Shown one piece after another: positions 1 through 64,000 of a DNA stretch of 64,000 nucleotides; within the stretch, counting starts at the first letter, position 1; each line of letters starts with the position of its first letter. This DNA is from Paracoccaceae bacterium (GTDB taxonomy: Bacteria; Pseudomonadota; Alphaproteobacteria; Rhodobacterales; Rhodobacteraceae): the NCBI GenBank assembly GCA_050299335.1, contig JBNKVT010000021.1, forward strand, positions 76,756-140,755, written 5' to 3'. A program made the position numbers and the translations under genes. The notes under the pieces were generated by a model. It did not search any database. It saw nothing but the letters and a program-made list of their open reading frames with translations, and was not told the DNA's origin.

Positions 1-931
1 GCAGCAGGCCGACAGCCGTATCCTGTCCCGCGCCGCCATCCCCACCGGCCCCTTCTGGCCCAATCCTCCCCTGGTGCTGGCGCTTTCGGGGATGCTCGGG
101 CTCTTCCTCGGCTCGGCGCTGATCCTGATCCGCGAGATGCGCCACACCACCTTCCGCACCCCGTCCGAGATCGAGGCCGTCACCGGCTATTCCGTTCTCG
201 GCTCGATCCCGCAGATCAGCCGCCGCCATGGCACGCCGCTCGATTATGCGGCAAGAAACCCCAACGCGCCGCTGGCCGAGGCGGTGCGGAACCTGCGCAC
301 CTCGATCCTTCTGAGCGATCCCGACACGCCGCCGAAGGTCGTCATGATCACCTCCTCGGTGCCCGACGAGGGCAAGAGTGCCGCCGCCCTGATGCTGGCC
401 CAGAACCTCGCCGCCATGGGTCGCTCGGTCCTGATGGTCGAGGCCGATATCCGCCGCCCGGTCTGCGCGGCGATGTTCGGCAAGCGCGGCCATGAGGGCC
501 TGTTGTCGCTGCTGTCGGAATCCACCACGCCGGCCGAGGCCATCTTCCGCCCCGAGGGCATGCAATTCGACATGCTGGTCGGTGAAAACGCCACCACCAA
601 TGCCGCCGACCTGTTCAGCCATTTCCGCTTCGAGCGGTTCCTGGAGATCATGCGCGGCCAGTATGACCATATCGTCATCGACACCGCCCCCGTCCTCGCC
701 GTGCCCGACGCCCGCGTCATCGCGCCCCGGGCCGATGCGGTGCTCTATGCCGTGCAATGGGACCGGACCGACCGTGCGCTGGTGCGGCGCGGGTTGAAGA
801 TGTTCGAAAGCCTCAGGATCGGGATCAGCGGGCTGGTGCTGACCCGGGTCAACGAGCGCCGGATGGAGCAATACGGCTCGGGCGCGCCCTATGGCGAATA
901 TGCGGGCCAGGTGGCCTATTACAGGAGCTGA
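1..931 (+). CDS. Polysaccharide-biosynthesis tyrosine autokinase (Wzc/ExoP/BY-kinase), C-terminal part; the 5' end lies outside the window
   Basis: The frame is open from nt 2. The Pro-rich motif and second TM (AIPTGPFWPNPPLVLALSGMLGLFLG) typical of Wzz/ExoP are present. A P-loop-like region (SSVPDEGKSAAA) and Walker B (HIVIDTAPV) follow. The C-terminus is Tyr-rich (YGSGAPYGEYAGQVAYY). Confidence 0.75.
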   Translation, partial: QQADSRILSRAAIPTGPFWPNPPLVLALSGMLGLFLGSALILIREMRHTTFRTPSEIEAVTGYSVLGSIPQISRRHGTPLDYAARNPNAPLAEAVRNLRTSILLSDPDTPPKVVMITSSVPDEGKSAAALMLAQNLAAMGRSVLMVEADIRRPVCAAMFGKRGHEGLLSLLSESTTPAEAIFRPEGMQFDMLVGENATTNAADLFSHFRFERFLEIMRGQYDHIVIDTAPVLAVPDARVIAPRADAVLYAVQWDRTDRALVRRGLKMFESLRIGISGLVLTRVNERRMEQYGSGAPYGEYAGQVAYYRS

Positions 932-932
932 C

Positions 933-1658
933 ATGCTGCATCTGCGCGACCTGCTCTTTCGCAATGGCCTGTCCGGCATCGCCCCGGACGAGCCGCTTTG
1001 CGTGATCGGCGACATCCACGGGCGGCTAGACCTGCTGGACGCGCTCCTGGCGCGGGTCGGGGAAGACCACCGGCTGGTCTTTGTCGGCGATTACCTCGAC
1101 CGCGGCCCGCAATCGGCGCAGGTGCTCGACCGGCTGATCGGGCTGACGGCGCAGGGGCGGGCGACCTGCCTTTTGGGCAATCACGAGGCGATGTTCCTCG
1201 GCTTTGTCGATGCGCCTGAACGCGGCGGCGGCTGGCTCAGGGCCGGGGGGACCGCGACGCTGGAAAGCTACGGTGTGACCGGGGTCGGCGAATGGGCCGA
1301 TCTCAAGGCGCGTCTGGCCGCCCAGGCCGCGCTTCTGAAGGCGCTGCCGCTGGAGCATCTTGCCTTCCTTTTCTCGCTGCGTCCGGGCCTGGTGTCCGGC
1401 AATGTGCTGATCTCCCATGCCGGAGCCGATCCGCATCAGCCGGTGAACGGGCAAAGCTGGGAGGCGCTGGTCTGGGGGCATGGGGATTTCGACAGGGTAC
1501 CGCGCCGCGACGGGCTCTGGGTGATCCATGGCCACCGGATCACCCGCGAGCCCCGGGCAGACGGCGGTCGGGTCGCCGTCGATACCGGCGCCTGGCGGAC
1601 CGGTCAGCTGACCGCGGCCATGATCGGCGCGGGGACATTACGTTTCGTGAGCACCTGA
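933..1658 (+). CDS. PPP-family metallophosphoesterase (bacterial Ser/Thr/Tyr protein phosphatase, PrpA/ApaH-like)
   Basis: Motifs GDIHG, GDYLDRG and GNHE are present. An AGGAG RBS sits 5 nt upstream of the ATG at 933. The gene starts 2 nt after the kinase stop. Confidence 0.7.
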   Translation: MLHLRDLLFRNGLSGIAPDEPLCVIGDIHGRLDLLDALLARVGEDHRLVFVGDYLDRGPQSAQVLDRLIGLTAQGRATCLLGNHEAMFLGFVDAPERGGGWLRAGGTATLESYGVTGVGEWADLKARLAAQAALLKALPLEHLAFLFSLRPGLVSGNVLISHAGADPHQPVNGQSWEALVWGHGDFDRVPRRDGLWVIHGHRITREPRADGGRVAVDTGAWRTGQLTAAMIGAGTLRFVST

Positions 1659-1862
1659 TAATGCGCGCCGCGCAACAGAGAGCCGGGTCCTGAGCACCCC
1701 GGACACGCGCGTCTTGCCCGGATCCCGGCTCTTGTCCCGGGAAAGTGCCGGCGCGCCAGGACATTCGTGGCATGCACTGGCGGTGGCGGCCGAAATTAAC
1801 CTTTTCTTTCCCATTATTCGGTTGATCTGGCTTCTGAGGCAGAAAGTCGGAATCACACTCCT

Positions 1863-4800
1863 ATGACCAGTCAGAACGCGACCCCGGGGATTGCCGTCAT
1901 CGGTTACGGCGTCCGCGCTTCCGGCGTGTCCGGTCCCGAGGCTTTCTGGCAGGCGCTTCTGGACCGTCGCTGCACCATCACCGATATCCCCGGTTCGCGC
2001 TGGTCCCGCGACCGTTTCACCCATCCCGACCCGTCCATGCCCGGCACCACCTATGTCGCCCGCGCCGGGATCGTGCCGGATCTCTTCGAGTTCGACGCCG
2101 AGTTCTTCGGCATCTCGCCCCGCGAAGCCGTCCAGATCGACCCCCAGCAGCGGCTGTTGATGGAGGTCACCTGGGAGGCGCTCGACCATGCCGGCCTCCG
2201 CGCCGAGACCCTGGCCGGCGACGGCACCGGCATCTTCATCGGGGCTTCGTCGCTCGACCACGGCGGCCGCTTCGCCGGCGGCATGCAGGCCATCGACAGC
2301 GCCTTCATGCTCGGCAACACGCTGTCGATCCACTCCAACCGGCTGTCCTACCTCCTCGACGCCAAGGGCCCCAGCTATACCGTCGACACCGCCTGTTCCT
2401 CCTCCGCCTTCGCGCTGCATCAGGCCTGCGAGGCGCTGCGGTCGGGCGAGATCGACACCGCCATCGTCGGCGGGGTCAACGCCCTCCTCTCGCCGCTGCC
2501 CTTCATCGGCTTCGCCCGCGCCGCAATGCTGTCGCCCGACGGGCTCTGCCAGGCCTTCTCGGCCAATGCCAATGGCTATGTCCGCGCCGAGGGGGCGGCC
2601 GTGTTCGTGCTGAAACGCAGCGGCGAGACCGAGGGCCTGCGCACCCGCTCGGTCATCCTCGGTACCGGCACCAATACCGACGGGCGCACGGGCGGCATGT
2701 CGATGCCCTCGCCCGAGGGCCAGGCCGCCCTCATTCGCCGCATCGCGACCCGCCTCAACCTCGATCCAAACGATCTGGCCTTTGTCGAGGCCCATGGCAC
2801 CGGCACGCCCGTCGGTGATCCGGTCGAAGCGCAGGCCATCGGCTCGGTCTATGGCAAAGGCCGTGGCACCCCGCTGCCCATCGGCTCGGCCAAGACCAAT
2901 TTCGGCCATCTCGAACCCGGCTCCGGCCTCATCGGATTGCTGAAGGCGCAGCTGGCGCTGGAGAACGACCTGCTGCCCGCAACACTTCACGCCGAAGACC
3001 TGAACCCGCATATCCCCTTCGACGCGCTTCGCCTCACCGTCGCCACCGATCCCGTTCCGCTGGAGCCGCGCAAGCGCCCCTGGCTGGCGGCGGTCAATTC
3101 CTTCGGCTTCGGTGGTGCCAATGCCCATATCGTGCTGCGCCAGCCCTGGGAGCATGAAAACCCCGCCCGCCCGGATGTTCCACCCGCCATCTCGTCGCTG
3201 ATGCTGAGTGCCGCCACCGCCGACAGCCTGACCGACCTCGCCGCCAGCTGGGCCGCGACCCTGAGCGATATCCCCGCCTCCGACGCCGCCATCCGCATCA
3301 ACAACGCCAACCACCATCTGACCCGGCACCGCCACCGGGTGCTTCTGTCCGGGGACACGCCCGCAGAAATCGCCACCGCCGCCAGCCGTTTCTCCGAAGG
3401 CGCCGAGTGCCCCACCATCCAGACCGGCCTCGCCTATCGCTCGGGTCCCGTCGGGTTCCTCTATAGCGGCAATGGGGCGCAATGGGCCGGTATGGGGCGG
3501 CATCTGTTCGAGACCGATCCGGTGTTCCGCGAGGCCTTCGACCGTGTCTCGGGCCTCGTCGTGGATTGGGGCGGACCGAACCTTCGCGATCTGATCGTTT
3601 CGGCAACACTGGAACAGGAGCTCAAGCGTTCCACCAACTGCCAGCCGCTCAACTTCGCCCTGCAGGTCGCCCTGACCGAGGCGCTGCGACAGACCGGCCT
3701 CGTGCCCACCGCCATCGCTGGGCATTCGGCGGGCGAGGTCGCCGCCGCCTGGGCTTCGGGTGGGCTGAGCCTTGAAGATGCCGTCCACCTGATCTGTCCC
3801 CGGGCCGTGACGCTGGAAGCCATTCGCGGCACCGGGTCGATGGCCGCCGTGCTGACCGACCGGGCCACCTGCGAAAAGCTTCTCACCGGCCTTGCCCTTG
3901 AAATCTCTGCGGAAAACTCGCCCCGGTCGCTGACCGTCTCCGGCCCGGTCGAGGACCTGAAACTCCTCGCCACCCGCGCCCGCAAATCCCGGGTCGCCGC
4001 CAAGATCCTCGATATCGACTATCCCTATCATTCGGTTGAAGTCGAACGCGTCGAGGATCGCCTGCGGGCCGATCTGTCGCGCCTGCGCCCCCAGCCGTCG
4101 GAAGCCACCTATTATTCCTCGACCCATGGCCGCGCCATCGATACCACAACGCTCGACGCCGACTACTGGTGGCAGAATGCCCGCCAGCCGGTCCGTTTCC
4201 GCGCGGCTGTCGAGGCGATGATCGCCGACGGTATCCAGGTCCTGGTCGAAATCGGTGCCCGCACCGTCCTGAAGACCTATGTCACCGACACGATCGAGGC
4301 CGCCGGATCCAACGCCGTTCATATCCGCAGCCTCGACCCCGGCCCGCGCGAAACCGTCACCCCCCGCCAGATCGCCGCCGAGGCCGTCGCCTCCGGGGCC
4401 ATCCCGGCCCCCCGCCGCTTCTGGGGGCCACCGGTGCCGTTTCAGGGCGGCCTTCCCCGTTATCCCTGGGCACACGAGACCCATGCCGCCCCGCTGGCGG
4501 AGGATGCCATCGACCTCTTCGGCGGCCATTGCCGCGAGCACCCGCTTATCGGCCACCGCCTCCGCCCCGGGGAGGGGCCTTGGCACGCCACCATCGATCC
4601 CACCCGCCTGCCCTGGCTCGCCGACCACAAGGTCGACGGCGTGCCGGTCCTGCCCGCCGCCGCGCTGTTCGACATCCTCGCCGAAGCGGGTCGCGAGACA
4701 TTCGCCGAGCCGGTCGAGATCACCGATGCCGACCTTCTGCATGCCGTCACCTTCCCAGAAAACCAGCCGGTGGACCTCCGCACCACCCTTGAGCCCGCAA

Positions 4801-7800
4801 CCGGTGCCATCAGCATCGAGACCCGCCGCCATGGCGCGGGTCAGGACTGGACGCCGGCCGCCGCCGCCACGCTCCGCCCCTGCCCGCCCGGCGAGCCTTT
4901 GCCCTTCGATGACGCGCCCGAGGGCCCGCTCGACCTTGGCTGGCTCTATGGCAAGCTCGAGGCCTGTGCGCTGAGCTACGGCCCCGCCTTCCGCCTGATC
5001 GACATGGCCGCCGTCGGCCCCAAAACCGCCCGCGTCACCCTCTGCCCCCCGGTGGAGCGCGACCACAGTCTAAGCCCCTTCAGCCTCGATTCCGCGCTGC
5101 ATGTCTTCTACCCGCTCATCGACAGCGAAAGCGTCAAACCCCTGAAACCGGGCGAGACAATCCTGCCCCTGCGCGCTGCCCGCATCCGCGTCCTCCAGCC
5201 CGGCACCCCCGCCTCCGAGGCGCGCCTCCGCCTGTCGCGGGTCGGCGACCGCGAGGCGGTCGGCGATGTCCAGCTCCTCGCCGCCACCGGTGAGGTCACC
5301 ACCGAGATTACCGGCCTCCGGCTGCAGAAACACCGTCTCGCGGGCGCGAAACGCCGGGCCGGGGCCTGGCACACGACCCCGACCCGCCTCCGCCCCGGAA
5401 CGCCCGTCGCTTTGCCGGAGGTCTGGTGCGACCCAATGGCCCGCGCCGCCGATCTCGGTCTTCTCGCCGGGGACGATACCCCGCTGACCGATGCCGCGAT
5501 CCTGATCGACGCCGCCGCCCGCCGCCTCACCCGCGACGCCCTTGCAGGCATCGCCGCCCTGACCGGCAACGACCCGCTTGAACGCCTTTGCCTCGACGCC
5601 CTCGCCAGCGATGGCGAGGCCGAGCGGAGCGGGAACGGCCACACCCTGAGCGCGGCCACATCCTATCCCGATTTCGACACCATCCTCGCCGAACTCACCC
5701 GCCTTGCCCCAGACCGCGCGCCCGAGATCGCCGCCCTCGGCAAGCTTCGCCTGCTGCTCCCGGCAGCCCTTGCCGGAGAGCCGACGCGCCCGGCGAAACC
5801 CGCCGGCCCCACCGCCTTTGAGCGCGCCCTCTGGGACCGCACTGCCCGGCTCGCCGACGACCTCATCGCCAAATGGCACCCCGGGGAGCGCCTGATCCTC
5901 GGCCTTACCGGCACCCCGCCCCGCGCCCTGCTCTCGCGACTGCTGGAGGCCTGCGATGGCATCGTCCTGCCCGGTGGCTATGCACCACTCGCCCATCCGC
6001 GCCTCTCCACCGACCCCTCGCGCGAGGTCGATATCCTGATCGAGACCGGCATCCCGCTGCCCGATCCCGACCGCCGCCTCGCGCCCGGCGGCCTGGTCCT
6101 GACGCTCAGCCACGGACCCGACCTCTTCCAGACCCTCCACCAGTCCCTGATCTGCGGCCAGGCGCTCCCGACCGCCACCGGCGCGCCGCTGGCCATCGAG
6201 GAGGGCGACGCGACGCTCGCCGCCGCGATCACGCCTGCCGCCGCGACCGCGCTGCCCGACCTTCCGGACCTCCATGTCATCGGCAGCGCGCCGGGCCTCG
6301 AGGACACCGGCCCCGCGGCCCCCGACTGGGTGCTTGTGGCAGAGGCCGGACCCGACAGCCTCGCCACCACTTCCGAGACCTTTACCCGCCTCCAGGACGC
6401 GCTTTCCGACGCCCGGCCCGACCGCCTGTGGCTGCTCACTGACGCCGCCGCCGGCCTCAGCGGCCTTTGCCGCACACTCTGCAACGAGGGCATCGCGGCG
6501 CGGCTGTTGGAAACCCCGCTCAGCGAGACCCTGCCCGAGATCCTCGCCCGCGCCATCGCCTTTGCCGGGGACGAAACCGAGATCCGCATCGACCCCGCCA
6601 CCGGGGCCTGGCACGCCCCGCGCATCGAACCGGTCCCCCTCCCCGCGCGGCAGGAGGGCGACGCCTGGCACCTAACCCAGAGCCGGGAAAACGACCTCGA
6701 CGCCCTGACCTGGGACCCGGCCAGACGCCGCGCCCCCGATCCCGGCGAGGTCGAGGTGGACATCGCCGCCACCGGCCTGAATTTCCGCGATGTGCTCTGG
6801 GCGCAGGGACTGCTGCCGGAAGAAGCCCTCGCCGACGGCTTCACCGGCCCGGCGCTCGGCATGGAATGCGCCGGTCGCGTCACCCGCTCCGCCGACCCGT
6901 CCCTGCCCGAGGGCACGGAGGTCATGGGCTTCGCCCCCGCCGCCTTTTCCTCCCATCTCACCGGCCCGGCGCGGTCCTTCACGCCGATCCCGCCCGGCCT
7001 GACGGCGGCGCAGGCCGCCACCATCCCGACCATTTTCGTCACCGCCCTCTATGCCATTGAAAATCTTGCCAATCTCCGCAAGGGCGAGACGATCCTCATC
7101 CATGGCGCCGCCGGAGGCGTCGGCCTAGCCGCCCTGCAGGTCGCCAGGAGGACCGGCGCCCGCATCCTCGCCACCGCCGGCACGGAGGAAAAACGCACCC
7201 TTCTCCGCCGCCTCGGCGCCGATGCCGTCTTCTCCTCCCGTGATACCGGCTTTGCCGATGCGGTCCGCGCGGCGGGCGGGGCTGACGTGGTTCTGAACTC
7301 GCTGGCGGGCGAAGCCATGGCGCGGTCGCTGGACTGCCTCAGGCCCTTTGGCCGCTTCGTTGAGCTGGGCAAGCGCGACCTCTACGCAAATTCGCGGCTC
7401 GGCCTGCGCCCCTTCCGCCGCAACCTGTCTTATTTCGCCCTCGATGCCGATCAGCTTTTCTCGGCCCGTCCCGACCTTCTCGAAACCCTGCTGGCGCGGC
7501 TACAGGACGGTTTCGCCACCGGCGCCTTCACTGTCCCGCCACATCAGGTCTTCGCCGCCGAAGACGCCGTCGACGCCTTCCGCCTCATGCAACGCGCGGG
7601 CCATATCGGCAAGATCCTGATCAGCCCACCGCGATCCCAGCCCAAACCCCTGGAAATGCCGGACTATTCCGGCACCTGGCTGATCACCGGCGGTCTCGGC
7701 GGCTTCGGTATCGAGACCGCGATCCGCCTGGCCGAAAACGGGGCCGACCGACTGATCCTCACCAGCCGCAGAGGCAGCCTGCCGGACGCCGCCCGTGCCC

Positions 7801-8825
7801 GGCTCGAAGCCACGGGGGCGGCCATCGAACCCGTCGCCGCCGACGTCACCGATGCCGGGGCGATGGCGGCGCTCATCGACCGGATCGGCCCGCTGACGGG
7901 CATCGTCCACGCCCCCATGGTGCTTGAAGACCGCCTTTTTGCCGATCTCGACGCGGCGCGAACCTCCCGTGTCCTCGCCCCCAAGATCAAGGGGCTCGAC
8001 ATTCTCGAAGCGGCCACCAGGGCGACCCCGCCGCGCTATTTCGTCTGCTATTCCTCTCTCGCCGCCCTCATCGGCAATCCCGGCCAGTCGGCCTATGCCA
8101 CCGCCAATGCCTATCTTGACGCCCGGATGCGCGCCCGCCGCGCCGCGGGTCTGCACGGGCTGGCCATCGGCTGGGGGCCGATCGGCGATGTCGGGGTGCT
8201 GGCGGGCGACCCGGCCGAGCGCGAGATGATGGCCAAGAAACTGGGCGCGCCGCTGCTGAGTTCCACCGAAGCCCTTGATGCGCTGGAGGACTTTCTGCGT
8301 TCCGACAATGCCGTCGTCACCTTCACCGCGATGAACTGGGGCCGCATGGCGGGTGACCTGCCGCTGCTGCAGACCCCGCTGACCGAACGGCTCGACCTCG
8401 CCCGCACCGGCGCCGAATCCGCCGCCGGCCTCGCCGAGATGATCGCCGGTCTCGCCCCCGACAAGGCCCTGAAGAAGGTCACCGACCTCCTGCGCGACGA
8501 GGCCGCCGCCATCCTGCGGCTGGCCCCGTCCGATCTCGACCCGCTCCGCCCGTTGGCCGAACTGGGTTTCGACTCGCTGATGGCCCTGAATCTGCGCATG
8601 GTCGCCGAGGAAAAATACGGCGTCCAGCTGCCGCTGATCTCGCTGATGGACGGCACCACCCTGGCCCAGGCCGCCGCGATGCTGATGCGAAACGAGGCCG
8701 GCGAGACCGCCTCGACTGTCAGCGACCTGCACCAGACCCATGTCACCGGCGGCGCGGTGCCCGACGAGATACGGCGCGAAATCGAAAGCCGTGCTGCGAA
8801 CCTGAAAAACGTTTCCAACGGATAG
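1863..8825 (+). CDS. rkpA: Reducing type I polyketide synthase KS-AT-DH-ER-KR-ACP, RkpA-like (capsular polysaccharide lipid-carrier PKS)
   Basis: KS domain: DTACSSS, EAHGTGTPVGDP, NFGHLEPGSG. AT domain: GHSAGEVAAAW. DH domain: HPLIGHRL...P. ER domain: LIHGAAGGVGLAALQ. KR domain: GTWLITGGLGGFGIETA. ACP domain: LGFDSLMALNL. The domain order matches S. meliloti RkpA. Confidence 0.75.
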   Translation: MTSQNATPGIAVIGYGVRASGVSGPEAFWQALLDRRCTITDIPGSRWSRDRFTHPDPSMPGTTYVARAGIVPDLFEFDAEFFGISPREAVQIDPQQRLLMEVTWEALDHAGLRAETLAGDGTGIFIGASSLDHGGRFAGGMQAIDSAFMLGNTLSIHSNRLSYLLDAKGPSYTVDTACSSSAFALHQACEALRSGEIDTAIVGGVNALLSPLPFIGFARAAMLSPDGLCQAFSANANGYVRAEGAAVFVLKRSGETEGLRTRSVILGTGTNTDGRTGGMSMPSPEGQAALIRRIATRLNLDPNDLAFVEAHGTGTPVGDPVEAQAIGSVYGKGRGTPLPIGSAKTNFGHLEPGSGLIGLLKAQLALENDLLPATLHAEDLNPHIPFDALRLTVATDPVPLEPRKRPWLAAVNSFGFGGANAHIVLRQPWEHENPARPDVPPAISSLMLSAATADSLTDLAASWAATLSDIPASDAAIRINNANHHLTRHRHRVLLSGDTPAEIATAASRFSEGAECPTIQTGLAYRSGPVGFLYSGNGAQWAGMGRHLFETDPVFREAFDRVSGLVVDWGGPNLRDLIVSATLEQELKRSTNCQPLNFALQVALTEALRQTGLVPTAIAGHSAGEVAAAWASGGLSLEDAVHLICPRAVTLEAIRGTGSMAAVLTDRATCEKLLTGLALEISAENSPRSLTVSGPVEDLKLLATRARKSRVAAKILDIDYPYHSVEVERVEDRLRADLSRLRPQPSEATYYSSTHGRAIDTTTLDADYWWQNARQPVRFRAAVEAMIADGIQVLVEIGARTVLKTYVTDTIEAAGSNAVHIRSLDPGPRETVTPRQIAAEAVASGAIPAPRRFWGPPVPFQGGLPRYPWAHETHAAPLAEDAIDLFGGHCREHPLIGHRLRPGEGPWHATIDPTRLPWLADHKVDGVPVLPAAALFDILAEAGRETFAEPVEITDADLLHAVTFPENQPVDLRTTLEPATGAISIETRRHGAGQDWTPAAAATLRPCPPGEPLPFDDAPEGPLDLGWLYGKLEACALSYGPAFRLIDMAAVGPKTARVTLCPPVERDHSLSPFSLDSALHVFYPLIDSESVKPLKPGETILPLRAARIRVLQPGTPASEARLRLSRVGDREAVGDVQLLAATGEVTTEITGLRLQKHRLAGAKRRAGAWHTTPTRLRPGTPVALPEVWCDPMARAADLGLLAGDDTPLTDAAILIDAAARRLTRDALAGIAALTGNDPLERLCLDALASDGEAERSGNGHTLSAATSYPDFDTILAELTRLAPDRAPEIAALGKLRLLLPAALAGEPTRPAKPAGPTAFERALWDRTARLADDLIAKWHPGERLILGLTGTPPRALLSRLLEACDGIVLPGGYAPLAHPRLSTDPSREVDILIETGIPLPDPDRRLAPGGLVLTLSHGPDLFQTLHQSLICGQALPTATGAPLAIEEGDATLAAAITPAAATALPDLPDLHVIGSAPGLEDTGPAAPDWVLVAEAGPDSLATTSETFTRLQDALSDARPDRLWLLTDAAAGLSGLCRTLCNEGIAARLLETPLSETLPEILARAIAFAGDETEIRIDPATGAWHAPRIEPVPLPARQEGDAWHLTQSRENDLDALTWDPARRRAPDPGEVEVDIAATGLNFRDVLWAQGLLPEEALADGFTGPALGMECAGRVTRSADPSLPEGTEVMGFAPAAFSSHLTGPARSFTPIPPGLTAAQAATIPTIFVTALYAIENLANLRKGETILIHGAAGGVGLAALQVARRTGARILATAGTEEKRTLLRRLGADAVFSSRDTGFADAVRAAGGADVVLNSLAGEAMARSLDCLRPFGRFVELGKRDLYANSRLGLRPFRRNLSYFALDADQLFSARPDLLETLLARLQDGFATGAFTVPPHQVFAAEDAVDAFRLMQRAGHIGKILISPPRSQPKPLEMPDYSGTWLITGGLGGFGIETAIRLAENGADRLILTSRRGSLPDAARARLEATGAAIEPVAADVTDAGAMAALIDRIGPLTGIVHAPMVLEDRLFADLDAARTSRVLAPKIKGLDILEAATRATPPRYFVCYSSLAALIGNPGQSAYATANAYLDARMRARRAAGLHGLAIGWGPIGDVGVLAGDPAEREMMAKKLGAPLLSSTEALDALEDFLRSDNAVVTFTAMNWGRMAGDLPLLQTPLTERLDLARTGAESAAGLAEMIAGLAPDKALKKVTDLLRDEAAAILRLAPSDLDPLRPLAELGFDSLMALNLRMVAEEKYGVQLPLISLMDGTTLAQAAAMLMRNEAGETASTVSDLHQTHVTGGAVPDEIRREIESRAANLKNVSNG

Positions 8826-8855
8826 TCTGCAGATGGGTAACCCTGAAGGGGCAAC

Positions 8856-10229
8856 ATGATGACACCACATGCCGGGCCATTGCTGGACCAGCTTCGCGCC
8901 AGCCGCAGCAACCGTTCGGGTCCACGCCGGCCGCCGAACGACAGCACCGGAACAGAGGCCGGAACAGAGGCCGGAACAGGGGCAGGACCGGCGGCGAGCA
9001 GCTTCGATTTTTCGACCCTTCCAGCCTTCGACCAGCTGCGCCTGCAACGCTCGGCGGCGGATATGCTGGGCATCACCCAACCCTACTATCGCACCGGCGC
9101 GGCGGTCTCCGGGGCCCGCGTCACCATCGACGGGCAGGAGAGGATCCAGTTCGCTTCCTACGACTATCTCGGCCTCAACAAGGACCCTCGCATCGCCCAG
9201 GCGATGGCCGACGCCGCAACCGAATTCGGCATTTCGGCCACCGCGAGCCGCCTCGCCGGCGGCCAGCGCCCGCCACACCGCGCCCTGGAACGGCAACTGG
9301 CCGGCCTTTACGGGGCCGAAGACGCGATCACCCTGGTCTCGGGCCACGCCACCAACATCGCCACCATCGCCGCGCTGACCGGGCCGCGCGACCTGTTGCT
9401 GATCGACACGCTCTGTCACAACTCGATCTACGAGGGCGCGCGGATGTCCGGGGCGACCCGGATGACCTTTCCCCATAATGACTGGGACTGGGTCGAGGCA
9501 ACGCTGGCCCAGATCCGTAACCAGTACGAGAATGTGCTGATCGCTGTCGAGGGCCTCTATTCCATGGACGGCGACCTGCCCGACCTCGCCCGCCTCGTCG
9601 GCATCAAATCCCGGCACAAGGCCTGGCTGATGGTCGACGACGCCCATGGGCTGGGCGTCGCAGGCGAGACCGGTCGCGGGGCGTTCGAGGCTTGCGGAAT
9701 CGATCCGGCCACGGTCGAGATCTGGATGGGGACCCTGTCAAAAACGCTCTGCGCTTGCGGCGGCTATATCGCCGGCAGCCGCGCCTTATGCGATTTCCTG
9801 CGCTACAAGGCCGGGGGGCTGGTCTATTCCGTCGGCCTGCCGCCGCCCATCGCCGCCGCCGCTGGCAAGGCGCTTGACCTGATGCTGGCTGAACCCCACC
9901 GGGTGGCGCGGCTGCACGAGAATGGCGGGGCCTTCCTCGCCGCCGCCCGCGCCGCGGGCCTTGATTGCGGGGCCTCGGCGGGGCTGGCCGTCATCCCGGT
10001 GATCATCGGCGATTCAATCCGCTGTGTGCTGGCCGCCGACCGCCTCGGCGCGCGAGGCATCCATGTCATGCCGGTGATCCCGCCGGGGGTGCCGGAAAAA
10101 CTCGCCCGCCTGCGGTTCTTCGTCACCGCATCGCATGGCGCAGAAGACATAGAGACAGCCGTTCGGGAAACCGCCGCCGTTCTGGCCGAGCTTCAGGATC
10201 TCGATCCCATGTCACTGCTGGCGCGCTGA
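8856..10229 (+). CDS. rkpG: PLP-dependent alpha-oxoamine synthase (8-amino-7-oxononanoate synthase/serine palmitoyltransferase family), RkpG-like
   Basis: The class-II aminotransferase fold has the Lys motif GTLSKTLCACGGYIAG. The gene lies immediately downstream of the PKS, matching rkpA-rkpG synteny. Confidence 0.7.
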   Translation: MMTPHAGPLLDQLRASRSNRSGPRRPPNDSTGTEAGTEAGTGAGPAASSFDFSTLPAFDQLRLQRSAADMLGITQPYYRTGAAVSGARVTIDGQERIQFASYDYLGLNKDPRIAQAMADAATEFGISATASRLAGGQRPPHRALERQLAGLYGAEDAITLVSGHATNIATIAALTGPRDLLLIDTLCHNSIYEGARMSGATRMTFPHNDWDWVEATLAQIRNQYENVLIAVEGLYSMDGDLPDLARLVGIKSRHKAWLMVDDAHGLGVAGETGRGAFEACGIDPATVEIWMGTLSKTLCACGGYIAGSRALCDFLRYKAGGLVYSVGLPPPIAAAAGKALDLMLAEPHRVARLHENGGAFLAAARAAGLDCGASAGLAVIPVIIGDSIRCVLAADRLGARGIHVMPVIPPGVPEKLARLRFFVTASHGAEDIETAVRETAAVLAELQDLDPMSLLAR

Positions 10230-10318
10230 ACGGACGCGGCAATCCGGAATTCACCGCCGGTGTCCCGCCGCAGGTGAACCCGGAGTTTCGGGCCGTCTCT
10301 GCCGGGCGCGCTCCGCCC

Positions 10319-10615
10319 TTACTGGGTGCAGAACTGTGCCGAGGCATCGCCCCAGGCCCGGTAGCGGTCGAGGAAGGTCTTCTTGGCCTCGGTGCCGTAT
10401 TTGAATTCCAGATAGATATCCGGCTCGGCGATGATCTTGGCTGCATCGCGCTGGTCCGAGGCTGTCAGCATCTGGTCCGCGACGACTTGCGCGCAGGAAC
10501 AGACTTCCGGCCCCGGGGAGCGGTCCGACTGTAGGCAGGCCTTTTCGGTGATCCCGGCAGAATAAGCCGGCAAGGAGATGCAGAACAGGAAACCGGAAAG
10601 CAGAAGGGGCCGCAT
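10319..10615 (-). CDS. Small secreted hypothetical protein (signal peptide, 4 Cys)
   Basis: The N-terminus MRPLLLSGFLFCISLPAYSA looks like a signal peptide. Coding-like composition. It is convergent with rkpG. Confidence 0.5.
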   Translation of the reverse strand: MRPLLLSGFLFCISLPAYSAGITEKACLQSDRSPGPEVCSCAQVVADQMLTASDQRDAAKIIAEPDIYLEFKYGTEAKKTFLDRYRAWGDASAQFCTQ

Positions 10616-11220
10616 TATCGATGCCTCTCGTTAAGTTGCCGATCTTCACCCCCGCCGGGGACATTAACCTATTTTAGAGGTTTTCTCAACGGATCTGCGC
10701 CGATTTCGGGCGCGTTTCGCGGCGTCTCCGGTAGCCCTGTTCCGCGCCGAACAGGATTTTCGGCGGGCGATCCCGCGTTGCCTTCGGGAAACCGGGCACC
10801 TCAGAAGACGGCCCGAGACAATCGCCCCACGTCCGGGCCCTTGCGAAAGCGTCCAGGCTGCGGGCGGGAATTTCCAGCCTGTCGGGCAGACCCTGCACGA
10901 AATCCGCGGGGACGTGCCGGTTAGAGCGATGGCGAGGAAATCGGCAACGATTTCCGACTCGGACATCGCTTAAAATCAAATGGTTAGAGTGTCGTTCCTG
11001 ATTCAGAAATCAGGGACGATGCTCCAGCAAATGCGTTTCAAGGATCGGAATGAATTCGATTTGGCGCAAAATGCGATAATCTGTGACGAATGGGACTCAC
11101 ATCGGCAATATCTGGCGTGATTCCGGCAGACCCCCGCCAGATATAGTTGCGTTCCACCTCCTGCTCCTGTATCGGTGCAGCTACAGGTGCATATGGACGC
11201 GGTAATGCATTCTCTGACGG

Positions 11221-11262
11221 CGGGGCTCGTTTGTGCGACAGACGAGCCCCGCTTTCGTTTTT
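11221..11262 (+). terminator. Orphan Rho-independent terminator: GGGGCTCGT-loop-ACGAGCCCC followed by TTTCGTTTTT
   Basis: A perfect 9-bp GC-rich stem with an 11-nt loop and a U-tract. No annotated plus-strand gene lies upstream. Confidence 0.55.
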
Positions 11263-11927
11263 CTCTTGCAATTATTGGGGCCGGAACAGGAAAAGGCGCC
11301 AGGTGCTCAGACGCGGTCTTCGCATATGCCCTTGCGGACACTCCCTGACGCCTTCCTGAAACCTTCCACCCCAGAAGGGCATCCGGCCCAGATACGTGCC
11401 TTCCGAAGAAGGCCCGCTGCCGATCCAGTCCTAAGACCATCCCGACGCGCCCTGACCTTGAAACCGGCCGATCAAGATCCCTGAGAACCTGAGCGATCTG
11501 ACCCGTTTCTGAAACTCCTGTGGGAAAAGTCCGGTTCCGAAGTCCCGTTACCCCTCCCGCACGAGCCTCCGGCCCTTGCGCCCCACTTGAAGTCTTGCAA
11601 CCTCTTGCGGTAAGGAGAGGTTCACAAAAGCATGCCTATCCCGCAAGAAAAATTTCATGCAACAAGCAAGTTTTCTGGGGATAAACTGTGGGCTTCTCTG
11701 TTGGTCCAGTTGTGGATGAATTCCGATTATTCGTGTCGATCAGACGGATAGTCCGGGATAACCTCGATCCGTCAGAAAAAGGGCCAAATTCCTCACCGAA
11801 GCCCGGTTTCGGCACCTCGGAAGCCTGTGGCGCGGTTGCCAGATGATTCGGCGTGATGGAATCGGCGGGTTTTCAGATCGGCAGGCGGCGTGGTATGTCA
11901 GTGGAGACGCTGGAAGAGGACAGGGCG

Positions 11928-12071
11928 ATGAAGAAGCTTTTGACGATGGCGGTGCTGGGCTGGGTTTTGGCGCTGGCATCGGGCTGCGTGCCGCTGGCAG
12001 TGGGGGCCGGGGCTGTGGTGGTGACGGATGAGATCATCGAGGATGATCGCGGCGGGGACGGGCTGTTCTGA
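11928..12071 (+). CDS. Mini-lipoprotein (47 aa) with a lipobox LASGC and a Gly-zipper VGAGAVVV
   Basis: MKKLLTMAVLGWVLALASGCVPLAVGAGAVVVTDEIIEDDRGGDGLF. Confidence 0.45.
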   Translation: MKKLLTMAVLGWVLALASGCVPLAVGAGAVVVTDEIIEDDRGGDGLF

Positions 12072-12202
12072 TGTGGAAGATTCTGGCGCTGATCGGGGTG
12101 ATCCTGGTCTCGGGCTGCACACCGGTCGTGGTCGGGGCCGGAGCGGCCGTGGTGGCCGACGAGGTGGCCGAGCGGAAAAACGGCGGCAGAGGGCTGTTCT
12201 GA
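12071..12202 (+). CDS. Paralogous mini-lipoprotein (43 aa), lipobox VSGC
   Basis: MWKILALIGVILVSGCTPVVVGAGAAVVADEVAERKNGGRGLF. Its ATG overlaps the upstream stop (TGATG). It ends in GLF like its neighbour. It is below the ORF-track length cut-off. Confidence 0.45.
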   Translation: MWKILALIGVILVSGCTPVVVGAGAAVVADEVAERKNGGRGLF

Positions 12203-12325
12203 GGATCTTGCCGCGCGTGCAAGATGTCCGAACGCGCGATCCAGCCCGGCAACGAGCTTTCGGTCATGCGAACGTTGCGGGGTTTCGAAATCCGCCGCAT
12301 CCAGCCCCGCCGATGCTGGGCGCCT

Positions 12326-12436
12326 GAGCAAAACCGGATCAGATTGAATCAATCTGATCCCAGGATTTTGCTCAAACATTTGAATCTGGAGCAAAATTCT
12401 TTTTTCAGACTGATTCAGTCTGAAACGATTTTGGTC
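12326..12436. repeat. ~110-nt structured intergenic repeat, copy A
   Basis: Hairpin 1: GAGCAAAA-[GATCAGATTGAaTCAATCTGATC]-TTTTGCTC. Hairpin 2: GAGCAAAAT-[CAGACTGAtTCAGTCTG]-ATTTTGGTC. A near-identical copy lies at 60739-60848. Confidence 0.7.
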
Positions 12437-12582
12437 TACGGCGTATTGCGCCTGACCGGATTCACTTATTCATTCCGATCCGCGAGGCAGCGTTTGCGCA
12501 GCAAATGCGTTCGCGGTTTGGAATGAATTCGATTTGGCGCAAAATGCTATAGTCCGGCAGGGCCGTATGGCGTGGCGGCTGC

Positions 12583-13143
12583 TTATTCCGGCTCGATCCG
12601 ACCGCCTGACGCTTCTATGGCCGGCCCGACGCGCTCGGCCAGCACCCGTTGGGTCACCGGCCCCGCGAACCGCAGCACGACCCGGCCGGTTCCGTCGATG
12701 ACAAAGGTCTCCGGCACGCCGTAAACGCCCCAGTCGATCCCTGTCCGTCCGCCTTCATCGGTGCCGATGGCGGCATAGGGATTGCCGAGTTCGTCGAGGA
12801 AGGCCCGGGCGTTGTCGGGATTGTCCTTGTAGTTCACCCCGATGATCGTCACCCCGCGCCGCGCCAGCTCCGCGAGCGTCGGATGCTCCACCCGGCAGGG
12901 TCCGCACCAGCTGGCCCAGAAATTCACCAGTTTCACACCTGGTGCAGTCAGCGCCTCTCGGTTGGGGGCGGGGATATCCGCGCTCAGGGCGGGCAGGTCC
13001 AGAGCCGGGGCCAGCCTGCCCTCCAGCGCGCTGGGCAGCTCGTCGCGGCCGGCGCGGGAATTGCCGAAGGCGAATGCCAGGAGCAGCACCACGAAGATCA
13101 CCGGCGGCAGGATCAGGAGCCAGTTGAACCGCCGCTCAGCCAT
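12583..13143 (-). CDS. ccmG: Thiol:disulfide interchange protein CcmG/DsbE (cytochrome c maturation)
   Basis: WCGPC active site. N-terminal TM anchor. Confidence 0.85.
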   Translation of the reverse strand: MAERRFNWLLILPPVIFVVLLLAFAFGNSRAGRDELPSALEGRLAPALDLPALSADIPAPNREALTAPGVKLVNFWASWCGPCRVEHPTLAELARRGVTIIGVNYKDNPDNARAFLDELGNPYAAIGTDEGGRTGIDWGVYGVPETFVIDGTGRVVLRFAGPVTQRVLAERVGPAIEASGGRIEPE

Positions 13144-13297
13144 CGGTCTTGTCCTTCATCTGTTCCTCCAGCCGCGCCAGCCGCCGTTTCGCCGCCCGCG
13201 CCTCCGCCCAGGTCACCAGCACCAGCCCGGCGAGGATCGCCAAGGCCGAGACGTAGGCGCCGAGGACCACAAAGGCGTGTTTGCCGAGATCGGGCAT
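13136..13297 (-). CDS. ccmD: Heme exporter protein D CcmD (53 aa; below the ORF-track cut-off)
   Basis: Hand translation of the minus strand gives MPDLGKHAFVVLGAYVSALAILAGLVLVTWAEARAAKRRLARLEEQMKDKTDG. It lies between ccmC and ccmG and overlaps the ccmG start by 8 nt. Confidence 0.7.
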   Translation of the reverse strand: MPDLGKHAFVVLGAYVSALAILAGLVLVTWAEARAAKRRLARLEEQMKDKTDG

Positions 13298-13300
13298 CGG

Positions 13301-14023
13301 TCAGCCCAGCCTCTGCATCAGCGCACCGATCCGGCGGGTGCGGATTCCGGTGCGGGTGCGGATCAGCAGAAGCGTGACGAAAAGCAGCACGAACCCGGCG
13401 ATCGAAACGACCAGCGGGTACCAGAAGACGTCGGCGACATTCTCCTCTGCATCCAGCGACAGCGAGGCGCCCTGGTGCAGGCCCTGGTTCCAGAACAGCA
13501 CCGCATAGCGCGACATCAGCGCGAAGACCGAGCCGACCATGCACAGGACCGAGGTCAGGTCGGCGTTTTTCTCGGGGTCCTCGACCGCTCCGGCCAGGGC
13601 GATATAGCCGAGATAGAAGGCAAACAGCACCGCGAACGAGGTCAGACGCGGATCCCAGGCCCAATAGGTGCCCCAGGTCGGCTGACCCCAGAAGGCGCCT
13701 GTGAGGATCGCCACAACGGTCATGGTCGCGCCGATGGGCGCGGCGGCCCGTGCGGCCACGGCCGAAACATGATGCCGCCGCACCAGCCAGATCAGCGAGG
13801 CGGCCAGCATCATCAGCCAGCAATTGATCGCGACAAAGGCCGATGGCACGTGGATATAGAGAATCCGCGCCGTCGCCCCCATCCGGGAATCGTCCGGCGT
13901 GGCGAAGAACCCCCAGCCGAGCCCCAGGCCCAGGCAAAGCACGGTCAGCACGGCCAGCGGCGGCAGCACCCGGCCGCTCAGGGCCATGAATTCCACGGGA
14001 TTGGCGTATCTCCAGATCGACAT
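13301..14023 (-). CDS. ccmC: Heme exporter protein C CcmC
   Basis: The N-terminus MSIWRYANPVEFM is CcmC-like. Polytopic membrane protein with a WGTYWAWD Trp-rich motif. Confidence 0.85.
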   Translation of the reverse strand: MSIWRYANPVEFMALSGRVLPPLAVLTVLCLGLGLGWGFFATPDDSRMGATARILYIHVPSAFVAINCWLMMLAASLIWLVRRHHVSAVAARAAAPIGATMTVVAILTGAFWGQPTWGTYWAWDPRLTSFAVLFAFYLGYIALAGAVEDPEKNADLTSVLCMVGSVFALMSRYAVLFWNQGLHQGASLSLDAEENVADVFWYPLVVSIAGFVLLFVTLLLIRTRTGIRTRRIGALMQRLG

Positions 14024-14181
14024 GACGCTTGGTATCGCGCGGCCTGCCCCGTGGCAATGGCAAGCTCCTTCACGGACCGGTCACCGGGACCCGCAGGCCC
14101 AGCGGCGAAGCGTCTCCGCCGCGCCCGTTGGCGCCAGGCTGAGGTCCCCACCCCCTGCGTTGGGCTGACTTGGGGACGGCT

Positions 14182-16359
14182 CTATTCCCCCGCCACCCGC
14201 AGCGATTGCGGTGGCATCGGCGGCAGGCCCTCGCGCCAGGTCTGATTGCGGACGAATTCGATCAGGGCCGGCGAGGACATCGGCCTGCCATAGCCGAACC
14301 CCTGCAGGACGTCGCAGCCGCGCGAATTCAGCCACATGCCGTGCTCATGGGTCTCGACCCCTTCTGCCACCACGCCGACATTCAGCGAATGCCCGATCTC
14401 GATGATCGACCCGACAAGGGCGCGGGCATCGGCGCTTTCCAGGATCGGAAAGATGAATTGCTGGTCGATCTTGATCCGCGTCGGCTGCAGCCGGATCAGC
14501 GAGATCAGCGAGGAATGGCCGGTGCCGAAATCGTCCAGTTCGATCCCGCAGCCCATTTCCTTCAGCTGATCGAGGTTGAAAGCCAGAAGGTCGTCCTTGT
14601 CGTCCAGAAAGATCGATTCCAGCAATTCGATGGTCAGCCGCCGCGAATCGATCCCCGCCCGGGCGATATCGCCGACGAAATCCGTCTGTTTCAGCCGCTC
14701 GCCCGAGACATTGACCGAGACTTTCGGCACCTCGATCCCGGCCCGGTCCCAGGCGTCGCAATCCTGGGCCACCCGCTCCAGAACCGCCTCGTCGAGCGCG
14801 TGCACCAGGTTGGCCCGCTCCGCCACATCCATGAAGAAATAGGGGGTCAGGATGCCGCGCTCGGGATGGTCCCAGCGTACCAGTGCCTCGACCCCGGTCA
14901 GCTGCAGCGTGCCTGCATCGAATTGCGGTTGGTAGAAGGCCAGGAACTCGCCCGATTCGAGGGCGCGGCGGATGTCGTCGGCGGTACGCTTGCGCCGGAC
15001 GATTTCCTCCTGCAGTTCGGCGGTGAAAAGGGTCCAGCGGTTCCGGCCGGCCTGTTTGGCCTGATAGAGCGCGATATCGGCATTGATCAGATATTGCCGC
15101 GGGTCGTCATGTTCATTGTCGGCGATCGCGACACCGGCACTGGCCCCGAACCAGCATTCCTGACCCTTGTAGGAGACCGGTTCGCGCATCCGTTCGATGA
15201 TCCGGCTCGCCAGCGCGGCCAGCTGGTCGGAATCGGTTTCCTCGGTAAGGATGACGAATTCGTCGCCACCGACCCTGGCCACGAAATCGTCACGCGCGAG
15301 GCATCCCCGAAGATTCTGCGCCGCCACCTTGAGAATCATGTCGCCCGCATCATGGCCGAAAGCATCGTTGATCTCCTTGAAGCGGTCGAGATCGATATGC
15401 AGCACGCCGAAGGGCTTGTGGCGGGCCTTGCCACCGCCGACCCGAACCGAGAGCTCCTGATTCAGATAGCGCCGGTTGGCGAGTTCCGTCAGATCGTCAT
15501 GCAGCGAGGCATATTCGTTCCGCGCCCGCGCCCGGTCGAGATCGAAGGCGTAGCGCTCGAGCGCCTCTTTCTGGCGCAGGGTTTCGGTGACTTCGATTCT
15601 CAGGCTCACCAGGTCGTCCCGCGAGGTGCGCCGTTCGATCATCTTGTAGAACCGGCCGTGACCGATTTCGGCGATATGGTCCGCGCCGGGATTGCGGAAA
15701 TTCTCCATCCGACCGGCGATCCAGGCCTCCTTGTCCCCCGTGGCCGTTGGATAAAGGCCCTCCTGCAGATTGTTGCGGATCAGGTCTTCATACCTGACCC
15801 CGGGTCTGATCATCTCGCGCGAGACTTCGTTCTGCTGGAGGTATTTTTCGTTGCACATCACCAGCCGGTCATCGCCGTCATAGATCACGAAAGCGTCGTC
15901 CAGCGCCTCGATCGCCTGCACCAGCCGGTCCTGCGCCTGCTCGGCCCGACCCTTGGCCTCCTCAAGCTCGCAGGCGGCCTGTTTCTGCGCGGTGACGTCG
16001 CGCAGGACGCAGATCCAGAAGCGGAAGGTGCCGGTCTCGTCACGCAAGGGTTCCCAGGACATTTCCACCCAATAGGGCGTGCCGTCCTTGCGGTTGGTCT
16101 GCATCTCGTTGATGAAGCTTTCCCAGTTCATCAACTGGTCGATGATTTCGAGATGCCGCGCCCGGTCGGTATCCTTGCCGACCAGGAAGCGTGCCGGCTG
16201 GCCGACGGTTTCGTCGAAACTGTAGCCGGTCATCCGCTCGAAAGCTGGATTGCACCAGCGCAGGGTCATCACTGCGCCGTCGGTCAGGTCGACATCGGCG
16301 ATCAGGATCGCCTCGGAGGTAAATGCCCCCACATTCTGAACAACGGACTCGATCTTCAT
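14182..16359 (-). CDS. PAS-PAS-GGDEF-EAL signalling protein (diguanylate cyclase/phosphodiesterase)
   Basis: RVGGDEFVIL (GGDEF motif). EALVRW...ELLESIFLDD (EAL domain). N-terminal PAS repeats. RBS AAGGGGAAG. Confidence 0.85.
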   Translation of the reverse strand: MKIESVVQNVGAFTSEAILIADVDLTDGAVMTLRWCNPAFERMTGYSFDETVGQPARFLVGKDTDRARHLEIIDQLMNWESFINEMQTNRKDGTPYWVEMSWEPLRDETGTFRFWICVLRDVTAQKQAACELEEAKGRAEQAQDRLVQAIEALDDAFVIYDGDDRLVMCNEKYLQQNEVSREMIRPGVRYEDLIRNNLQEGLYPTATGDKEAWIAGRMENFRNPGADHIAEIGHGRFYKMIERRTSRDDLVSLRIEVTETLRQKEALERYAFDLDRARARNEYASLHDDLTELANRRYLNQELSVRVGGGKARHKPFGVLHIDLDRFKEINDAFGHDAGDMILKVAAQNLRGCLARDDFVARVGGDEFVILTEETDSDQLAALASRIIERMREPVSYKGQECWFGASAGVAIADNEHDDPRQYLINADIALYQAKQAGRNRWTLFTAELQEEIVRRKRTADDIRRALESGEFLAFYQPQFDAGTLQLTGVEALVRWDHPERGILTPYFFMDVAERANLVHALDEAVLERVAQDCDAWDRAGIEVPKVSVNVSGERLKQTDFVGDIARAGIDSRRLTIELLESIFLDDKDDLLAFNLDQLKEMGCGIELDDFGTGHSSLISLIRLQPTRIKIDQQFIFPILESADARALVGSIIEIGHSLNVGVVAEGVETHEHGMWLNSRGCDVLQGFGYGRPMSSPALIEFVRNQTWREGLPPMPPQSLRVAGE

Positions 16360-16501
16360 CTGGCTGAGACTTCCCCTTACCAGGGCGCGAGGTTAGGAAG
16401 AATTTGTGAACAATTGTTCAACACGTTCGCGTTTGTTCGGGTTTTGTCGCGCGCCTGTTTCGCCTTTGGGTGAATTGCCCCGCGAATTTCTTTCGATCCC
16501 C

Positions 16502-17167
16502 TTAACGCAACTGGACCCGCAGCACCCAGGCGGTGGCCGCCGGTGCGATCGCGAGGCAAACGAGGCTCACCCCACCGAGGACGGCAAGGACGGGCACCGG
16601 GTTGCCGCCGGTCGCGGCGCGAAGGATGATGAGCCCGCCGAAGATCAGCGTCGGAACGTAAAGCGGCAGCACCAGCACCGACAGCACCAACCCGCCGCGC
16701 CGCAGCCCCATGGTCAGCGCCGCGCCGAAGGCTCCGAGGAAACTCAGCGCCGGTGTGCCGCAGACGAGCGCCAGGACCAGCCATCCCAGCGCGCTGCCGG
16801 GCAGGTTCAGCGTCAGCGACATCAGCGGGGCGAGCACCACCAGCGGCAGCCCGGTGGTCAGCCAATGGGCGGCCGCTTTCACCGCGACCACGCCGGACAG
16901 CGGCAGGGGCGACAGGACAAGGATATCGAGCGTGCCGTCCTCGGCATCGCTCAGAAACAGCCGGTCGAGCGACAGAAGACAGGCCAGGAGCGCCCCGATC
17001 CACAGGATGCCCGGGGCGATCTTCGCAAGGATATCGGCATCGGGACCCACACCCAGCGGCACCAGCAGCACCAGAATGAAATAGAAGGCCAACCCCTGCG
17101 CCGCGCCGCCGCCGGCGCGCAGGGCCAGGCGCAATTCCCGCGCCAGAAGGGCCGTATAACTTCTCAC
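16502..17167 (-). CDS. ccmB: Heme exporter permease CcmB
   Basis: About 220 aa with 6 TM segments. The gene overlaps the ccmA stop. Confidence 0.8.
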   Translation of the reverse strand: MRSYTALLARELRLALRAGGGAAQGLAFYFILVLLVPLGVGPDADILAKIAPGILWIGALLACLLSLDRLFLSDAEDGTLDILVLSPLPLSGVVAVKAAAHWLTTGLPLVVLAPLMSLTLNLPGSALGWLVLALVCGTPALSFLGAFGAALTMGLRRGGLVLSVLVLPLYVPTLIFGGLIILRAATGGNPVPVLAVLGGVSLVCLAIAPAATAWVLRVQLR

Positions 17168-17814
17168 CCGAAAGCGCCCGTCATTGAGAACCCGCCAAAG
17201 GGATCGGTCGCCTGCGTGCCGCGATACGGCTCGATTTGCAACTCATCCGCTCTCAGCCCCAGATCGGTATGGGTCGCGATCACCGCCATCCCGCCGCTGT
17301 CGAGATGCGCCGTGACCGCGCCGATCAGGGCCGCAGCGCTTGCCGTGTCGAGCGAAACGGTCGGCTCGTCCAGCAACCACAGATCCCGTCGCGCCAGCAA
17401 CAGCCGCGCCAGCCCCAGCCTCCGCTTCTGCCCCGCCGAACACATCCCCGCCGGCCGATCGGCGAGCGCCGTCAGGTTCATCGCCGCCATCGCCGCCGGT
17501 GGCGCGCCACCGAAGAGCCCGGCCCAGAATTCCAGATTCTCCGCCACGCTCAGTTGCGGCTTGACCGCGTCGAGATGCCCGGCATAGGCCACCCGCTCGT
17601 CCCAGCCATCCCGGTCCTGCGGCGAGATCCCTTCCAGCCGCATCGTCCCCTCAAAGGGCACCAGCCCGGCCAGCACCCGCAACAGCGTGGTCTTCCCCGC
17701 CCCGTTCGGTCCACGCAGCATCAATGCCCGCCCCGCCGCCAGCGAAAAGCCGAGCCCGTCCAGCACCAGCCGGCCGCCGCGCACGCATCGCAGATTTTCA
17801 ACCTCAAGTCCCAT
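17164..17814 (-). CDS. ccmA: Heme exporter ATP-binding protein CcmA
   Basis: Walker A GPNGAGKTTLLR. ABC signature region present. About 216 aa. Confidence 0.85.
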   Translation of the reverse strand: MGLEVENLRCVRGGRLVLDGLGFSLAAGRALMLRGPNGAGKTTLLRVLAGLVPFEGTMRLEGISPQDRDGWDERVAYAGHLDAVKPQLSVAENLEFWAGLFGGAPPAAMAAMNLTALADRPAGMCSAGQKRRLGLARLLLARRDLWLLDEPTVSLDTASAAALIGAVTAHLDSGGMAVIATHTDLGLRADELQIEPYRGTQATDPFGGFSMTGAFG

Positions 17815-18208
17815 CCGTCCACTCCTAGAGCACCCGCCGCCGCAAGGGAACCACGCCGATAAAAGGCTCAGGTTTTGCCATTCCGGAGAAATGCGTCAAA
17901 TCCAGCCTCCATCGGGAAATCCTCGCCTTCAACTCCAAACCCTTCCGCCCGGGCCCCGAAATCTTTGCAAGATTTCGACCGCTTTCTTTCGAAGAAAGCG
18001 GCCCCTCGAAGGCGGGGTCAGGGTCCCGGTCTGAAGCGATCACCCCTCCCATGCGCAGAAAGCTGATCCATCTGCCCGGATTTTTTGCACCGCAGTAATT
18101 TTTTTGTATGCAATTGTACACTATCAACGCCTTCACCCTTGCAGCCCTTACCGGATTGAGGCATAGCAGCCTTGAATTCCGCCACAGCCAGACAGCCGGA
18201 GGCCCTTC

Positions 18209-20899
<2,691 letters not shown>

Positions 20900-20911
20900 C
20901 CGGATTCGTAG

Positions 20912-20988
20912 GATGGGTGGTTCCGCGCCACCGGCGCGGGTTCACCCATCGCCCTTGAGCGCCCGTAGGGTGCGTGGTTTCACGCACC
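20912..20988. repeat. REP-like hairpin pair downstream of acnA
   Basis: H1: GATGGGTG-gtt-CCGCGCC-acc-GGCGCGG-gtt-CACCCATC. H2: GTAGGGTGCGTG-gttt-CACGCACC. Confidence 0.65.
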
Positions 20989-21102
20989 ATTCGTCATGAA
21001 AATTCACGAGATTCCTTCGCATGACGCTCACCTCACTGCGATGCGCCATTCTCGATGCCGCCGAATATCGAGCCCAGGATACGCATCCTGCCCCTCCCCG
21101 CC

Positions 21103-21525
21103 TCAAACCCTCCCCCGCGTCACCCGCGCCGCACATTCCTTCAGCGCCGCTACCAACCGCCGAAACCCGCCCTTCGACATCCGTCCATAAACGAACCCGC
21201 CCCCCGGAGCCGACGGCCGCAGGTCATACCCCGGCCAGTCGAAAGCATTCAGATCGCGCAGGCAGACCCAATGCGCCGCCCCGTCCAGACCCATTTCGCG
21301 GCATTCCTCCGGCGTCAGCTCCAGATGATACCGCGCCGCGCCCGGACTGGGCGGGGAATGGGTAGCTGCGACCAGCCAGACCCGCTTGTTGACACCCTCG
21401 CCCACCACGACCACCACCGCGCATGGCCGGGCCTTGCGCCCCGTCTCGCGTCCCGCCTCCGCCTCTTCCCGGAACAGAAACTCATAGCCGATGACGAGGC
21501 CCGGTTTCGGGTCAGGCAGGCTCAA
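21103..21525 (-). CDS. Hypothetical 140-aa protein, putative toxin partner of the upstream Phd-like antitoxin
   Basis: There is a 4-nt gap to the antitoxin stop. No recognisable PIN or RelE motif. It has weak MazF/PemK-like N-terminal beta-strand features (GLVIGYEF...RPCAVVVVV). Confidence 0.4.
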   Translation of the reverse strand: MSLPDPKPGLVIGYEFLFREEAEAGRETGRKARPCAVVVVVGEGVNKRVWLVAATHSPPSPGAARYHLELTPEECREMGLDGAAHWVCLRDLNAFDWPGYDLRPSAPGGGFVYGRMSKGGFRRLVAALKECAARVTRGRV

Positions 21526-21528
21526 GGG

Positions 21529-21777
21529 TCAGTCTTCGTAAGTCTCGGCCGCCTTGTCGAGCGCGTCGAAGAACGCCTCCCCGGCCTCTTCCAGCCGAAT
21601 GAACTCCCGTCTCTGCCGCCGAAGTTCCTCCAACTCCTCCAGCACCGCCGGAGACACGAAAGCCCCCACGGTGCGTTTGTGGCTGCGCACAGTGATCACT
21701 CCGTGCTCCCGCACGTCTTCCTTCATTTGCGGAAAGTTGCGGGCAAATTCGGTGGCGCTGACATCGATTCGGCGCAT
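21529..21777 (-). CDS. Phd/YefM-family antitoxin-like protein (82 aa)
   Basis: GVITVRSHKRTVGAFVSPAVLEEL matches the Phd/YefM N-terminal fold pattern. The C-terminus is acidic. Confidence 0.55.
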   Translation of the reverse strand: MRRIDVSATEFARNFPQMKEDVREHGVITVRSHKRTVGAFVSPAVLEELEELRRQRREFIRLEEAGEAFFDALDKAAETYED

Positions 21778-21867
21778 CTCGGACCTCCTTGAAGACCCCG
21801 TAATATACAGAAAATACGTAATTTACGCAATACTGCCTCTCTCCTTGCGAAATTAACCCTCAATCAA

Positions 21868-21929
21868 TCCTTTTCTCCAACAAAACCAATCCCATCCCCA
21901 TCTTTGCACGCGTGCAAAGCATGGGATGG
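21868..21929 (-). terminator. Putative intrinsic terminator after pgi
   Basis: Minus strand: a CCATCCC...perfect 16-nt palindrome TTTGCACGCGTGCAAA...GGGATGG hairpin followed by TTGGTTTTGTTGG. Confidence 0.45.
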
Positions 21930-22037
21930 CTGCGCCGAAAAGGGCGCGGAACGGCAGCTGCCCGCGCCCCGGCGAGAAAGGACGTTGGGGTTCGGGGCAG
22001 CGCGGACTTGCCGTTGTCCAACCAGGCTGGACCCGCG

Positions 22038-23753
22038 CTATTCCCAGGTATCGTCCTCCGCGGGCGCCTGCTCCAGAACAAGCTGGATCTGTGCGTCATC
22101 CGCCCGGCGGATTCCCAGAAATGTCCCCTTGGCCTGACGCCGCAGCCGTGCCACCTCACTGATCAGCCCTGCGGTCGAGGCATCCCCCCCCTCGGGAACC
22201 TCGCCGCTCTTCACATTACCCAAGAGCCCGACGGCCAGTTCCTTGCCCAGTTCCACCCCCCACTGATCGAAGGAGTTGATCCCCCAGACCGCGCCTTCGA
22301 CAAACACCCGATGCTCATATAGCGCAATGATCTGGCCCAGTATCTCGGGTGTCAGCTTCGGATAGATCAGCGTCGTCGACGGTCGGTTGCCGGGAAAGGT
22401 CCGGCTGCGCGCCAGCATGGTCAGGTCGCCACCGACCCCGGCCTCCGCCAGCATCCGCCGGGTCCGACCCTCGCCACGTCCGGTCATCAGCGCCTGGGAT
22501 TGGGCCAGGCAATTGGCCACGAGAATATCGTGATGATGCGCCAGATCCGCCTCGTGCCCGTCCGCGGCCACCAGAAATTCGCACGGGACGATCACCGTCC
22601 CCTGATGCAGCAACTGATAGAAAGCATGCTGTCCGTTGGTTCCGGCCTCCCCCCAGACGACCGGCCCGGTTCCGGGTTTCAAAGGCACGCCTTCCGCCGT
22701 CACCCGCTTGCCGTTGCTCTCCATGTCGAGTTGCTGCAGATAGGCTGGCAGCCGCGCCAGCCGCTGGTCATACGGCAACACAGCCCGCGTCGCATATCCG
22801 CAGAAATTCCGGTGCCAGATCCCGACCATCGCCATCAGCATCGGCAGGTTCCGTTCCGCCGGGGTCTCGCGGAAATGGCAGTCCATTGCATAGGCGCCGT
22901 CGAGGAACTGCCCGAAAGCCTCCGCCCCGATCGCGATCATCAGTGGCAGACCGACCGGCCCCCAGACCGAATAGCGCCCGCCGACCCAATCCTCGAAACT
23001 GAACACCCTTTCAGGCGCGATCCCGAAGGCCCTGGTCTTTTCCGGCGCCGAGGACACCGCCGTCAGGTGCGCGCCCGCCTCGCGGCCCAGCGCCGATTTC
23101 AGCCAGGCCCGGGCGGTCTCGGCATTGGTCATCGTCTCGAGCGTCGTGAAGGTCTTCGAGGCCACGATCACCAGCGTCCGGGCCGGATCGAGCCCCTTCA
23201 GCGTATCGGCGATATGCGCGCCATCGATGTTCGAGACATACTGCACCCGGGGCCCGTCATGATACGGAGCCAGCGCCTGCGTCGCCATCGCCGGGCCGAG
23301 ATCCGAGCCGCCGATCCCGATATTGATCACATCCGTGAACGCCCCGCCATCAGCAGCGGCGATCGTGCCCGAGCGCACGCCTTCGGCAAAGGCTGCCATC
23401 GCCTCCAGCGTCGACCGAACGCCCGGCATCACGTCCGTGCCGTCCACCACCAGCGGCTGGCCCGAACGGTTCCTGAGGGCGGAGTGCAGGACCGGGCGGT
23501 TCTCCGACCGGTTGATCCGCGCGCCCTCGAACATCGCGTCGCGCTTGCCCGGTACGTCCCGCTCTTCGAGAAGCTGCAGCAGCAGCCCCCGGATCTCCGC
23601 GTCGATCCGCGTCTTCGAATAGTCGAGCAGCGTCCCTCCGCAGCGCGCCGAGAAGCCATCGAACCGCGCCGGGTCCGCCTCGAAAAGCTCCACGATCCGC
23701 CGCTTCCGCGTCCGGCGGGCCGCCCTCGCCAGGTCCTCCCAAGCCCCCATCAT
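22038..23753 (-). CDS. pgi: Glucose-6-phosphate isomerase
   Basis: [10 protein letters not shown] and DMESNGK motifs. The start is set at MMGAWEDL. The 200-aa G/R-rich 5' extension in the ORF track was rejected. Confidence 0.85.
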
Positions 23754-24400
23754 GCCCCTCCCAGCCTTGCTGCATCCCGCGCCAGCGCCTCGATCCCGGC
23801 CCAGTCGCCCGACGCCACCTTGTCGGCGGGCGCCACCCAGGACCCCCCGGCACAGAGCACGTTCGGCAGCGCCAGATAGTCCCGCGCGTTCTCCGGCGAG
23901 ACCCCGCCCGTCGGACAGAACGAAATCTGCGGCAAGGGCGCGCCAATCGCCTTTAGCGCCGCCGCCCCGCCCGAGGCTTCTGCCGGGAAGAATTTCAGCA
24001 CGTCGTATCCGCGCGCCAGCATCTCCATCGCCTCTGTCGCCGTCGCGGCCCCGGCCAGCAACGGCAACCCTTCCGCCTCGCAAGCCGCCACCAGCGCGTC
24101 CGTCGCGCCCGGAGACACCCCGAACCGCGCGCCCGCTGCCTTGGCATTGCGCACGTCTTCGGGGGTCACCAGTGTCCCCGCCCCGACCACGCCACCCGGC
24201 ACCTCGGCCATCGCCCGGATCGCCTCCAGAGCCGCCGGTGTCCTGAGCGTCACCTCCAGGGCCGGTAATCCGCCCGCCACCAACGCCTCCGCCAGCGGCC
24301 GCGCCGCGCCTGCATCCTTGACCACCAGCACCGGCACGATCTGCGCCAGCCCGCAAATCTCCCGCGTCCGCGCGCAGGCATCCTTCGCCGTCATTCCCAT
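23750..24400 (-). CDS. eda: 2-dehydro-3-deoxyphosphogluconate (KDPG) aldolase
   Basis: 216-aa aldolase fold. Its stop overlaps the pgi start (ATGA). Entner-Doudoroff gene context. Confidence 0.8.
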
Positions 24401-24448
24401 TCGCTCACCTTTCCCCGCAGGGCCCCCTGTCCAAGGCCCGATCCCTGT

Positions 24449-25066
24449 CTACCATAAGCTCTCAGCCGCGCGCCCGGGCCAGTCCTGATCATATTTCCGC
24501 CCGTCAACCTCACCCTTCGACATTGCCCCGAGGATCGCCCCCGGGCTCGGCAGCCCCGACAGATCAGGCCGCACATCCCAGAGCCCTGCCCGCATACAGG
24601 CCCGCGCGCATTGGAAATACACCTCGCCGATCCGCACCATCACCACCGAGCGCGGCGCCTTGCCGTCAACGGCGAACACGTCACAGGTCTCCGCATCAAT
24701 CGCCACCCGCGCTTCACCATTCACCCGGATCACCGTATCCGATCCCGGCACCAGAAACATGCACGAGACCCTCGGATCGCGCACGATATTGCGCAAACTG
24801 TCCATCCGGTTGTTCCCCCGCCGGTCCGGCAGCGCCAGGGTCCGCTCATCAACCACCGTCACCACCTGCCCGCGATCCCCGCGCGGCGAGCAATCCAACC
24901 CTTCCGGCCCGATGGTCGCCAGCGCACAGAACGGCGCCGCCTCGATCCAGGCGCGGTACTGTGCTGTCAGATGATCCGCCACCTTGGCCAGCGAGGTCAC
25001 CCCCGGTTCACCGTAGATGACTTCAAGATCAGCTTCCGTCTCCGCAAACCGCGCCATGCACCCCAT
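24449..25066 (-). CDS. Pyridoxamine 5'-phosphate oxidase-family FMN-binding protein
   Basis: The start was reset to MGCMARF with an AAGGAG RBS. PNPOx-like split-barrel pattern. The upstream part of the ORF-track ORF overlaps edd and was rejected. Confidence 0.5.
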   Translation of the reverse strand: MGCMARFAETEADLEVIYGEPGVTSLAKVADHLTAQYRAWIEAAPFCALATIGPEGLDCSPRGDRGQVVTVVDERTLALPDRRGNNRMDSLRNIVRDPRVSCMFLVPGSDTVIRVNGEARVAIDAETCDVFAVDGKAPRSVVMVRIGEVYFQCARACMRAGLWDVRPDLSGLPSPGAILGAMSKGEVDGRKYDQDWPGRAAESLW

Positions 25067-25151
25067 TCTCCTTCTTGAAAATACCTCCGGGGGGTGTGGG
25101 GGGCGGAGCCCCCCACGGATCGTCCCGCGAAGCGGGGCGAAATTCCTTGCC

Positions 25152-26954
25152 TCAGACCGCCACACTCGCCCCCGTCTCCGCCGAGCCCACCATGGCCCGG
25201 AACGCCGCGAACATTTCCCGGCCCGTCCCGGAATGATACCCCGACAGATCGGGAACCACCGCCGCGCGCCCCGAAATCTCGCCCAGCACATCCAGTACGC
25301 CCGAAACCGCATCCACCCGCACCAGATCGCCATCGGCGATCCGCGCCAGCGCCCCGCCATCCAGCGCCTCGGGACAGACATGGATCGCCGCCGGGACCTT
25401 GCCCGAGGCCCCCGACATCCGCCCGTCCGTCACCAGCGCCACCTTCAGCCCCCTGTCCTGCAGCACCGCCAGCAAGGGGGTCAGCGAGTGCAGTTCCGGC
25501 ATCCCGTTCGCCTTCGGTCCCTGGAACCGCACAACGACCACCACATCCTCGGTGAATTCCCCGGCCCTGTAGGCCGCCTTTACCTCCTCCTGATCGTCAA
25601 ACACCCGGGCACGCGCCTCGATCACATGCCGCTCGGGCGCCACCGCCGAGACCTTCATCACCCCGGTCCCGAGGCTGCCTGACAGCCGCTTCAGCCCGCC
25701 CGTCGGCTGGAACGGTGCCGCCACCGGCTTCAATATCCGGTCATTGAGGCTCTCGCCCGCGCCCTCGACCCAGCTCAGCACCCCGTCGATCAGCTTCGGC
25801 TCGCGCGTATAATGCGCCAGCCCGTCCCCGGCCACAGTCCTGGTATCGGGATGCAGCAGCCCCGCCTCCAAGAGCTCCCCGATCATGTACCCGAGCCCGC
25901 CCGCGGCATGGAAGTGGTTCACATCCGCCAGCCCGTTGGGATAGACCCGCGCCATCAGCGGCACTGCATCCGACAGGGTGGAAAAATCCGTCCAGTCGAG
26001 GATCACGCCGGCTGCCCTTGCCATCGCGATCAGGTGAATAAGCAGATTGGTCGACCCGCCCGTCGCCATCAGCCCGACAATGCCGTTCACGAAGGCCTTC
26101 TCGTCCAAGACCGCGCTCACCGGCGTGTATTCATTGCCCAAAGCCGAGATCGCCAGCGCCCGCTTCGCACCTTCCACCGTCAGCGCGTCGCGCAATTCCG
26201 TCCCCGGATTGACGAAACTGGCCCCCGGCAGGTGCAGCCCCATGAACTCCATCAGCATCTGGTTGGTGTTGGCGGTGCCGTAGAAGGTACAGGTCCCCGG
26301 CCCGTGATAGGAGGCCATCTCGGCCTCCATCAGCTTGTCCCGACCGACCTCGCCAGCGGCAAACAACTGCCGCACCTTCGCCTTCTCGTCATTCGGCAGT
26401 CCCGAGACCATCGGCCCCGCCGGCAAAAACACCGCCGGAATATGCCCGAATGTCGCCGCCGCCATCACCAGCCCCGGCACGATCTTGTCGCAGACACCCA
26501 GATAAACCGCCGCATCAAACGTCTTGTGGCTCAGCGCCACCCCAGCGGCCAACGCGATCACATCGCGCGAGAACAGCGACAGCTCCATCCCCTCGCGCCC
26601 TTGCGTGACCCCATCGCACATCGCCGGAACACCGCCCGCGACCTGCGCCGTGCCGCCGACATCCCGCGCCGCCTTGCGGATCAGGGCGGGATAGGTCTCG
26701 AAAGGCTGATGCGCCGACAGCATGTCGTTATAGGCGGTGACAATCCCCAGATTCCCCGCCTCGCCCGCGACCAGCGTGCCCTTGTCGTCCCCCATCGCCG
26801 CATAGGCATGGGCAAGGTTCGAGCAGCTCAGATGCGACCGGTTCGTGCCCTCGTCCCGCTGCCGCGCCATCCGCTCCAGATAGATCGCCCGCGCCTCGCG
26901 GCTGCGTTCAACGATATCCGCGGTGACCTTCGCGACCGTGTCCCTCAGCGCCAT
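25152..26954 (-). CDS. edd: Phosphogluconate dehydratase (ILVD/EDD family)
   Basis: 600-aa ILVD/EDD family protein. Its position between zwf and eda favours Edd over IlvD. Confidence 0.75.
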
Positions 26955-26955
26955 C

Positions 26956-28422
26956 TCACGCCCCGCCCGTCTGGATTTCCCGCCAGCGCCGCCCGTCGCG
27001 GTGCATCAGCGCCAGCGCGTCCTCAGGCCCAGAGCCGCCCTGGTCATAGGGCTGTGGCCTGCCGGAGGAATGCTCCCAGGCGTCGAGCATCGCATCGGTC
27101 CAGCCCCAGGCGGCCTCGACCTCGTCGCCGCGCATGAACAGGGTCTGGTTGCCGCGCACCACGTCCATGATCAGCCGCTCATAGGCGTCGGGCACGTTCC
27201 CTCCGTCCGCCCCCAATGCCTCGGCGAAGGTCATGTCCAGCGGCACCTCGGTCAGCCGCATGCCGCCCGGTCCGGGGTCCTTGATGGTCATGCGAAGGGT
27301 GATCCCTTCATCCGGCTGCAGGCGGATAATCAGCGCATTGCCGCGTTTCTCGTCCACCTCCGGAAAGATCGAATGCGGCACGTCCTTGAAAATGATCGCG
27401 ATCTCGGACAGCCGCGCCCTGAGCTTCTTGCCCGTCCTGAGGTAAAACGGCGTCCCCGCCCAGCGCCAGTTCGAGATCTGCGCCTTGATCGCCACATAGC
27501 TTTCGGTCTTGCTGTCCGGGTTCTCGGCATGGTCGAGATAAGAATCCCCCCCCGCCTTCGAGGCCCGGTACTGCCCGCGCACCGTATCGGCCACCGGCAC
27601 CGGATCGAGCGCCCGGATCACCTTCAGCTTCTCATCGCGCACCGCGTCCGGTTCGAACCGCGAGGGCGGCTCCATCGCGGTCAGACACAAAAGCTGCATC
27701 AGGTGATTCTGGATCATGTCGCGCATCGCGCCCGAGCGGTCGTAGTAGCCGCCGCGCCCTTCGACCCCGATACTCTCGGCTACGGTGATCTGCACATGAT
27801 CGACATGCTGGGCGTTCCACAAGGGTTCGAACAGCGCATTGGCAAAGCGCAAGGCCATCAGGTTCTGCACCGTCTCCTTGCCGAGATAATGGTCGATCCG
27901 GTAAATCTGCTCCTCGTCGAACGAGGCCCTCAGCTGCGCGTTCAGCGCCTTGGCCGAAGCCAGATCATGCCCCAGCGGCTTTTCCACCACGATGCGGCTG
28001 TCGGCCGTCGCCAGCCCGGTCTCCTTCAGCCGGTCTGCGATCGCGCCGAAGATCGACGGGCCCACCGAAAGGTAAAAGACCCGCACCGCCGATTTCCGGA
28101 GACAGGATTTCAGATCGCTCCACCCGCCCTCGCCGGTCGCGTCCAGGGTCACGAAATGCAGGCAGTCGACGAAATCGGCGATCACAGAAGCGTCACGCTG
28201 CGCCTCGGGCAGGAATTCGTCGAGAGCGGCCCGGATCGTTTCCTGATACTCCGCCCGCCCCAGTTCACCGCGCGCACACCCGATGATCCGCGCATCCTTG
28301 GGCATCTGCCCGGCCAGCATCCGCCGGTACAGAGACGGCAGGATCTTGCGCCGGGCCAGATCGCCGGTTCCGCCAAAGATGACGAGGTCGAACGGATCGA
28401 CCGGAATGACGCGTGCAACCAT
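26956..28422 (-). CDS. zwf: Glucose-6-phosphate 1-dehydrogenase
   Basis: N-terminus [26 protein letters not shown] active-site motif. Confidence 0.9.
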
Positions 28423-28433
28423 TTGCAGGCCCC

Positions 28434-29357
28434 TTAAAGCTCGTCGCGCCTCGGCAGGTCCGCCCCACGGCGCGAGCAGGTTATCGCGGCGGCCTTGGCC
28501 GCCAGGTCGAGGATGTCTTTCAGAGCGGCTTCGTCCAGCCCGTCAATCACCTTACGCGGCTTGCCCCTGAGGGCCAGCTCGGCAAGCAGCGCGGCCTGGA
28601 ACGTATCGCCTGCGCCGACAGTGTCAACGACCTTCGTCGCAGGCGGGGACACTTCCACGCGACCCCCGTTCGCCAGCCACCCGATCGCCGTCTCACCACC
28701 ATCGGTGACCACGACGAGGCCGATACCTTCGGCCAGCCACCCGGCGGCCAGATCGTCCGCCGACCGTCCCGGAAACAGCGCCCCGATATCCTCCGCCGAA
28801 ATCTTCAGCAAGTCCACATGCGGTACAAGGGCGGCCACCCGCCGCTGCCAGACCCTCATATCCGGCTCGATGGTCGGGCGGATATTCGGATCGAGCGAGA
28901 TGAACCGCTCCCCATGTCGCGCCGCCAGTTCGGCCAGAGCATCCGCCCCAGGTGCGACCGCAATCGAATAGGACCCGAAATGCAGGCCATCGATCTCGTC
29001 CCCCAGTTCCGGCAGTTGCGCCACCGTCAGCGAGGTATCCGCCGAATTCTCCCCATAGAACTGATAGGCCGGGCTGCCCGCCGCATCGAGCCCCACCAGG
29101 CTCAGCGTTGTCGGCCGCGCATTGGTGACGCAATACCGCGTCCCGACCCCCTCATCCTCAAGCACCTGCCGCAGCCGCACCCCCAGCATGTCCCCAGACA
29201 GTCCGGTCAGCATCGCCGCCTGCCCGCCGAGCCTGGCCACCCCGATGGCGACATTGAACGGCGAGCCGCCAGCCCGCGCCTCCCAGGTCGCAGCCCCCGG
29301 CCCCGCCTCATCGCTCAGAAAGAAGTCGAACAGCGAATCGCCGCAGATCAGATACAT
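28434..29357 (-). CDS. PfkB-family sugar kinase (fructokinase/KDG-kinase-like)
   Basis: GAGDTF motif near the C-terminus. Ribokinase-like fold. Confidence 0.7.
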   Translation of the reverse strand: MYLICGDSLFDFFLSDEAGPGAATWEARAGGSPFNVAIGVARLGGQAAMLTGLSGDMLGVRLRQVLEDEGVGTRYCVTNARPTTLSLVGLDAAGSPAYQFYGENSADTSLTVAQLPELGDEIDGLHFGSYSIAVAPGADALAELAARHGERFISLDPNIRPTIEPDMRVWQRRVAALVPHVDLLKISAEDIGALFPGRSADDLAAGWLAEGIGLVVVTDGGETAIGWLANGGRVEVSPPATKVVDTVGAGDTFQAALLAELALRGKPRKVIDGLDEAALKDILDLAAKAAAITCSRRGADLPRRDEL

Positions 29358-29431
29358 CGCCGGTCCCCGTTGGCCGTGTCATCGCCGGGATACCCCAACA
29401 CCCCGCCCATGGCCAGAGCCGCCCGCCGCGA

Positions 29432-29986
29432 TCACCATGACTTTTCCGAAGCGGCTTCGTCTCTGCGCACATAGCGGCCCAGACGGCCCAGAAACCGGTC
29501 GATCTCGCGCAGAATCGAAGCCCCGTCGAGCGCCGCCCCGTCCGCCGCCTCAAGCGCCTCGCTGGTCCAGCCGCCCTCCGGCTCCAGCGCTGTCGCCAGA
29601 TGCCCAAGCCGCTCCCGATCCGCGTTGGACAAATCCAGCTTTCCGGCTTCCGCCAGCAAAACCTGCCGCTCGCGCACCCGGCACATCGCCCTAAACGCCC
29701 GCGTCATCGGGGCCAGCAAGGCAGGATCGTCCTGCCAGCTGCGCCCGGCGAACATCTCCTGCACCACCACCTGCCCGGCCCCGTGGCAATCATAGGCCGC
29801 ACAGCCCGGGAACCCCGCCTTGGGCAAATGGTCATGGATCGCACAGACCGCCCCGGCCCCGAGATTCGGGCAGGGTTCATCCACCGCCTTGTCGATCCCG
29901 AAACTCTCCGAGCGGTCAAACGCGAACGCCACGCAGCACAGCCCCGCGCAGCGCCCGCAATCGGGCTGAAACCGCGCCCCGGTCAC
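29432..29986 (-). CDS. YkgJ-family Cys-cluster (Zn/Fe-chelating) protein
   Basis: C-x2-C-x3-CC motif (QPDCGRCAGLCC). The start was reset to a GTG with an AGGAGGAG RBS. Confidence 0.5.
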   Translation of the reverse strand: MTGARFQPDCGRCAGLCCVAFAFDRSESFGIDKAVDEPCPNLGAGAVCAIHDHLPKAGFPGCAAYDCHGAGQVVVQEMFAGRSWQDDPALLAPMTRAFRAMCRVRERQVLLAEAGKLDLSNADRERLGHLATALEPEGGWTSEALEAADGAALDGASILREIDRFLGRLGRYVRRDEAASEKSW

Positions 29987-30055
29987 GGTCCCCGCTCCTC
30001 CTTCTTCCAAATACTCCCGCCGGAGGCGTCCCGGACCATCGGGCCCGAGGACATG

Positions 30056-30382
30056 CTAGTCCTTGCGAAAATATTTCTTCTCCCGCGGCTTGCCGTCCCA
30101 GCCCGGCTTGCCCTTGGGCTTGTCATCGCGCCCGCCGAAGGATTTCCCGCCGCCGTCGCGATCGCCCTTGAAGGGCTTGCCCTTCCCGGCAAACCGCCGC
30201 GGCCCGTCATCATCCTCGCGGACTTCCCATTTCTTCAGAAGCTTCGCGTTGAACGCATCCCGCCCGATCTCGCCCTCGTGGCACCAGACACAGGCGATCT
30301 GCTCGCCATCAACAGCCTCGACCGCCATCCGCATCGAGCCCGCCGTCAGGACCACCAGGTCCCCGATCTCAAATCCCGCCAT
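30056..30382 (-). CDS. DUF2158 (YodC-like) small protein with a Lys/Gly/Asp-rich disordered C-terminal tail
   Basis: FEIGDLVVLTAGSMRMAV...IACVWCHEGEI matches the DUF2158 core. The start is ambiguous; 30403 is also possible. Confidence 0.55.
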   Translation of the reverse strand: MAGFEIGDLVVLTAGSMRMAVEAVDGEQIACVWCHEGEIGRDAFNAKLLKKWEVREDDDGPRRFAGKGKPFKGDRDGGGKSFGGRDDKPKGKPGWDGKPREKKYFRKD

Positions 30383-30530
30383 AACGTAACATACCTTTCG
30401 CATTGGGAAGCCTGGCTCATACGCCAATCAGCAATTTCGCGAAAGCAAAATACCACAGTGATCCGCAAATCTTGAGGCCCCAGGACGTATAGCCTTTCGC
30501 AATTGGCATTTTTGAGCGTATCGAAGCGCG

Positions 30531-31367
30531 ATGAAAAAGATTTTTGAAGTACGCTCGATTTCCAAAGGTAACGGCAAAATACACACTTGGGGTGCGCGAA
30601 AGACACTAGACGAAGCAACTCAATTGATGGAAAGCAGATTTGGCGCAGCACGTCGCGAATGGGCTGAGAAGCATCACGAACGCTGGTGGATCGAAGAACT
30701 CGATGTCACCGGTTGCTTCGAGTTCCCGTCGAAGCCTACACCGCGCGAAAGATACTCTACGCGCGAGCACGTCGTTTTAACCGGCGCAGGCCACCGCAAC
30801 ACGCTGAAGATCGAAGTCCTCGACGAAGCTGGCGAAACCGTCGCGGAGTATGACCGGAACTATGGCGCATTGATGCAAACTTTCGAGCCGTTTCGGCAAG
30901 GCGACCGGATGTTTGCACTGGTATCGACAGACTACACGGCGACGTCGGTTCTGGATCTGGCCACTGGTGAAACCATTGCTGGCGAAACGCCCCATACCCA
31001 TGGGTTCTGTCCGGTCGGGTTCTACGTACCGGACTGGTGGGACATAAATGGGGACACCATTCTACCCGGATCGTCGCGCTGGAGCTCGGACCATGAATTC
31101 CCAAAGGGAGATTTCGGATTTGTCTGGGGATGCGTCTGGGGGGATGACTCGTCCTGGAAGATACAGGTTCTTGATCTTTCCGATATTCAGAACGGAAGGA
31201 TTCTCCGGGACGAAAGATTTGGCTATGTGAGGTTGGCGAGCGCTCCGGATGTGCATCCAAAAGAGTTCATTTCGTGCAGTTTCCACGATGGAAAATGTAC
31301 TGTGAAGCTCAAAACGGAAAACGCGTTTGATCTCGCGACAGGCAAGATGCTTAGCGACTTCGACTGA
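30531..31367 (+). CDS. Hypothetical protein (278 aa) with atypical low GC
   Basis: Long clean ORF. AT-rich codon usage unlike its neighbours. A putative RBS precedes it. No recognisable domain. Confidence 0.6.
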   Translation: MKKIFEVRSISKGNGKIHTWGARKTLDEATQLMESRFGAARREWAEKHHERWWIEELDVTGCFEFPSKPTPRERYSTREHVVLTGAGHRNTLKIEVLDEAGETVAEYDRNYGALMQTFEPFRQGDRMFALVSTDYTATSVLDLATGETIAGETPHTHGFCPVGFYVPDWWDINGDTILPGSSRWSSDHEFPKGDFGFVWGCVWGDDSSWKIQVLDLSDIQNGRILRDERFGYVRLASAPDVHPKEFISCSFHDGKCTVKLKTENAFDLATGKMLSDFD

Positions 31368-31432
31368 TATTCTTTCTTAAACTGTAATAGAGAAAACCCC
31401 GCCCGATCCTCTCGAACCGGACGGGGCAATCT

Positions 31433-32569
31433 TCAGTCGCGCAGACGCACGAGGTCGTTCATCAGACCGTCGGTCCCGCTATGGACCGTCAGCCGTTCGA
31501 CCTTGCCCGCGATCGCCTCCAGAGCCTCCAGCTCCTTCAGCCGCAGCATGACCGGGTTCTCGGCCATGACCTTGGCGGTGTTCAGGAGGCTCCGCGTCGC
31601 GTTGGTCTCCTCGCGCCGACGGATGACGTTCGCCTCTGCCGCCTTCTGGGCCGCGACCACCTGGTTGAGGATGTCGCGCATCTCCCCCGGCAGGACGATG
31701 TCCTTCAGGGCGATCGCGCCCACCTCGACCCCGATCCCGGCCATCTCGGCCCGGACCGCCTCGGCGGCCGCCGCGTCAACGCTGACCTTCTCGGCCAGCA
31801 GCTGATCGAGGCTCATGGCCCCTAGCGTCTTGCGGAACGCGAACTGCAGCGCCCGGTGCAGGGCTTCCTCGAAGTCCTTCACCTCGCCGGCCACCTTGAC
31901 CGGATCGGTGACCCGGAAATCGGCGGCCAGGTTGACGCGCAGGCTCACCCGGTCGCGGGTCAGGATTTCCTGGCCCACAACGTCATGCGCCCGCCAACGC
32001 AGGTCGATCAGCCGAACGGCAACCTTGGCGCCTGCGTTCCAGAACCGGTGCGTCCCCGGCTTCAGAACCCGCTCCTGCGCCCCGTCGAGGCTCATCAGCC
32101 CGACATGGGCTTCCGGCACCTCGAAGCTCAGCACGCTGTCGCTGATCCCGGCCTGTGCCAGCCGCTTGGCCAGCTTCGCCTCGACCTCGAGACCATCGCC
32201 CAGATCGATCCGCTCGACGCTCCACGGCCCCGCGTCCTTCCACAGCACGACCCGGTTCTCCGGGCGCAGCACCCGGTTGAACCGGCCGTCGCGCTCCAGC
32301 AGAACCACCTCGTCCTTGGCCGCACGGACCTCCAGAAGATGCGCCTCCGCCAGGTCCGGCCGCTCGCGCATGAGGGCCTGCCGCAGGTCACTGGTGAACT
32401 CGGGCCGGTTCAGGTCATGGATATCGACGCGCGTCTCGCGGACCTTGATCCGGTGCTCGCCCGCGCCGAGGATCCCGGCGAATTTCCCCTTCACCAGCAC
32501 GATCACGCGCTGGTTCTCCTGAACCGTCACCCGGCGGAAACCGAGCAGTTTTTCCATCAGTTTCATCAT
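31433..32569 (-). CDS. SPFH/band-7 (stomatin/prohibitin-like) domain protein
   Basis: The C-terminal half has an SPFH-like pattern (IALKDIVLPGEMRDILNQVVAAQKAAEANVIRRREE...). Confidence 0.7.
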   Translation of the reverse strand: MMKLMEKLLGFRRVTVQENQRVIVLVKGKFAGILGAGEHRIKVRETRVDIHDLNRPEFTSDLRQALMRERPDLAEAHLLEVRAAKDEVVLLERDGRFNRVLRPENRVVLWKDAGPWSVERIDLGDGLEVEAKLAKRLAQAGISDSVLSFEVPEAHVGLMSLDGAQERVLKPGTHRFWNAGAKVAVRLIDLRWRAHDVVGQEILTRDRVSLRVNLAADFRVTDPVKVAGEVKDFEEALHRALQFAFRKTLGAMSLDQLLAEKVSVDAAAAEAVRAEMAGIGVEVGAIALKDIVLPGEMRDILNQVVAAQKAAEANVIRRREETNATRSLLNTAKVMAENPVMLRLKELEALEAIAGKVERLTVHSGTDGLMNDLVRLRD

Positions 32570-32934
32570 CGTTCACATTCCTTCTGTATCTAACGCATCC
32601 GCGCCAAACTCCTGTTTTCATGCCCTGACAAGGGACTTGGTTAGGGCCTCCCGGGAAGGAGGCGGTTGGAAGACCCCGGGACCGGCTGACCTGTCCGAAG
32701 CGCGGGCGTCGGGCGAGCGGGGGCGGGGCGGTGCGCGGCGGGGTCGAGAGGATCGAGACCCGCCCTTCCCGGCCACACCCGGCCCGACCCGTCATCCCTC
32801 CGCCGGCCCCCCGTCCAGGGCGAACCCGGCCTTTGCCGCCTCTCCCGAAGGATCGGCGGTGCCGGACCGGCCTCGCAGGCCGGTCCCGGAGCCCATTTCA
32901 GATGCCAGAACCTAAATCTGGTGGCTTGGAAAGC

Positions 32935-33007
32935 CGTTGATGGTGGGATTCGAACCCACTACCGACAGATTAACAGTCTGCTGCTCTACCCGATGAGCTA
33001 CATCGTC
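32935..33007 (-). tRNA. tRNA-Asn(GTT)-like gene
   Basis: Minus strand: D-arm GCTC/GAGC, anticodon arm GCAGA-CTGTTAA-TCTGT, T-arm GTGGG-TTCGAAT-CCCAC. By eye the acceptor stem shows two mismatches (5' GACGATG vs 3' CATCAAC). Confidence 0.6.
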
Positions 33008-33008
33008 G

Positions 33009-33081
33009 TGGTCGACATGAACGGACTCGAACCGCTGACCTCCGGGTCACCCCCGGCGCTCTACCCCTGAGCTACATCCCG
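33009..33081 (-). tRNA. Second tRNA-like gene (D- and T-arms canonical, CCA encoded; anticodon arm atypical)
   Basis: GCTC-AGGGGTA-GAGC D-arm. AGCGG-TTCGAGT-CCGTT T-arm. 3' CATGTCG-A-CCA. The anticodon region CCGGG-GGTGA-CCCGG gives only a 5-nt loop by eye. Confidence 0.45.
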
Positions 33082-33346
33082 TATCCCGTCACGACCTCGC
33101 GCCCCTGGCATACGGGACTGGCAAGGCCAGCCGCACCGGGGAAGGATCACACCTCCGCCCGCTAGGATCCGTCCGGTCATCGTCGGGAGGCGCTGCATAG
33201 TCCGGCAGCGCGAGTCGGATCAACGCTTCCGAGCCTTCCCCTGCGTCACCCCGCCGCACCGTTGCCGCCCCGCCACAAAAATCGGCCTCCGCGCAACATC
33301 CTATCGCGCTTCCCTTCCGCGCCTTTCGCAGTCTATCCTCTGCCCC

Positions 33347-33778
33347 ATGCGTATCTTGCCACTTCTGCTTGCGGTGCTCCTCGCCGCCCCGCTCACCGCG
33401 CAGCCCTTCCCGGGACCCGACTTTTTCGCCGGCAGCTACGAGGTCACCGGCCGCAGTCCGGGTGCGGACGGGTTGCCGTTTTCCGACTGGCTGCACATCC
33501 AGCCGGAGGCGGGCGCGGAGCCCGACCGGATGATCCTGTCTTCCTGCCGCTCCGGCACCGGCGGCCTCTGGCCCGCTCAGCTCGTCCACGAAGGCCAGGC
33601 TCCCTACGAAGGCCGCCTCGGTGACTGGCAGCTCTTCTGCCGCTTCGCTACCGATAGCGACAACTACCCCCGCCTCACCTGCTACGCGCTCGACAGCGAA
33701 ACCGACGAGATCCCCGGCCTCCTCACATTCTGGCCCGCCCACTGGCCGACGCCCGCCCACGCCGCGTCCTGCGACTGA
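33347..33778 (+). CDS. Secreted hypothetical protein (signal peptide, 4 Cys)
   Basis: MRILPLLLAVLLAAPLTAQP signal peptide. Coding-like composition. Confidence 0.55.
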   Translation: MRILPLLLAVLLAAPLTAQPFPGPDFFAGSYEVTGRSPGADGLPFSDWLHIQPEAGAEPDRMILSSCRSGTGGLWPAQLVHEGQAPYEGRLGDWQLFCRFATDSDNYPRLTCYALDSETDEIPGLLTFWPAHWPTPAHAASCD

Positions 33779-33882
33779 CGCCCCTTTATCCTCCTTCTTG
33801 AAAATACTCCCGCCGGAGGCTCCCGTCCGCGCGCCCCGACCCGAGCGCTGCCCGCCAGTCACGAAACGGACTCCTCTCTCCC

Positions 33883-34289
33883 TGTCAGGGCAGGGCAATT
33901 GCATTTGGGTCCGCCTGTCACGGGAAACCCGCCTGAGGTTCGGTTTCCTCCATTCGAGCCAACCCCCAATCCCGCCCCAAACTCACAATCCCGCCGTCCC
34001 CATCCCTCCCCGCTCCACACCCGCACGGTGCGACCAGCACCGGGCCAAGCCCGACCCATCCGAGGGGCGGGCGCGTTGCTGACGCTCGCTCGGAGCGGCC
34101 CGCTCGGAAGTAACTGCGCCATAAAGTGGTCCGCAGAGGGCTCCGGACAGCGCCCACCCTGGGTCGGGCTTGGCCCTCATTTCGAAGTCCCGGCAGGGCA
34201 GGGCAGATTTCGGGAAGGTGCAGGATCAGGGCGGGCAAAGTGAATGCGAAGGAGACAATACTTTCAGATGCGATTGCCCTGCCCTGTCA
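33883..34289. mobile_element. MITE-like ~410-bp element, copy 1 (TIR ~GACAGGGCAGGGCAAT(T/C)GC)
   Basis: An imperfect 20-28-bp terminal inverted repeat flanks a C/G-rich core with no credible ORF. It is near-identical, in inverted orientation, to 50938-51345. Confidence 0.7.
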
Positions 34290-34406
34290 TGGGGAGGGGC
34301 CGGGGGAGGGGGTTTGTGCATCCGACCCGGCAAAATCCAGGAAACGCACATGAAACCTCAAAATTTCAGAATGATAGCCCGCGCTTCCCAGTGAAATGCC
34401 CCAGCC

Positions 34407-34967
34407 TCACGTCGCTGGCTGCAACGTCCCCGCCTTCACCCGGCAGAACGCATCATGGATTTCATGATACAGGCTCACCCGCTCCTCCGGGCTCAGAAAC
34501 GCCCCCAGCTCGATCTCGCGGCCATTGCCGTCAAGGGTCAGGTAGTTCTCGATCCGGGCGTTTTTATAGAGCTGCAACCTCACCCAGAACGGGTTCGCAT
34601 CCCAGGTCTTCACCCGCCCGAACGGATCGCGCCTTGTGACGGTGATCAGGTCCGGCCAGACATTGACCTCCTCGGTCAGCCGCCCATCATAATAGCTCCG
34701 CTTCAGCGCCAGATAGAGCATCAGCAAAGCCCCTGCCAGGAAGGGGATCAGGAAGGCCCCGACCTTGGTGCCCAGGAGCGGCAGCAGCGGGAAACACATG
34801 GCTGTGGCAGTGAGCCAGAGGATGGTGCGGAACTCGTCCTGGGACAACGACCGGTTCGGCCAGAGCACGAAGGACAGCGCAGGCGGGTCCTCGCGGGGAT
34901 GGTCCCACGCCGGGGCAGCCTTGCCCTCGATGCCGGTACTGTCTGACATGTCGGGCTGATGATCCAT
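34407..34967 (-). CDS. DUF2244 membrane protein (cytochrome oxidase-associated)
   Basis: Two N-terminal TM helices. Typical position next to ctaD in Alphaproteobacteria. Confidence 0.55.
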   Translation of the reverse strand: MDHQPDMSDSTGIEGKAAPAWDHPREDPPALSFVLWPNRSLSQDEFRTILWLTATAMCFPLLPLLGTKVGAFLIPFLAGALLMLYLALKRSYYDGRLTEEVNVWPDLITVTRRDPFGRVKTWDANPFWVRLQLYKNARIENYLTLDGNGREIELGAFLSPEERVSLYHEIHDAFCRVKAGTLQPAT

Positions 34968-35073
34968 CAGGGCCCCTGTCGCTGGTCACACAAATCCTGC
35001 CTCGGCAGTGGAACAAGCCTAGGCCCGGACGGCGAAATAGGCAAGCGACATTCAACGGGACCAAGGTCCGGGT

Positions 35074-35586
35074 TCAAGAGGTCTCACCACCCGCCCGAGG
35101 CCCTCTGAGCAGGGCGTGAGCGACGATTCCGATGAACAGGACAAGGGAAAGCACCGTCAGGAAGGCCCCGACGGACGAGATAAAATTTATCTGCGCAAAC
35201 GCCTCGGGATAGTCGATATACCGCCGCGGCATCCCCTGCCGCCCAAGATAGTACTGCGGAAAGAATGTCAGGCAGATGCCGCCAAACATCATCCAGAACT
35301 GCACCTTGCCCCAGAAAATGGACAAGTGCCGCCCGGTGACCCGCCCGAACCAGTGATAGAAGGCGGCGAAGAACAGGAAAACCGCCCCGAACGACATCAC
35401 ATAGTGAAAATGCGCCACCACGTAATAGGTATCGTGATAGGCGCGGTCGATCGGGGGCCGGTTCAGCTTCCAGCCGATCCAACCGCCCACGGCGATCAGG
35501 AACAGCAGGCCGAAGATCCACAGAAGCGGCAGCTTCACCTCGGCAAGCCCGCGCCACAGGCTCCTGATCCATTCCTGAAACGTCAC
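35074..35586 (-). pseudogene. Truncated duplicate of cytochrome c oxidase subunit I (C-terminal ~170 aa only)
   Basis: [20 protein letters not shown]...[14 protein letters not shown] aligns with residues ~400-560 of the adjacent full-length CtaD. There is no N-terminal heme/Cu-binding portion. Confidence 0.6.
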
Positions 35587-35656
35587 ACCACCCCCCGCTT
35601 CAAGGAAAAGGCCGCAGATCGCGCTGCGGCCTTTTCCAAGTCCAATTCAACCGGTC

Positions 35657-37285
35657 TCAGTGCCCGGGATGCTTGTCCCACATGTCCTGCGTCGGCAGCG
35701 TCTCGAACGTGTGTTCGGGCGGCGGATTGGGCAGGGTCCATTCAAGGGTGTCGGCATATTCGCCCCAGTAATCCGGCTCGGTCACCAGCGCCCCTTTGCG
35801 GAGCGTGTAGAAGACGATGCCGAAGAACAGCAGGAAGGACGCACCAGAGATGAACGCCCCGATGGACGAGACGAAGTTCCACTGGGCGAACTGCTCGGGG
35901 TAGTCAATATACCGCCGCGGCATCCCCTGCCGCCCGAGGAAGTGCTGCGGGAAGAATGTCAGGTTGGCGCCGATGAACATCATCCAGAAATGCACCTTGC
36001 CCCACATCTCGGGATATTGCCTGCCGGACATCTTGCCGATCCAGTAATAGGCCCCGGCGAAGATGCCGAAGACGGCACCGAGGCTCATCACATAGTGGAA
36101 ATGGGCGACGACATAGTAGGTGTCGTGATAGGCCCGGTCGATGGGCGCCTGGGACAGCACCACGCCGGTCACACCGCCAACGGTGAACAGGAACAGGAAG
36201 CCGATGGCCCAGAGCATCGGCGTCTTCAGCTCGATCGAGCCGCCCCACATGGTGGCGATCCACGAGAAGATCTTCACGCCCGTCGGCACCGCGATCACCA
36301 TCGTCGCCAGCATGAAATAGCTCTGCTGCCGGACCGACATGCCGACCGTGTACATATGGTGCGCCCAGACAACAAAGCCCAGCGCCCCGATGGCGATCAT
36401 CGCAAAGACCATCGGCAGATAGCCGAAGATCGGCTTTTTCGAGAAGGTCGCAATGACATGGGACACGATCCCGAAGGCCGGCACGATGACGATATAGACC
36501 TCGGGATGGCCGAAGAACCACAGGATGTGCTGATAGAGGATCGGGTCGCCGCCACCGGCCGCATCGAAGAAGGTGGTGCCGAAATTCCGGTCGGTCAGCA
36601 ACATGGTGATGGCGCCCGCCAGCACCGGCAGCGACAGAAGGATCAGGAAGGCTGTGACCATGATCGACCAGGCGAAAAGCGGAACCTTGAACAGCGTCAT
36701 GCCCGGGGCGCGCATATTCAGGAAGGTTGTAATCATGTTGATCGCACCAAGGATCGACGAGGCCCCCGACAGGTGCACGGCGAAGATCGCGAGGTCCGTG
36801 GACCAGCCCGCTTCGTTTGTCGATAGCGGCGCGTAAAGCACCCAGCCGATGCCCGATCCAAGCTGCCCGTTACCGCCCGGTGACACCACTGACAGCACCG
36901 CCAGCGAGGACCCCGCGACATACAGCCAGAACGAGAGGTTGTTCATCCGCGGGAAGGCCATGTCGGGCGCGCCGATCATCAGCGGCATGAAATAGTTGCC
37001 GAAACCGCCGAAAAGCGCCGGAATGACCACGAAGAACATCATCAGGATGCCGTGGGCGGTCACCATGACGTTCCACAGATGGCCGTTCGGTTCGCCGTCG
37101 AGCAGCATGTACTGCACGCCCGGCTCCATCAGTTCCAGCCGCATATACATGGTGAAGGCGACCGAGATGAAGCCAAGCGCCGCCGAGACCACCAGATAGA
37201 GGATACCGATATCCTTGTGGTTGGTGGACATGAACCAGCGGGTGAAGAAGCCGCGTTCGTCGTGATGTGCCGTTGCGTCAGCCAT
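35657..37285 (-). CDS. ctaD: Cytochrome c oxidase subunit I (aa3-type)
   Basis: The start was reset to [27 protein letters not shown]. Conserved His ligands and the GHPEVY motif are present. Confidence 0.9.
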
Positions 37286-37502
37286 TCGTTTAAGTCTCCC
37301 GAGACCCTTGACGGTCGTTCCGGTGCCGCATGAGACAGGCAAGGCGGAACCCGCCTGCCGCGGCACGAATTTGCCCGGCACCATAGTGACCCGGACCCGA
37401 TTGCTCAAGCCAAATGCGCCGGACCCGGCGGTCGAATTGTCGCGGTCGCAATGGTTAAAATACCGTGAAATTGCCGTAGGTTTCGCCGCCCGGGCGGCGT
37501 TT

Positions 37503-38249
37503 TCAGTCTCCGAGACGCCGCCGTGCCGATTTCGCCAGCATCACCAGCCTCGGCAGGGCCTGGACGGAATCCTCCAGCGGCCTGTCGAACCACAGCCGCC
37601 TTGCCGCGTCGCCCAGCACCAGATCGATCCCCTCGGCATCGATCCCCGTCAGCCGCCAGTTGCCGGGCTCGGCACCTGCGAGACGGGCATAGAGGGAAAC
37701 CGCATCGGAATGGTCGGCATTCATGTGATCGAGAATTCCGGGCTCGGCGGTGGCGAGACCTGCGCAGTCCGGGGCCAGAAGATCGCTGCCGGTCAGCTCA
37801 AATGCCTTGCCGAACCCGCCATTGAGCGCGGCCCGCTCCAGCTGGATGCGCCAGAAGGCGAAATCGGGAAAATCGGCGTAGAGAGCGGATTTGGGCTGGC
37901 GGGAAAGCACCCGGGCGCGGGCCTGCGCCCGGTCGTCTCCTGCCAGCATTTCCGCCTTTCCGATCAAGGTGATACGCGGATGCGCCAGCGGATCTCCCTT
38001 TCCGGGCTCGCCGACCAGCAGCGAGGCCCGGGAATCGGCCTCAAGAGCGGCGAAATGGCCCGAAAGCCGCGAGATCAGGATTAGGGGATGGCCGGCATGA
38101 TCGGTGGCCAGTGCCACGCGGCTGGCCAGGGGGCTGCCTGTAGTGGGATCGAGGCAGGCGAGCGCGCCGAAACGGGCGGTGCGCAGAAGGGTCTTGGCCA
38201 GTCTTCTGGCCTCGTCATCGGTCGGGCGGAGCGTTTCTGGCGGTGGCAT
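37503..38249 (-). CDS. HugZ-like / pyridoxamine-5'-phosphate-oxidase-related protein with a DUF2470-like C-terminal domain
   Basis: FGALACLDP...[14 protein letters not shown] split-barrel pattern. Confidence 0.5.
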
Positions 38250-38285
38250 CGTCGTTCAGGTCAGCCTTCCGGTCAGCGCAGGGAA

Positions 38286-38807
38286 TCAGCCGCCGATCAG
38301 CGGCCCCTGAGCCCCGCGCTGTCCGAGGACCTGGACCCACCACAGCTTGCCGTTGGTTTCCTGATACCAGCCGAAACCGATCTCGTTCGAACGCGGATTG
38401 GCCATGACGCGGCGGGTGGAGGGGTCTGACAGCCAGCTCTGGATCAGGGTGAACTCGTCGTCGAAGCTTTCGGAGATATTCTCGCCGGTCACCTGCCCGC
38501 GATACCCGGCGCGGTCGGCGCGGTCCTTGGGCGAGGTGCCGTCCGATCCGAAATGCCAGGCGCGTTTCTGCACCGACATGTCGCGGGCATGGGTGCGCGC
38601 GGCGGCGGTCAGTTCGGGCGAGACCTGCACCGGACCCATGCCGTTCTCGGCGCGAAAGGCGTTCACGGTATCGACATGGCGGGTGATGATGGCGTCGGTG
38701 TCCCGCGGCGAAATGATCGGCACGCCGCCTGCGCCGGTGGTCGGGGTCGGATCGCAGCCGGCAAGTGCGAGGGGGACAAGTACGACAAGGAACAGGGCAC
38801 GAATCAT
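38286..38807 (-). CDS. CAP/SCP (PR-1-like) domain lipoprotein
   Basis: Lipobox LALAGC. CAP-domain motifs (HVDTVNAFRAENG..., GENI, FGW). Confidence 0.6.
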   Translation of the reverse strand: MIRALFLVVLVPLALAGCDPTPTTGAGGVPIISPRDTDAIITRHVDTVNAFRAENGMGPVQVSPELTAAARTHARDMSVQKRAWHFGSDGTSPKDRADRAGYRGQVTGENISESFDDEFTLIQSWLSDPSTRRVMANPRSNEIGFGWYQETNGKLWWVQVLGQRGAQGPLIGG

Positions 38808-39007
38808 GAAATGGCTCTTCTTGGGACTGTGGCAACAGACTGCTGCTCGGCGCATGCTCTAGCGCGATTGGCGCATGGATTCAAACGCATCTTGGCGCTT
38901 GGCAAAAAAGTGACACCGATCTGTCACGCGACACCGTGAATCGCCTTGATCCGGCGAATCATGCTAGGGTCCGGACTTTCCGGATTGGCCAGATTGAGTA
39001 GTGGATC

Positions 39008-39655
39008 ATGAGCGACAACACCGACACCAGACTAGACCGCCGCAGCTTTGCAAGACTGACGGCGGGATTCGGCCTGAGCGCGGCCGGCCTTCTGACCGGC
39101 GCCTGCTCGACCGCCTCCGATATCGCCGCACCTGCGGACGAGAGCCTCTCCAGCCGCGGGTCCGAGCCCCTGCCGGGCACGGGCGCCGAGCTCGACCGCC
39201 GGGTCTCGGGTTTCTCCGCGATGCGGTGGCAGGACCATTTCAGCTCGCTTTCAGGTGGCGCGATCCTGGTGGATATTTCCTCTCGGTCGCTACATTTCTG
39301 GCCCGCTGACGGGTCGTATTACAAGGTCTACCCGACCTCGGTGCCACTGACCCAGGAAATGACCCGCAGGGGCCGGACCTCGATTGTGCGCAAGCAGGTC
39401 GGACCGGATTGGCGCCCGACCCCGAACATGTTGCAGCGTGATCCGAGCCTGCCGCCTTATGTCGGCCCCGGCCCGCAGAACCCTCTGGGGACCCATGCGC
39501 TCTATCTCGGCTGGACCTATTACCGGATTCACGGCACCAACGACACCCGCAAGATCGGGCGGAAATCCTCGAATGGCTGTATCGGGCTCTATAACGAGCA
39601 TATCGCCGAACTGTTCGAGGCCACCAGGGTCGGCACCCAGGTCAAGGTCGTCTGA
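39008..39655 (+). CDS. L,D-transpeptidase (YkuD family) with a Tat signal
   Basis: RRSFARL twin-Arg motif. Catalytic HGT...SNGCIGL. Confidence 0.75.
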   Translation: MSDNTDTRLDRRSFARLTAGFGLSAAGLLTGACSTASDIAAPADESLSSRGSEPLPGTGAELDRRVSGFSAMRWQDHFSSLSGGAILVDISSRSLHFWPADGSYYKVYPTSVPLTQEMTRRGRTSIVRKQVGPDWRPTPNMLQRDPSLPPYVGPGPQNPLGTHALYLGWTYYRIHGTNDTRKIGRKSSNGCIGLYNEHIAELFEATRVGTQVKVV

Positions 39656-39879
39656 CCGGTCGGCCGTCGTCCATTGCCGCTGTGCTCGGTCAGACGACCT
39701 CGGGCCGGATGGTGGTCAGCAAAGGTCCGATGTCTTGCACACAGGCCACAGTTTGCGATTTTATACTGGCCCTGCATTGCGTCGGTTGCATCCGCGAGGC
39801 TTGTCGAGGTAAGTGGGGCGGGTATCAACCGGCTCGCCGTGTCATCATCGGGTAATTCTGGGGCCAACAGGAGAAGAAC

Positions 39880-40116
39880 ATGAAAATCGTAGCCTATACC
39901 GCCGCCGCCATCATCGCCGCCGGCACCGCCGTCGCCGGCACCCTGGTCTTCGAGGCCGAGGAAGAACAGGAAATCGTCGTCGTCGAGGACGAGCCGATGG
40001 GCAGCTCCAACGCCGCCTGGGTGGTGCCGCTTCTCGCCATCGCCGTGATCGGGCTGGCCATCGCCTCCAGCGGCGACGACGATGACGACGACAGCGATCC
40101 GTCCGTGCGTGGATGA
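39880..40116 (+). CDS. Small acidic membrane-associated hypothetical protein (78 aa)
   Basis: GGAGAAG RBS. Two hydrophobic segments. Poly-Asp C-terminus. Confidence 0.4.
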   Translation: MKIVAYTAAAIIAAGTAVAGTLVFEAEEEQEIVVVEDEPMGSSNAAWVVPLLAIAVIGLAIASSGDDDDDDSDPSVRG

Positions 40117-40386
40117 TTTGTGGGTTTCAGCCCGGGTCGCGTCGCAGCGGTCGTCAGGTAAAGACATGAGAGGCGAGCCTGTTTGGCTCGCCTTCCTTTT
40201 TTACACGCACGTGGGTGCCTTCCTTTGGTGCCAGCCGGACCCGGAAAGGTATTTCCGGTTAACTCCGCCCCCTTGGACCGTAGGTCGCCGGATCGTCTTT
40301 CCTTGGGCAACTTACCGCTATTGAAATGCGCGTTGTCCGATACCGGTCGTCGCATGCGTTGCTGCGGCCACGCCCTGCGGACAGGG

Positions 40387-40797
40387 TCATTGCGTCTCCC
40401 ACGACGGTATCCGGTCCAGAGTCCGAAGCCAGGAGACCATCGATCTGGTCCAGTATTGCCGGGAAGGGACAAGCCGGTCGCGCTGGCGGATGGCGCCGGT
40501 CCTGAGACCGAGGCTGCGCGGCGACGGGTCCGCCGGGTCGGAGGTGGCCCAGAGCCCGGTACCGCAATCGCCGCAAAAGACCTGCTGGCGGATGCGCCCG
40601 CTTTCGGCGGTCTTGAGATAGACCTTCGGGGTTCCGGTCAGCAGGGTGAAATCCTCTTCCCGGCAGGGGGCGACGGTGCGAAAGGCCGCCGAGCCGAAGG
40701 TCTGGCAGTCGGTGCAATGGCAGATGCGAACCTTGGCCGGATCAATCTCGGCCCTGTAGGTGATCGCGCCACAATGGCAGGCGCCGTCGATTTGCAT
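40387..40797 (-). CDS. GFA (glutathione-dependent formaldehyde-activating / CENP-V) family protein
   Basis: CHCGAITY...CHCTDCQ...CGDCG zinc-site pattern. Confidence 0.7.
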   Translation of the reverse strand: MQIDGACHCGAITYRAEIDPAKVRICHCTDCQTFGSAAFRTVAPCREEDFTLLTGTPKVYLKTAESGRIRQQVFCGDCGTGLWATSDPADPSPRSLGLRTGAIRQRDRLVPSRQYWTRSMVSWLRTLDRIPSWETQ

Positions 40798-40824
40798 GAT
40801 ATGCCCTTTCCGCCTTCTTCGCCC

Positions 40825-42590
<1,766 letters not shown>

Positions 42591-42665
42591 TTAAAGCGAG
42601 TCCCGAAAGGCCTTTGGGACGGCGACCGGTTGCCCGGTCCGATCGGGACCGGCGGCGTGGCGGGT

Positions 42666-43664
42666 TCAGACCAGCCGCGCGACCACGAAATCCGCCAGAT
42701 CGGCCAGAAGCCGCTTCAGGTCGCCGCCCGGCAGGGGCCCCAGCGCCGATTTCGCCGTTCCGGCCCAGTTCAGCGCCCGCGTCCGTGTTGCCTCCAGCGC
42801 TCCGTGCCGGCCCATCAGCTCCAGTGCCCGCTCCAGATCCTCGTCCCGCTGATCTCCCTTTTCGATCACCCGCGCCCAGAACGCGCGCTCTTCGGCATCC
42901 GCCTCGGCCACCGCCAGGATCACCGGCAGGGTGATCTTGCGCTCGCGGAAATCGTCGCCGACATTCTTGCCCAGCCGCTTCGACGAGCCGCCATAATCCA
43001 GCAAATCGTCGACGATCTGAAAGGCGATCCCCAGCGCGTCGCCGTAGTCGCGCAACGCCGTCACCTGATCCTCCGGGGCGTCGGCTATCACCCCGCCGAC
43101 CTCGCAGGCCGCCGCGAACAGAGCCGCCGTCTTGCCTCGGATCACCTGCATATAGGTGGCCTCCGGGGTTGAAAGCCTGGAGGCCACCGACAATTGCAGC
43201 ACCTCGCCCTCGGCGATCACCGCCGAGGCATTGGCCAGGATATCCAGCACCCTGAGTGAGCCGGTCTCGACCATCAGCTGGAACGAGCGCGAGAACAGGT
43301 AGTCCCCCACCAGCACCGAGGACTGATTGTCCCAAAGCAGGTTCGCCGTCGGCCGCCCCCGCCGCTGATCGCTTTCGTCGACCACGTCGTCATGCAGGAG
43401 CGTCGCGGTATGGATGAACTCCACAGTCGCCGCCAGCCGGATATGGTCCTCGCCGGCATAGCCGCACAGGCGTGCCGCCGCCAGGGTCAGGAGCGGGCGC
43501 AGCCGCTTGCCGCCGGCTTCGACCAGATGGGCGGTGACCTCCGGGATGCGCGGGGCGTGTTCGGAGGCCATCCTTGTGCGGATCAGCCCGTTCACCCGCT
43601 CCATGTCCGGCGCCATCAGCGCCGAGAGCTGTTCGAAGGCATTGATCGGGGTCTCGACCGTCAT
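42666..43664 (-). CDS. ispB: Polyprenyl (octaprenyl) diphosphate synthase
   Basis: DDVVD and DDLLD aspartate-rich motifs. The start was reset to MTVETP. Confidence 0.8.
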   Translation of the reverse strand: MTVETPINAFEQLSALMAPDMERVNGLIRTRMASEHAPRIPEVTAHLVEAGGKRLRPLLTLAAARLCGYAGEDHIRLAATVEFIHTATLLHDDVVDESDQRRGRPTANLLWDNQSSVLVGDYLFSRSFQLMVETGSLRVLDILANASAVIAEGEVLQLSVASRLSTPEATYMQVIRGKTAALFAAACEVGGVIADAPEDQVTALRDYGDALGIAFQIVDDLLDYGGSSKRLGKNVGDDFRERKITLPVILAVAEADAEERAFWARVIEKGDQRDEDLERALELMGRHGALEATRTRALNWAGTAKSALGPLPGGDLKRLLADLADFVVARLV

Positions 43665-43703
43665 CGCTCGACCTCCGGTGCCGGAGCCCCTAGATTGATC
43701 CCC

Positions 43704-43925
43704 ATGAAAGAGCTTCTCCGGACCACCGACCCCACGATCATCTCCTTTGCCACCGCCCTGTTGCGGGCCGAGGATATAGAGGCCTTTGTCCTCGACGTCC
43801 ATATGAGCGTCCTCGAAGGCGGTATCGGCGCCTTCCCCCGGCGGCTTGCCGTCGCCGACGAACATCTGGGCGAGGCCCGCGCCATCCTCGCCGCCAACGG
43901 CATCGACCTCCCGGACGCCCCGTGA
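43704..43925 (+). CDS. DUF2007-like small protein
   Basis: 73 aa. Divergent from ispB. Its stop overlaps the next start. Confidence 0.45.
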   Translation: MKELLRTTDPTIISFATALLRAEDIEAFVLDVHMSVLEGGIGAFPRRLAVADEHLGEARAILAANGIDLPDAP

Positions 43926-44689
43926 GCGCCGTCCCGACCCCCGGCCTCACCAACGACGCCTTCCTCGGAGGCCGCCTGCACCTCAACCAGCCCGCCCAGG
44001 GCTACCGCGCCGCCACCGACCCCGTCCTTCTGGCCGCCGCCGTTCCGGCAAGCCCCGGCCAGTCGGTGCTCGAACTTGGCTGCGGGGCGGGCGCGGCGAT
44101 TCTCTGCCTGATGGCGCGGGTGGAGGGTCTGGACGCCCATGGTCTCGAACTTCAGCCCTTCTATGCCGGCCTTGCGCGGCGGAATGCCGACGAAAACGCA
44201 CTCCGGCTGACGGTTCATGACGGCGACCTCGGCGAGATGCCCGCCGGGTTGCGCGGACGTTCCTTCGATCATGTCCTCGCCAACCCGCCCTTTCACCGCA
44301 CGGACGATAGCGGCGCCGAAGACCCGGGCCGCGATACCGCGCATCGGGAGGGCGGGCGCGATCTTGCCGATTGGATCGATGCCGGGTTGCGACGATTGAA
44401 GCCGAAAGGCTGGCTCAGCCTCATCCACCGCACCGCAAGGCTGGGCGAGATGCTGGCCGCGCTCGAGGGAAGGGCCGGCGATATCCGCGTCCTGCCGCTG
44501 GCCGCCCGTCAGGGACGCGCCGCCGAGCGGGTGATCCTGCTGGCCCGCAAGGGCACCCGCGGCGCCCTGTCGCTGCTGCCGCCCTTTGTATTGCATGAGG
44601 GCGATTCCCATATCCGTGACGGGGTCGGATTCTCGCCGGCGGCGGAGGCGGTTTTACGTTTTGGTAACAGTTTGCCACTTAGCCTCTGA
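43922..44689 (+). CDS. SAM-dependent methyltransferase, tRNA1(Val) m6A37 methyltransferase-like (YfiC/TrmN6 family)
   Basis: GCGAGA SAM motif. NPPF catalytic motif. Confidence 0.65.
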   Translation: MSAVPTPGLTNDAFLGGRLHLNQPAQGYRAATDPVLLAAAVPASPGQSVLELGCGAGAAILCLMARVEGLDAHGLELQPFYAGLARRNADENALRLTVHDGDLGEMPAGLRGRSFDHVLANPPFHRTDDSGAEDPGRDTAHREGGRDLADWIDAGLRRLKPKGWLSLIHRTARLGEMLAALEGRAGDIRVLPLAARQGRAAERVILLARKGTRGALSLLPPFVLHEGDSHIRDGVGFSPAAEAVLRFGNSLPLSL

Positions 44690-44778
44690 CCCGGTCACGC
44701 GGCGCTCAGTTTCCGTGACTTTTAGCGCGTTCTGTGCTGCAATACCTGGCACTGAACCAGATTCGAAGGGAGGCATAT

Positions 44779-44952
44779 ATGAGCTTGAGTTCTCACCTGG
44801 AGGAACTGCGGAAAAAACACGAAATGCTGGCGGCTCAGATCGAGGAGGAGGAAAGGCATCCCGCCGCAGACGACCTGGAAATCCGTGAACTCAAACGCCT
44901 GAAACTGCATATCAAGGAAGAAATCGCGCGCAAAACCCAGCAAGTGGCCTAG
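44779..44952 (+). CDS. DUF465 (YdcH-like) small protein
   Basis: AAGGGAGG RBS. HLEELRKKHEML...ELKRLKLHIKEEI matches the DUF465 core. Confidence 0.55.
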   Translation: MSLSSHLEELRKKHEMLAAQIEEEERHPAADDLEIRELKRLKLHIKEEIARKTQQVA

Positions 44953-45003
44953 GCCCCGACGCGACGTTCAATAGCCGGGTCCGGCGAATCGGGCCCGCCG
45001 CGC

Positions 45004-45864
45004 TCAGCCCCGTCTTGTCAGACCGGCAATCGCCGCGCCTGCGGTAATCAGTACGGTCGCGACACCCAGTCCGGCATCCGGATCGGCCATCCCGGTCGCG
45101 ACCAGCAGCAGGGTCGACAGCACCGGTGCCGCATAGGCCAGCACCCCCAGAAGCTGGATATTCCCGCCCTTCACCCCGATATCCCACAGGAAGAACGCCA
45201 GTCCCACCGGCCCGAGCCCCAGCGCCGCCACCGATCCCCAGGCGAGAGGCGTTGCGGGCCAGCGCGTCGTCTCCAGCCCCAGATGCGCCGCCCAGGACAG
45301 GATCGCCGCGCCGAGACAGAACAGCGTCACCGCCGAGCTCGGCACCGATCCGAAGCGGCGGCTGAGCACCGAATACCCGGCCCAGAACAGCGCGCTTGCC
45401 ATCGCGGCGGCATAGCCGAGCCAGTTCTCCGCTGCCAGCGTCCCTGCCTTCGGCCCCAGCAGCACCCCGGCCCCGGCAAAGGCGACAAGCGCGCCGAGGA
45501 TATGGGCCGGGCGCAGGCGCTCGCCGGGCAGCAGGCCGGAAAACAGCACGATCAGCAGCGGCCAGAGATAGTTCAGGAGATTGGCCTCCGCCGGCGGGGC
45601 GAGGCTGAGGGCGGTGAAATAGAGAAAGTGAAAGCCGAACAGCCCGCCGACCCCGACCGCGATTGCGGCCGGCGGGATCGCGTGCAGGGACGGCAGGCCG
45701 GGGCCGGTGAGGGCGCGGATCAGGCCGATGCCGGTGGCGATGGTGAAGCACATGGCGTTCAGCTGCAGGGGCGGCACCCCGTCGGCGCCGACCGTGAACA
45801 ATGCCAGCGACGCCCAGAGCAGTACAGCGCCGAACCCGGTCAGGGTTGCCCTTGCCGGGCTCAT
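45004..45864 (-). CDS. DMT-superfamily (EamA-like) transporter
   Basis: About 10 TM segments. Duplicated EamA pattern. Confidence 0.7.
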   Translation of the reverse strand: MSPARATLTGFGAVLLWASLALFTVGADGVPPLQLNAMCFTIATGIGLIRALTGPGLPSLHAIPPAAIAVGVGGLFGFHFLYFTALSLAPPAEANLLNYLWPLLIVLFSGLLPGERLRPAHILGALVAFAGAGVLLGPKAGTLAAENWLGYAAAMASALFWAGYSVLSRRFGSVPSSAVTLFCLGAAILSWAAHLGLETTRWPATPLAWGSVAALGLGPVGLAFFLWDIGVKGGNIQLLGVLAYAAPVLSTLLLVATGMADPDAGLGVATVLITAGAAIAGLTRRG

Positions 45865-46592
45865 GGCTTCCTGGCGGTGCGCCTGAAGAACTCGACGATC
45901 CAGCGAGCCCAGTCGGGATTGTCGAGATCGCCGGAAAGCGAGGCCCTGCCGGTATCGGCGACGGCATCGGGCACGATGCCGCGCAGCCGGTCCTCGATCA
46001 GGTCGGCGACGAAGTCGGGCGAGAATTCGGGATGCGACTGGATCGAGATCGCCAGCGGCGCCTCCGCATCGCCATAGGCAAGGGCGGCATATTCGCAGAA
46101 ATCCGACCCGGCCAGCACCACGCTGTCCGGCGGCTGCACCGTCACCTGATCCTGATGCACCGCATGGCCGCGATAGGTCTTGCCGAGGCCCTGCATCCAG
46201 GACGGCGCGTGTCTGACGATATAGTCATGCACCCCGACCCCCCAGCCCTTGGGCGATTTCTCGGCCCGTCCGCCCATGGCCTCGGCCAGGATCTGGTGGC
46301 CGAAACAGACCCCCGCCACCGGCACCTTCGCCGCCAGACAGGCGCGCAGGAACTCCTTCAGGGGCGCAATCCAGGGCAGGTCGTCATAGACCCCATGGCG
46401 CGAGCCGGTGACCAGCCAGGCGTCGGCGTCATCGGGGCCGGCGGGCATCTCGCCATTGACGACGCTGAAGCTGCGGAAGCTCAAGCCCGGGTCGACGGCG
46501 CCCAGCAGACGCTCGAACATCTGGGGGTAGGTGCCGTGGGTGCCGACGATGGTCTCATGGACTTCGCCGGTTTCGAGAATGCCGATTTTCAT
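45861..46592 (-). CDS. Class I glutamine amidotransferase-like protein
   Basis: GVCFGHQ nucleophile elbow. His/Glu C-terminal region. Confidence 0.7.
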   Translation of the reverse strand: MKIGILETGEVHETIVGTHGTYPQMFERLLGAVDPGLSFRSFSVVNGEMPAGPDDADAWLVTGSRHGVYDDLPWIAPLKEFLRACLAAKVPVAGVCFGHQILAEAMGGRAEKSPKGWGVGVHDYIVRHAPSWMQGLGKTYRGHAVHQDQVTVQPPDSVVLAGSDFCEYAALAYGDAEAPLAISIQSHPEFSPDFVADLIEDRLRGIVPDAVADTGRASLSGDLDNPDWARWIVEFFRRTARKP

Positions 46593-46662
46593 GGGTCCGC
46601 TCCGCCGATCCGGAGCGCGATCCTAGCCCGCGCTCCGGAAAGCTCAACAGCGAAAATCCGGC

Positions 46663-47388
46663 TCAGACGAAGAACTGCCCGCCATTGGCCGACAGGGTCG
46701 AGCCGGTGATGAACCCGGCATCGTCAGAGGCGAGAAAGACCACGCAGCGGGCGATTTCCTCGGGCTCGCCGAGGCGGCCGACGGGGATCTGCGGGATGAT
46801 GCGCTCGTTCAGGACCTTCTCGTCGATGGCGCGGACCATTTCGGTGCCGATATAGCCCGGGCAGATGGCGTTGACGGTGATCCCCGCCCGCGCCCCTTCC
46901 TGGGCCAGCGCCTTGGTGAAGCCCAGATCGCCGGCCTTGGCCGAGGAATAGTTCGCCTGGCCCGCCTGACCCTTCTGGCCGTTGATCGACGAGATATTGA
47001 TGACCCGCCCGAATTTCCGGTCCCGCATGCCGGTCCAGACCGGATGGGTCATGTTGAACAATCCCGAGAGATTGGTGTCGATGACCTCGCGCCATTGCTC
47101 GGGAGTCATGCGGTGGAACATGGCGTCGCGGGTGATCCCGGCATTGTTCACCAGCACCTCGACCGGACCAAGCTCGGCCTCGACCTTGGCGATGCCCGCG
47201 ACACAGGCCTCGTAATCGGCCACGGACCATTTATAGGTCTTGATGCCGGTCTCTTCGGTGAATTTGGTGGCGGCCTCGTCATTTCCGGCATAGTTTGCCG
47301 CAACGGTATAGCCTGCGTCCTTCAGCGCCACCGAAATCGCAGCCCCTATGCCGCGCGTTCCTCCGGTGACCAGTGCAACTCGTCCCAT
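46663..47388 (-). CDS. phaB: Acetoacetyl-CoA reductase (SDR)
   Basis: TGGTRGIG. NAGITRD. YSSAKAG catalytic motif. Located next to phaA. Confidence 0.85.
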   Translation of the reverse strand: MGRVALVTGGTRGIGAAISVALKDAGYTVAANYAGNDEAATKFTEETGIKTYKWSVADYEACVAGIAKVEAELGPVEVLVNNAGITRDAMFHRMTPEQWREVIDTNLSGLFNMTHPVWTGMRDRKFGRVINISSINGQKGQAGQANYSSAKAGDLGFTKALAQEGARAGITVNAICPGYIGTEMVRAIDEKVLNERIIPQIPVGRLGEPEEIARCVVFLASDDAGFITGSTLSANGGQFFV

Positions 47389-47413
47389 GGTTTCCCCCTT
47401 TATCCTTCTGAGC

Positions 47414-47483
47414 CATGGTGCGTGAAATCACGCACCCTACGTTATTGTTTCCATTGCGTGTAGGGTGCGTGATTTCACGCACC
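47414..47483. repeat. REP-like hairpin pair (inverted plus direct copies of GTAGGGTGCGTG-N4-CACGCACC) in the phaA-phaB spacer
   Basis: CATGGTGCGTGAAATCACGCACCCTACG is the exact reverse complement of the unit at 20965-20988. A direct copy follows 17 nt later. Confidence 0.65.
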
Positions 47484-47496
47484 TTTCCTCAAGGTC

Positions 47497-48669
47497 TTAC
47501 CGCTCGACGCACAACGCCACACCCATGCCGCCGCCGATGCACAGCGTCGCCAGGCCCTTTTTCGCCCCGCGCCGTTTCATCTCGAACAAGAGCGTGTTCA
47601 GCACCCGCGCCCCCGAAGCCCCGATCGGGTGGCCGATGGCAATGGCCCCGCCGTTGACGTTCACGATCGCCGGGTCCCAGCCCATGTCCTTGTTGACCGC
47701 ACAGGCCTGTGCCGCAAAGGCCTCGTTGGCCTCGACCAGATCGAGATCGCCAACTGACCAGCCGGCCTTTTCCAGCGCCTTGCGCGACGCATAGATCGGC
47801 CCCACGCCCATGATCGAGGGGTCGAGCCCGGCGGTGGCATAGGAGGCGATCCGCGCCAGAGGTTCGATCCCGCGCTTCGCGGCCTCGTCCTCGCTCATCA
47901 CCAGCACTCCGGCGGCCCCGTCATTCAGCCCCGACGCATTCGCCGCCGTCACCGTTCCGTCCTTCGAAAACGCCGGTCGCAGTTTCTGCATCGCCTCAAT
48001 GGTCGCGCCGTGGCGGATATATTCGTCCTTGTCGACCACGATATCGCCCTTGCGGGTCTTCACCGTGAAGGGGATCACCTCGTCGTCGAAGCGCCCGGCC
48101 TTCTGCGCCGCCTCGGCCTTGTTCTGCGAGGCCACGGCGAATTCATCCTGCATCTCGCGGCTGATCTGCCATTTCCCTGCGACGTTCTCGGCCGTCACCC
48201 CCATATGGTAGTCGTTGAACGCGTCCCAGAGCCCGTCCTTGATCATCGTGTCGGTGAAGCTCATGTCACCCATCTTCTTGCCAGCCCGCAGATGGGCGGC
48301 ATGAGGCGACAGGCTCATGCTTTCCTGACCGCCCGCGACCACGATCCCGGCATCGCCGAGCTGGATATGCTGCGCGGCCAGCGCCACTGCCCTCAGCCCC
48401 GAGCCGCAGACCTGGTTGATCCCCCAGGCCGCTGCCTCGATCGGCAGACCGGCCTTGATATGGGCCTGACGAGCCGGGTTCTGTCCCTGACCGGCGGTCA
48501 GCACCTGGCCGAGGATGGTCTCGGACACGTCTTCGGCGGCCACCCCCGACCGCTCCAGAAGGGCCGAGATCACCGAAGCGCCCAGATCATGGGCCGGCGT
48601 ATCGGCGAAGGCGCCGCTGAAGCTGCCGACGGCGGTGCGCGCAGCCGATGCGATGACGATATTGGTCAT
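47497..48669 (-). CDS. phaA: Acetyl-CoA acetyltransferase (beta-ketothiolase)
   Basis: Thiolase active-site Cys (VNQVCGSGL) and the C-terminal CIGGGMG motif. Confidence 0.9.
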
Positions 48670-48766
48670 GGTAGTCTCCCCACTTTCCGCGTTCTGCGGA
48701 ACGATTTCAGGTTTTGTTGCAGTGCAGCATTAACTGGTTCCGGATGTATTGCCAAGGCCCATTTTG

Positions 48767-49987
48767 TCACAGCCTAACCGAGTCGATGCCGCGGATAAAC
48801 TCCCCGATCGGGCGCCAGACCGTTTCTTCGGCCTTCGATCCTGCAACCATCGCCACATGGCCCAACGGCACCGACAGATGCGCGGCATCCGTGATCGTCG
48901 CGGCCAGAGGTCCGGCCTCCGCGGGCGGAGCGATTCGGTCGGCGGTGCCGGTGACCACCAGAGACGGGACCGCGATGCGCCCGGGATTGACCCGCTCGCC
49001 CATCAGCCGCCAACGCCCCTCGGCGGGAGAGTCGCGAAGCTGCCAGTCCACCATCACATCGGCGGCCAGCGGCCCGGCCAGCGGCACCCCGTCGGCGAGC
49101 CAGTCCTCAAGGGCGACGAAGACCCGGGCGGCGTCGCTGTCGGGGTCCATCGCGGCGAAGCGGCGGAACTTGCGGGCGGCCTGGATCGGGTTGATGGCGG
49201 CGAAGAGGCCTTGCAGGATTTCGACCGGCACCAGCCCGAACACCTCGACCAGCTGCGCCAGCGCCGTCTCGATCCGCCCGATCCCGTAAGCCCGCGCCGC
49301 CAGACGCATCTGTGCGGCCACCCCGCGCCCGCCGGTAAATCGCCACGGCGCGCCGATGGTCACCAGCCCCGTGATCCCCGGCCCAAGAGCGGCGAGCCCC
49401 GCCGCCAGCGTCCCGCCCATGCAATAACCCATCAGCACCGGCGGCGCCCCGGCATGGACCGAGACGGCGGCAAGTGCAGGCAGCAGGCGGCGGCTGGCAT
49501 AGCTGTCGAGACCGAATGTCCACTCCGCTTCGCCCGGTTCCCCCCAGTCGAGCAGATAGGGCCGCAGACCCGAGGCCGCGAGCGCGCGCAGCATAGACCG
49601 CCCCGGCAGGAGATCGAGGATATAGGCCCGGTTGATCAACGAGGGCAGCACCAGCACCGGCGGGCCGGTCCCCCCATAGGCGAGGAGCCGCGAGGAGCCG
49701 TCGCGCCAGACCACCGGCAGGTCGGGCTCCAGGCGGCGAAAAGGATGCCGCTGCCACGCTTCGATCCCGTCGAGCATCGCGTCGAGCCGGTCCAGCGCCT
49801 CGCCCAATACGGCGCGGGGATCGAGGGGCTTCAGGTCCGGGCAACCGAGATCGTCGTGCAGGGGCACCGCGCCGCTCCCGGCGAGGGGGGCAAGTTGCAG
49901 CGCCTGCGCATAGGCAAGCGCCGCTGTTCCCAGGTGAAAAGGAAGGGGGCTCGGCTGGCCGAGGCGGTGCGAAGCCGGCGCGGTCAT
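48767..49987 (-). CDS. Alpha/beta-hydrolase protein with a G-x-C-x-G box, PHA synthase (class III/IV PhaC)-like
   Basis: GYCMGGT lipase-like box with Cys. 406 aa. Divergent from phaR. Confidence 0.45.
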   Translation of the reverse strand: MTAPASHRLGQPSPLPFHLGTAALAYAQALQLAPLAGSGAVPLHDDLGCPDLKPLDPRAVLGEALDRLDAMLDGIEAWQRHPFRRLEPDLPVVWRDGSSRLLAYGGTGPPVLVLPSLINRAYILDLLPGRSMLRALAASGLRPYLLDWGEPGEAEWTFGLDSYASRRLLPALAAVSVHAGAPPVLMGYCMGGTLAAGLAALGPGITGLVTIGAPWRFTGGRGVAAQMRLAARAYGIGRIETALAQLVEVFGLVPVEILQGLFAAINPIQAARKFRRFAAMDPDSDAARVFVALEDWLADGVPLAGPLAADVMVDWQLRDSPAEGRWRLMGERVNPGRIAVPSLVVTGTADRIAPPAEAGPLAATITDAAHLSVPLGHVAMVAGSKAEETVWRPIGEFIRGIDSVRL

Positions 49988-50275
49988 TTTGGGTCGGGAT
50001 CCGGCCTGGGCGATGGCGGCGGAATGGGACCCTTTGCGGCATAAAGCGCCAGCGAAGTCTCGAACAGGTCAAGATAGCGGGCGGCGGCCTTCCTGGCCTC
50101 CTCCCCTTGATCCGGCCTGTCTTCGGGCGGCTTTGCCAGCGTCCCCTCCGTCCCTTGCAGCCGCCAAGCTAGCACCCTCCGCCGCGCTTGGCGACGTTCG
50201 CTTGCGCAAAAATACGTTGCAGCGCGAAAGCCAGCCGTTACAGTCGGAAGACAACAATCAGCCCAGGGGGATGGT

Positions 50276-50869
50276 GTGGCGAAGTCTGATCCGAAGGATG
50301 GCGCCCCTGTCATCATCAAGAAATACGCCAATCGGCGGCTCTACAACACCGCCAAGTCCAGCTATGTCACGCTCGACCACCTCGCGCAGATGGTCCGCGA
50401 GGATATCGATTTCGTCGTGGTGGACGCCAAGACCGGCGAGGACATCACCCGCTCGGTTCTGGCACAGATCATCTTCGAGGAAGAGGCCAAGGGCCAGACC
50501 ATGCTGCCGCAGAACTTCCTGCGCCAGCTGATCCGGCTCTATGGCGACACGCTGCAGGGCGTGGTACCGAGCTATCTCGAGGCGTCGATGGAGACCTTCT
50601 CGAAGAACCAGGAACAGATGCGTGAGCAGATGAGCCGGGTCTTCGGCACCAATCCGGCAACAGCCGGGTTCGAGGCGCTGGCGCGGCAGAACATGGAAAT
50701 GTTCGAAAACGCCATGCGCATGTTCACCCCGTTCGGTACCGCCCGTCCCGAAGAGCCCCAGGAGGCCGGGCCCGACAGGCCCGAGCCGAAAGGCAGCGAG
50801 ATCGACGACCTGAAATCGCAGATCGACGCGATGCGGGACCAGATTTCCAAGCTGGTGAAGGACCGTTAG
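50276..50869 (+). CDS. phaR: PHA synthesis repressor PhaR
   Basis: IKKYANRRLYNT conserved N-terminal motif. GTG start with an AGGGGGAT RBS. Confidence 0.8.
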   Translation: MAKSDPKDGAPVIIKKYANRRLYNTAKSSYVTLDHLAQMVREDIDFVVVDAKTGEDITRSVLAQIIFEEEAKGQTMLPQNFLRQLIRLYGDTLQGVVPSYLEASMETFSKNQEQMREQMSRVFGTNPATAGFEALARQNMEMFENAMRMFTPFGTARPEEPQEAGPDRPEPKGSEIDDLKSQIDAMRDQISKLVKDR

Positions 50870-50937
50870 GGCGCGCGAGGCGCGGCCCGGAGCCGCCTCT
50901 GCCTGCGCCTCTCATCCAGAGCCTACTCCCTGCTCCC

Positions 50938-51345
50938 CCTCACAAGGGCAGGGCTATCGAATATGAAAGTATTGCGTCTCTTTCGCGTACATGTCGCCCG
51001 CCCTGATCCTGCACCTTCCCGAAACCTGCCCTGCCCTGCCGGGACTTCGAAATGAGGGCCAAGCCCGACCCAGGGAGGGCGCTGTCCGGGCTTCTCTGCG
51101 GGCCACTTTATGGCGCAGTCGCTTCCGAGCGGGCCGCTCCGAGCGAGCGTCAGCAACGCGCCCGCCCCTCGGGTGGGCTTGGCCCGGTGCTGGTCGCACC
51201 GTGCGGGTGTGGAGCGGGGAGGGATGGGGGCGGCGGGATTGTGAGTTTGGGGCGGGATTGGGGGTTGGCTCGAATGGGAAACCGAACCTCAGGCGGGTTT
51301 CCCGTGACAGGTGACCCAAATGCAATTGCCCTGCCTCACAAGGGA
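50938..51345. mobile_element. MITE-like ~410-bp element, copy 2 (inverted relative to copy 1)
   Basis: It is the reverse complement of 33883-34289 with scattered substitutions. The ORF-track peptides MRAKPDPG... and M(S)PALILHLPE... recur on opposite strands in the two copies. Confidence 0.7.
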
Positions 51346-51545
51346 GAGGGGGGGAATCCCGACATCGGCGCAACGCACCTCCCCTCTCCCCCTGGGAGAG
51401 GGGTTGGGGGAGAGGGGGTCCAGTCGGGTCCCACCATAACCCCATGTCAAACCAAAGGTCCCTGTTGCCATTTGCACCATCTTGCGCCTTGATCCCAAGG
51501 GTTTAGAAAGCGTAGTTTAAAGCCCGTGGCGGGTTTCGAGGTAAG

Positions 51546-52328
51546 GTGATTTTGAGACGGTCAGTCAGGCATTTCCGCAGCACCGGTCTCGCGCTTGCCT
51601 GCCTTGCTGCAAGTGCCGGAGCAGCTGTCGCCCAATCCGACTCGCCGAATACCAGACTGGAGATCGAGCGCGGTGACAGCGCACGGGCCTATGCCGAGCG
51701 GTTGCGCTTCTCGCGCATCCAGAAGGACATCTTCTATATCGACGAGCTGAACCAGCCGATCCCGATGAACGGCCTGCCGCGATTCGAGCGCCGTCCCGAG
51801 CCCGAGGTGGAAGACGTCCCCGATCTGCGTCCGATAACGGATGGCGAACGCTGGGGCACCATCGCGCTCTTCGCCGCCCTTGCCTTCATCGTCGCCTTCG
51901 TCGCCTACCGCTTTGGCGGCGGCTTTGGCGGCAGCTTCCGCAAGGGCCCCGACACCGGTAGCCGCGAGACCCGCCAGAACGGCCGCACCCGCCCGGTCTA
52001 CAGGCCCGAGACCCCGACCGAGATTCTGCTGAACCAGCTCCGCGCCATGGAGGATCGCCGCGAGGCGCTGGTGACCCTTATCGAACATCTGCTTCCTGCT
52101 GCGGCGCACCAGAACGACATCCGCCTCGGCCGCTCCGAGACCGCCCGCGAGATCATCCGCCGCCTGCCGGTGAAATGGACCATGCTGCCGGAACTGAAGC
52201 GCATCGTGATGACGGAGGAACTGGTGCAGTTCGGCGGCCGCGACCTGCCCGAGCGCACCTTCGAGGACTGCCTCCGCCGCGCCGTTCCCATCCTCGACGG
52301 GGCCTCCAGACCGAGGATGGCGGCATGA
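51546..52328 (+). CDS. Signal-anchored protein, tentatively DUF4129-like
   Basis: N-terminal signal peptide. Mid-protein TM (WGTIALFAALAFIVAFVAY). First gene of the MoxR operon. Confidence 0.45.
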   Translation: MILRRSVRHFRSTGLALACLAASAGAAVAQSDSPNTRLEIERGDSARAYAERLRFSRIQKDIFYIDELNQPIPMNGLPRFERRPEPEVEDVPDLRPITDGERWGTIALFAALAFIVAFVAYRFGGGFGGSFRKGPDTGSRETRQNGRTRPVYRPETPTEILLNQLRAMEDRREALVTLIEHLLPAAAHQNDIRLGRSETAREIIRRLPVKWTMLPELKRIVMTEELVQFGGRDLPERTFEDCLRRAVPILDGASRPRMAA

Positions 52329-53603
52329 GCGCGAGTTCCGACAGTTCCGCGCCGCGCGGCGATTATTCCTGGGTGGTGATCCTGGCCCTGGTCGCCTTCG
52401 GCGCCATCTGGCTTCTGACCCGCAATCCCGAAATGCCGCTCGGCCGTTCGGCGCTGGGCCATGACGGGCTGATCGCCTGGGCCAGGGGCGAGCAGTTGGA
52501 GGTCCGCGGCACGCTGGTGCGCGAGATGCAGCCCGAGGCGATGGGGCTGCGGCTGCTGCCGGTTTATGACACCGATCTCGAGGACAGCTTCCGCCGCCCC
52601 GACACCCAGGCCGAATATCTCAAGACCGGCACGGAATTCGACATTACCGCGGACGTGATCCGCGAGAAGGCCGGGCTGCTGGAGACCGTCGTCATCGCTC
52701 CGAAATGGACCCGCGCCATGCGCCATTCGGGCTATGCCCATGCGAGCCTGCTGCTGGACCCCGAGGATGTCGAGCGCCCCCTCACCCAGATCGGCACCCT
52801 GCCGACCCGGATCGTCCGGCCCGAGGCGAAGTCTCTGACCATCGCGGCGGAGACCTTTCTAGAAGGCGGCACGGCCACGCTCTACGCGCCGCAATTGTTC
52901 CACCCCGACCTGCCCGGGGACTGCCGTTCGCTCATCGGCGACAGCAATGGCCATCTGCTGGTCGAATGCGGTGACAAGAAAACGCGGATGCTTGGGCTTT
53001 CCGATCCCGATCTTCTGAACAATCACGGCCTAAATCTCGGCGACAATGCCGCGCTGACGCGGGCCCTGATCGCCACCCTCGACAGCGGTCTGCCGACCAT
53101 TGTCGACACCTCGACCCGCGTCATCCTCAGCCCGGCGCCCCCGGTCCTGCACAAACGCGAATGGTCAGACCTCTTGCGCTTCTTCGCCTATCCCTTCTCG
53201 CTGATCTGGCTCGGAGTCGGGGTCCTCACCCTCCTCGCCATCTGGCGCTCCGGCATCCGCTTCGGCCCGCCCCGCAAGGTCTTCGAAGACGCCATCGGCG
53301 CCTCCAAGGCCGTTTCCATCGCCGCCAAGGGCCGGCTTTTGCGCTTGTCCGGCAACGACCGCGAGCTTGTGGAGAAACAGACCGAGAACATGATCCAGGA
53401 CCTTGCCGCCGATCTGCTGGGTCCGCACCGCCGCGCCGATTCGCTGCGCCAGCTTGTGGCGCTGGTGGCACGGCGCAATTCCGACCTGGCGTCGGAATTG
53501 TCAGCGGCCCATGCCCGCGCTATGACGGTGCGTCATGATGCGTCTGTCGGCCATATGCTTGATCTGCTGAGCGATTTCGAAGCCAAGCTTGAAAAGGTAA
53601 GAT

Positions 53604-54559
<956 letters not shown>

Positions 54560-54560
<1 letters not shown>

Positions 54561-55867
54561 TGCGCCCTTCGCGGCGCTTTCTCGCCCTGGCCCTCGTGGC
54601 CCTCGCCTTCAGCGTCCTCGCCGTGGCCTGGAGCGCCATTCCGGTCGAAGCGGCCACCGGCATCTGGGGGGTGCTGGCGGTGCTGATGGTGATCGACTTT
54701 CTGCTCAGCCCCGGACGCAGCGCCATCCAGCTGGCGGTGGACGGGCCGGACGAAATCTTCACCGGCGAAAAGGCCCGGTTCGCGCTGGATATCTCTACCA
54801 ATGGCACCGCGTTGCCGCGCAGCATCGACGGGCGGTTCGATCTGACCGAAGGCCTTGGCGGGTCCGGCGCTTTCCGGCTGCGGGCGCTGGGCGACAGCGC
54901 CACCGGCTGGATCGAGGTCGATGGCGTGAGGCGCGGCACCTTCCCTGTCCGCGCCCTGTGGCTAAGATGGCGCTCGCGGTTCGGCCTGCTGGAGTTTACC
55001 CCGAAATACCTGATCGAGCGGGTGCTGAAAGTCGTGCCCAATATCCGCCCCATCGCTTCGGGCGAGATCAACGTCACCGTCCAGTCGGATCTTTACGGGG
55101 CCAAGGAAAACCAGGCGCATGGCGAGGGGTCCGAGTTCCACCAGCTGCGCGAGTTTACCACCGGCATGGACACGCGGGCCATCGACTGGAAACGCTCGGC
55201 CCGCATGCGCACCCTGGTCGCCAAGGAGACCCGCGCCGAGCGCAACCACCAGATCATCATCTGCCTCGACAATGGCTACCTGATGCGCGAGGAAATCGAC
55301 GGGTTGCCCAAGATCGACCACGCGGTCAACTCGGCGCTGGCACTGGCCTGGGCCGCAGGCCTCGGCGGCGACCTCGTGGGCTTGTACAATTTCGACGCCC
55401 AGCCGCGGCTGTTCCTGCCGCCCGCCCCGCCCCGCACCGCCTTCCCGCGCCTCCGCAGCCATATGGCGGCGCTCGAATACAAGACCGTCGAAAGCAACCA
55501 CACGCTGGCGATGGCGCATCTCAACGGCCAACTCCGCCGCCGCAGCCTCCTCGTCATCTTCTCCGACTTTGTCGACACCGTCACCGCCGAGCTGCTGGTC
55601 GAGAACATCGCCGTCCTCAACCGCCACCATGTCATCATCTTCGTCGCGCTGAAAAACCCCATGCTCGAAGCCAAGGCCCGCGGCAACGCCGACAGCATGA
55701 CCGGCGTCGCCGAGGCCGTCGCCGCCAGCCAACTGGTCCGCGAACGCCGCATCGTCCTCGACAACCTCGCCCGCCTCGGCGTCGTCTGCCTCGACACCGA
55801 ACCGGGCAAACTGACCCCCCGCCTGGTCTCCGCCTATCTCGAAATCAAGGCGAAAGAGCGGATATGA
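54560..55867 (+). CDS. DUF58 (VWA-like) protein, MoxR partner
   Basis: Two N-terminal TM helices. DUF58 core (EFHQLREFTTGMDTRAIDWKRSAR). Its start overlaps the MoxR stop. Confidence 0.8.
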
Positions 55868-56877
55868 GCACCACCGACACCCTCATCCGCTCGGCAAGGT
55901 TCCGGAAAGAACGCGAACCCGGCTGGCTGCGGCTGGAGACCCTCGTCACCACAGTCGAAAAACGCGGCGTCCACGCGCTCAGCTTCGGCGACGCACAAGA
56001 CATGGCCGCCCTCTACCGCCAGGCGATGACCTCGCTGTCGCTGGCCCGCGAAATCTCCCTCGACAAGGGGCTTCTGGCCTATCTCGAAGCGCTTTGCGCC
56101 CGCGCCTATCTCGCCGTCTATGCGCCCCAGGAAACCCTGCGCGGCCTCGTCTCGCGCCTGTTCCTGCGCGGTTTTCCGCAGGCGGTCCGCCGCACCATCC
56201 TGCCGCTGATCGTGGCGCTGCTCACGATGGCGCTGGGCGGGCTTGTCGGCTATCTGCTCTTTCTCGACGATCCGACCTGGTACAACACAATGATCCCCGA
56301 GGGCCTCGCCGGCGGACGGGGCCTGTCGAGTTCGCGCGAAGAATTGCTGGAAAGCATCTACAATACCGAGCCGACCACCGGCGGGGCGCTGGCGGCCTTT
56401 GCCAGTTTCCTGTTCTCGCACAATACAAGGATCGCCATCTTCGTCTTCTCGCTCGGAGTGCTGATCTGCATCCCCAGCTTCATCCTGACCTTCTATAACG
56501 GCATGATCCTTGGCGCGTTCGTCGGCCTGCATGTCGACCGCGGCATCGGCTACGACATCTTCGCCTGGCTGTCGATCCACGGCGTCACCGAGCTCGGGGC
56601 GATCATCGTCGCTTGTGCCGGTGGCTTCCACCTTGGGCTTGCCGTCCTCTTCCCCGGCCAGATGACCCGCCGCGATGCCTTGCGCGCCGCCGGGCCTGAC
56701 GCGGTGAAACTGGCGCTGCTCGCGTCCTTCATGCTGGTCGTCGCCGCCATCCTCGAAGGCTTCTTCCGCCAGCTGGTCCAGGCCCCCGAAATCCGCCTCG
56801 CCATCGGCTGGGGCATGGGCGCCTTCTGGCTGTTATACTGGAGCCTGGCCGGACGCGGCCCGGAGCCTGAACGATGA
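55864..56877 (+). CDS. SpoIIM-like (DUF95) integral membrane protein
   Basis: The start was reset to MSTTDTL, overlapping the DUF58 stop. Polytopic C-terminal half. Confidence 0.6.
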   Translation: MSTTDTLIRSARFRKEREPGWLRLETLVTTVEKRGVHALSFGDAQDMAALYRQAMTSLSLAREISLDKGLLAYLEALCARAYLAVYAPQETLRGLVSRLFLRGFPQAVRRTILPLIVALLTMALGGLVGYLLFLDDPTWYNTMIPEGLAGGRGLSSSREELLESIYNTEPTTGGALAAFASFLFSHNTRIAIFVFSLGVLICIPSFILTFYNGMILGAFVGLHVDRGIGYDIFAWLSIHGVTELGAIIVACAGGFHLGLAVLFPGQMTRRDALRAAGPDAVKLALLASFMLVVAAILEGFFRQLVQAPEIRLAIGWGMGAFWLLYWSLAGRGPEPER

Positions 56878-57824
56878 GATGGCGCTTCTGGCGCCGCAAC
56901 CGGGACACCGCCGCCACCCGCACACGGCGCATGAGCCCCAGGGACAAGCGGCTGATCGAGAACTTCCTGCCGCCCGAAGGGGTGCCGATCAAGTTCCGCG
57001 TCGCCTCGCTGGGCGCGCGGTTCGGGGCGCAGATGCTGGATATCCTGCTGACGGTGGTCTTCGTCATCGCCATCCTGACCGTTCTTGGCATGTCCGACCT
57101 GATCTCCGGCCCCGCCTTTCTGGCGCTGTTCTCCATCCTCTTCTTCGCCCTGCGCGTGCCCTACTACGTCGCCACCGAGATCCTCTGGAACGGCCAGACG
57201 CTGGGCAAAAAGATCGTCGGGCTCAGGGTCATTTCCGGCAATGGCCGCTCCCTGACCGCCTATCAGGTAACGGTCCGCAACATGATGAAGGAGATGGAGA
57301 TCTTCGTCCCCGGCCTCTACCTGCTCGCCGCCCCGGCGCTGAGCTGGCAGGAAAGGCTGATCCTCGTCGTCTGGATCACCATTCTCCTTGCGGTGCCGCT
57401 CTTGAACCGCCGCCGCATGCGGCTGGGTGACATCATCGCCAATACCTATGTCGTCGAAATCCCCAAACCGGTGCTGATGCCCGATCTCGCGTCGGCCAAA
57501 CCCGATATCGAGCAGCATGGCTACAGCTTCCTGCCGCATCACCTGGATCACTACGGCCGCTACGAGCTGCAGACGCTGGAAACCCTCCTCCATGTCGATA
57601 CGAAAAGAATGGACCAGCGGGCCCAATACCGCCACCGCCAGACCCTGCAAAAGGTCACCGCTTCGATCATCAAGCGCATCGAGTTCACCGAGACCATCCC
57701 CAAGGGCGGCGAAAAGGGCTTTCTCGAAGCCTTCTACCGTACCCAGCGGGCCTATCTGGAGAACCGCAAGCTGTTCGGCGATGCGCGCGAGGACAAGTTT
57801 CACAAGGAAGATGAGGGGGTCTGA
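56874..57824 (+). CDS. RDD-family membrane protein
   Basis: RDD-like core (RFGAQMLDILL...RMRLGDIIANTYVV). Overlaps the upstream stop. Confidence 0.65.
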   Translation: MRWRFWRRNRDTAATRTRRMSPRDKRLIENFLPPEGVPIKFRVASLGARFGAQMLDILLTVVFVIAILTVLGMSDLISGPAFLALFSILFFALRVPYYVATEILWNGQTLGKKIVGLRVISGNGRSLTAYQVTVRNMMKEMEIFVPGLYLLAAPALSWQERLILVVWITILLAVPLLNRRRMRLGDIIANTYVVEIPKPVLMPDLASAKPDIEQHGYSFLPHHLDHYGRYELQTLETLLHVDTKRMDQRAQYRHRQTLQKVTASIIKRIEFTETIPKGGEKGFLEAFYRTQRAYLENRKLFGDAREDKFHKEDEGV

Positions 57825-57884
57825 GGAGCTCGGACCAGAGGCGCTATCGAATGGGAGCGTTGGGCAAGGGAGGGATTTGACGCA

Positions 57885-58775
57885 ATGACTTTGGAAACAG
57901 ATTTTCCGAACACCGCGCAACCGCTGGGCGTCGGGCGACTGCTCAGCCGAAGTTTCGGCGCGTTCTTTGCCAGTTTCTGGCGTCTCGCCGCCGTCCTTGT
58001 CATACCGATGGTTCTGGCATCCCACGCGGTGGATGCCATCCGATCCTTCCTTTTCGCCACGCTCGACGGCCCGTTCTGGATGAGACCTCTTGCTCCAGGA
58101 GCCTTCGGAGGGTTTGGGTCCCTGCCTTTGACGGGCCTTCTCGTTCTTTTGGTCAGTCTGACTTTTGCGCTGTTGATCTGGAGCGTGGCCATTCTGGCCG
58201 TCAGTGCCCGGACCGGGGGACAAAAGGTCGCGCTGAAGGCGTATTTCCTGGTTCCGCTCCGAAAGTTGCCGCAGGTGCTGGTCCTGTCGGTGGCGGTCGG
58301 CCTTGTCATCGCAGCCAGTTTCATGATCGTGGTTATGGTTCCGTTCTCGACCGGTAGCGGTATTTTCACGCTGATGGGCTATTTCGCCTGGCTCTTTGTG
58401 TTTCTTTATATCCTCGGCACCTTCAGCCCTCTCCTGTCGGTGATCCTGGTCGAAAAGACCGGTTGGCGCTCGCTGACCCGGTCGCTGGACCTGACACGAG
58501 GCTACCGCTGGCCACTTGCAGGGCTGGTAATGCTGTACCTGCTGCTGGTTGGCCTGCTTGTGTACCTGATGCAACTTGCGACGGGGCTGGTGACAGTCTG
58601 GACCTTGACCGCGGGTTCGGATTTCAGCCGTGCCCGGACGATAAACGACGTCCTTGAAACCGGGTTCACAGCCATCGTCATCGGCTATTCGGCCAGCCTC
58701 GCAATTGTGATTTTCAACCGGCTTCTTGTGGTCAAGGAGGGACATTTTGCGAATATCGACACGGTTTTCGACTGA
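57885..58775 (+). CDS. Polytopic membrane protein, paralog 1 of 3 (uncharacterised family)
   Basis: AGGGAGGG RBS. Motifs PLGVGRLLSRSFGAFFA and LTRGYRW. C-terminus KEG..A.ID.VFD. Confidence 0.65.
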   Translation: MTLETDFPNTAQPLGVGRLLSRSFGAFFASFWRLAAVLVIPMVLASHAVDAIRSFLFATLDGPFWMRPLAPGAFGGFGSLPLTGLLVLLVSLTFALLIWSVAILAVSARTGGQKVALKAYFLVPLRKLPQVLVLSVAVGLVIAASFMIVVMVPFSTGSGIFTLMGYFAWLFVFLYILGTFSPLLSVILVEKTGWRSLTRSLDLTRGYRWPLAGLVMLYLLLVGLLVYLMQLATGLVTVWTLTAGSDFSRARTINDVLETGFTAIVIGYSASLAIVIFNRLLVVKEGHFANIDTVFD

Positions 58776-58861
58776 CGCTTGGGGGTTGGGCCTGTATGCC
58801 GGGTACCGGACGGGCAGAATGCGTTTTGACAGGTAGGGGCCGGGACAGGGAGTAGCTTCAC

Positions 58862-59743
58862 ATGGCGGATCAGACAGAAGTGGCAAGGCAGCCTTTGGGT
58901 ATGGGCATGATCCTCGGGGACAGCTTTTCAGGGTTCTTTTCGTCCTTCTGGAAGCTGATGGTCATCATCATCCTGCCGACGATCGTCATGTTTATCGCGC
59001 AGATCGGCCTTCTGGGGACGATGGCCTTCGGCATCGGGGCAAACGGCCTTTTCGGTGCAAACGGGATTGCGGCACTCGCGCCGGTCCTGGTCCTTCTGCT
59101 GCTGCTGCTGTTCACGCTGCTCATCTGGGGCGCGGCGATCCTGGCGGTGAACGCGAAGATCTCCGGCCAGCCGCTTGGGGTCTTCGCCTGTTTCGGCGGC
59201 GCGCTGGCGAAGCTGCCGCAGATGTTCTTTCTGGGCCTCGCCGTCCTTGTCGCCATGGTCTTCGTTCTGTCGATCATCGGCGGCCTTCCCGGGCAGATCG
59301 GCGGGCAGCCCGGGGCGATTGCCGGTCTGGTCATGGGGGCTGCCGCCTATTTCTATTTCGCCGGAGCCCTCAGCCCGTTGTTGCCGGTGATCCTGATCGA
59401 CAACGGCGGCTGGGGAAGCTTGCTGAGGTCGCTGCACCTGACAAGGGGCTACCGGTGGAAGGTGGCGGGGACGCTGTTCGTCTTCATTCTCATTGTCTTC
59501 TTGGTCTTCTCTCTCTTCGCGCTTGTGGCCGGATTCGCGAGCAGCGCGCTGATGGTGTCGTCGATTTCCGATCCCTCCTCCGGCACGCTGACGGCTGCCA
59601 TTCTGGGACTGCAATTGCTGAACGCGCTCCTGGCCGCCTCGATCAACGGGCTGGCGGTGAGTTTCGTGGTCGTGCTCTATCGCCGCCTGATCGAACTCAA
59701 GGAAGGCGTCGCCTCGGCGGATCTGGCGCAGGTCTTCGAATAA
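58862..59743 (+). CDS. Polytopic membrane protein, paralog 2 of 3
   Basis: PLGMGMILGDSFSGFF. LTRGYRW. C-terminus LKEGVASADLAQVFE. Confidence 0.65.
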   Translation: MADQTEVARQPLGMGMILGDSFSGFFSSFWKLMVIIILPTIVMFIAQIGLLGTMAFGIGANGLFGANGIAALAPVLVLLLLLLFTLLIWGAAILAVNAKISGQPLGVFACFGGALAKLPQMFFLGLAVLVAMVFVLSIIGGLPGQIGGQPGAIAGLVMGAAAYFYFAGALSPLLPVILIDNGGWGSLLRSLHLTRGYRWKVAGTLFVFILIVFLVFSLFALVAGFASSALMVSSISDPSSGTLTAAILGLQLLNALLAASINGLAVSFVVVLYRRLIELKEGVASADLAQVFE

Positions 59744-59888
59744 CAGTGGCCCCTGCCCCGGCATCCCGGCTGCGGCAAATCGGCATCAAACCGTCGGTGA
59801 AAATGCTGCACGGGTCCGCTCCCCTCTTGCGCGGGGCGTCAAGGCACCGTTGACTCGCGCGCACTGCTTGACCGAAAGGGAGACAACC

Positions 59889-60689
59889 ATGACGGCCAAT
59901 CCTGACACACCGACCACACCGCTGGGGGTCGGATCGCTGATCTCCGAGAGCTTCGGCGTCTTCTTCGCCCGCATCGTCACCATGTTCAAGATCATCTTCC
60001 TGCCCATTCTCGTCATGGGCGCCATCTCGGCCATGGTCTCGGGCCCGGCGATGATCACCGGCATCGGGACCATCACCGGCGATGTCGATCCCGAACAGCT
60101 TGCACGCTTCAGCAATCCCGGCGTCTTCGAGCAATATATCCTGCCGCTGATCGGCGTCGTGGTCAGTTTCGTGATCACCGGCGCGGTGATCCTGGCCGCC
60201 TATGACACAAAGCTCGGCCGCCCGGTGAACATCCCGGCCTATTTCAGCCGCACCCTGGCATTCCTCGTGCCGCTGATCGTGCTGTCGATCGTGCTGGTCA
60301 TCATGGGCTATATCGGCCTGTTGCTGCTGATCCTGCCCGGCATCTACATCTTCGCCCGGTTCAGCGTCCTGACGCCGGCCATCGTCGTGGAGGGCGTCGG
60401 CTGGGGCGGGCTCGGTCGCGCACAGGAGCTGACCGCAGGCTACCGCTGGCCCATCGTCGGGGCATCAATCCTGCTGGTCCTTGCCATCATCGTGATATCG
60501 CTGGTCATCGCCGGACTGACCTGGCTTGGCTACACCATCGCCGGGATTGTCGGCTACACTCTGGTCTATGCCATCGGCAACACGATCACCACGGGGATCA
60601 TGGGCTGTTTCACCGCCCTTCTCTTCGCCAGGCTGAAGGAGATCAAGGAAGGCGTCGGCATGGCCGATATCGCCTCGGTCTTCGAATAG
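59889..60689 (+). CDS. Polytopic membrane protein, paralog 3 of 3
   Basis: The start was reset to MTANPDTPTTPLGVGSLISESFGVFFA (AAGGGAG RBS). LTAGYRW. C-terminus IKEGVGMADIASVFE. Confidence 0.6.
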   Translation: MTANPDTPTTPLGVGSLISESFGVFFARIVTMFKIIFLPILVMGAISAMVSGPAMITGIGTITGDVDPEQLARFSNPGVFEQYILPLIGVVVSFVITGAVILAAYDTKLGRPVNIPAYFSRTLAFLVPLIVLSIVLVIMGYIGLLLLILPGIYIFARFSVLTPAIVVEGVGWGGLGRAQELTAGYRWPIVGASILLVLAIIVISLVIAGLTWLGYTIAGIVGYTLVYAIGNTITTGIMGCFTALLFARLKEIKEGVGMADIASVFE

Positions 60690-60738
60690 GGAGCCCGGAC
60701 ACTGGGGCGGGGAGGAGCTTCGCGGCTTCCCTGCCCTA

Positions 60739-60848
60739 GAGCAAAGCCGGATCAGATTGAACCAATCTGATCCCAGTATTTTGCTCAAGCCTATGTCTCT
60801 GGACCAAAATTCCTTTTCAGACTGCGACAGTCTGAAACGATTTTGGTC
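60739..60848. repeat. ~110-nt structured intergenic repeat, copy B
   Basis: Same dual-hairpin architecture as 12326-12436. The second outer stem is perfect here (GACCAAAAT/ATTTTGGTC), a compensatory change. Confidence 0.7.
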
Positions 60849-60865
60849 TAGCCCGATCGGGCGGA

Positions 60866-61318
60866 TTACCCCGGCAGCCGCCCGGTCAGCACATAGGCCA
60901 GCAGCTCGACCACCTGCGCGGGCCGCTCGGCCACCGCCAGAGCCGCGGCGTCCACCTCTTTCAGCGCATGGCTGTGCTCGGCCCCGTGCTGCACGATCAG
61001 CGATTTGCCCAGAGCCGCCGCGTAGCCTGCATCGAAAGCCGCATTCCACTGCCTGTATTGCGCGCCGAAGCGCACCACCACGATATCGGCCTCGGCGATA
61101 CCCTTGCGCGTCCGGATCGCGTTCAGCTTGGCCCCCTTGTGGTCGTGCCAGAACTTGTCCGTCTCCGCCCCGAGGATCGCCACCCCACAATCATCCGACG
61201 CCGCGTGATCGGTCACCGGCCCGGAAAAGTCCACCTCCAGCCCTGCCACGCGGCACCCGGCCTCGATCTCGTCGCGCCAATCGGTGTGGATTTCGCCCGA
61301 CAGATAGACCTTCAGCAT
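60866..61318 (-). CDS. YtoQ-family protein (nucleoside 2-deoxyribosyltransferase-like fold)
   Basis: 150 aa. The N-terminus MLKVYLSGEIHTDWR is typical of YtoQ. Confidence 0.55.
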   Translation of the reverse strand: MLKVYLSGEIHTDWRDEIEAGCRVAGLEVDFSGPVTDHAASDDCGVAILGAETDKFWHDHKGAKLNAIRTRKGIAEADIVVVRFGAQYRQWNAAFDAGYAAALGKSLIVQHGAEHSHALKEVDAAALAVAERPAQVVELLAYVLTGRLPG

Positions 61319-61322
61319 CGCC

Positions 61323-63731
61323 TCAGCTCCTCAACACGCCGCCCGTCGCCTTGCCGACCGAAGCCACCACCGCGGCTGAGACCGCCTCGATATCCTTGTC
61401 GGTCAGCGTCCGGTCCTTCGGTTGCAGCCGCACCAGGATGGCCACGGATTTCTTGCCCGATCCCATCTGCGCCTCGGCCTTGTCGCCGGCAAAGACATCG
61501 AAGACGGACACCGTTTCGACCAGGGACCTGTCCGCCCCCTGTGCAGCGCGGACCAGCGCCTCGGCCTCGACGCCCGCATCGACGACAAAGGCGAAATCGC
61601 GCTCCACCGCCTGCAGGTCGGAAATCTTCAGCGCCGGACGCGTCGCCTTTCTGGCCTTGGGCAGCGGCAGATTTTCCATCCAGACCGAGAAGGCCACCGC
61701 CGGGCCCTTGACCCCCATCTCGCGCAGCACTTTGGGATGCAACTCGCCAAACACCGCCAGCGGGTTCTTCGGCCCAAGACCCAGGACCGCCGAGCGTCCG
61801 GGATGGAACCAGCCCGGCGCAGCACGCAACGTCATCAGTTTGGCCGGTGCGCCGATGGCTGCCAGTGCCGCCTCGGCGTCCGCCTTGGCATCGTAAAGGT
61901 CCACAGGACGGCGCGACCCGTGGGGATTGCGCGGGTCCGACTGACCGACCCGCACCCCGCTCGCCATCCGCACCTGCTCTTCCGGCTCGCCGCCGGTGAA
62001 GGCCGGGCCGACCTCGAAGAGGGCCAGATCGGCAAACCCCCGCGCCTGGTTCCGCGCCGCCGCCTGCAACAGGCCGGGCAGAAGATCGGGGCGCATGTGG
62101 CTCATGTCGGCGCTGATCGGATTGGCGAGCATCAGCGCATCCGTGCCGCCCTCGAACAGCGCCGCAGAGGCCTGGTCAATGAAGGAATAGGTGACGCATT
62201 CGTTGTATCCAAGTGCGGCGATTGCCCGCCGCGCGATACTCTCGCGTTTCTGCATCGGGGTTAGGATCGGCTTTGCCACGCCCTCGGGCCGTCGCATCGG
62301 GATGCCCTTCAGTCGGGTCAGCGAGGCGACACGCGCCACCTCCTCGACCAGATCGGCCTCGCCATGGACATCGGGCCGCCAGCTTGGCACCGCGACCGAG
62401 AACCGGTCGCCATCGCGGGTGACGGTGAAGCCCAGCGCGGTCAGGATCCGCTCCTGCTCGGCGACCTCGATTTCCATGCCGACCAGCGACACTACCCGGC
62501 GCGGGTCGAGCACGAAGCTTCGCGACGTATCCGGTACAGCCCCCGCGACCACCATTTCCGAGACCTCGCCCCCGCAAAGCGCGACGATCATCTCGCAGGC
62601 CAGATCGAGCCCCACCGGCGTGAACGCCGGATCGACCCCACGCTCGAACCGGTAGCGGGCATCGGAATTGATCTTCAGCTGCCGCCCCGTTGAGGCGATC
62701 ATCACCGGGTCCCACCAAGCACTTTCGACGAAGACATTGACCGTGCCTTCGGTACAGCCCGTTTCGGCCCCACCCATGACCCCGGCGATGGATTCCGGAC
62801 CCTTGTCGTCGGAGATGATCATCATGCCCTTCTCGAGGACATAATCCTTGTCATCGAGCGCGGTGATCGTCTCGCCCCCCTCGGCGAAATGCACCCTGAG
62901 ACCGCCCTGCACCTTATCGGCATCGAAGACATGCAAGGGCCGGTTGCGATCATAGGTGAAATAGTTGGTGACATCGACAAGGGCCGAGATCGGCCGCAAG
63001 CCAATCGCCTTCAACTGGTCCTGCAGCCATTGCGGCGACGGGCCATTCCTCACCCCCTTGATCAGCCGCCCGGTGAAGAGAGGGCAGCCCTTTTCAATGG
63101 TACCCGGCGCAATCATCACCGTGACGGGACAGGGGAAGGTCCCGGCCACCGAAGGCGCGGGGTGTTCGATCAATCTCCCTATCCCCCGCGCAGCAAGGTC
63201 GCGGGCGATCCCCTCAACCCCAAGCGCATCAGGCCGGTTCGGCGTGATCGCGATCTCGATCACCGGGTCGTCAGTCCCGGCATAATCGATATACCGCCCG
63301 CCCAGGGGCGCGTCGGCGGGCAGTTCGATGATGCCGTCATGGGCGTCCGATAGCTCCAGCTCGCGCTCCGACAGCATCATGCCGAAACTCTCGACACCGC
63401 GGATCTTGCCGACCTTGATCGTGACATCGATGCCCGGGATGTAGTCCCCGGGTGCAGCCACCACCACCTTGATCCCCGCACGCGCATTCGGCGCCCCGCA
63501 GACGATCTGCTTCTCGCCATCGGCGGTCGCCACCCGGCAGACCCGCAAACGGTCCGCATCCGGATGCTGCTCCGCGGCCAAAACTTCGCCTATGGTAAAC
63601 GCCGCCAAAGCCTCGGCCGGGTTCTCCACACCCTCGACCTCGAGCCCGAGATCGGTCAGCGCATAGAGGATTTCGTCCAACGTGGCTTGGGTATCGAGGT
63701 GTTTCTTCAGCCAGCTCAGGGTGAATTTCAT
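61323..63731 (-). CDS. pheT: Phenylalanine--tRNA ligase beta subunit
   Basis: 802 aa. MKFTLSWLKKHLD N-terminus. tRNA-binding, B3/B4 and B5 domain order. Confidence 0.9.
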   Translation of the reverse strand: MKFTLSWLKKHLDTQATLDEILYALTDLGLEVEGVENPAEALAAFTIGEVLAAEQHPDADRLRVCRVATADGEKQIVCGAPNARAGIKVVVAAPGDYIPGIDVTIKVGKIRGVESFGMMLSERELELSDAHDGIIELPADAPLGGRYIDYAGTDDPVIEIAITPNRPDALGVEGIARDLAARGIGRLIEHPAPSVAGTFPCPVTVMIAPGTIEKGCPLFTGRLIKGVRNGPSPQWLQDQLKAIGLRPISALVDVTNYFTYDRNRPLHVFDADKVQGGLRVHFAEGGETITALDDKDYVLEKGMMIISDDKGPESIAGVMGGAETGCTEGTVNVFVESAWWDPVMIASTGRQLKINSDARYRFERGVDPAFTPVGLDLACEMIVALCGGEVSEMVVAGAVPDTSRSFVLDPRRVVSLVGMEIEVAEQERILTALGFTVTRDGDRFSVAVPSWRPDVHGEADLVEEVARVASLTRLKGIPMRRPEGVAKPILTPMQKRESIARRAIAALGYNECVTYSFIDQASAALFEGGTDALMLANPISADMSHMRPDLLPGLLQAAARNQARGFADLALFEVGPAFTGGEPEEQVRMASGVRVGQSDPRNPHGSRRPVDLYDAKADAEAALAAIGAPAKLMTLRAAPGWFHPGRSAVLGLGPKNPLAVFGELHPKVLREMGVKGPAVAFSVWMENLPLPKARKATRPALKISDLQAVERDFAFVVDAGVEAEALVRAAQGADRSLVETVSVFDVFAGDKAEAQMGSGKKSVAILVRLQPKDRTLTDKDIEAVSAAVVASVGKATGGVLRS

Positions 63732-64000
63732 TGCCGCATTCCGTCGGTAACCTGTTCTACCCCGGCCTCATAGCAAGGGCGGAAAAAATGCGAAAGGGCG
63801 GTGGTGCATTAATCTGTCGGAAACCCTGATCGTGCTAGGCCGGTGCTCAGGAAGTGACGATCCCGCCAGAAAGGCGGAGCACGCCGAAACGGGGCGCGCG
63901 GGGAAGACCGGATCGCATGGGGTAATGGCGATTACAACGGGTGCAGACATGTTCAGAAATCTCTTGGATAAATTCATCAAATGCGAATCCGGTGCCACGA

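Follow-up and report, generated by a model that had tools for sequence, protein, structure and literature searches.

The doubly hairpinned repeat that occurs twice in the window (the whole 64,000-nt stretch analyzed here) belongs to a family of small palindromic elements dispersed across the Alphaproteobacteria. On balance, we read the two copies, A and B, as probable chromosomal, non-coding, non-autonomous mobile repeats of the MITE/REPIN type that insert at YTAR sites across this class. The family is widespread and its stems covary, from which it follows that the element is real and conserved. Two aspects of the family deserve particular attention, namely its precise junction with stop codons and the correction of its palindromes by templated mutation, the latter of which bears directly on how compensatory changes in such repeats are to be interpreted.

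Each copy comprises two sub-hairpins, here called M1 and M2, which are built as the sequence-only reading had described them and which lie within boundaries that proved exact when the sequence was read (Table 1). The identity between the copies, earlier put at ~85%, measures 96/110 (87%). In M1 of both copies, an outer stem, GAGCAAA(A/G).../...TTTTGCTC, surrounds GATCAGATTGA-A(T/C)-CAATCTGATC, while in M2 of both, an outer stem, GA(G/C)CAAAAT/ATTTTGGTC, surrounds CAGACTG-N3-CAGTCTG. Chance matches to either half of the element are expected 0.00 times (100 shuffles of the window), and, compared with shuffles, the folds reach z scores of -6.9 to -9.8 as RNA, on both strands, and of -8 to -9 as DNA. 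The left flank of copy A is degenerate, reading CCT in place of YTA. Gene calls by GC3 and Pfam uphold the earlier placement of both copies in convergent intergenic regions: copy A has two small lipoprotein-like ORFs on one side (+, ending at 12202) and a redoxin gene on the other (12583-13143, -), and copy B is flanked by an ORF (59850-60689, +) and by a ytoQ-like gene (60866-61318, -), which is followed by pheT.

Other features of the window accompany the two copies. A third, divergent element of the superfamily consists of two TA-flanked hairpins with GAGC/GCTC ends, whose inner palindromes are unlike those of A and B; one of its hairpin units, 10987-11024, was detected by the hairpin scan. 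A second repeat lies 3' (on the + strand) of these GAGC-ended elements, directly adjoining the third element and ~60 nt beyond copy A, where it pairs with 12456-12489 to give a further hairpin, so that the arrangement resembles a BIME-like mosaic; this repeat is absent from all 119 fetched loci. The two tandem lipoprotein-like ORFs have similar C-termini (..GGDGLF / ..GGRGLF) and lie where the GC content drops to 47-60% over 2 kb, a region with no other convincing genes. The mechanical ORFs that run through copy A show no coding signature, with a GC3 of ~0.62-0.68 versus 0.81-0.86 in the real genes here. A further repeat, present in three copies, reads on the minus strand as a GC hairpin, a T-run, and AAGGAGGA, and resembles a terminator with a ribosome-binding site after it.

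Table 1. Positions of the repeat elements, their parts, and associated features; coordinates refer to the window unless a locus is named.
Feature	Position	Strand	Basis or detail
Copy A, whole element, GAGC...GGTC, 111 nt	12326..12436	+	Sequence; model R1, 86.8 bits; 87% identity with copy B
Copy A, hairpin unit M1	12326..12373	+	Hairpin scan, -26.1 kcal/mol; folds
Copy A, parts of M1			Outer stem GAGCAAAACC/GGATTTTGCTC with 2-nt bulge in the 3' arm; inner palindrome GGATCAGATTG-AAT-CAATCTGATCC
Copy A, spacer AAACATTTGAATCTG	12374..12388	+	Alignment; spacer shared by the Methylocella-type subfamily, there AAGCTTTTGAATCTG
Copy A, hairpin unit M2, inverted copy of an M1-like unit	12389..12436	+	Folds; alignment
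Copy A, parts of M2			Outer stem GAGCAAAAT/ATTTTGGTC with G.G mismatch; inner palindrome TCAGACTG-ATT-CAGTCTGA
Copy A, right flanking TA	12437..12438		Sequence, flank profile
Copy B, whole element, GAGC...GGTC, 110 nt	60739..60848	+	Sequence; model R1, 85.9 bits
Copy B, hairpin unit M1	60739..60786	+	Hairpin scan; folds
Copy B, hairpin unit M2	60802..60848	+	Folds; outer stem GACCAAAAT/ATTTTGGTC fully paired, the subfamily consensus state
Copy B, left flanking TA	60737..60738		Sequence, flank profile; context C-TA-G
Copy B, right flanking TA	60849..60850		Sequence, flank profile; context C-TA-G
Third, divergent superfamily element	10919..11027	-	Model R1, 21.4 bits, E = 7e-4; DNA fold z = -6.3
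Second repeat, GCAAATGCGTT..GGAATGAATTCGATTTGGCGCAAAATGC(G/T)ATA(A/G)TC	11029-11081; 12498-12554		28-nt exact core
GTAG-tagged REP hairpin GTAGGGTGCGTGATTTCACGCACC	20966-20989; 47417-47440; 47461-47484	+; inverted; +	
Repeat TCCTCCTTCTTGAAAATACTCCCGCCGGAGGC, three copies	25066-25097; 29996-30027; 33789-33820		
Two tandem small ORFs	~11929-12071; 12072-12202	+	Lipoprotein-type signal peptides (..LALASGC.., ..ILVSGC..)
Mechanical ORF through copy A, 173 aa	11873-12394	-	
Mechanical ORF through copy A, 100 aa	12224-12526	+	
Orthologous Bosea element	L050 7689-7811; L105 7345-7464; L052 3791-3910		

The family was sought with the exact 21-nt core pattern ATCAGATTGANNCAATCTGAT in contigs representing one genome per species, and more than 106 loci from several alphaproteobacterial orders were found among the matches listed. 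Nearly all hosts among these listed matches are Alphaproteobacteria, including the genera Bosea, Xanthobacter, Azorhizobium, Ancylobacter, Aquabacter, Methylocella, and Breoghania, as well as Rhodobacterales (Silicimonas, Pikeienuella), a Sphingomonadales MAG, Phenylobacterium (Caulobacterales), Hyphomonas, and Kiloniellales; the closest relative of copies A and B among them is from a Silicimonas MAG (L021). Homologues of YtoQ assign the window to the Rhodobacterales/Paracoccaceae. A metagenome scan with the window-type 3' end added four more copies, from one sample. One shared architecture is seen across ~108 copies. Specifically, the left half runs from Y-TA into GAGC, a variable outer stem, an inner palindrome, the returning outer arm, and GCTC followed by TA, and the right half from TA into GAG(C/A), a stem, a second inner palindrome, the returning arm, and GCTC followed by TA-R. 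The returning outer arm of the first unit carries a 2-5-nt bulge, the units are separated by a 10-16-nt spacer, and the inner hairpins, flanked by CCG/CGG, close 3-nt loops with stems of 9-11 bp; the overall length is 110-114 nt. Further, in 55/64 elements the alignment of M1 is better with M2 in reverse complement than with M2 as read; the element is thus an inverted doublet of one ~48-nt hairpin unit, which explains the alternative fold of copy A, end to end, into one long hairpin. Derived forms include solo units, a form with spacer and M2 (L112), and a single hybrid hairpin (L115, L027) in which the left arm of M1 meets the right arm of M2. A covariance-model search of the loci uncovered extra copies with other inner palindromes (e.g., GATCAGGCTGAATCAACCTGATC, GTTCAGATGGGATCATCTGAAC, and GATTTTGGACTGAATCAATCCAAAATC, along with GATCAGGCTGA.., GTTCAGATGG.., and GATTTTGGACTGA..) that keep the GAGC/GCTC ends and TA flanks, so that the 21-nt core looks invariant in part because it was itself the pattern searched for.

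Signs of mobility come from the dispersal of the copies and from their boundaries. A Methylocella MAG carries eleven copies with a mean identity of 95% (maximum 99%) in unrelated flanks, and the copies of Xanthobacter AM33 have a mean identity of 91%. Conservation ends sharply three bases outside GAGC and GCTC, with a left flank profile of C53/T13, T59, A59, a right flank profile of T61, A61, G53/A17, and background beyond. TA is found at both ends in ~80% of copies, in a Y-TA / TA-R context, and adjacent elements use one common TA (L019, L047, L085). The combinations of bases at -3/+3 match independence exactly (CG 23, CA 8, TG 6, TA 2), so these bases are not paired with one another but resemble the two outer positions of a YTAR target. 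Two traits of MITEs are also present: a non-coding length of <500 bp with mutually complementary GAGC.../...GCTC ends, and many dispersed copies with unrelated flanks. Of 62 elements with a classifiable context, all of them intergenic, 17 lie in convergent, 36 in tandem, and 9 in divergent regions, and those in tandem contexts are oriented with transcription about as often as against it (19 same vs 17 opposite). For gene ends within -40 to +60 nt of an element end, the stop codon is formed by the TA-G junction itself in 27/52, and such stop-codon junctions occur symmetrically, at both ends of the element.

Under the reading that we favor, a transposase encoded outside the element would move it in trans, and it would insert into YTAR sites with duplication of the TA, as do IS630 and the IS427 group of the IS5 family, for example IS711. 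IS630 reportedly targets CTAG with TA duplication. For IS711, the target is YTAR, again with duplication of the TA (PMC2266754, PMC3163539). Insertion into a stop codon would then allow the terminal G of the element to rebuild a TAG stop. A search for an empty, pre-insertion site by way of ytoQ orthologues found none, the relatives having pheT-ytoQ-mscL, a different synteny; a second indel between the Xanthobacter loci L031 and L038, considered as an empty site, is not an element. Given that no empty site was recovered and that TA is self-complementary, duplicated TA is indistinguishable from TA that belongs to the inverted termini, and the duplication is something that we infer. In three Bosea species, the element occupies the same site in flanks that are ~91% identical (~9% diverged), which indicates that single insertions can be old and suggests that recent mobility has been low there.

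The enzyme responsible is a point on which the evidence divides. No transposase or multi-copy ORF was found near the elements in ~0.8 Mb of flanks. When 965 flanking ORFs were clustered, only common families emerged, which by reading of their sequences are presumably ABC ATPases, histidine kinases, LysR, and similar. BLAST of window-, Bosea-, and Sphingomonad-type elements against 72,556 plasmids gave one weak partial match, and the core pattern had 0 matches in 2.9 million viral contigs; such near-absence from plasmids and viruses is unusual for an IS-derived MITE. Chromosomal restriction, persistence, the lack of a multi-copy transposase in the flanks, the doublet build, and the bulge are features that would also be expected of REPIN-like elements with a single-copy HUH transposase. 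Specifically, the doublet might be recognized as single-stranded DNA by a chromosomal, single-copy HUH/Y1 transposase (RAYT-like or IS200/IS605-like) that cleaves next to the YTA motif, without a true target duplication, an explanation that we regard as possible though doubtful. Complementarity over the whole unit and a conserved bulge exceed what the terminal repeats of a DDE transposase need, and recognition of a single-stranded hairpin fits these better. The inverted doublet is the architecture of REPINs and of REP head-to-head dimers (PMC3733652), the hairpins stay paired while one arm keeps a conserved bulge or internal loop, and the alphaproteobacterial CGTC-tagged REP dimers likewise have no known dedicated transposase (PMC3733652). 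Weighing against this explanation, the ends are GAGC/GCTC rather than the GTAG or CGTC tags of the known REP superfamilies (PMC3733652), a separate, classic GTAG REP is present in the same window, and no Y1 gene or RAYT occurs among the recurrent neighboring genes in the flanks. Further, the ends and their stop-codon junctions are symmetric, the independent -3/+3 bases fit a duplicated palindromic target better, and replication strand, assigned by GC skew, shows no clear bias (43 vs 29, binomial p = 0.12, with both window copies against the trend).

Comparison with named repeats places the kind of element on familiar ground. The REP/BIME-type option raised by the sequence-only reading was right in kind, as the elements are multi-copy, dispersed, intergenic, and palindromic, but they do not belong to the GTAG or CGTC REP superfamilies. 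Like the present element, REPINs and GTAG REP dimers are inverted doublets of short hairpins, ~100 nt long, with complementary arms that fold as two hairpins or one long one, and they are multi-copy, intergenic, chromosome-restricted, and vertically persistent. Unlike REPINs, the present element lacks a GTAG/GTGG tag, ends in GAGC/GCTC with TA flanks, and has units of 48 nt rather than 20-40. The GTAG REP hairpins of the window indicate that this genome has a canonical REP family, and probably a RAYT, beside the GAGC-ended elements; the pair near 47.4 kb forms an inverted dimer, its GTAG ends turned toward each other across 20 nt. CGTC-tagged REP dimers (Di Nocera et al. 2013, PMC3733652) share with our family an occurrence in Alphaproteobacteria, a mostly head-to-head dimeric build, conserved spacers, and stems starting with AT. 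However, these REPs are defined by a terminal CGTC (or TGTC/CCTC) tag, an 8-9-bp stem, a 4-5-nt loop, and a CCA tail (PMC3733652), and the present element has no CGTC tag, 8-9-bp stem, or CCA tail, its inner stems being enclosed by an additional, outer stem that ends in GAGC/GCTC.

Resemblances extend to families outside the REPs. The Correia/NEMIS elements of Neisseria and orphan MITEs (ERIC, RUP) are likewise ~100-150 nt and non-coding, with inverted termini, TA at both ends, many chromosomal copies, and no known cognate transposase. They differ from the present element, which has a double-hairpin (doublet) build in place of a core between two terminal repeats, shows no evident promoter or IHF site, and is probably unrelated in sequence to Correia. 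Transcripts of the Correia/NEMIS type fold into hairpins that RNases can cut (PMC10969869). Br-REP1 and Br-REP2 of Bradyrhizobium/Rhodopseudomonas (Hahn et al. 2016, PMC5082802) are, similarly, alphaproteobacterial multi-palindrome mosaics of intergenic regions, including convergent 3'-UTRs, with lineage-specific abundance (PMC5082802); identity with Br-REP1 was rejected, as its consensus CCGGAATCTCGAGATTCCGG has 0 matches in the window (<=3 mismatches) and 0 exact matches in the 119 loci. The Alphaproteobacteria also contain Bru-RS1/Bru-RS2 of Brucella and RIME1/2 of Rhizobium, which published accounts describe as palindromic, intergenic, and 103-110 bp long. Bru-RS elements attract frequent insertions of IS711, with its YTAR target and TA duplication (PMC2266754, PMC3163539). 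Sites of this type arise at both ends of the present element, and a relationship to Bru-RS/RIME is at most a lead. Neither a model R1 match at E <= 1 nor a TA-flanked GAGC hairpin turned up in positions 1-200000 of S. meliloti pSymB. Sequence strings from several subfamilies matched primer coincidences only in a full-text literature search, and no matching sequence was found in the literature on Bru-RS, RIME, Br-REP, REP, and MITEs. Thus, although the kind of element is ordinary, this GAGC-ended family appears to be unnamed, Bru-RS and RIME having been compared by description only.

Across the family, hairpin pairing is clearly maintained. Pairing extends to 96.7% of stem cells in a set of 64 distinct elements and to 82.8% in their shuffles, and compensatory changes occur in 20/32 stem pairs; 0/500 shuffles reach the observed values, and slid controls are 25-44% paired. 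Within subfamilies, double Watson-Crick changes (16 events) are as frequent as single mismatches. Individual cases include L113 and L114, whose M1 core has a compensatory change from T-A to C-G, and the GACC/GGTC ends of the M2 outer stem in the window subfamily, which, relative to the GAGC/GCTC consensus of the superfamily, are a true G-C to C-G swap. The latter bears on the G/C difference between the M2 outer stems of the window copies, from which the sequence-only reading had argued for a compensatory change. The difference is real, with copy A mismatched (G.G) and copy B paired, but its direction is the reverse of what had been implied: five of the six subfamily copies (copy B, L021, L112, L113, and L114) have GACC/GGTC, which makes copy A, with GAGC, the deviant.

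The further claim, that such compensation implies selection on structure, holds up only as far as the covariation, which is very strong family-wide. An orthologous element in Bosea reveals a one-step route to the same outcome. Relative to L105 and L052, which keep the old form, the left arm of L050 has changed from GAGCCGGAT---CC to GAGACGGATTCACC, the exact complement of the right arm, through a C to A substitution and a 3-nt TCA insertion. In its sequence, this rewrite carries the signature of template switching within a quasi-palindrome, and one-step templated perfecting of this kind means that covariation is no proof of selection. Templated restoration of pairing may be a neutral process, or one that enzyme recognition, not RNA function, drives. 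In the Xanthobacter orthologues L031 (434-541) and L038 (3694-3814), which carry different M1 variants, both arms have changed together (GC to CG), and unit M2 is deleted in L038; as judged from these sequences, the pattern suggests conversion between dispersed copies. For the mobile element that we favor, hairpin complementarity may thus be kept by the recognition needs of an enzyme together with templated quasi-palindrome correction during replication, and need not reflect RNA function.

These observations bear on an explanation that we consider improbable, namely that the double hairpin is a host-selected RNA element that, when the convergent genes beside it are transcribed into it, terminates transcription or protects mRNA 3' ends, with its multiplication being incidental. 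In the window subfamily of the Rhodobacterales, the outer stems contain A4/T4 tracts, and each strand, if transcribed, would therefore give a strong hairpin followed by a short U-run; terminator-like hairpin-plus-T4 matches number 2 per window copy, against 0.6 expected, and fall on both strands, which also fold strongly as RNA. Moreover, window-subfamily copies with a resolvable context are convergent in 5/5, versus 17/62 family-wide. The T-runs of this subfamily are only 4 nt long and 2-5 nt from the stem, and most other subfamilies have GC-rich outer stems without a T-run. Elements often begin at a stop codon, a position at which REP hairpins are reported, in work cited within PMC5082802, to affect translation and mRNA decay, and Bradyrhizobium Br-REPs in convergent 3'-UTRs are transcribed (PMC5082802). 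Nonetheless, the family also occupies divergent and tandem regions (9 and 36), in either orientation, and its near-identical dispersed copies and sharp TA boundaries are signatures of transposition. G.U is not in excess over A.C (G.T vs A.C mismatches, 11 vs 6 events, strand bias not significant), and the templated case in Bosea provides a non-selective route to pairing. As a secondary role of the mobile element that we favor, bidirectional termination or 3'-end stabilization by copies of the window subfamily is speculative, if plausible.

Least probable is that the repeat is a free-standing sRNA gene or a double-stranded DNA site for methylation or protein binding (GATC/GANTC; bound by a nucleoid protein or regulator): although the 21-23-bp M1 inner palindrome is identical across distant orders and many loops read GANTC, the core invariance is partly built in by the search pattern, other inner palindromes exist, the L113 and L114 cores carry their compensatory swap, and covariation of the outer stems is unneeded for duplex binding. 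The sequence-only reading had offered both options, and neither is supported. GANTC is missing from both loops of copy B and some superfamily members lack GATC, so neither motif defines the element. As for an sRNA, Rfam at the gathering threshold returned just two tRNAs for the whole window and no matches for eight related loci, an E-value scan of 12250-12600 gave sub-threshold microRNA-like hairpins and nothing else, no promoter-like site was seen at the window copies, and both strands fold alike with no orientation preference; a free-standing sRNA gene, of which its own promoter, a fixed orientation, and strand-specific structure would be expected, finds no support, and neither does a cis-regulatory RNA of fixed strand.

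Building on the reading of copies A and B as mobile repeats, we tentatively put forward a broader hypothesis, to which we give well under even credence. The GAGC-ended, TA-flanked elements may constitute a third, unnamed superfamily beside the GTAG and CGTC REPs, one that inserts precisely into stop codons, is moved by a possibly domesticated chromosomal enzyme, and in some lineages has been co-opted as post-stop hairpins affecting termination, ribosome release, or 3'-end stability.

The element is real, widespread, and tidy but would not surprise a specialist, and its modest points of interest are the stop-codon junction and the templated correction of its palindromes. The family would add a widespread and well-delimited member to the small mobile repeats (REP/REPIN/MITE), for which the Alphaproteobacteria are poorly catalogued. 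In practical terms, the elements seed spurious ORFs and confuse annotation, as with the 173-aa ORF through copy A; they mark insertion hot spots, since each end creates CTAG; and they might be used as strain-typing markers. The stop-codon junction offers a testable system for the effect of a post-stop hairpin on expression. Finally, the orthologous Bosea case is a natural example of a "compensatory" change produced by templated mutation, and it urges caution in arguing for structure from covariation in palindromic repeats.

Follow-up and report, generated by a model that had tools for sequence, protein, structure and literature searches.

Inverted MITE copies with ISAs1-type ends flank a housekeeping segment of a Paracoccaceae genome

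Two inverted copies of a short non-coding element, found in the 64,000-nt stretch of Paracoccaceae DNA analysed here (hereafter the window), are very probably MITEs derived from the ISAs1 family that are presumably mobilised in trans and that may serve as homology for recombination between copies. Judged from their sequence, both copies, i.e., A (33891–34281, plus strand, 391 bp from L end to R end) and B (50949–51333, minus strand, 385 bp, with its R end at 50949 and its L end at 51333), are ISAs1-derived MITEs without a transposase. The original prediction of a non-autonomous transposable-element pair is supported by terminal inverted repeats, target-site duplications, additional copies and ISAs1-type relatives.

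In the mechanism that we propose, an ISAs1-family DDE transposase encoded outside the window would presumably move the elements in trans, and A and B each inserted separately at a hairpin apex between housekeeping genes. Dispersed copies that are 90–95% identical would then offer portable homology for host (RecA-type) recombination. Specifically, copy B would have swapped halves with an inverted copy C, thereby turning around ~29.3 kb (in one sister assembly), and copy A would have swapped halves with a copy D sited between two cobalamin genes (in another sister assembly). An inversion of the 16.7-kb segment through A×B recombination would likewise be possible, although it has not happened in the window.

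Both the repeat search of the window and a MAFFT alignment confirmed the two inverted copies of ~410 bp, with their bounds refined to the above 391 and 385 bp. The repeat search returned four collinear inverted-repeat blocks (I1–I4; 202 nt at 92%, 103 nt at 99%, 44 nt at 91%, and 39 nt at 85% identity) pairing 33873–34256 with 50976–51351, while MAFFT yielded a single unbroken alignment of A and B with indels of just 1, 2, 5, and 2 nt. Within the refined element bounds, the two copies share 94.5% identity across 383 aligned positions, and they are spaced 16,667 bp apart in opposite orientation. Both end in CAGGG...CCCTG and carry terminal inverted repeats of 17–19 nt, with 15–17 of 19 positions matching inside one copy. 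The left repeat of A (33891–33907, plus strand) reads CAGGGCAATTGCATTTG and matches the ISAs1-type terminus, and the right one (34265–34281, minus strand; reverse complement CAGGGCAATCGCATCTG) has two mismatches to it; this pair was recovered as repeat I6 in the repeat search. In copy B, the R-end repeat (50949–50965, plus strand) reads CAGGGCTATCGAATATG, and the reverse complement of the L-end repeat (51317–51333, minus strand) is an exact match to CAGGGCAATTGCATTTG. When up to 3 mismatches are allowed, the window contains the terminal motif GGCAGGGCAATTGCATTTG three times, whereas shuffles give an expectation of 0.01.

The boundaries and terminal repeats claimed to be common to A and B thus hold, and target-site duplications were present separately at each copy. 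Copy B is flanked on its left (50938–50948) and right (51334–51344) by CCTCACAAGGG, matching at 11 of 11 positions, and copy A by CCCTGTCAGGG (33880–33890) and CCCTGTCATGG (34282–34292), matching at 10 of 11, which corresponds to a 10-bp duplication with one further base whose register is ambiguous. The duplications in the window look 11 nt long versus 10 in the family, and this appearance is a matter of register ambiguity, with G/C adjoining the termini. Because each copy has its own ~10-bp duplication, A and B represent two independent insertions.

ISfinder gives CAGGG as the end of ISAs1-family elements, with target-site duplications of 8–10 bp. The CAGGG ends from the window (CAGGGCAATTGCATTTG, CAGGGCAATCGCATCTG, and CAGGGCTATCGAATATG) correspond to those of annotated ISAs1 elements (CAGGGGAATCGCATAC, CAGGGCAATCGCATAT, CAGGGGAATCGCGTTTG, and CAGGGCCATCGCATTTG). 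ISAzs12, an annotated ISAs1-like element of Azospirillum B510, has the ends CAGGGGAATCGCAT...ATGCGATTGCCCTG and the 10-bp duplication CAAGGCGGAC, and an ISAs1-family element of Cereibacter sphaeroides has the ends CAGGGGAATCGCGTTTG...CAAATGCGATGGCCCTG and the duplication TCCATGTACC (10 bp). Moreover, the 19-nt terminus was found at at least 117 loci in many phyla, and 53–56 complete small elements (~100–960 bp) share it around unrelated interiors; a perfect 10-bp duplication flanks 18 of 56 of these, and one of at least 9/10 flanks 22 of 53. One such element (L030; 962 bp) combines the same terminal repeats and a 10-bp duplication (GCCAGCGAGG) with a truncated transposase ORF containing PF13808 DDE_Tnp_1_assoc (3.5e-26) and PF01609, and shorter transposase remnants are kept in three others (L007, L036, and L101). 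Relatives bearing the terminal repeats therefore exist elsewhere in number, among them an ISAs1-type transposase remnant and annotated ISAs1-family insertion sequences. The interior of the window elements was not found in plasmids, in JGI metagenomes, or in the at least 117 terminal-repeat loci.

The transposase with the DDE_Tnp_1_assoc domain is missing from A and B and occurs only in relatives like L030, so the window elements are best regarded as non-autonomous derivatives and not as ISAs1 insertion sequences. When the window and ~90 kb of DNA from sister strains were searched by tblastn with the ISAzs12 transposase, no ISAs1-family transposase was found, and the element interior showed no detectable similarity to the transposase gene. 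As the elements are non-coding and have an interior unlike the transposase gene, they would have to be mobilised in trans; an autonomous partner sharing the terminus was seen at family level, and none within the same species (~150 kb of sequence covered). That neither copy would contain a credible ORF proved correct: the six ORFs inside the elements gave no Pfam match at E≤0.1, they fail the GC3 filter that selects the real genes of this genome, and their reading frames are disrupted by indels between the copies.

Sister assemblies, all drafts and 98.8–99.9% identical to the window, revealed that more than two copies exist. These include a copy F (L123:75–498) and halves of C and D, from which whole copies C and D are deduced, so that the species would have at least five insertion sites (A, B, F, C, and D), two of them in the window. 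Three Logan short-read contigs that break off inside the element likewise fit a multi-copy sequence. In GCA_050304915.1, a single 89.6-kb contig carries phaR followed by a chimeric element (R_B+L_C) and xdhC, and also, inverted and ~29.3 kb away, pheT...DUF4129 followed by the reciprocal chimera (L_B+R_C) and RNase R. In GCA_050299815.1, DUF2244 is followed by R_A+L_D and cobA, and a cobC-like gene by R_D+L_A and the tRNA side; the two halves of D, on separate contigs, retain one and the same 10-bp flank (CCTCCCAGGG), and for copy C the duplication is recognisable at ~6 of 10 positions. In two sister strains, A and B themselves thus seem to have undergone exchange with further copies, flipping segments of the chromosome, although in draft assemblies chimeric joins are conceivable. 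Since A and B each keep matching duplications, the window itself holds the original, un-recombined arrangement. Of the proposed role in a large inversion, the general part is backed by the rearrangements pairing A with D and B with C, whereas the specific exchange between A and B was seen neither in the window, which is un-inverted, nor in the sister assemblies.

The most serious alternative, which leaves the elements as MITEs, is that these sister-strain differences are wrong joins made by assemblers through the repeat, without any inversion. The draft status of all comparison assemblies lends this some weight, as do three Logan short-read contigs that end 50–80 bp inside the element, indicating that assemblers are troubled by it, and the classic orientation ambiguity of a segment flanked by inverted repeats. 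However, differences between the copies recur at intervals of a few tens of bases, and the switch from one to the other falls within an interval of at most ~75 bp (A×D) or possibly only ~13 bp (B×C), shorter than normal reads and large assembler k-mers. Moreover, both reciprocal chimeras are present in each case, with the two B×C junctions contained in a single contig of 89.6 kb and those of A×D deep inside contigs of 56 and 131 kb. We therefore consider such an artefact unlikely, though worth keeping in mind.

Far less probable is that the copies are not selfish DNA but primarily functional structured RNAs or regulatory modules (a small RNA, or a promoter or terminator cassette). Such a function would fit the folding of both strands, which is much better than that of shuffled sequences (z of –6.1 and –5.5), the location of both copies just downstream of genes, and the 99% identity of A and B over a stretch of 103 nt. 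Yet a palindromic MITE gives a long fold-back anyway, and among the 131 consensus pairs of five copies, none showed compensatory changes on both sides while 17 were broken in at least one copy. The copies also accommodate an insertion of 61 bp along with a number of small indels. Rfam 15 brought only two tRNAs to gathering score in the whole window, and at E≤10 a single chance-level match within 33600–34600 that lies outside the element. As the elements also revealed no sigma-70-like site, promoter consensus, or terminator-like site, the earlier suggestion that they carry a promoter or a small RNA finds no support.

The housekeeping segment between the copies (34282–50948; 16,667 bp) lies outside the element and is not a composite transposon. 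By Pfam, it encodes DUF2244, COX1 (ctaD), CAP, YkuD, GFA, cupin, enolase (eno), polyprenyl synthetase, EamA, GATase, SDR (phaB), thiolase (phaA), hydrolase, and phaR, in agreement with the essential genes expected between the copies. Its G+C content (0.648) is uniform with that of its flanks (0.659 and 0.639), and its internal gene order is the same in sister strains; that it is "not an island" is borne out by these housekeeping genes and the uniform G+C. It is hardly conceivable that both copies move together with the intervening 16.7 kb as one unit. Inverted copies of one element do bracket the segment, and in two sister strains the sequence immediately beyond A or B is unlike that of the window, but neither copy contains a transposase, the cargo consists of core housekeeping genes, and duplications surround each copy singly while the outer flanks (CCCTGTCAGGG versus CCTCACAAGGG) are unlike and not duplicated. 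In addition, the altered junctions in the sister strains are chimeric elements whose displaced flanks recur at the reciprocal junction, which fits homologous exchange and not transposition. Two transposase-encoding insertion sequences and one outer duplication, by which a composite transposon is recognised, are lacking here.

Equally improbable is a plain segmental duplication of an immobile 410-bp intergenic piece with incidentally palindromic termini. This idea draws on the presence of only two copies in the window and on the interior being missing from plasmids and metagenomes, but it is contradicted already by the 10–11-nt direct repeat proper to each copy and by the at least three more copies with different flanks in sister strains; furthermore, the termini match a transposon end that comes with 10-bp duplications across many genomes, as well as in annotated ISAs1 elements.

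Copies A and B both split a CCTCTCCC-loop-GGGGAGGG hairpin at its apex, in intergenic positions at gene 3′ ends, so the CCTCTCCC/GGGGAGGG flanks belong to the target and not to the element. At the site of A, the left arm (CCTCTCTCCC) occupies 33873–33882 and the right arm (GGGGAGGGG) ~34291–34299, and repeat I6 runs on into these flanks. Consequently, the terminal inverted repeat of 20–28 bp predicted earlier stands as a repeat shared by both copies, but its CCTCTCCC/GGGGAGGGG extensions are hairpin arms and target-site duplication. An unoccupied and uninterrupted hairpin (CCCCTCTCCC-AGG-GGGAGAGGGG) adjoins copy B at 51381–51403 and is the only other one of the target type found in the window. 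The same type of hairpin flank accompanies many alphaproteobacterial insertions, a preference that is mainly found there and is not absolute; in other phyla, insertions with duplications lie in non-hairpin DNA. This hints that ISAs1-family transposases prefer hairpin apices.

The embedding in REP-like hairpins, together with REP-like GTAG-head palindromes in the window at 20965 and 47409–47491, might suggest a repeat of the REP/BIME type, disseminated by a RAYT (TnpA-REP) enzyme, but this is scarcely credible for an element of ~390 bp (ten times the size of a REP) with CAGGG-end terminal inverted repeats and target-site duplications that REPs lack, in which the hairpin is the target rather than the mobile unit and whose relatives form duplication-flanked insertions in non-hairpin DNA of other phyla; the duplications and the ISAs1-end match contradict it. 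The GTAG-headed palindromes elsewhere in the window (repeats D5/I7) are unrelated to the element.

Beyond the reading of A and B as ISAs1-derived MITEs, we tentatively consider a wider and rather doubtful one, in which they would belong to an uncatalogued, cross-phylum superfamily of MITEs with ISAs1 ends. Such elements may have arisen many times independently, with a near-invariant 17-nt terminus around unrelated interiors, and may range over Alpha-, Beta-, and Gammaproteobacteria, Nitrospirota, Chloroflexota, Acidobacteriota, Planctomycetota, and others. Their target in Alphaproteobacteria may be the apex of extragenic CTCCCC-loop-GGGGAG hairpins, which would imply that ISAs1 transposases are guided to their targets by structure or palindromes, and recurrent inversions among near-identical strains of the species may have their breakpoints mainly in these elements.

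The MITE reading accounts for two puzzling "hypothetical ORF" regions of this genome, and the positions of the elements indicate where assemblies will break or be mis-oriented. The elements are also likely inversion breakpoints among strains that are otherwise 99% identical, and some of these inversions would shift core genes (ctaD, eno, and the pha genes) with respect to the replication axis. As it has no transposase, this type of MITE is missed by standard annotation of insertion sequences; CAGGGCAATCGCATTTG ends with a 10-bp duplication provide a simple diagnostic.

Compared with ISAs1 insertion sequences (ISAzs12 and the Cereibacter sphaeroides plasmid elements), the window elements share the termini CAGGG(C/G)AATCGCAT...ATGCGAT(T/G)GCCCTG and the 10-bp duplication, but they measure 385–391 bp and encode nothing, whereas the insertion sequences measure ~1.2–1.5 kb. 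IS1397, ISKpn1, and ISPpu9/10 are also known to insert into the middle of extragenic palindromic hairpins (REP or palindromic-unit loops), splitting the two arms; these are autonomous insertion sequences of the IS3 and IS110 families with other ends. The window elements likewise split hairpin arms, with a preference that is mainly alphaproteobacterial and not absolute. In the literature searched, of which the coverage is incomplete, no description of ISAs1-derived MITEs was found. A comparable bacterial MITE is the IS1182-related MITEPye1 of Paracoccus yeei (PMC11578231), which is likewise small, intergenic, and of low copy number, has terminal inverted and direct repeats but no transposase, folds back into a long stem-loop, and has terminal repeats resembling those of a full-length IS family. 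It differs in its parent (IS1182 versus ISAs1 here) and duplication length, and the hairpin-apex sites and evidence of copy-to-copy recombination are features of the window elements. Finally, chromosomal inversions mediated by insertion sequences are reported for Streptococcus pyogenes, with homologous recombination between inverted mobile-element copies flipping the DNA between them (PMC11602124); in the present case, the copies are non-autonomous, ~390–450 bp long, and only 90–95% identical, and draft assemblies provide the evidence. The window elements are of an ordinary kind, and they do not change how such elements are understood to work.

The reverse-complement pair proposed in the original prediction proved to be real, since a repeat search matched 33873-34256 to 50976-51351 through four collinear blocks of 202, 103, 44, and 39 nt (92%, 99%, 91%, and 85% identical, respectively). 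MAFFT likewise aligned copy A with the reverse complement of copy B without a break, the indels being small (1, 2, 5, and 2 nt). The terminal motif GGCAGGGCAATTGCATTTG, when searched with up to 3 mismatches, occurred at three sites in the window, i.e., both ends of copy A and one end of copy B (vs. a mean of 0.01 after shuffling). Comparison with relatives showed the mobile unit to be bounded by CAGGG...CCCTG, so that the predicted pair of elements stands, but with boundaries refined to 33891-34281 for copy A (391 bp) and 50949-51333 for copy B (385 bp, inverted with respect to A). Within these boundaries both copies are 94.5% identical, and they are spaced 16,667 bp apart. On both strands, the copies form long hairpins (z = -6.1 and -5.5), a consequence of palindromes nested within them and of a C-rich half opposite a G-rich half. 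A sequence similar to the terminal repeat GGCAGGGCAATTGCATTTGGG is also found inside the element (i.e., GGCAGGGCAGGGCAGATTTCGGG, at 34190-34212 and the equivalent place in B); it could represent an internal end that has degenerated, or an additional binding site for the transposase.

All genes expected between the copies (i.e., ctaD, enolase, polyprenyl synthetase, and phaAB) were recovered via Pfam, the segment carrying DUF2244, COX1/ctaD, CAP, YkuD, enolase, polyprenyl synthetase, EamA, GATase, SDR (phaB), thiolase (phaA), hydrolase, and PhaR genes. The G+C content is even over flanks, elements, and segment (0.64-0.66), and PhaA is 82-85% identical to its Ruegeria/Tritonibacter and Paracoccus homologues, which points to a probable host in the Rhodobacterales. 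Downstream of the full-length ctaD, a separate 170-aa ORF contains the C-terminal portion of COX1 a second time (DNA identity 71%; ORFs at 35074-35586 and 35657-37408; repeat at 35094-35393 vs. 35785-36084), and this ORF is also called as a gene of its own in a sister strain (L120:6420-6932). Two adjacent tRNA genes lie on the minus strand ca. 800 bp to the left of copy A (32935-33081), and the 143-aa ORF between them and copy A (33347-33778) yielded no Pfam domain.

Directly outside copy B, the 11-nt sequence CCTCACAAGGG is perfectly repeated on both sides, while the flanks of copy A (CCCTGTCAGGG vs. CCCTGTCATGG) agree at 10 of 11 positions. Since one G/C beside each terminus can be assigned to either the terminal repeat or the flank, this corresponds to a target-site duplication of 10 bp whose register is ambiguous by one base. 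The duplications are in turn bordered by CCTCTC(T)CCC at one end and GGGGAGGG at the opposite end, and excising the element together with one duplication copy rebuilds a CCTCTCCC-loop-GGGGAGGG hairpin. Because this hairpin is restored upon excision, the flanks previously taken as an extended terminal inverted repeat are not part of the element, but the arms of its target hairpin. An uninterrupted hairpin of the same type is situated beside copy B (51381-51403), and is the only other one in the 64 kb according to a simple scan.

Scanning one genome per species for GGCAGGGCAATYGCATYTG revealed this terminus at no fewer than 117 loci, with hosts among the Alpha-, Beta-, and Gammaproteobacteria, Magnetococcales, Nitrospirae, Chloroflexota, Acidobacteriota, Planctomycetota, and others. 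Likeness to the window element was confined to the terminal 20-38 nt (blastn of the window interior), the interiors being unrelated to that element and to one another. An inverted partner motif was present 100-960 bp away in 53-56 cases, 18 of which displayed a perfect 10-bp direct repeat (at least 9/10 positions matched in 22/53, with termini set at CAGGG/CCCTG). Such frequent 10-bp repeats cannot be a matter of chance and prove that small elements sharing this terminus have transposed. Many of the alphaproteobacterial insertions sit in CTCCCC-loop-GGGGAG hairpins, i.e., the target type of A and B. An automated fixed-register count found hairpin flanks in 6/53 elements (vs. a control mean of 1.1), which falls short of what the eye sees, while the search pattern, by requiring GG before CAGGG, was itself biased towards hairpin sites. 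Taken qualitatively, these data suggest that insertion prefers palindrome apices, although not absolutely.

No full-length autonomous partner was found among the 117 terminus loci listed. The longer terminal-repeat pairs, L110 (2.5 kb) and L074 (3.8 kb), have ordinary genes between them, each pair probably being two distinct elements. A few hits, e.g., L061 and L039, were rejected as chance matches within coding sequence. An IS701-like ORF beside the Dehalococcoidia copies was discarded as a partner because it is situated outside the 164-bp element. Single genomes of other phyla also hold several copies with the same ISAs1-type terminus and an identical interior (L031, L053, and L102 in a Dehalococcoidia MAG; L117 and L109 in Magnetococcales; L008, L037, and L090 in a Hyphomonadaceae MAG), many of the matches being at the ends of contigs. 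These patterns point to lineage-specific MITE families that were active recently and break up MAG assemblies.

The parentage of the terminus emerged from L030, a 962-bp element with duplication GCCAGCGAGG and a truncated ORF carrying PF13808 (DDE_Tnp_1_assoc, E = 3.5e-26) and PF01609; shorter stretches of this transposase type are kept by L007, L036, and L101. In a tblastn search against plasmids, the L030 ORF matched annotated ISAs1-family transposases, the best being ISAzs12 of Azospirillum sp. B510 (51%). ISAzs12 has ends CAGGGGAATCGCATAC...ATATGCGATTGCCCTG and a 10-bp duplication CAAGGCGGAC, and an ISAs1-family element of Cereibacter sphaeroides has ends CAGGGGAATCGCGTTTG...CAAATGCGATGGCCCTG and a 10-bp duplication TCCATGTACC. 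Neither A nor B contains a transposase or remnant thereof (tblastn) or a Pfam-recognisable ORF, and no tblastn match to the ISAs1 transposase was obtained in the window or the sister-strain loci. With ISAs1-family ends, ISAs1-type duplications of their own, and no transposase, A and B are, judged by sequence, MITEs of ISAs1 origin, in agreement with the non-autonomous nature originally ascribed to them. The interior of copy A found no match in PLSDB plasmids (blastn, distant mode), and exact-pattern scans of JGI metagenomes with a conserved interior 20-mer and 24-mer each returned zero matches. The interior of this MITE thus appears to be lineage-restricted, or its host unsampled in those metagenomes.

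Sister strains were accessed as two NCBI assemblies and two Logan read sets, retrieved via exact-protein look-ups and 98.8-100% identical to the window. Three Logan contigs stop 50-80 bp into the element, as contigs tend to do at repeats. In GCA_050304915.1, a single 89.6-kb contig reads eno...phaR, chimeric element E, and then xdhC and an ABC transporter, followed ca. 29.3 kb further on, in inverted orientation, by pheT...DUF58, MoxR, DUF4129, chimeric element E', and an RNase R-like gene. The phaR-proximal end of E is exactly that of B, after which E continues as another copy type, which contains a 61-bp insertion and differs in terminus and flank; the reciprocal, E', joins a foreign R half to the L half and flank of B. 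E and E' are what would result if B had crossed over with an inverted copy C, located ca. 29 kb to the right and outside the window. In GCA_050299815.1, one contig runs from DUF2244 through the R half of A joined to the L half of a copy D (with the 61-bp insertion) into cobA, and another from a cobC-like aminotransferase through the R half of D joined to the L half of A into the 143-aa ORF, tRNA, and Band7 genes. The layout of these junctions agrees with inversion via A and D. The 10-nt flank CCTCCCAGGG is the same at both halves of D, indicating that D was originally an ordinary insertion between two cobalamin genes.

These rearrangements might instead be artefacts of assembly through the repeat, but we deem this unlikely, since the switch intervals (at most ca. 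75 bp, and possibly ca. 13 bp for B and C) are shorter than sequencing reads. The predicted role of the pair in mediating inversion is supported insofar as A and B each take part in an apparent inversion, with D and C, respectively, but not for the window itself: A and B each have matching duplications, so the window is the ancestral, un-inverted arrangement, without inversion between A and B. The family also extends beyond these two copies, with C and D present as halves and an intact copy F located 5 kb beyond E' (L123:75-498). The 61-bp insertion, which itself contains the hairpin GGAAACGC(G/T)CC(G/A)GTGGAGCGTTTC, occupies one position in C and D (L118:10935-10997 and L120:7983-8043) and is absent from A, B, and F, which defines two length subfamilies in the species (ca. 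390 and 450 bp). A composite transposon consisting of A, the segment, and B was rejected, as the outer flanks are unlike, the duplications belong to the individual copies, and no transposase is present.

The earlier suggestion that the element carries a promoter or small RNA found no support. Rfam revealed no RNA family at the element (gathering-threshold scan of the window and permissive scan of copy A with flanks), and consensus scans detected neither a sigma-70-like promoter nor an intrinsic-terminator pattern in the two element regions. In an alignment of A, B, F, and the reconstructed C and D (90.5-94.6% pairwise), 116 of the 131 consensus base pairs were invariant and 15 changed on one side only, with 17 broken in at least one copy and no compensatory (both-side) changes. 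With a 61-bp insertion and several minor indels also tolerated, nothing points to selection for an RNA, though read-through transcripts would still hold a strong hairpin.

The window harbors further repeats. An unrelated intergenic family of ca. 120 bp (79-92% identical, lower G+C) occurs at 12320-12440 and 60735-60852, partially at 11037-11081 and 12510-12554, and in sister strains (L118:19016-19125 and L123:15136-15247). Two hairpins, GGATCAGATTGAATCAATCTGATCC and TTCAGACTGATTCAGTCTGAA, lie within it; it has no Rfam match at gathering score and could be another small mobile element or RNA. Palindromes of the type GTAGGGTGCGTG(A/T)TTTCACGCACC (20965-20996 and 47409-47491, one being an inverted pair 19 nt apart in the phaB/phaA gap) resemble classical REP/BIME units, the GTAG head of which is recognised by RAYT transposases. 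Finally, a 32-nt direct repeat, TCCTCCTTCTT(G/C)(A/C)AAATACTCCCGCCGGAGGC, is found directly past a gene end at 25066-25097, 29996-30027, and 33789-33820 (69-94% identical), the third copy lying ca. 70 bp left of copy A.

A MITE of this kind would be moved in trans by an IS-family transposase, after which its scattered copies would provide homology for recombination, which is the standard mechanism. Of specialist interest are the cross-phylum occurrence of MITEs with ISAs1 ends that insert at hairpin apices, and what appear to be repeated inversions among strains that are nearly identical. The part of the literature covered yielded no account of MITEs derived from ISAs1. Insertion into hairpin loops is also known for IS1397 and ISKpn1, which A and B would seem to resemble in this respect. 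ISAs1-family ISs, the nearest relatives with a name, share their ends and duplication with A and B but, unlike these, encode a transposase. The architecture of A and B is also that of MITEPye1 from Paracoccus yeei, an IS-derived MITE that differs in its parent, i.e., IS1182 vs. ISAs1 (PMC11578231).
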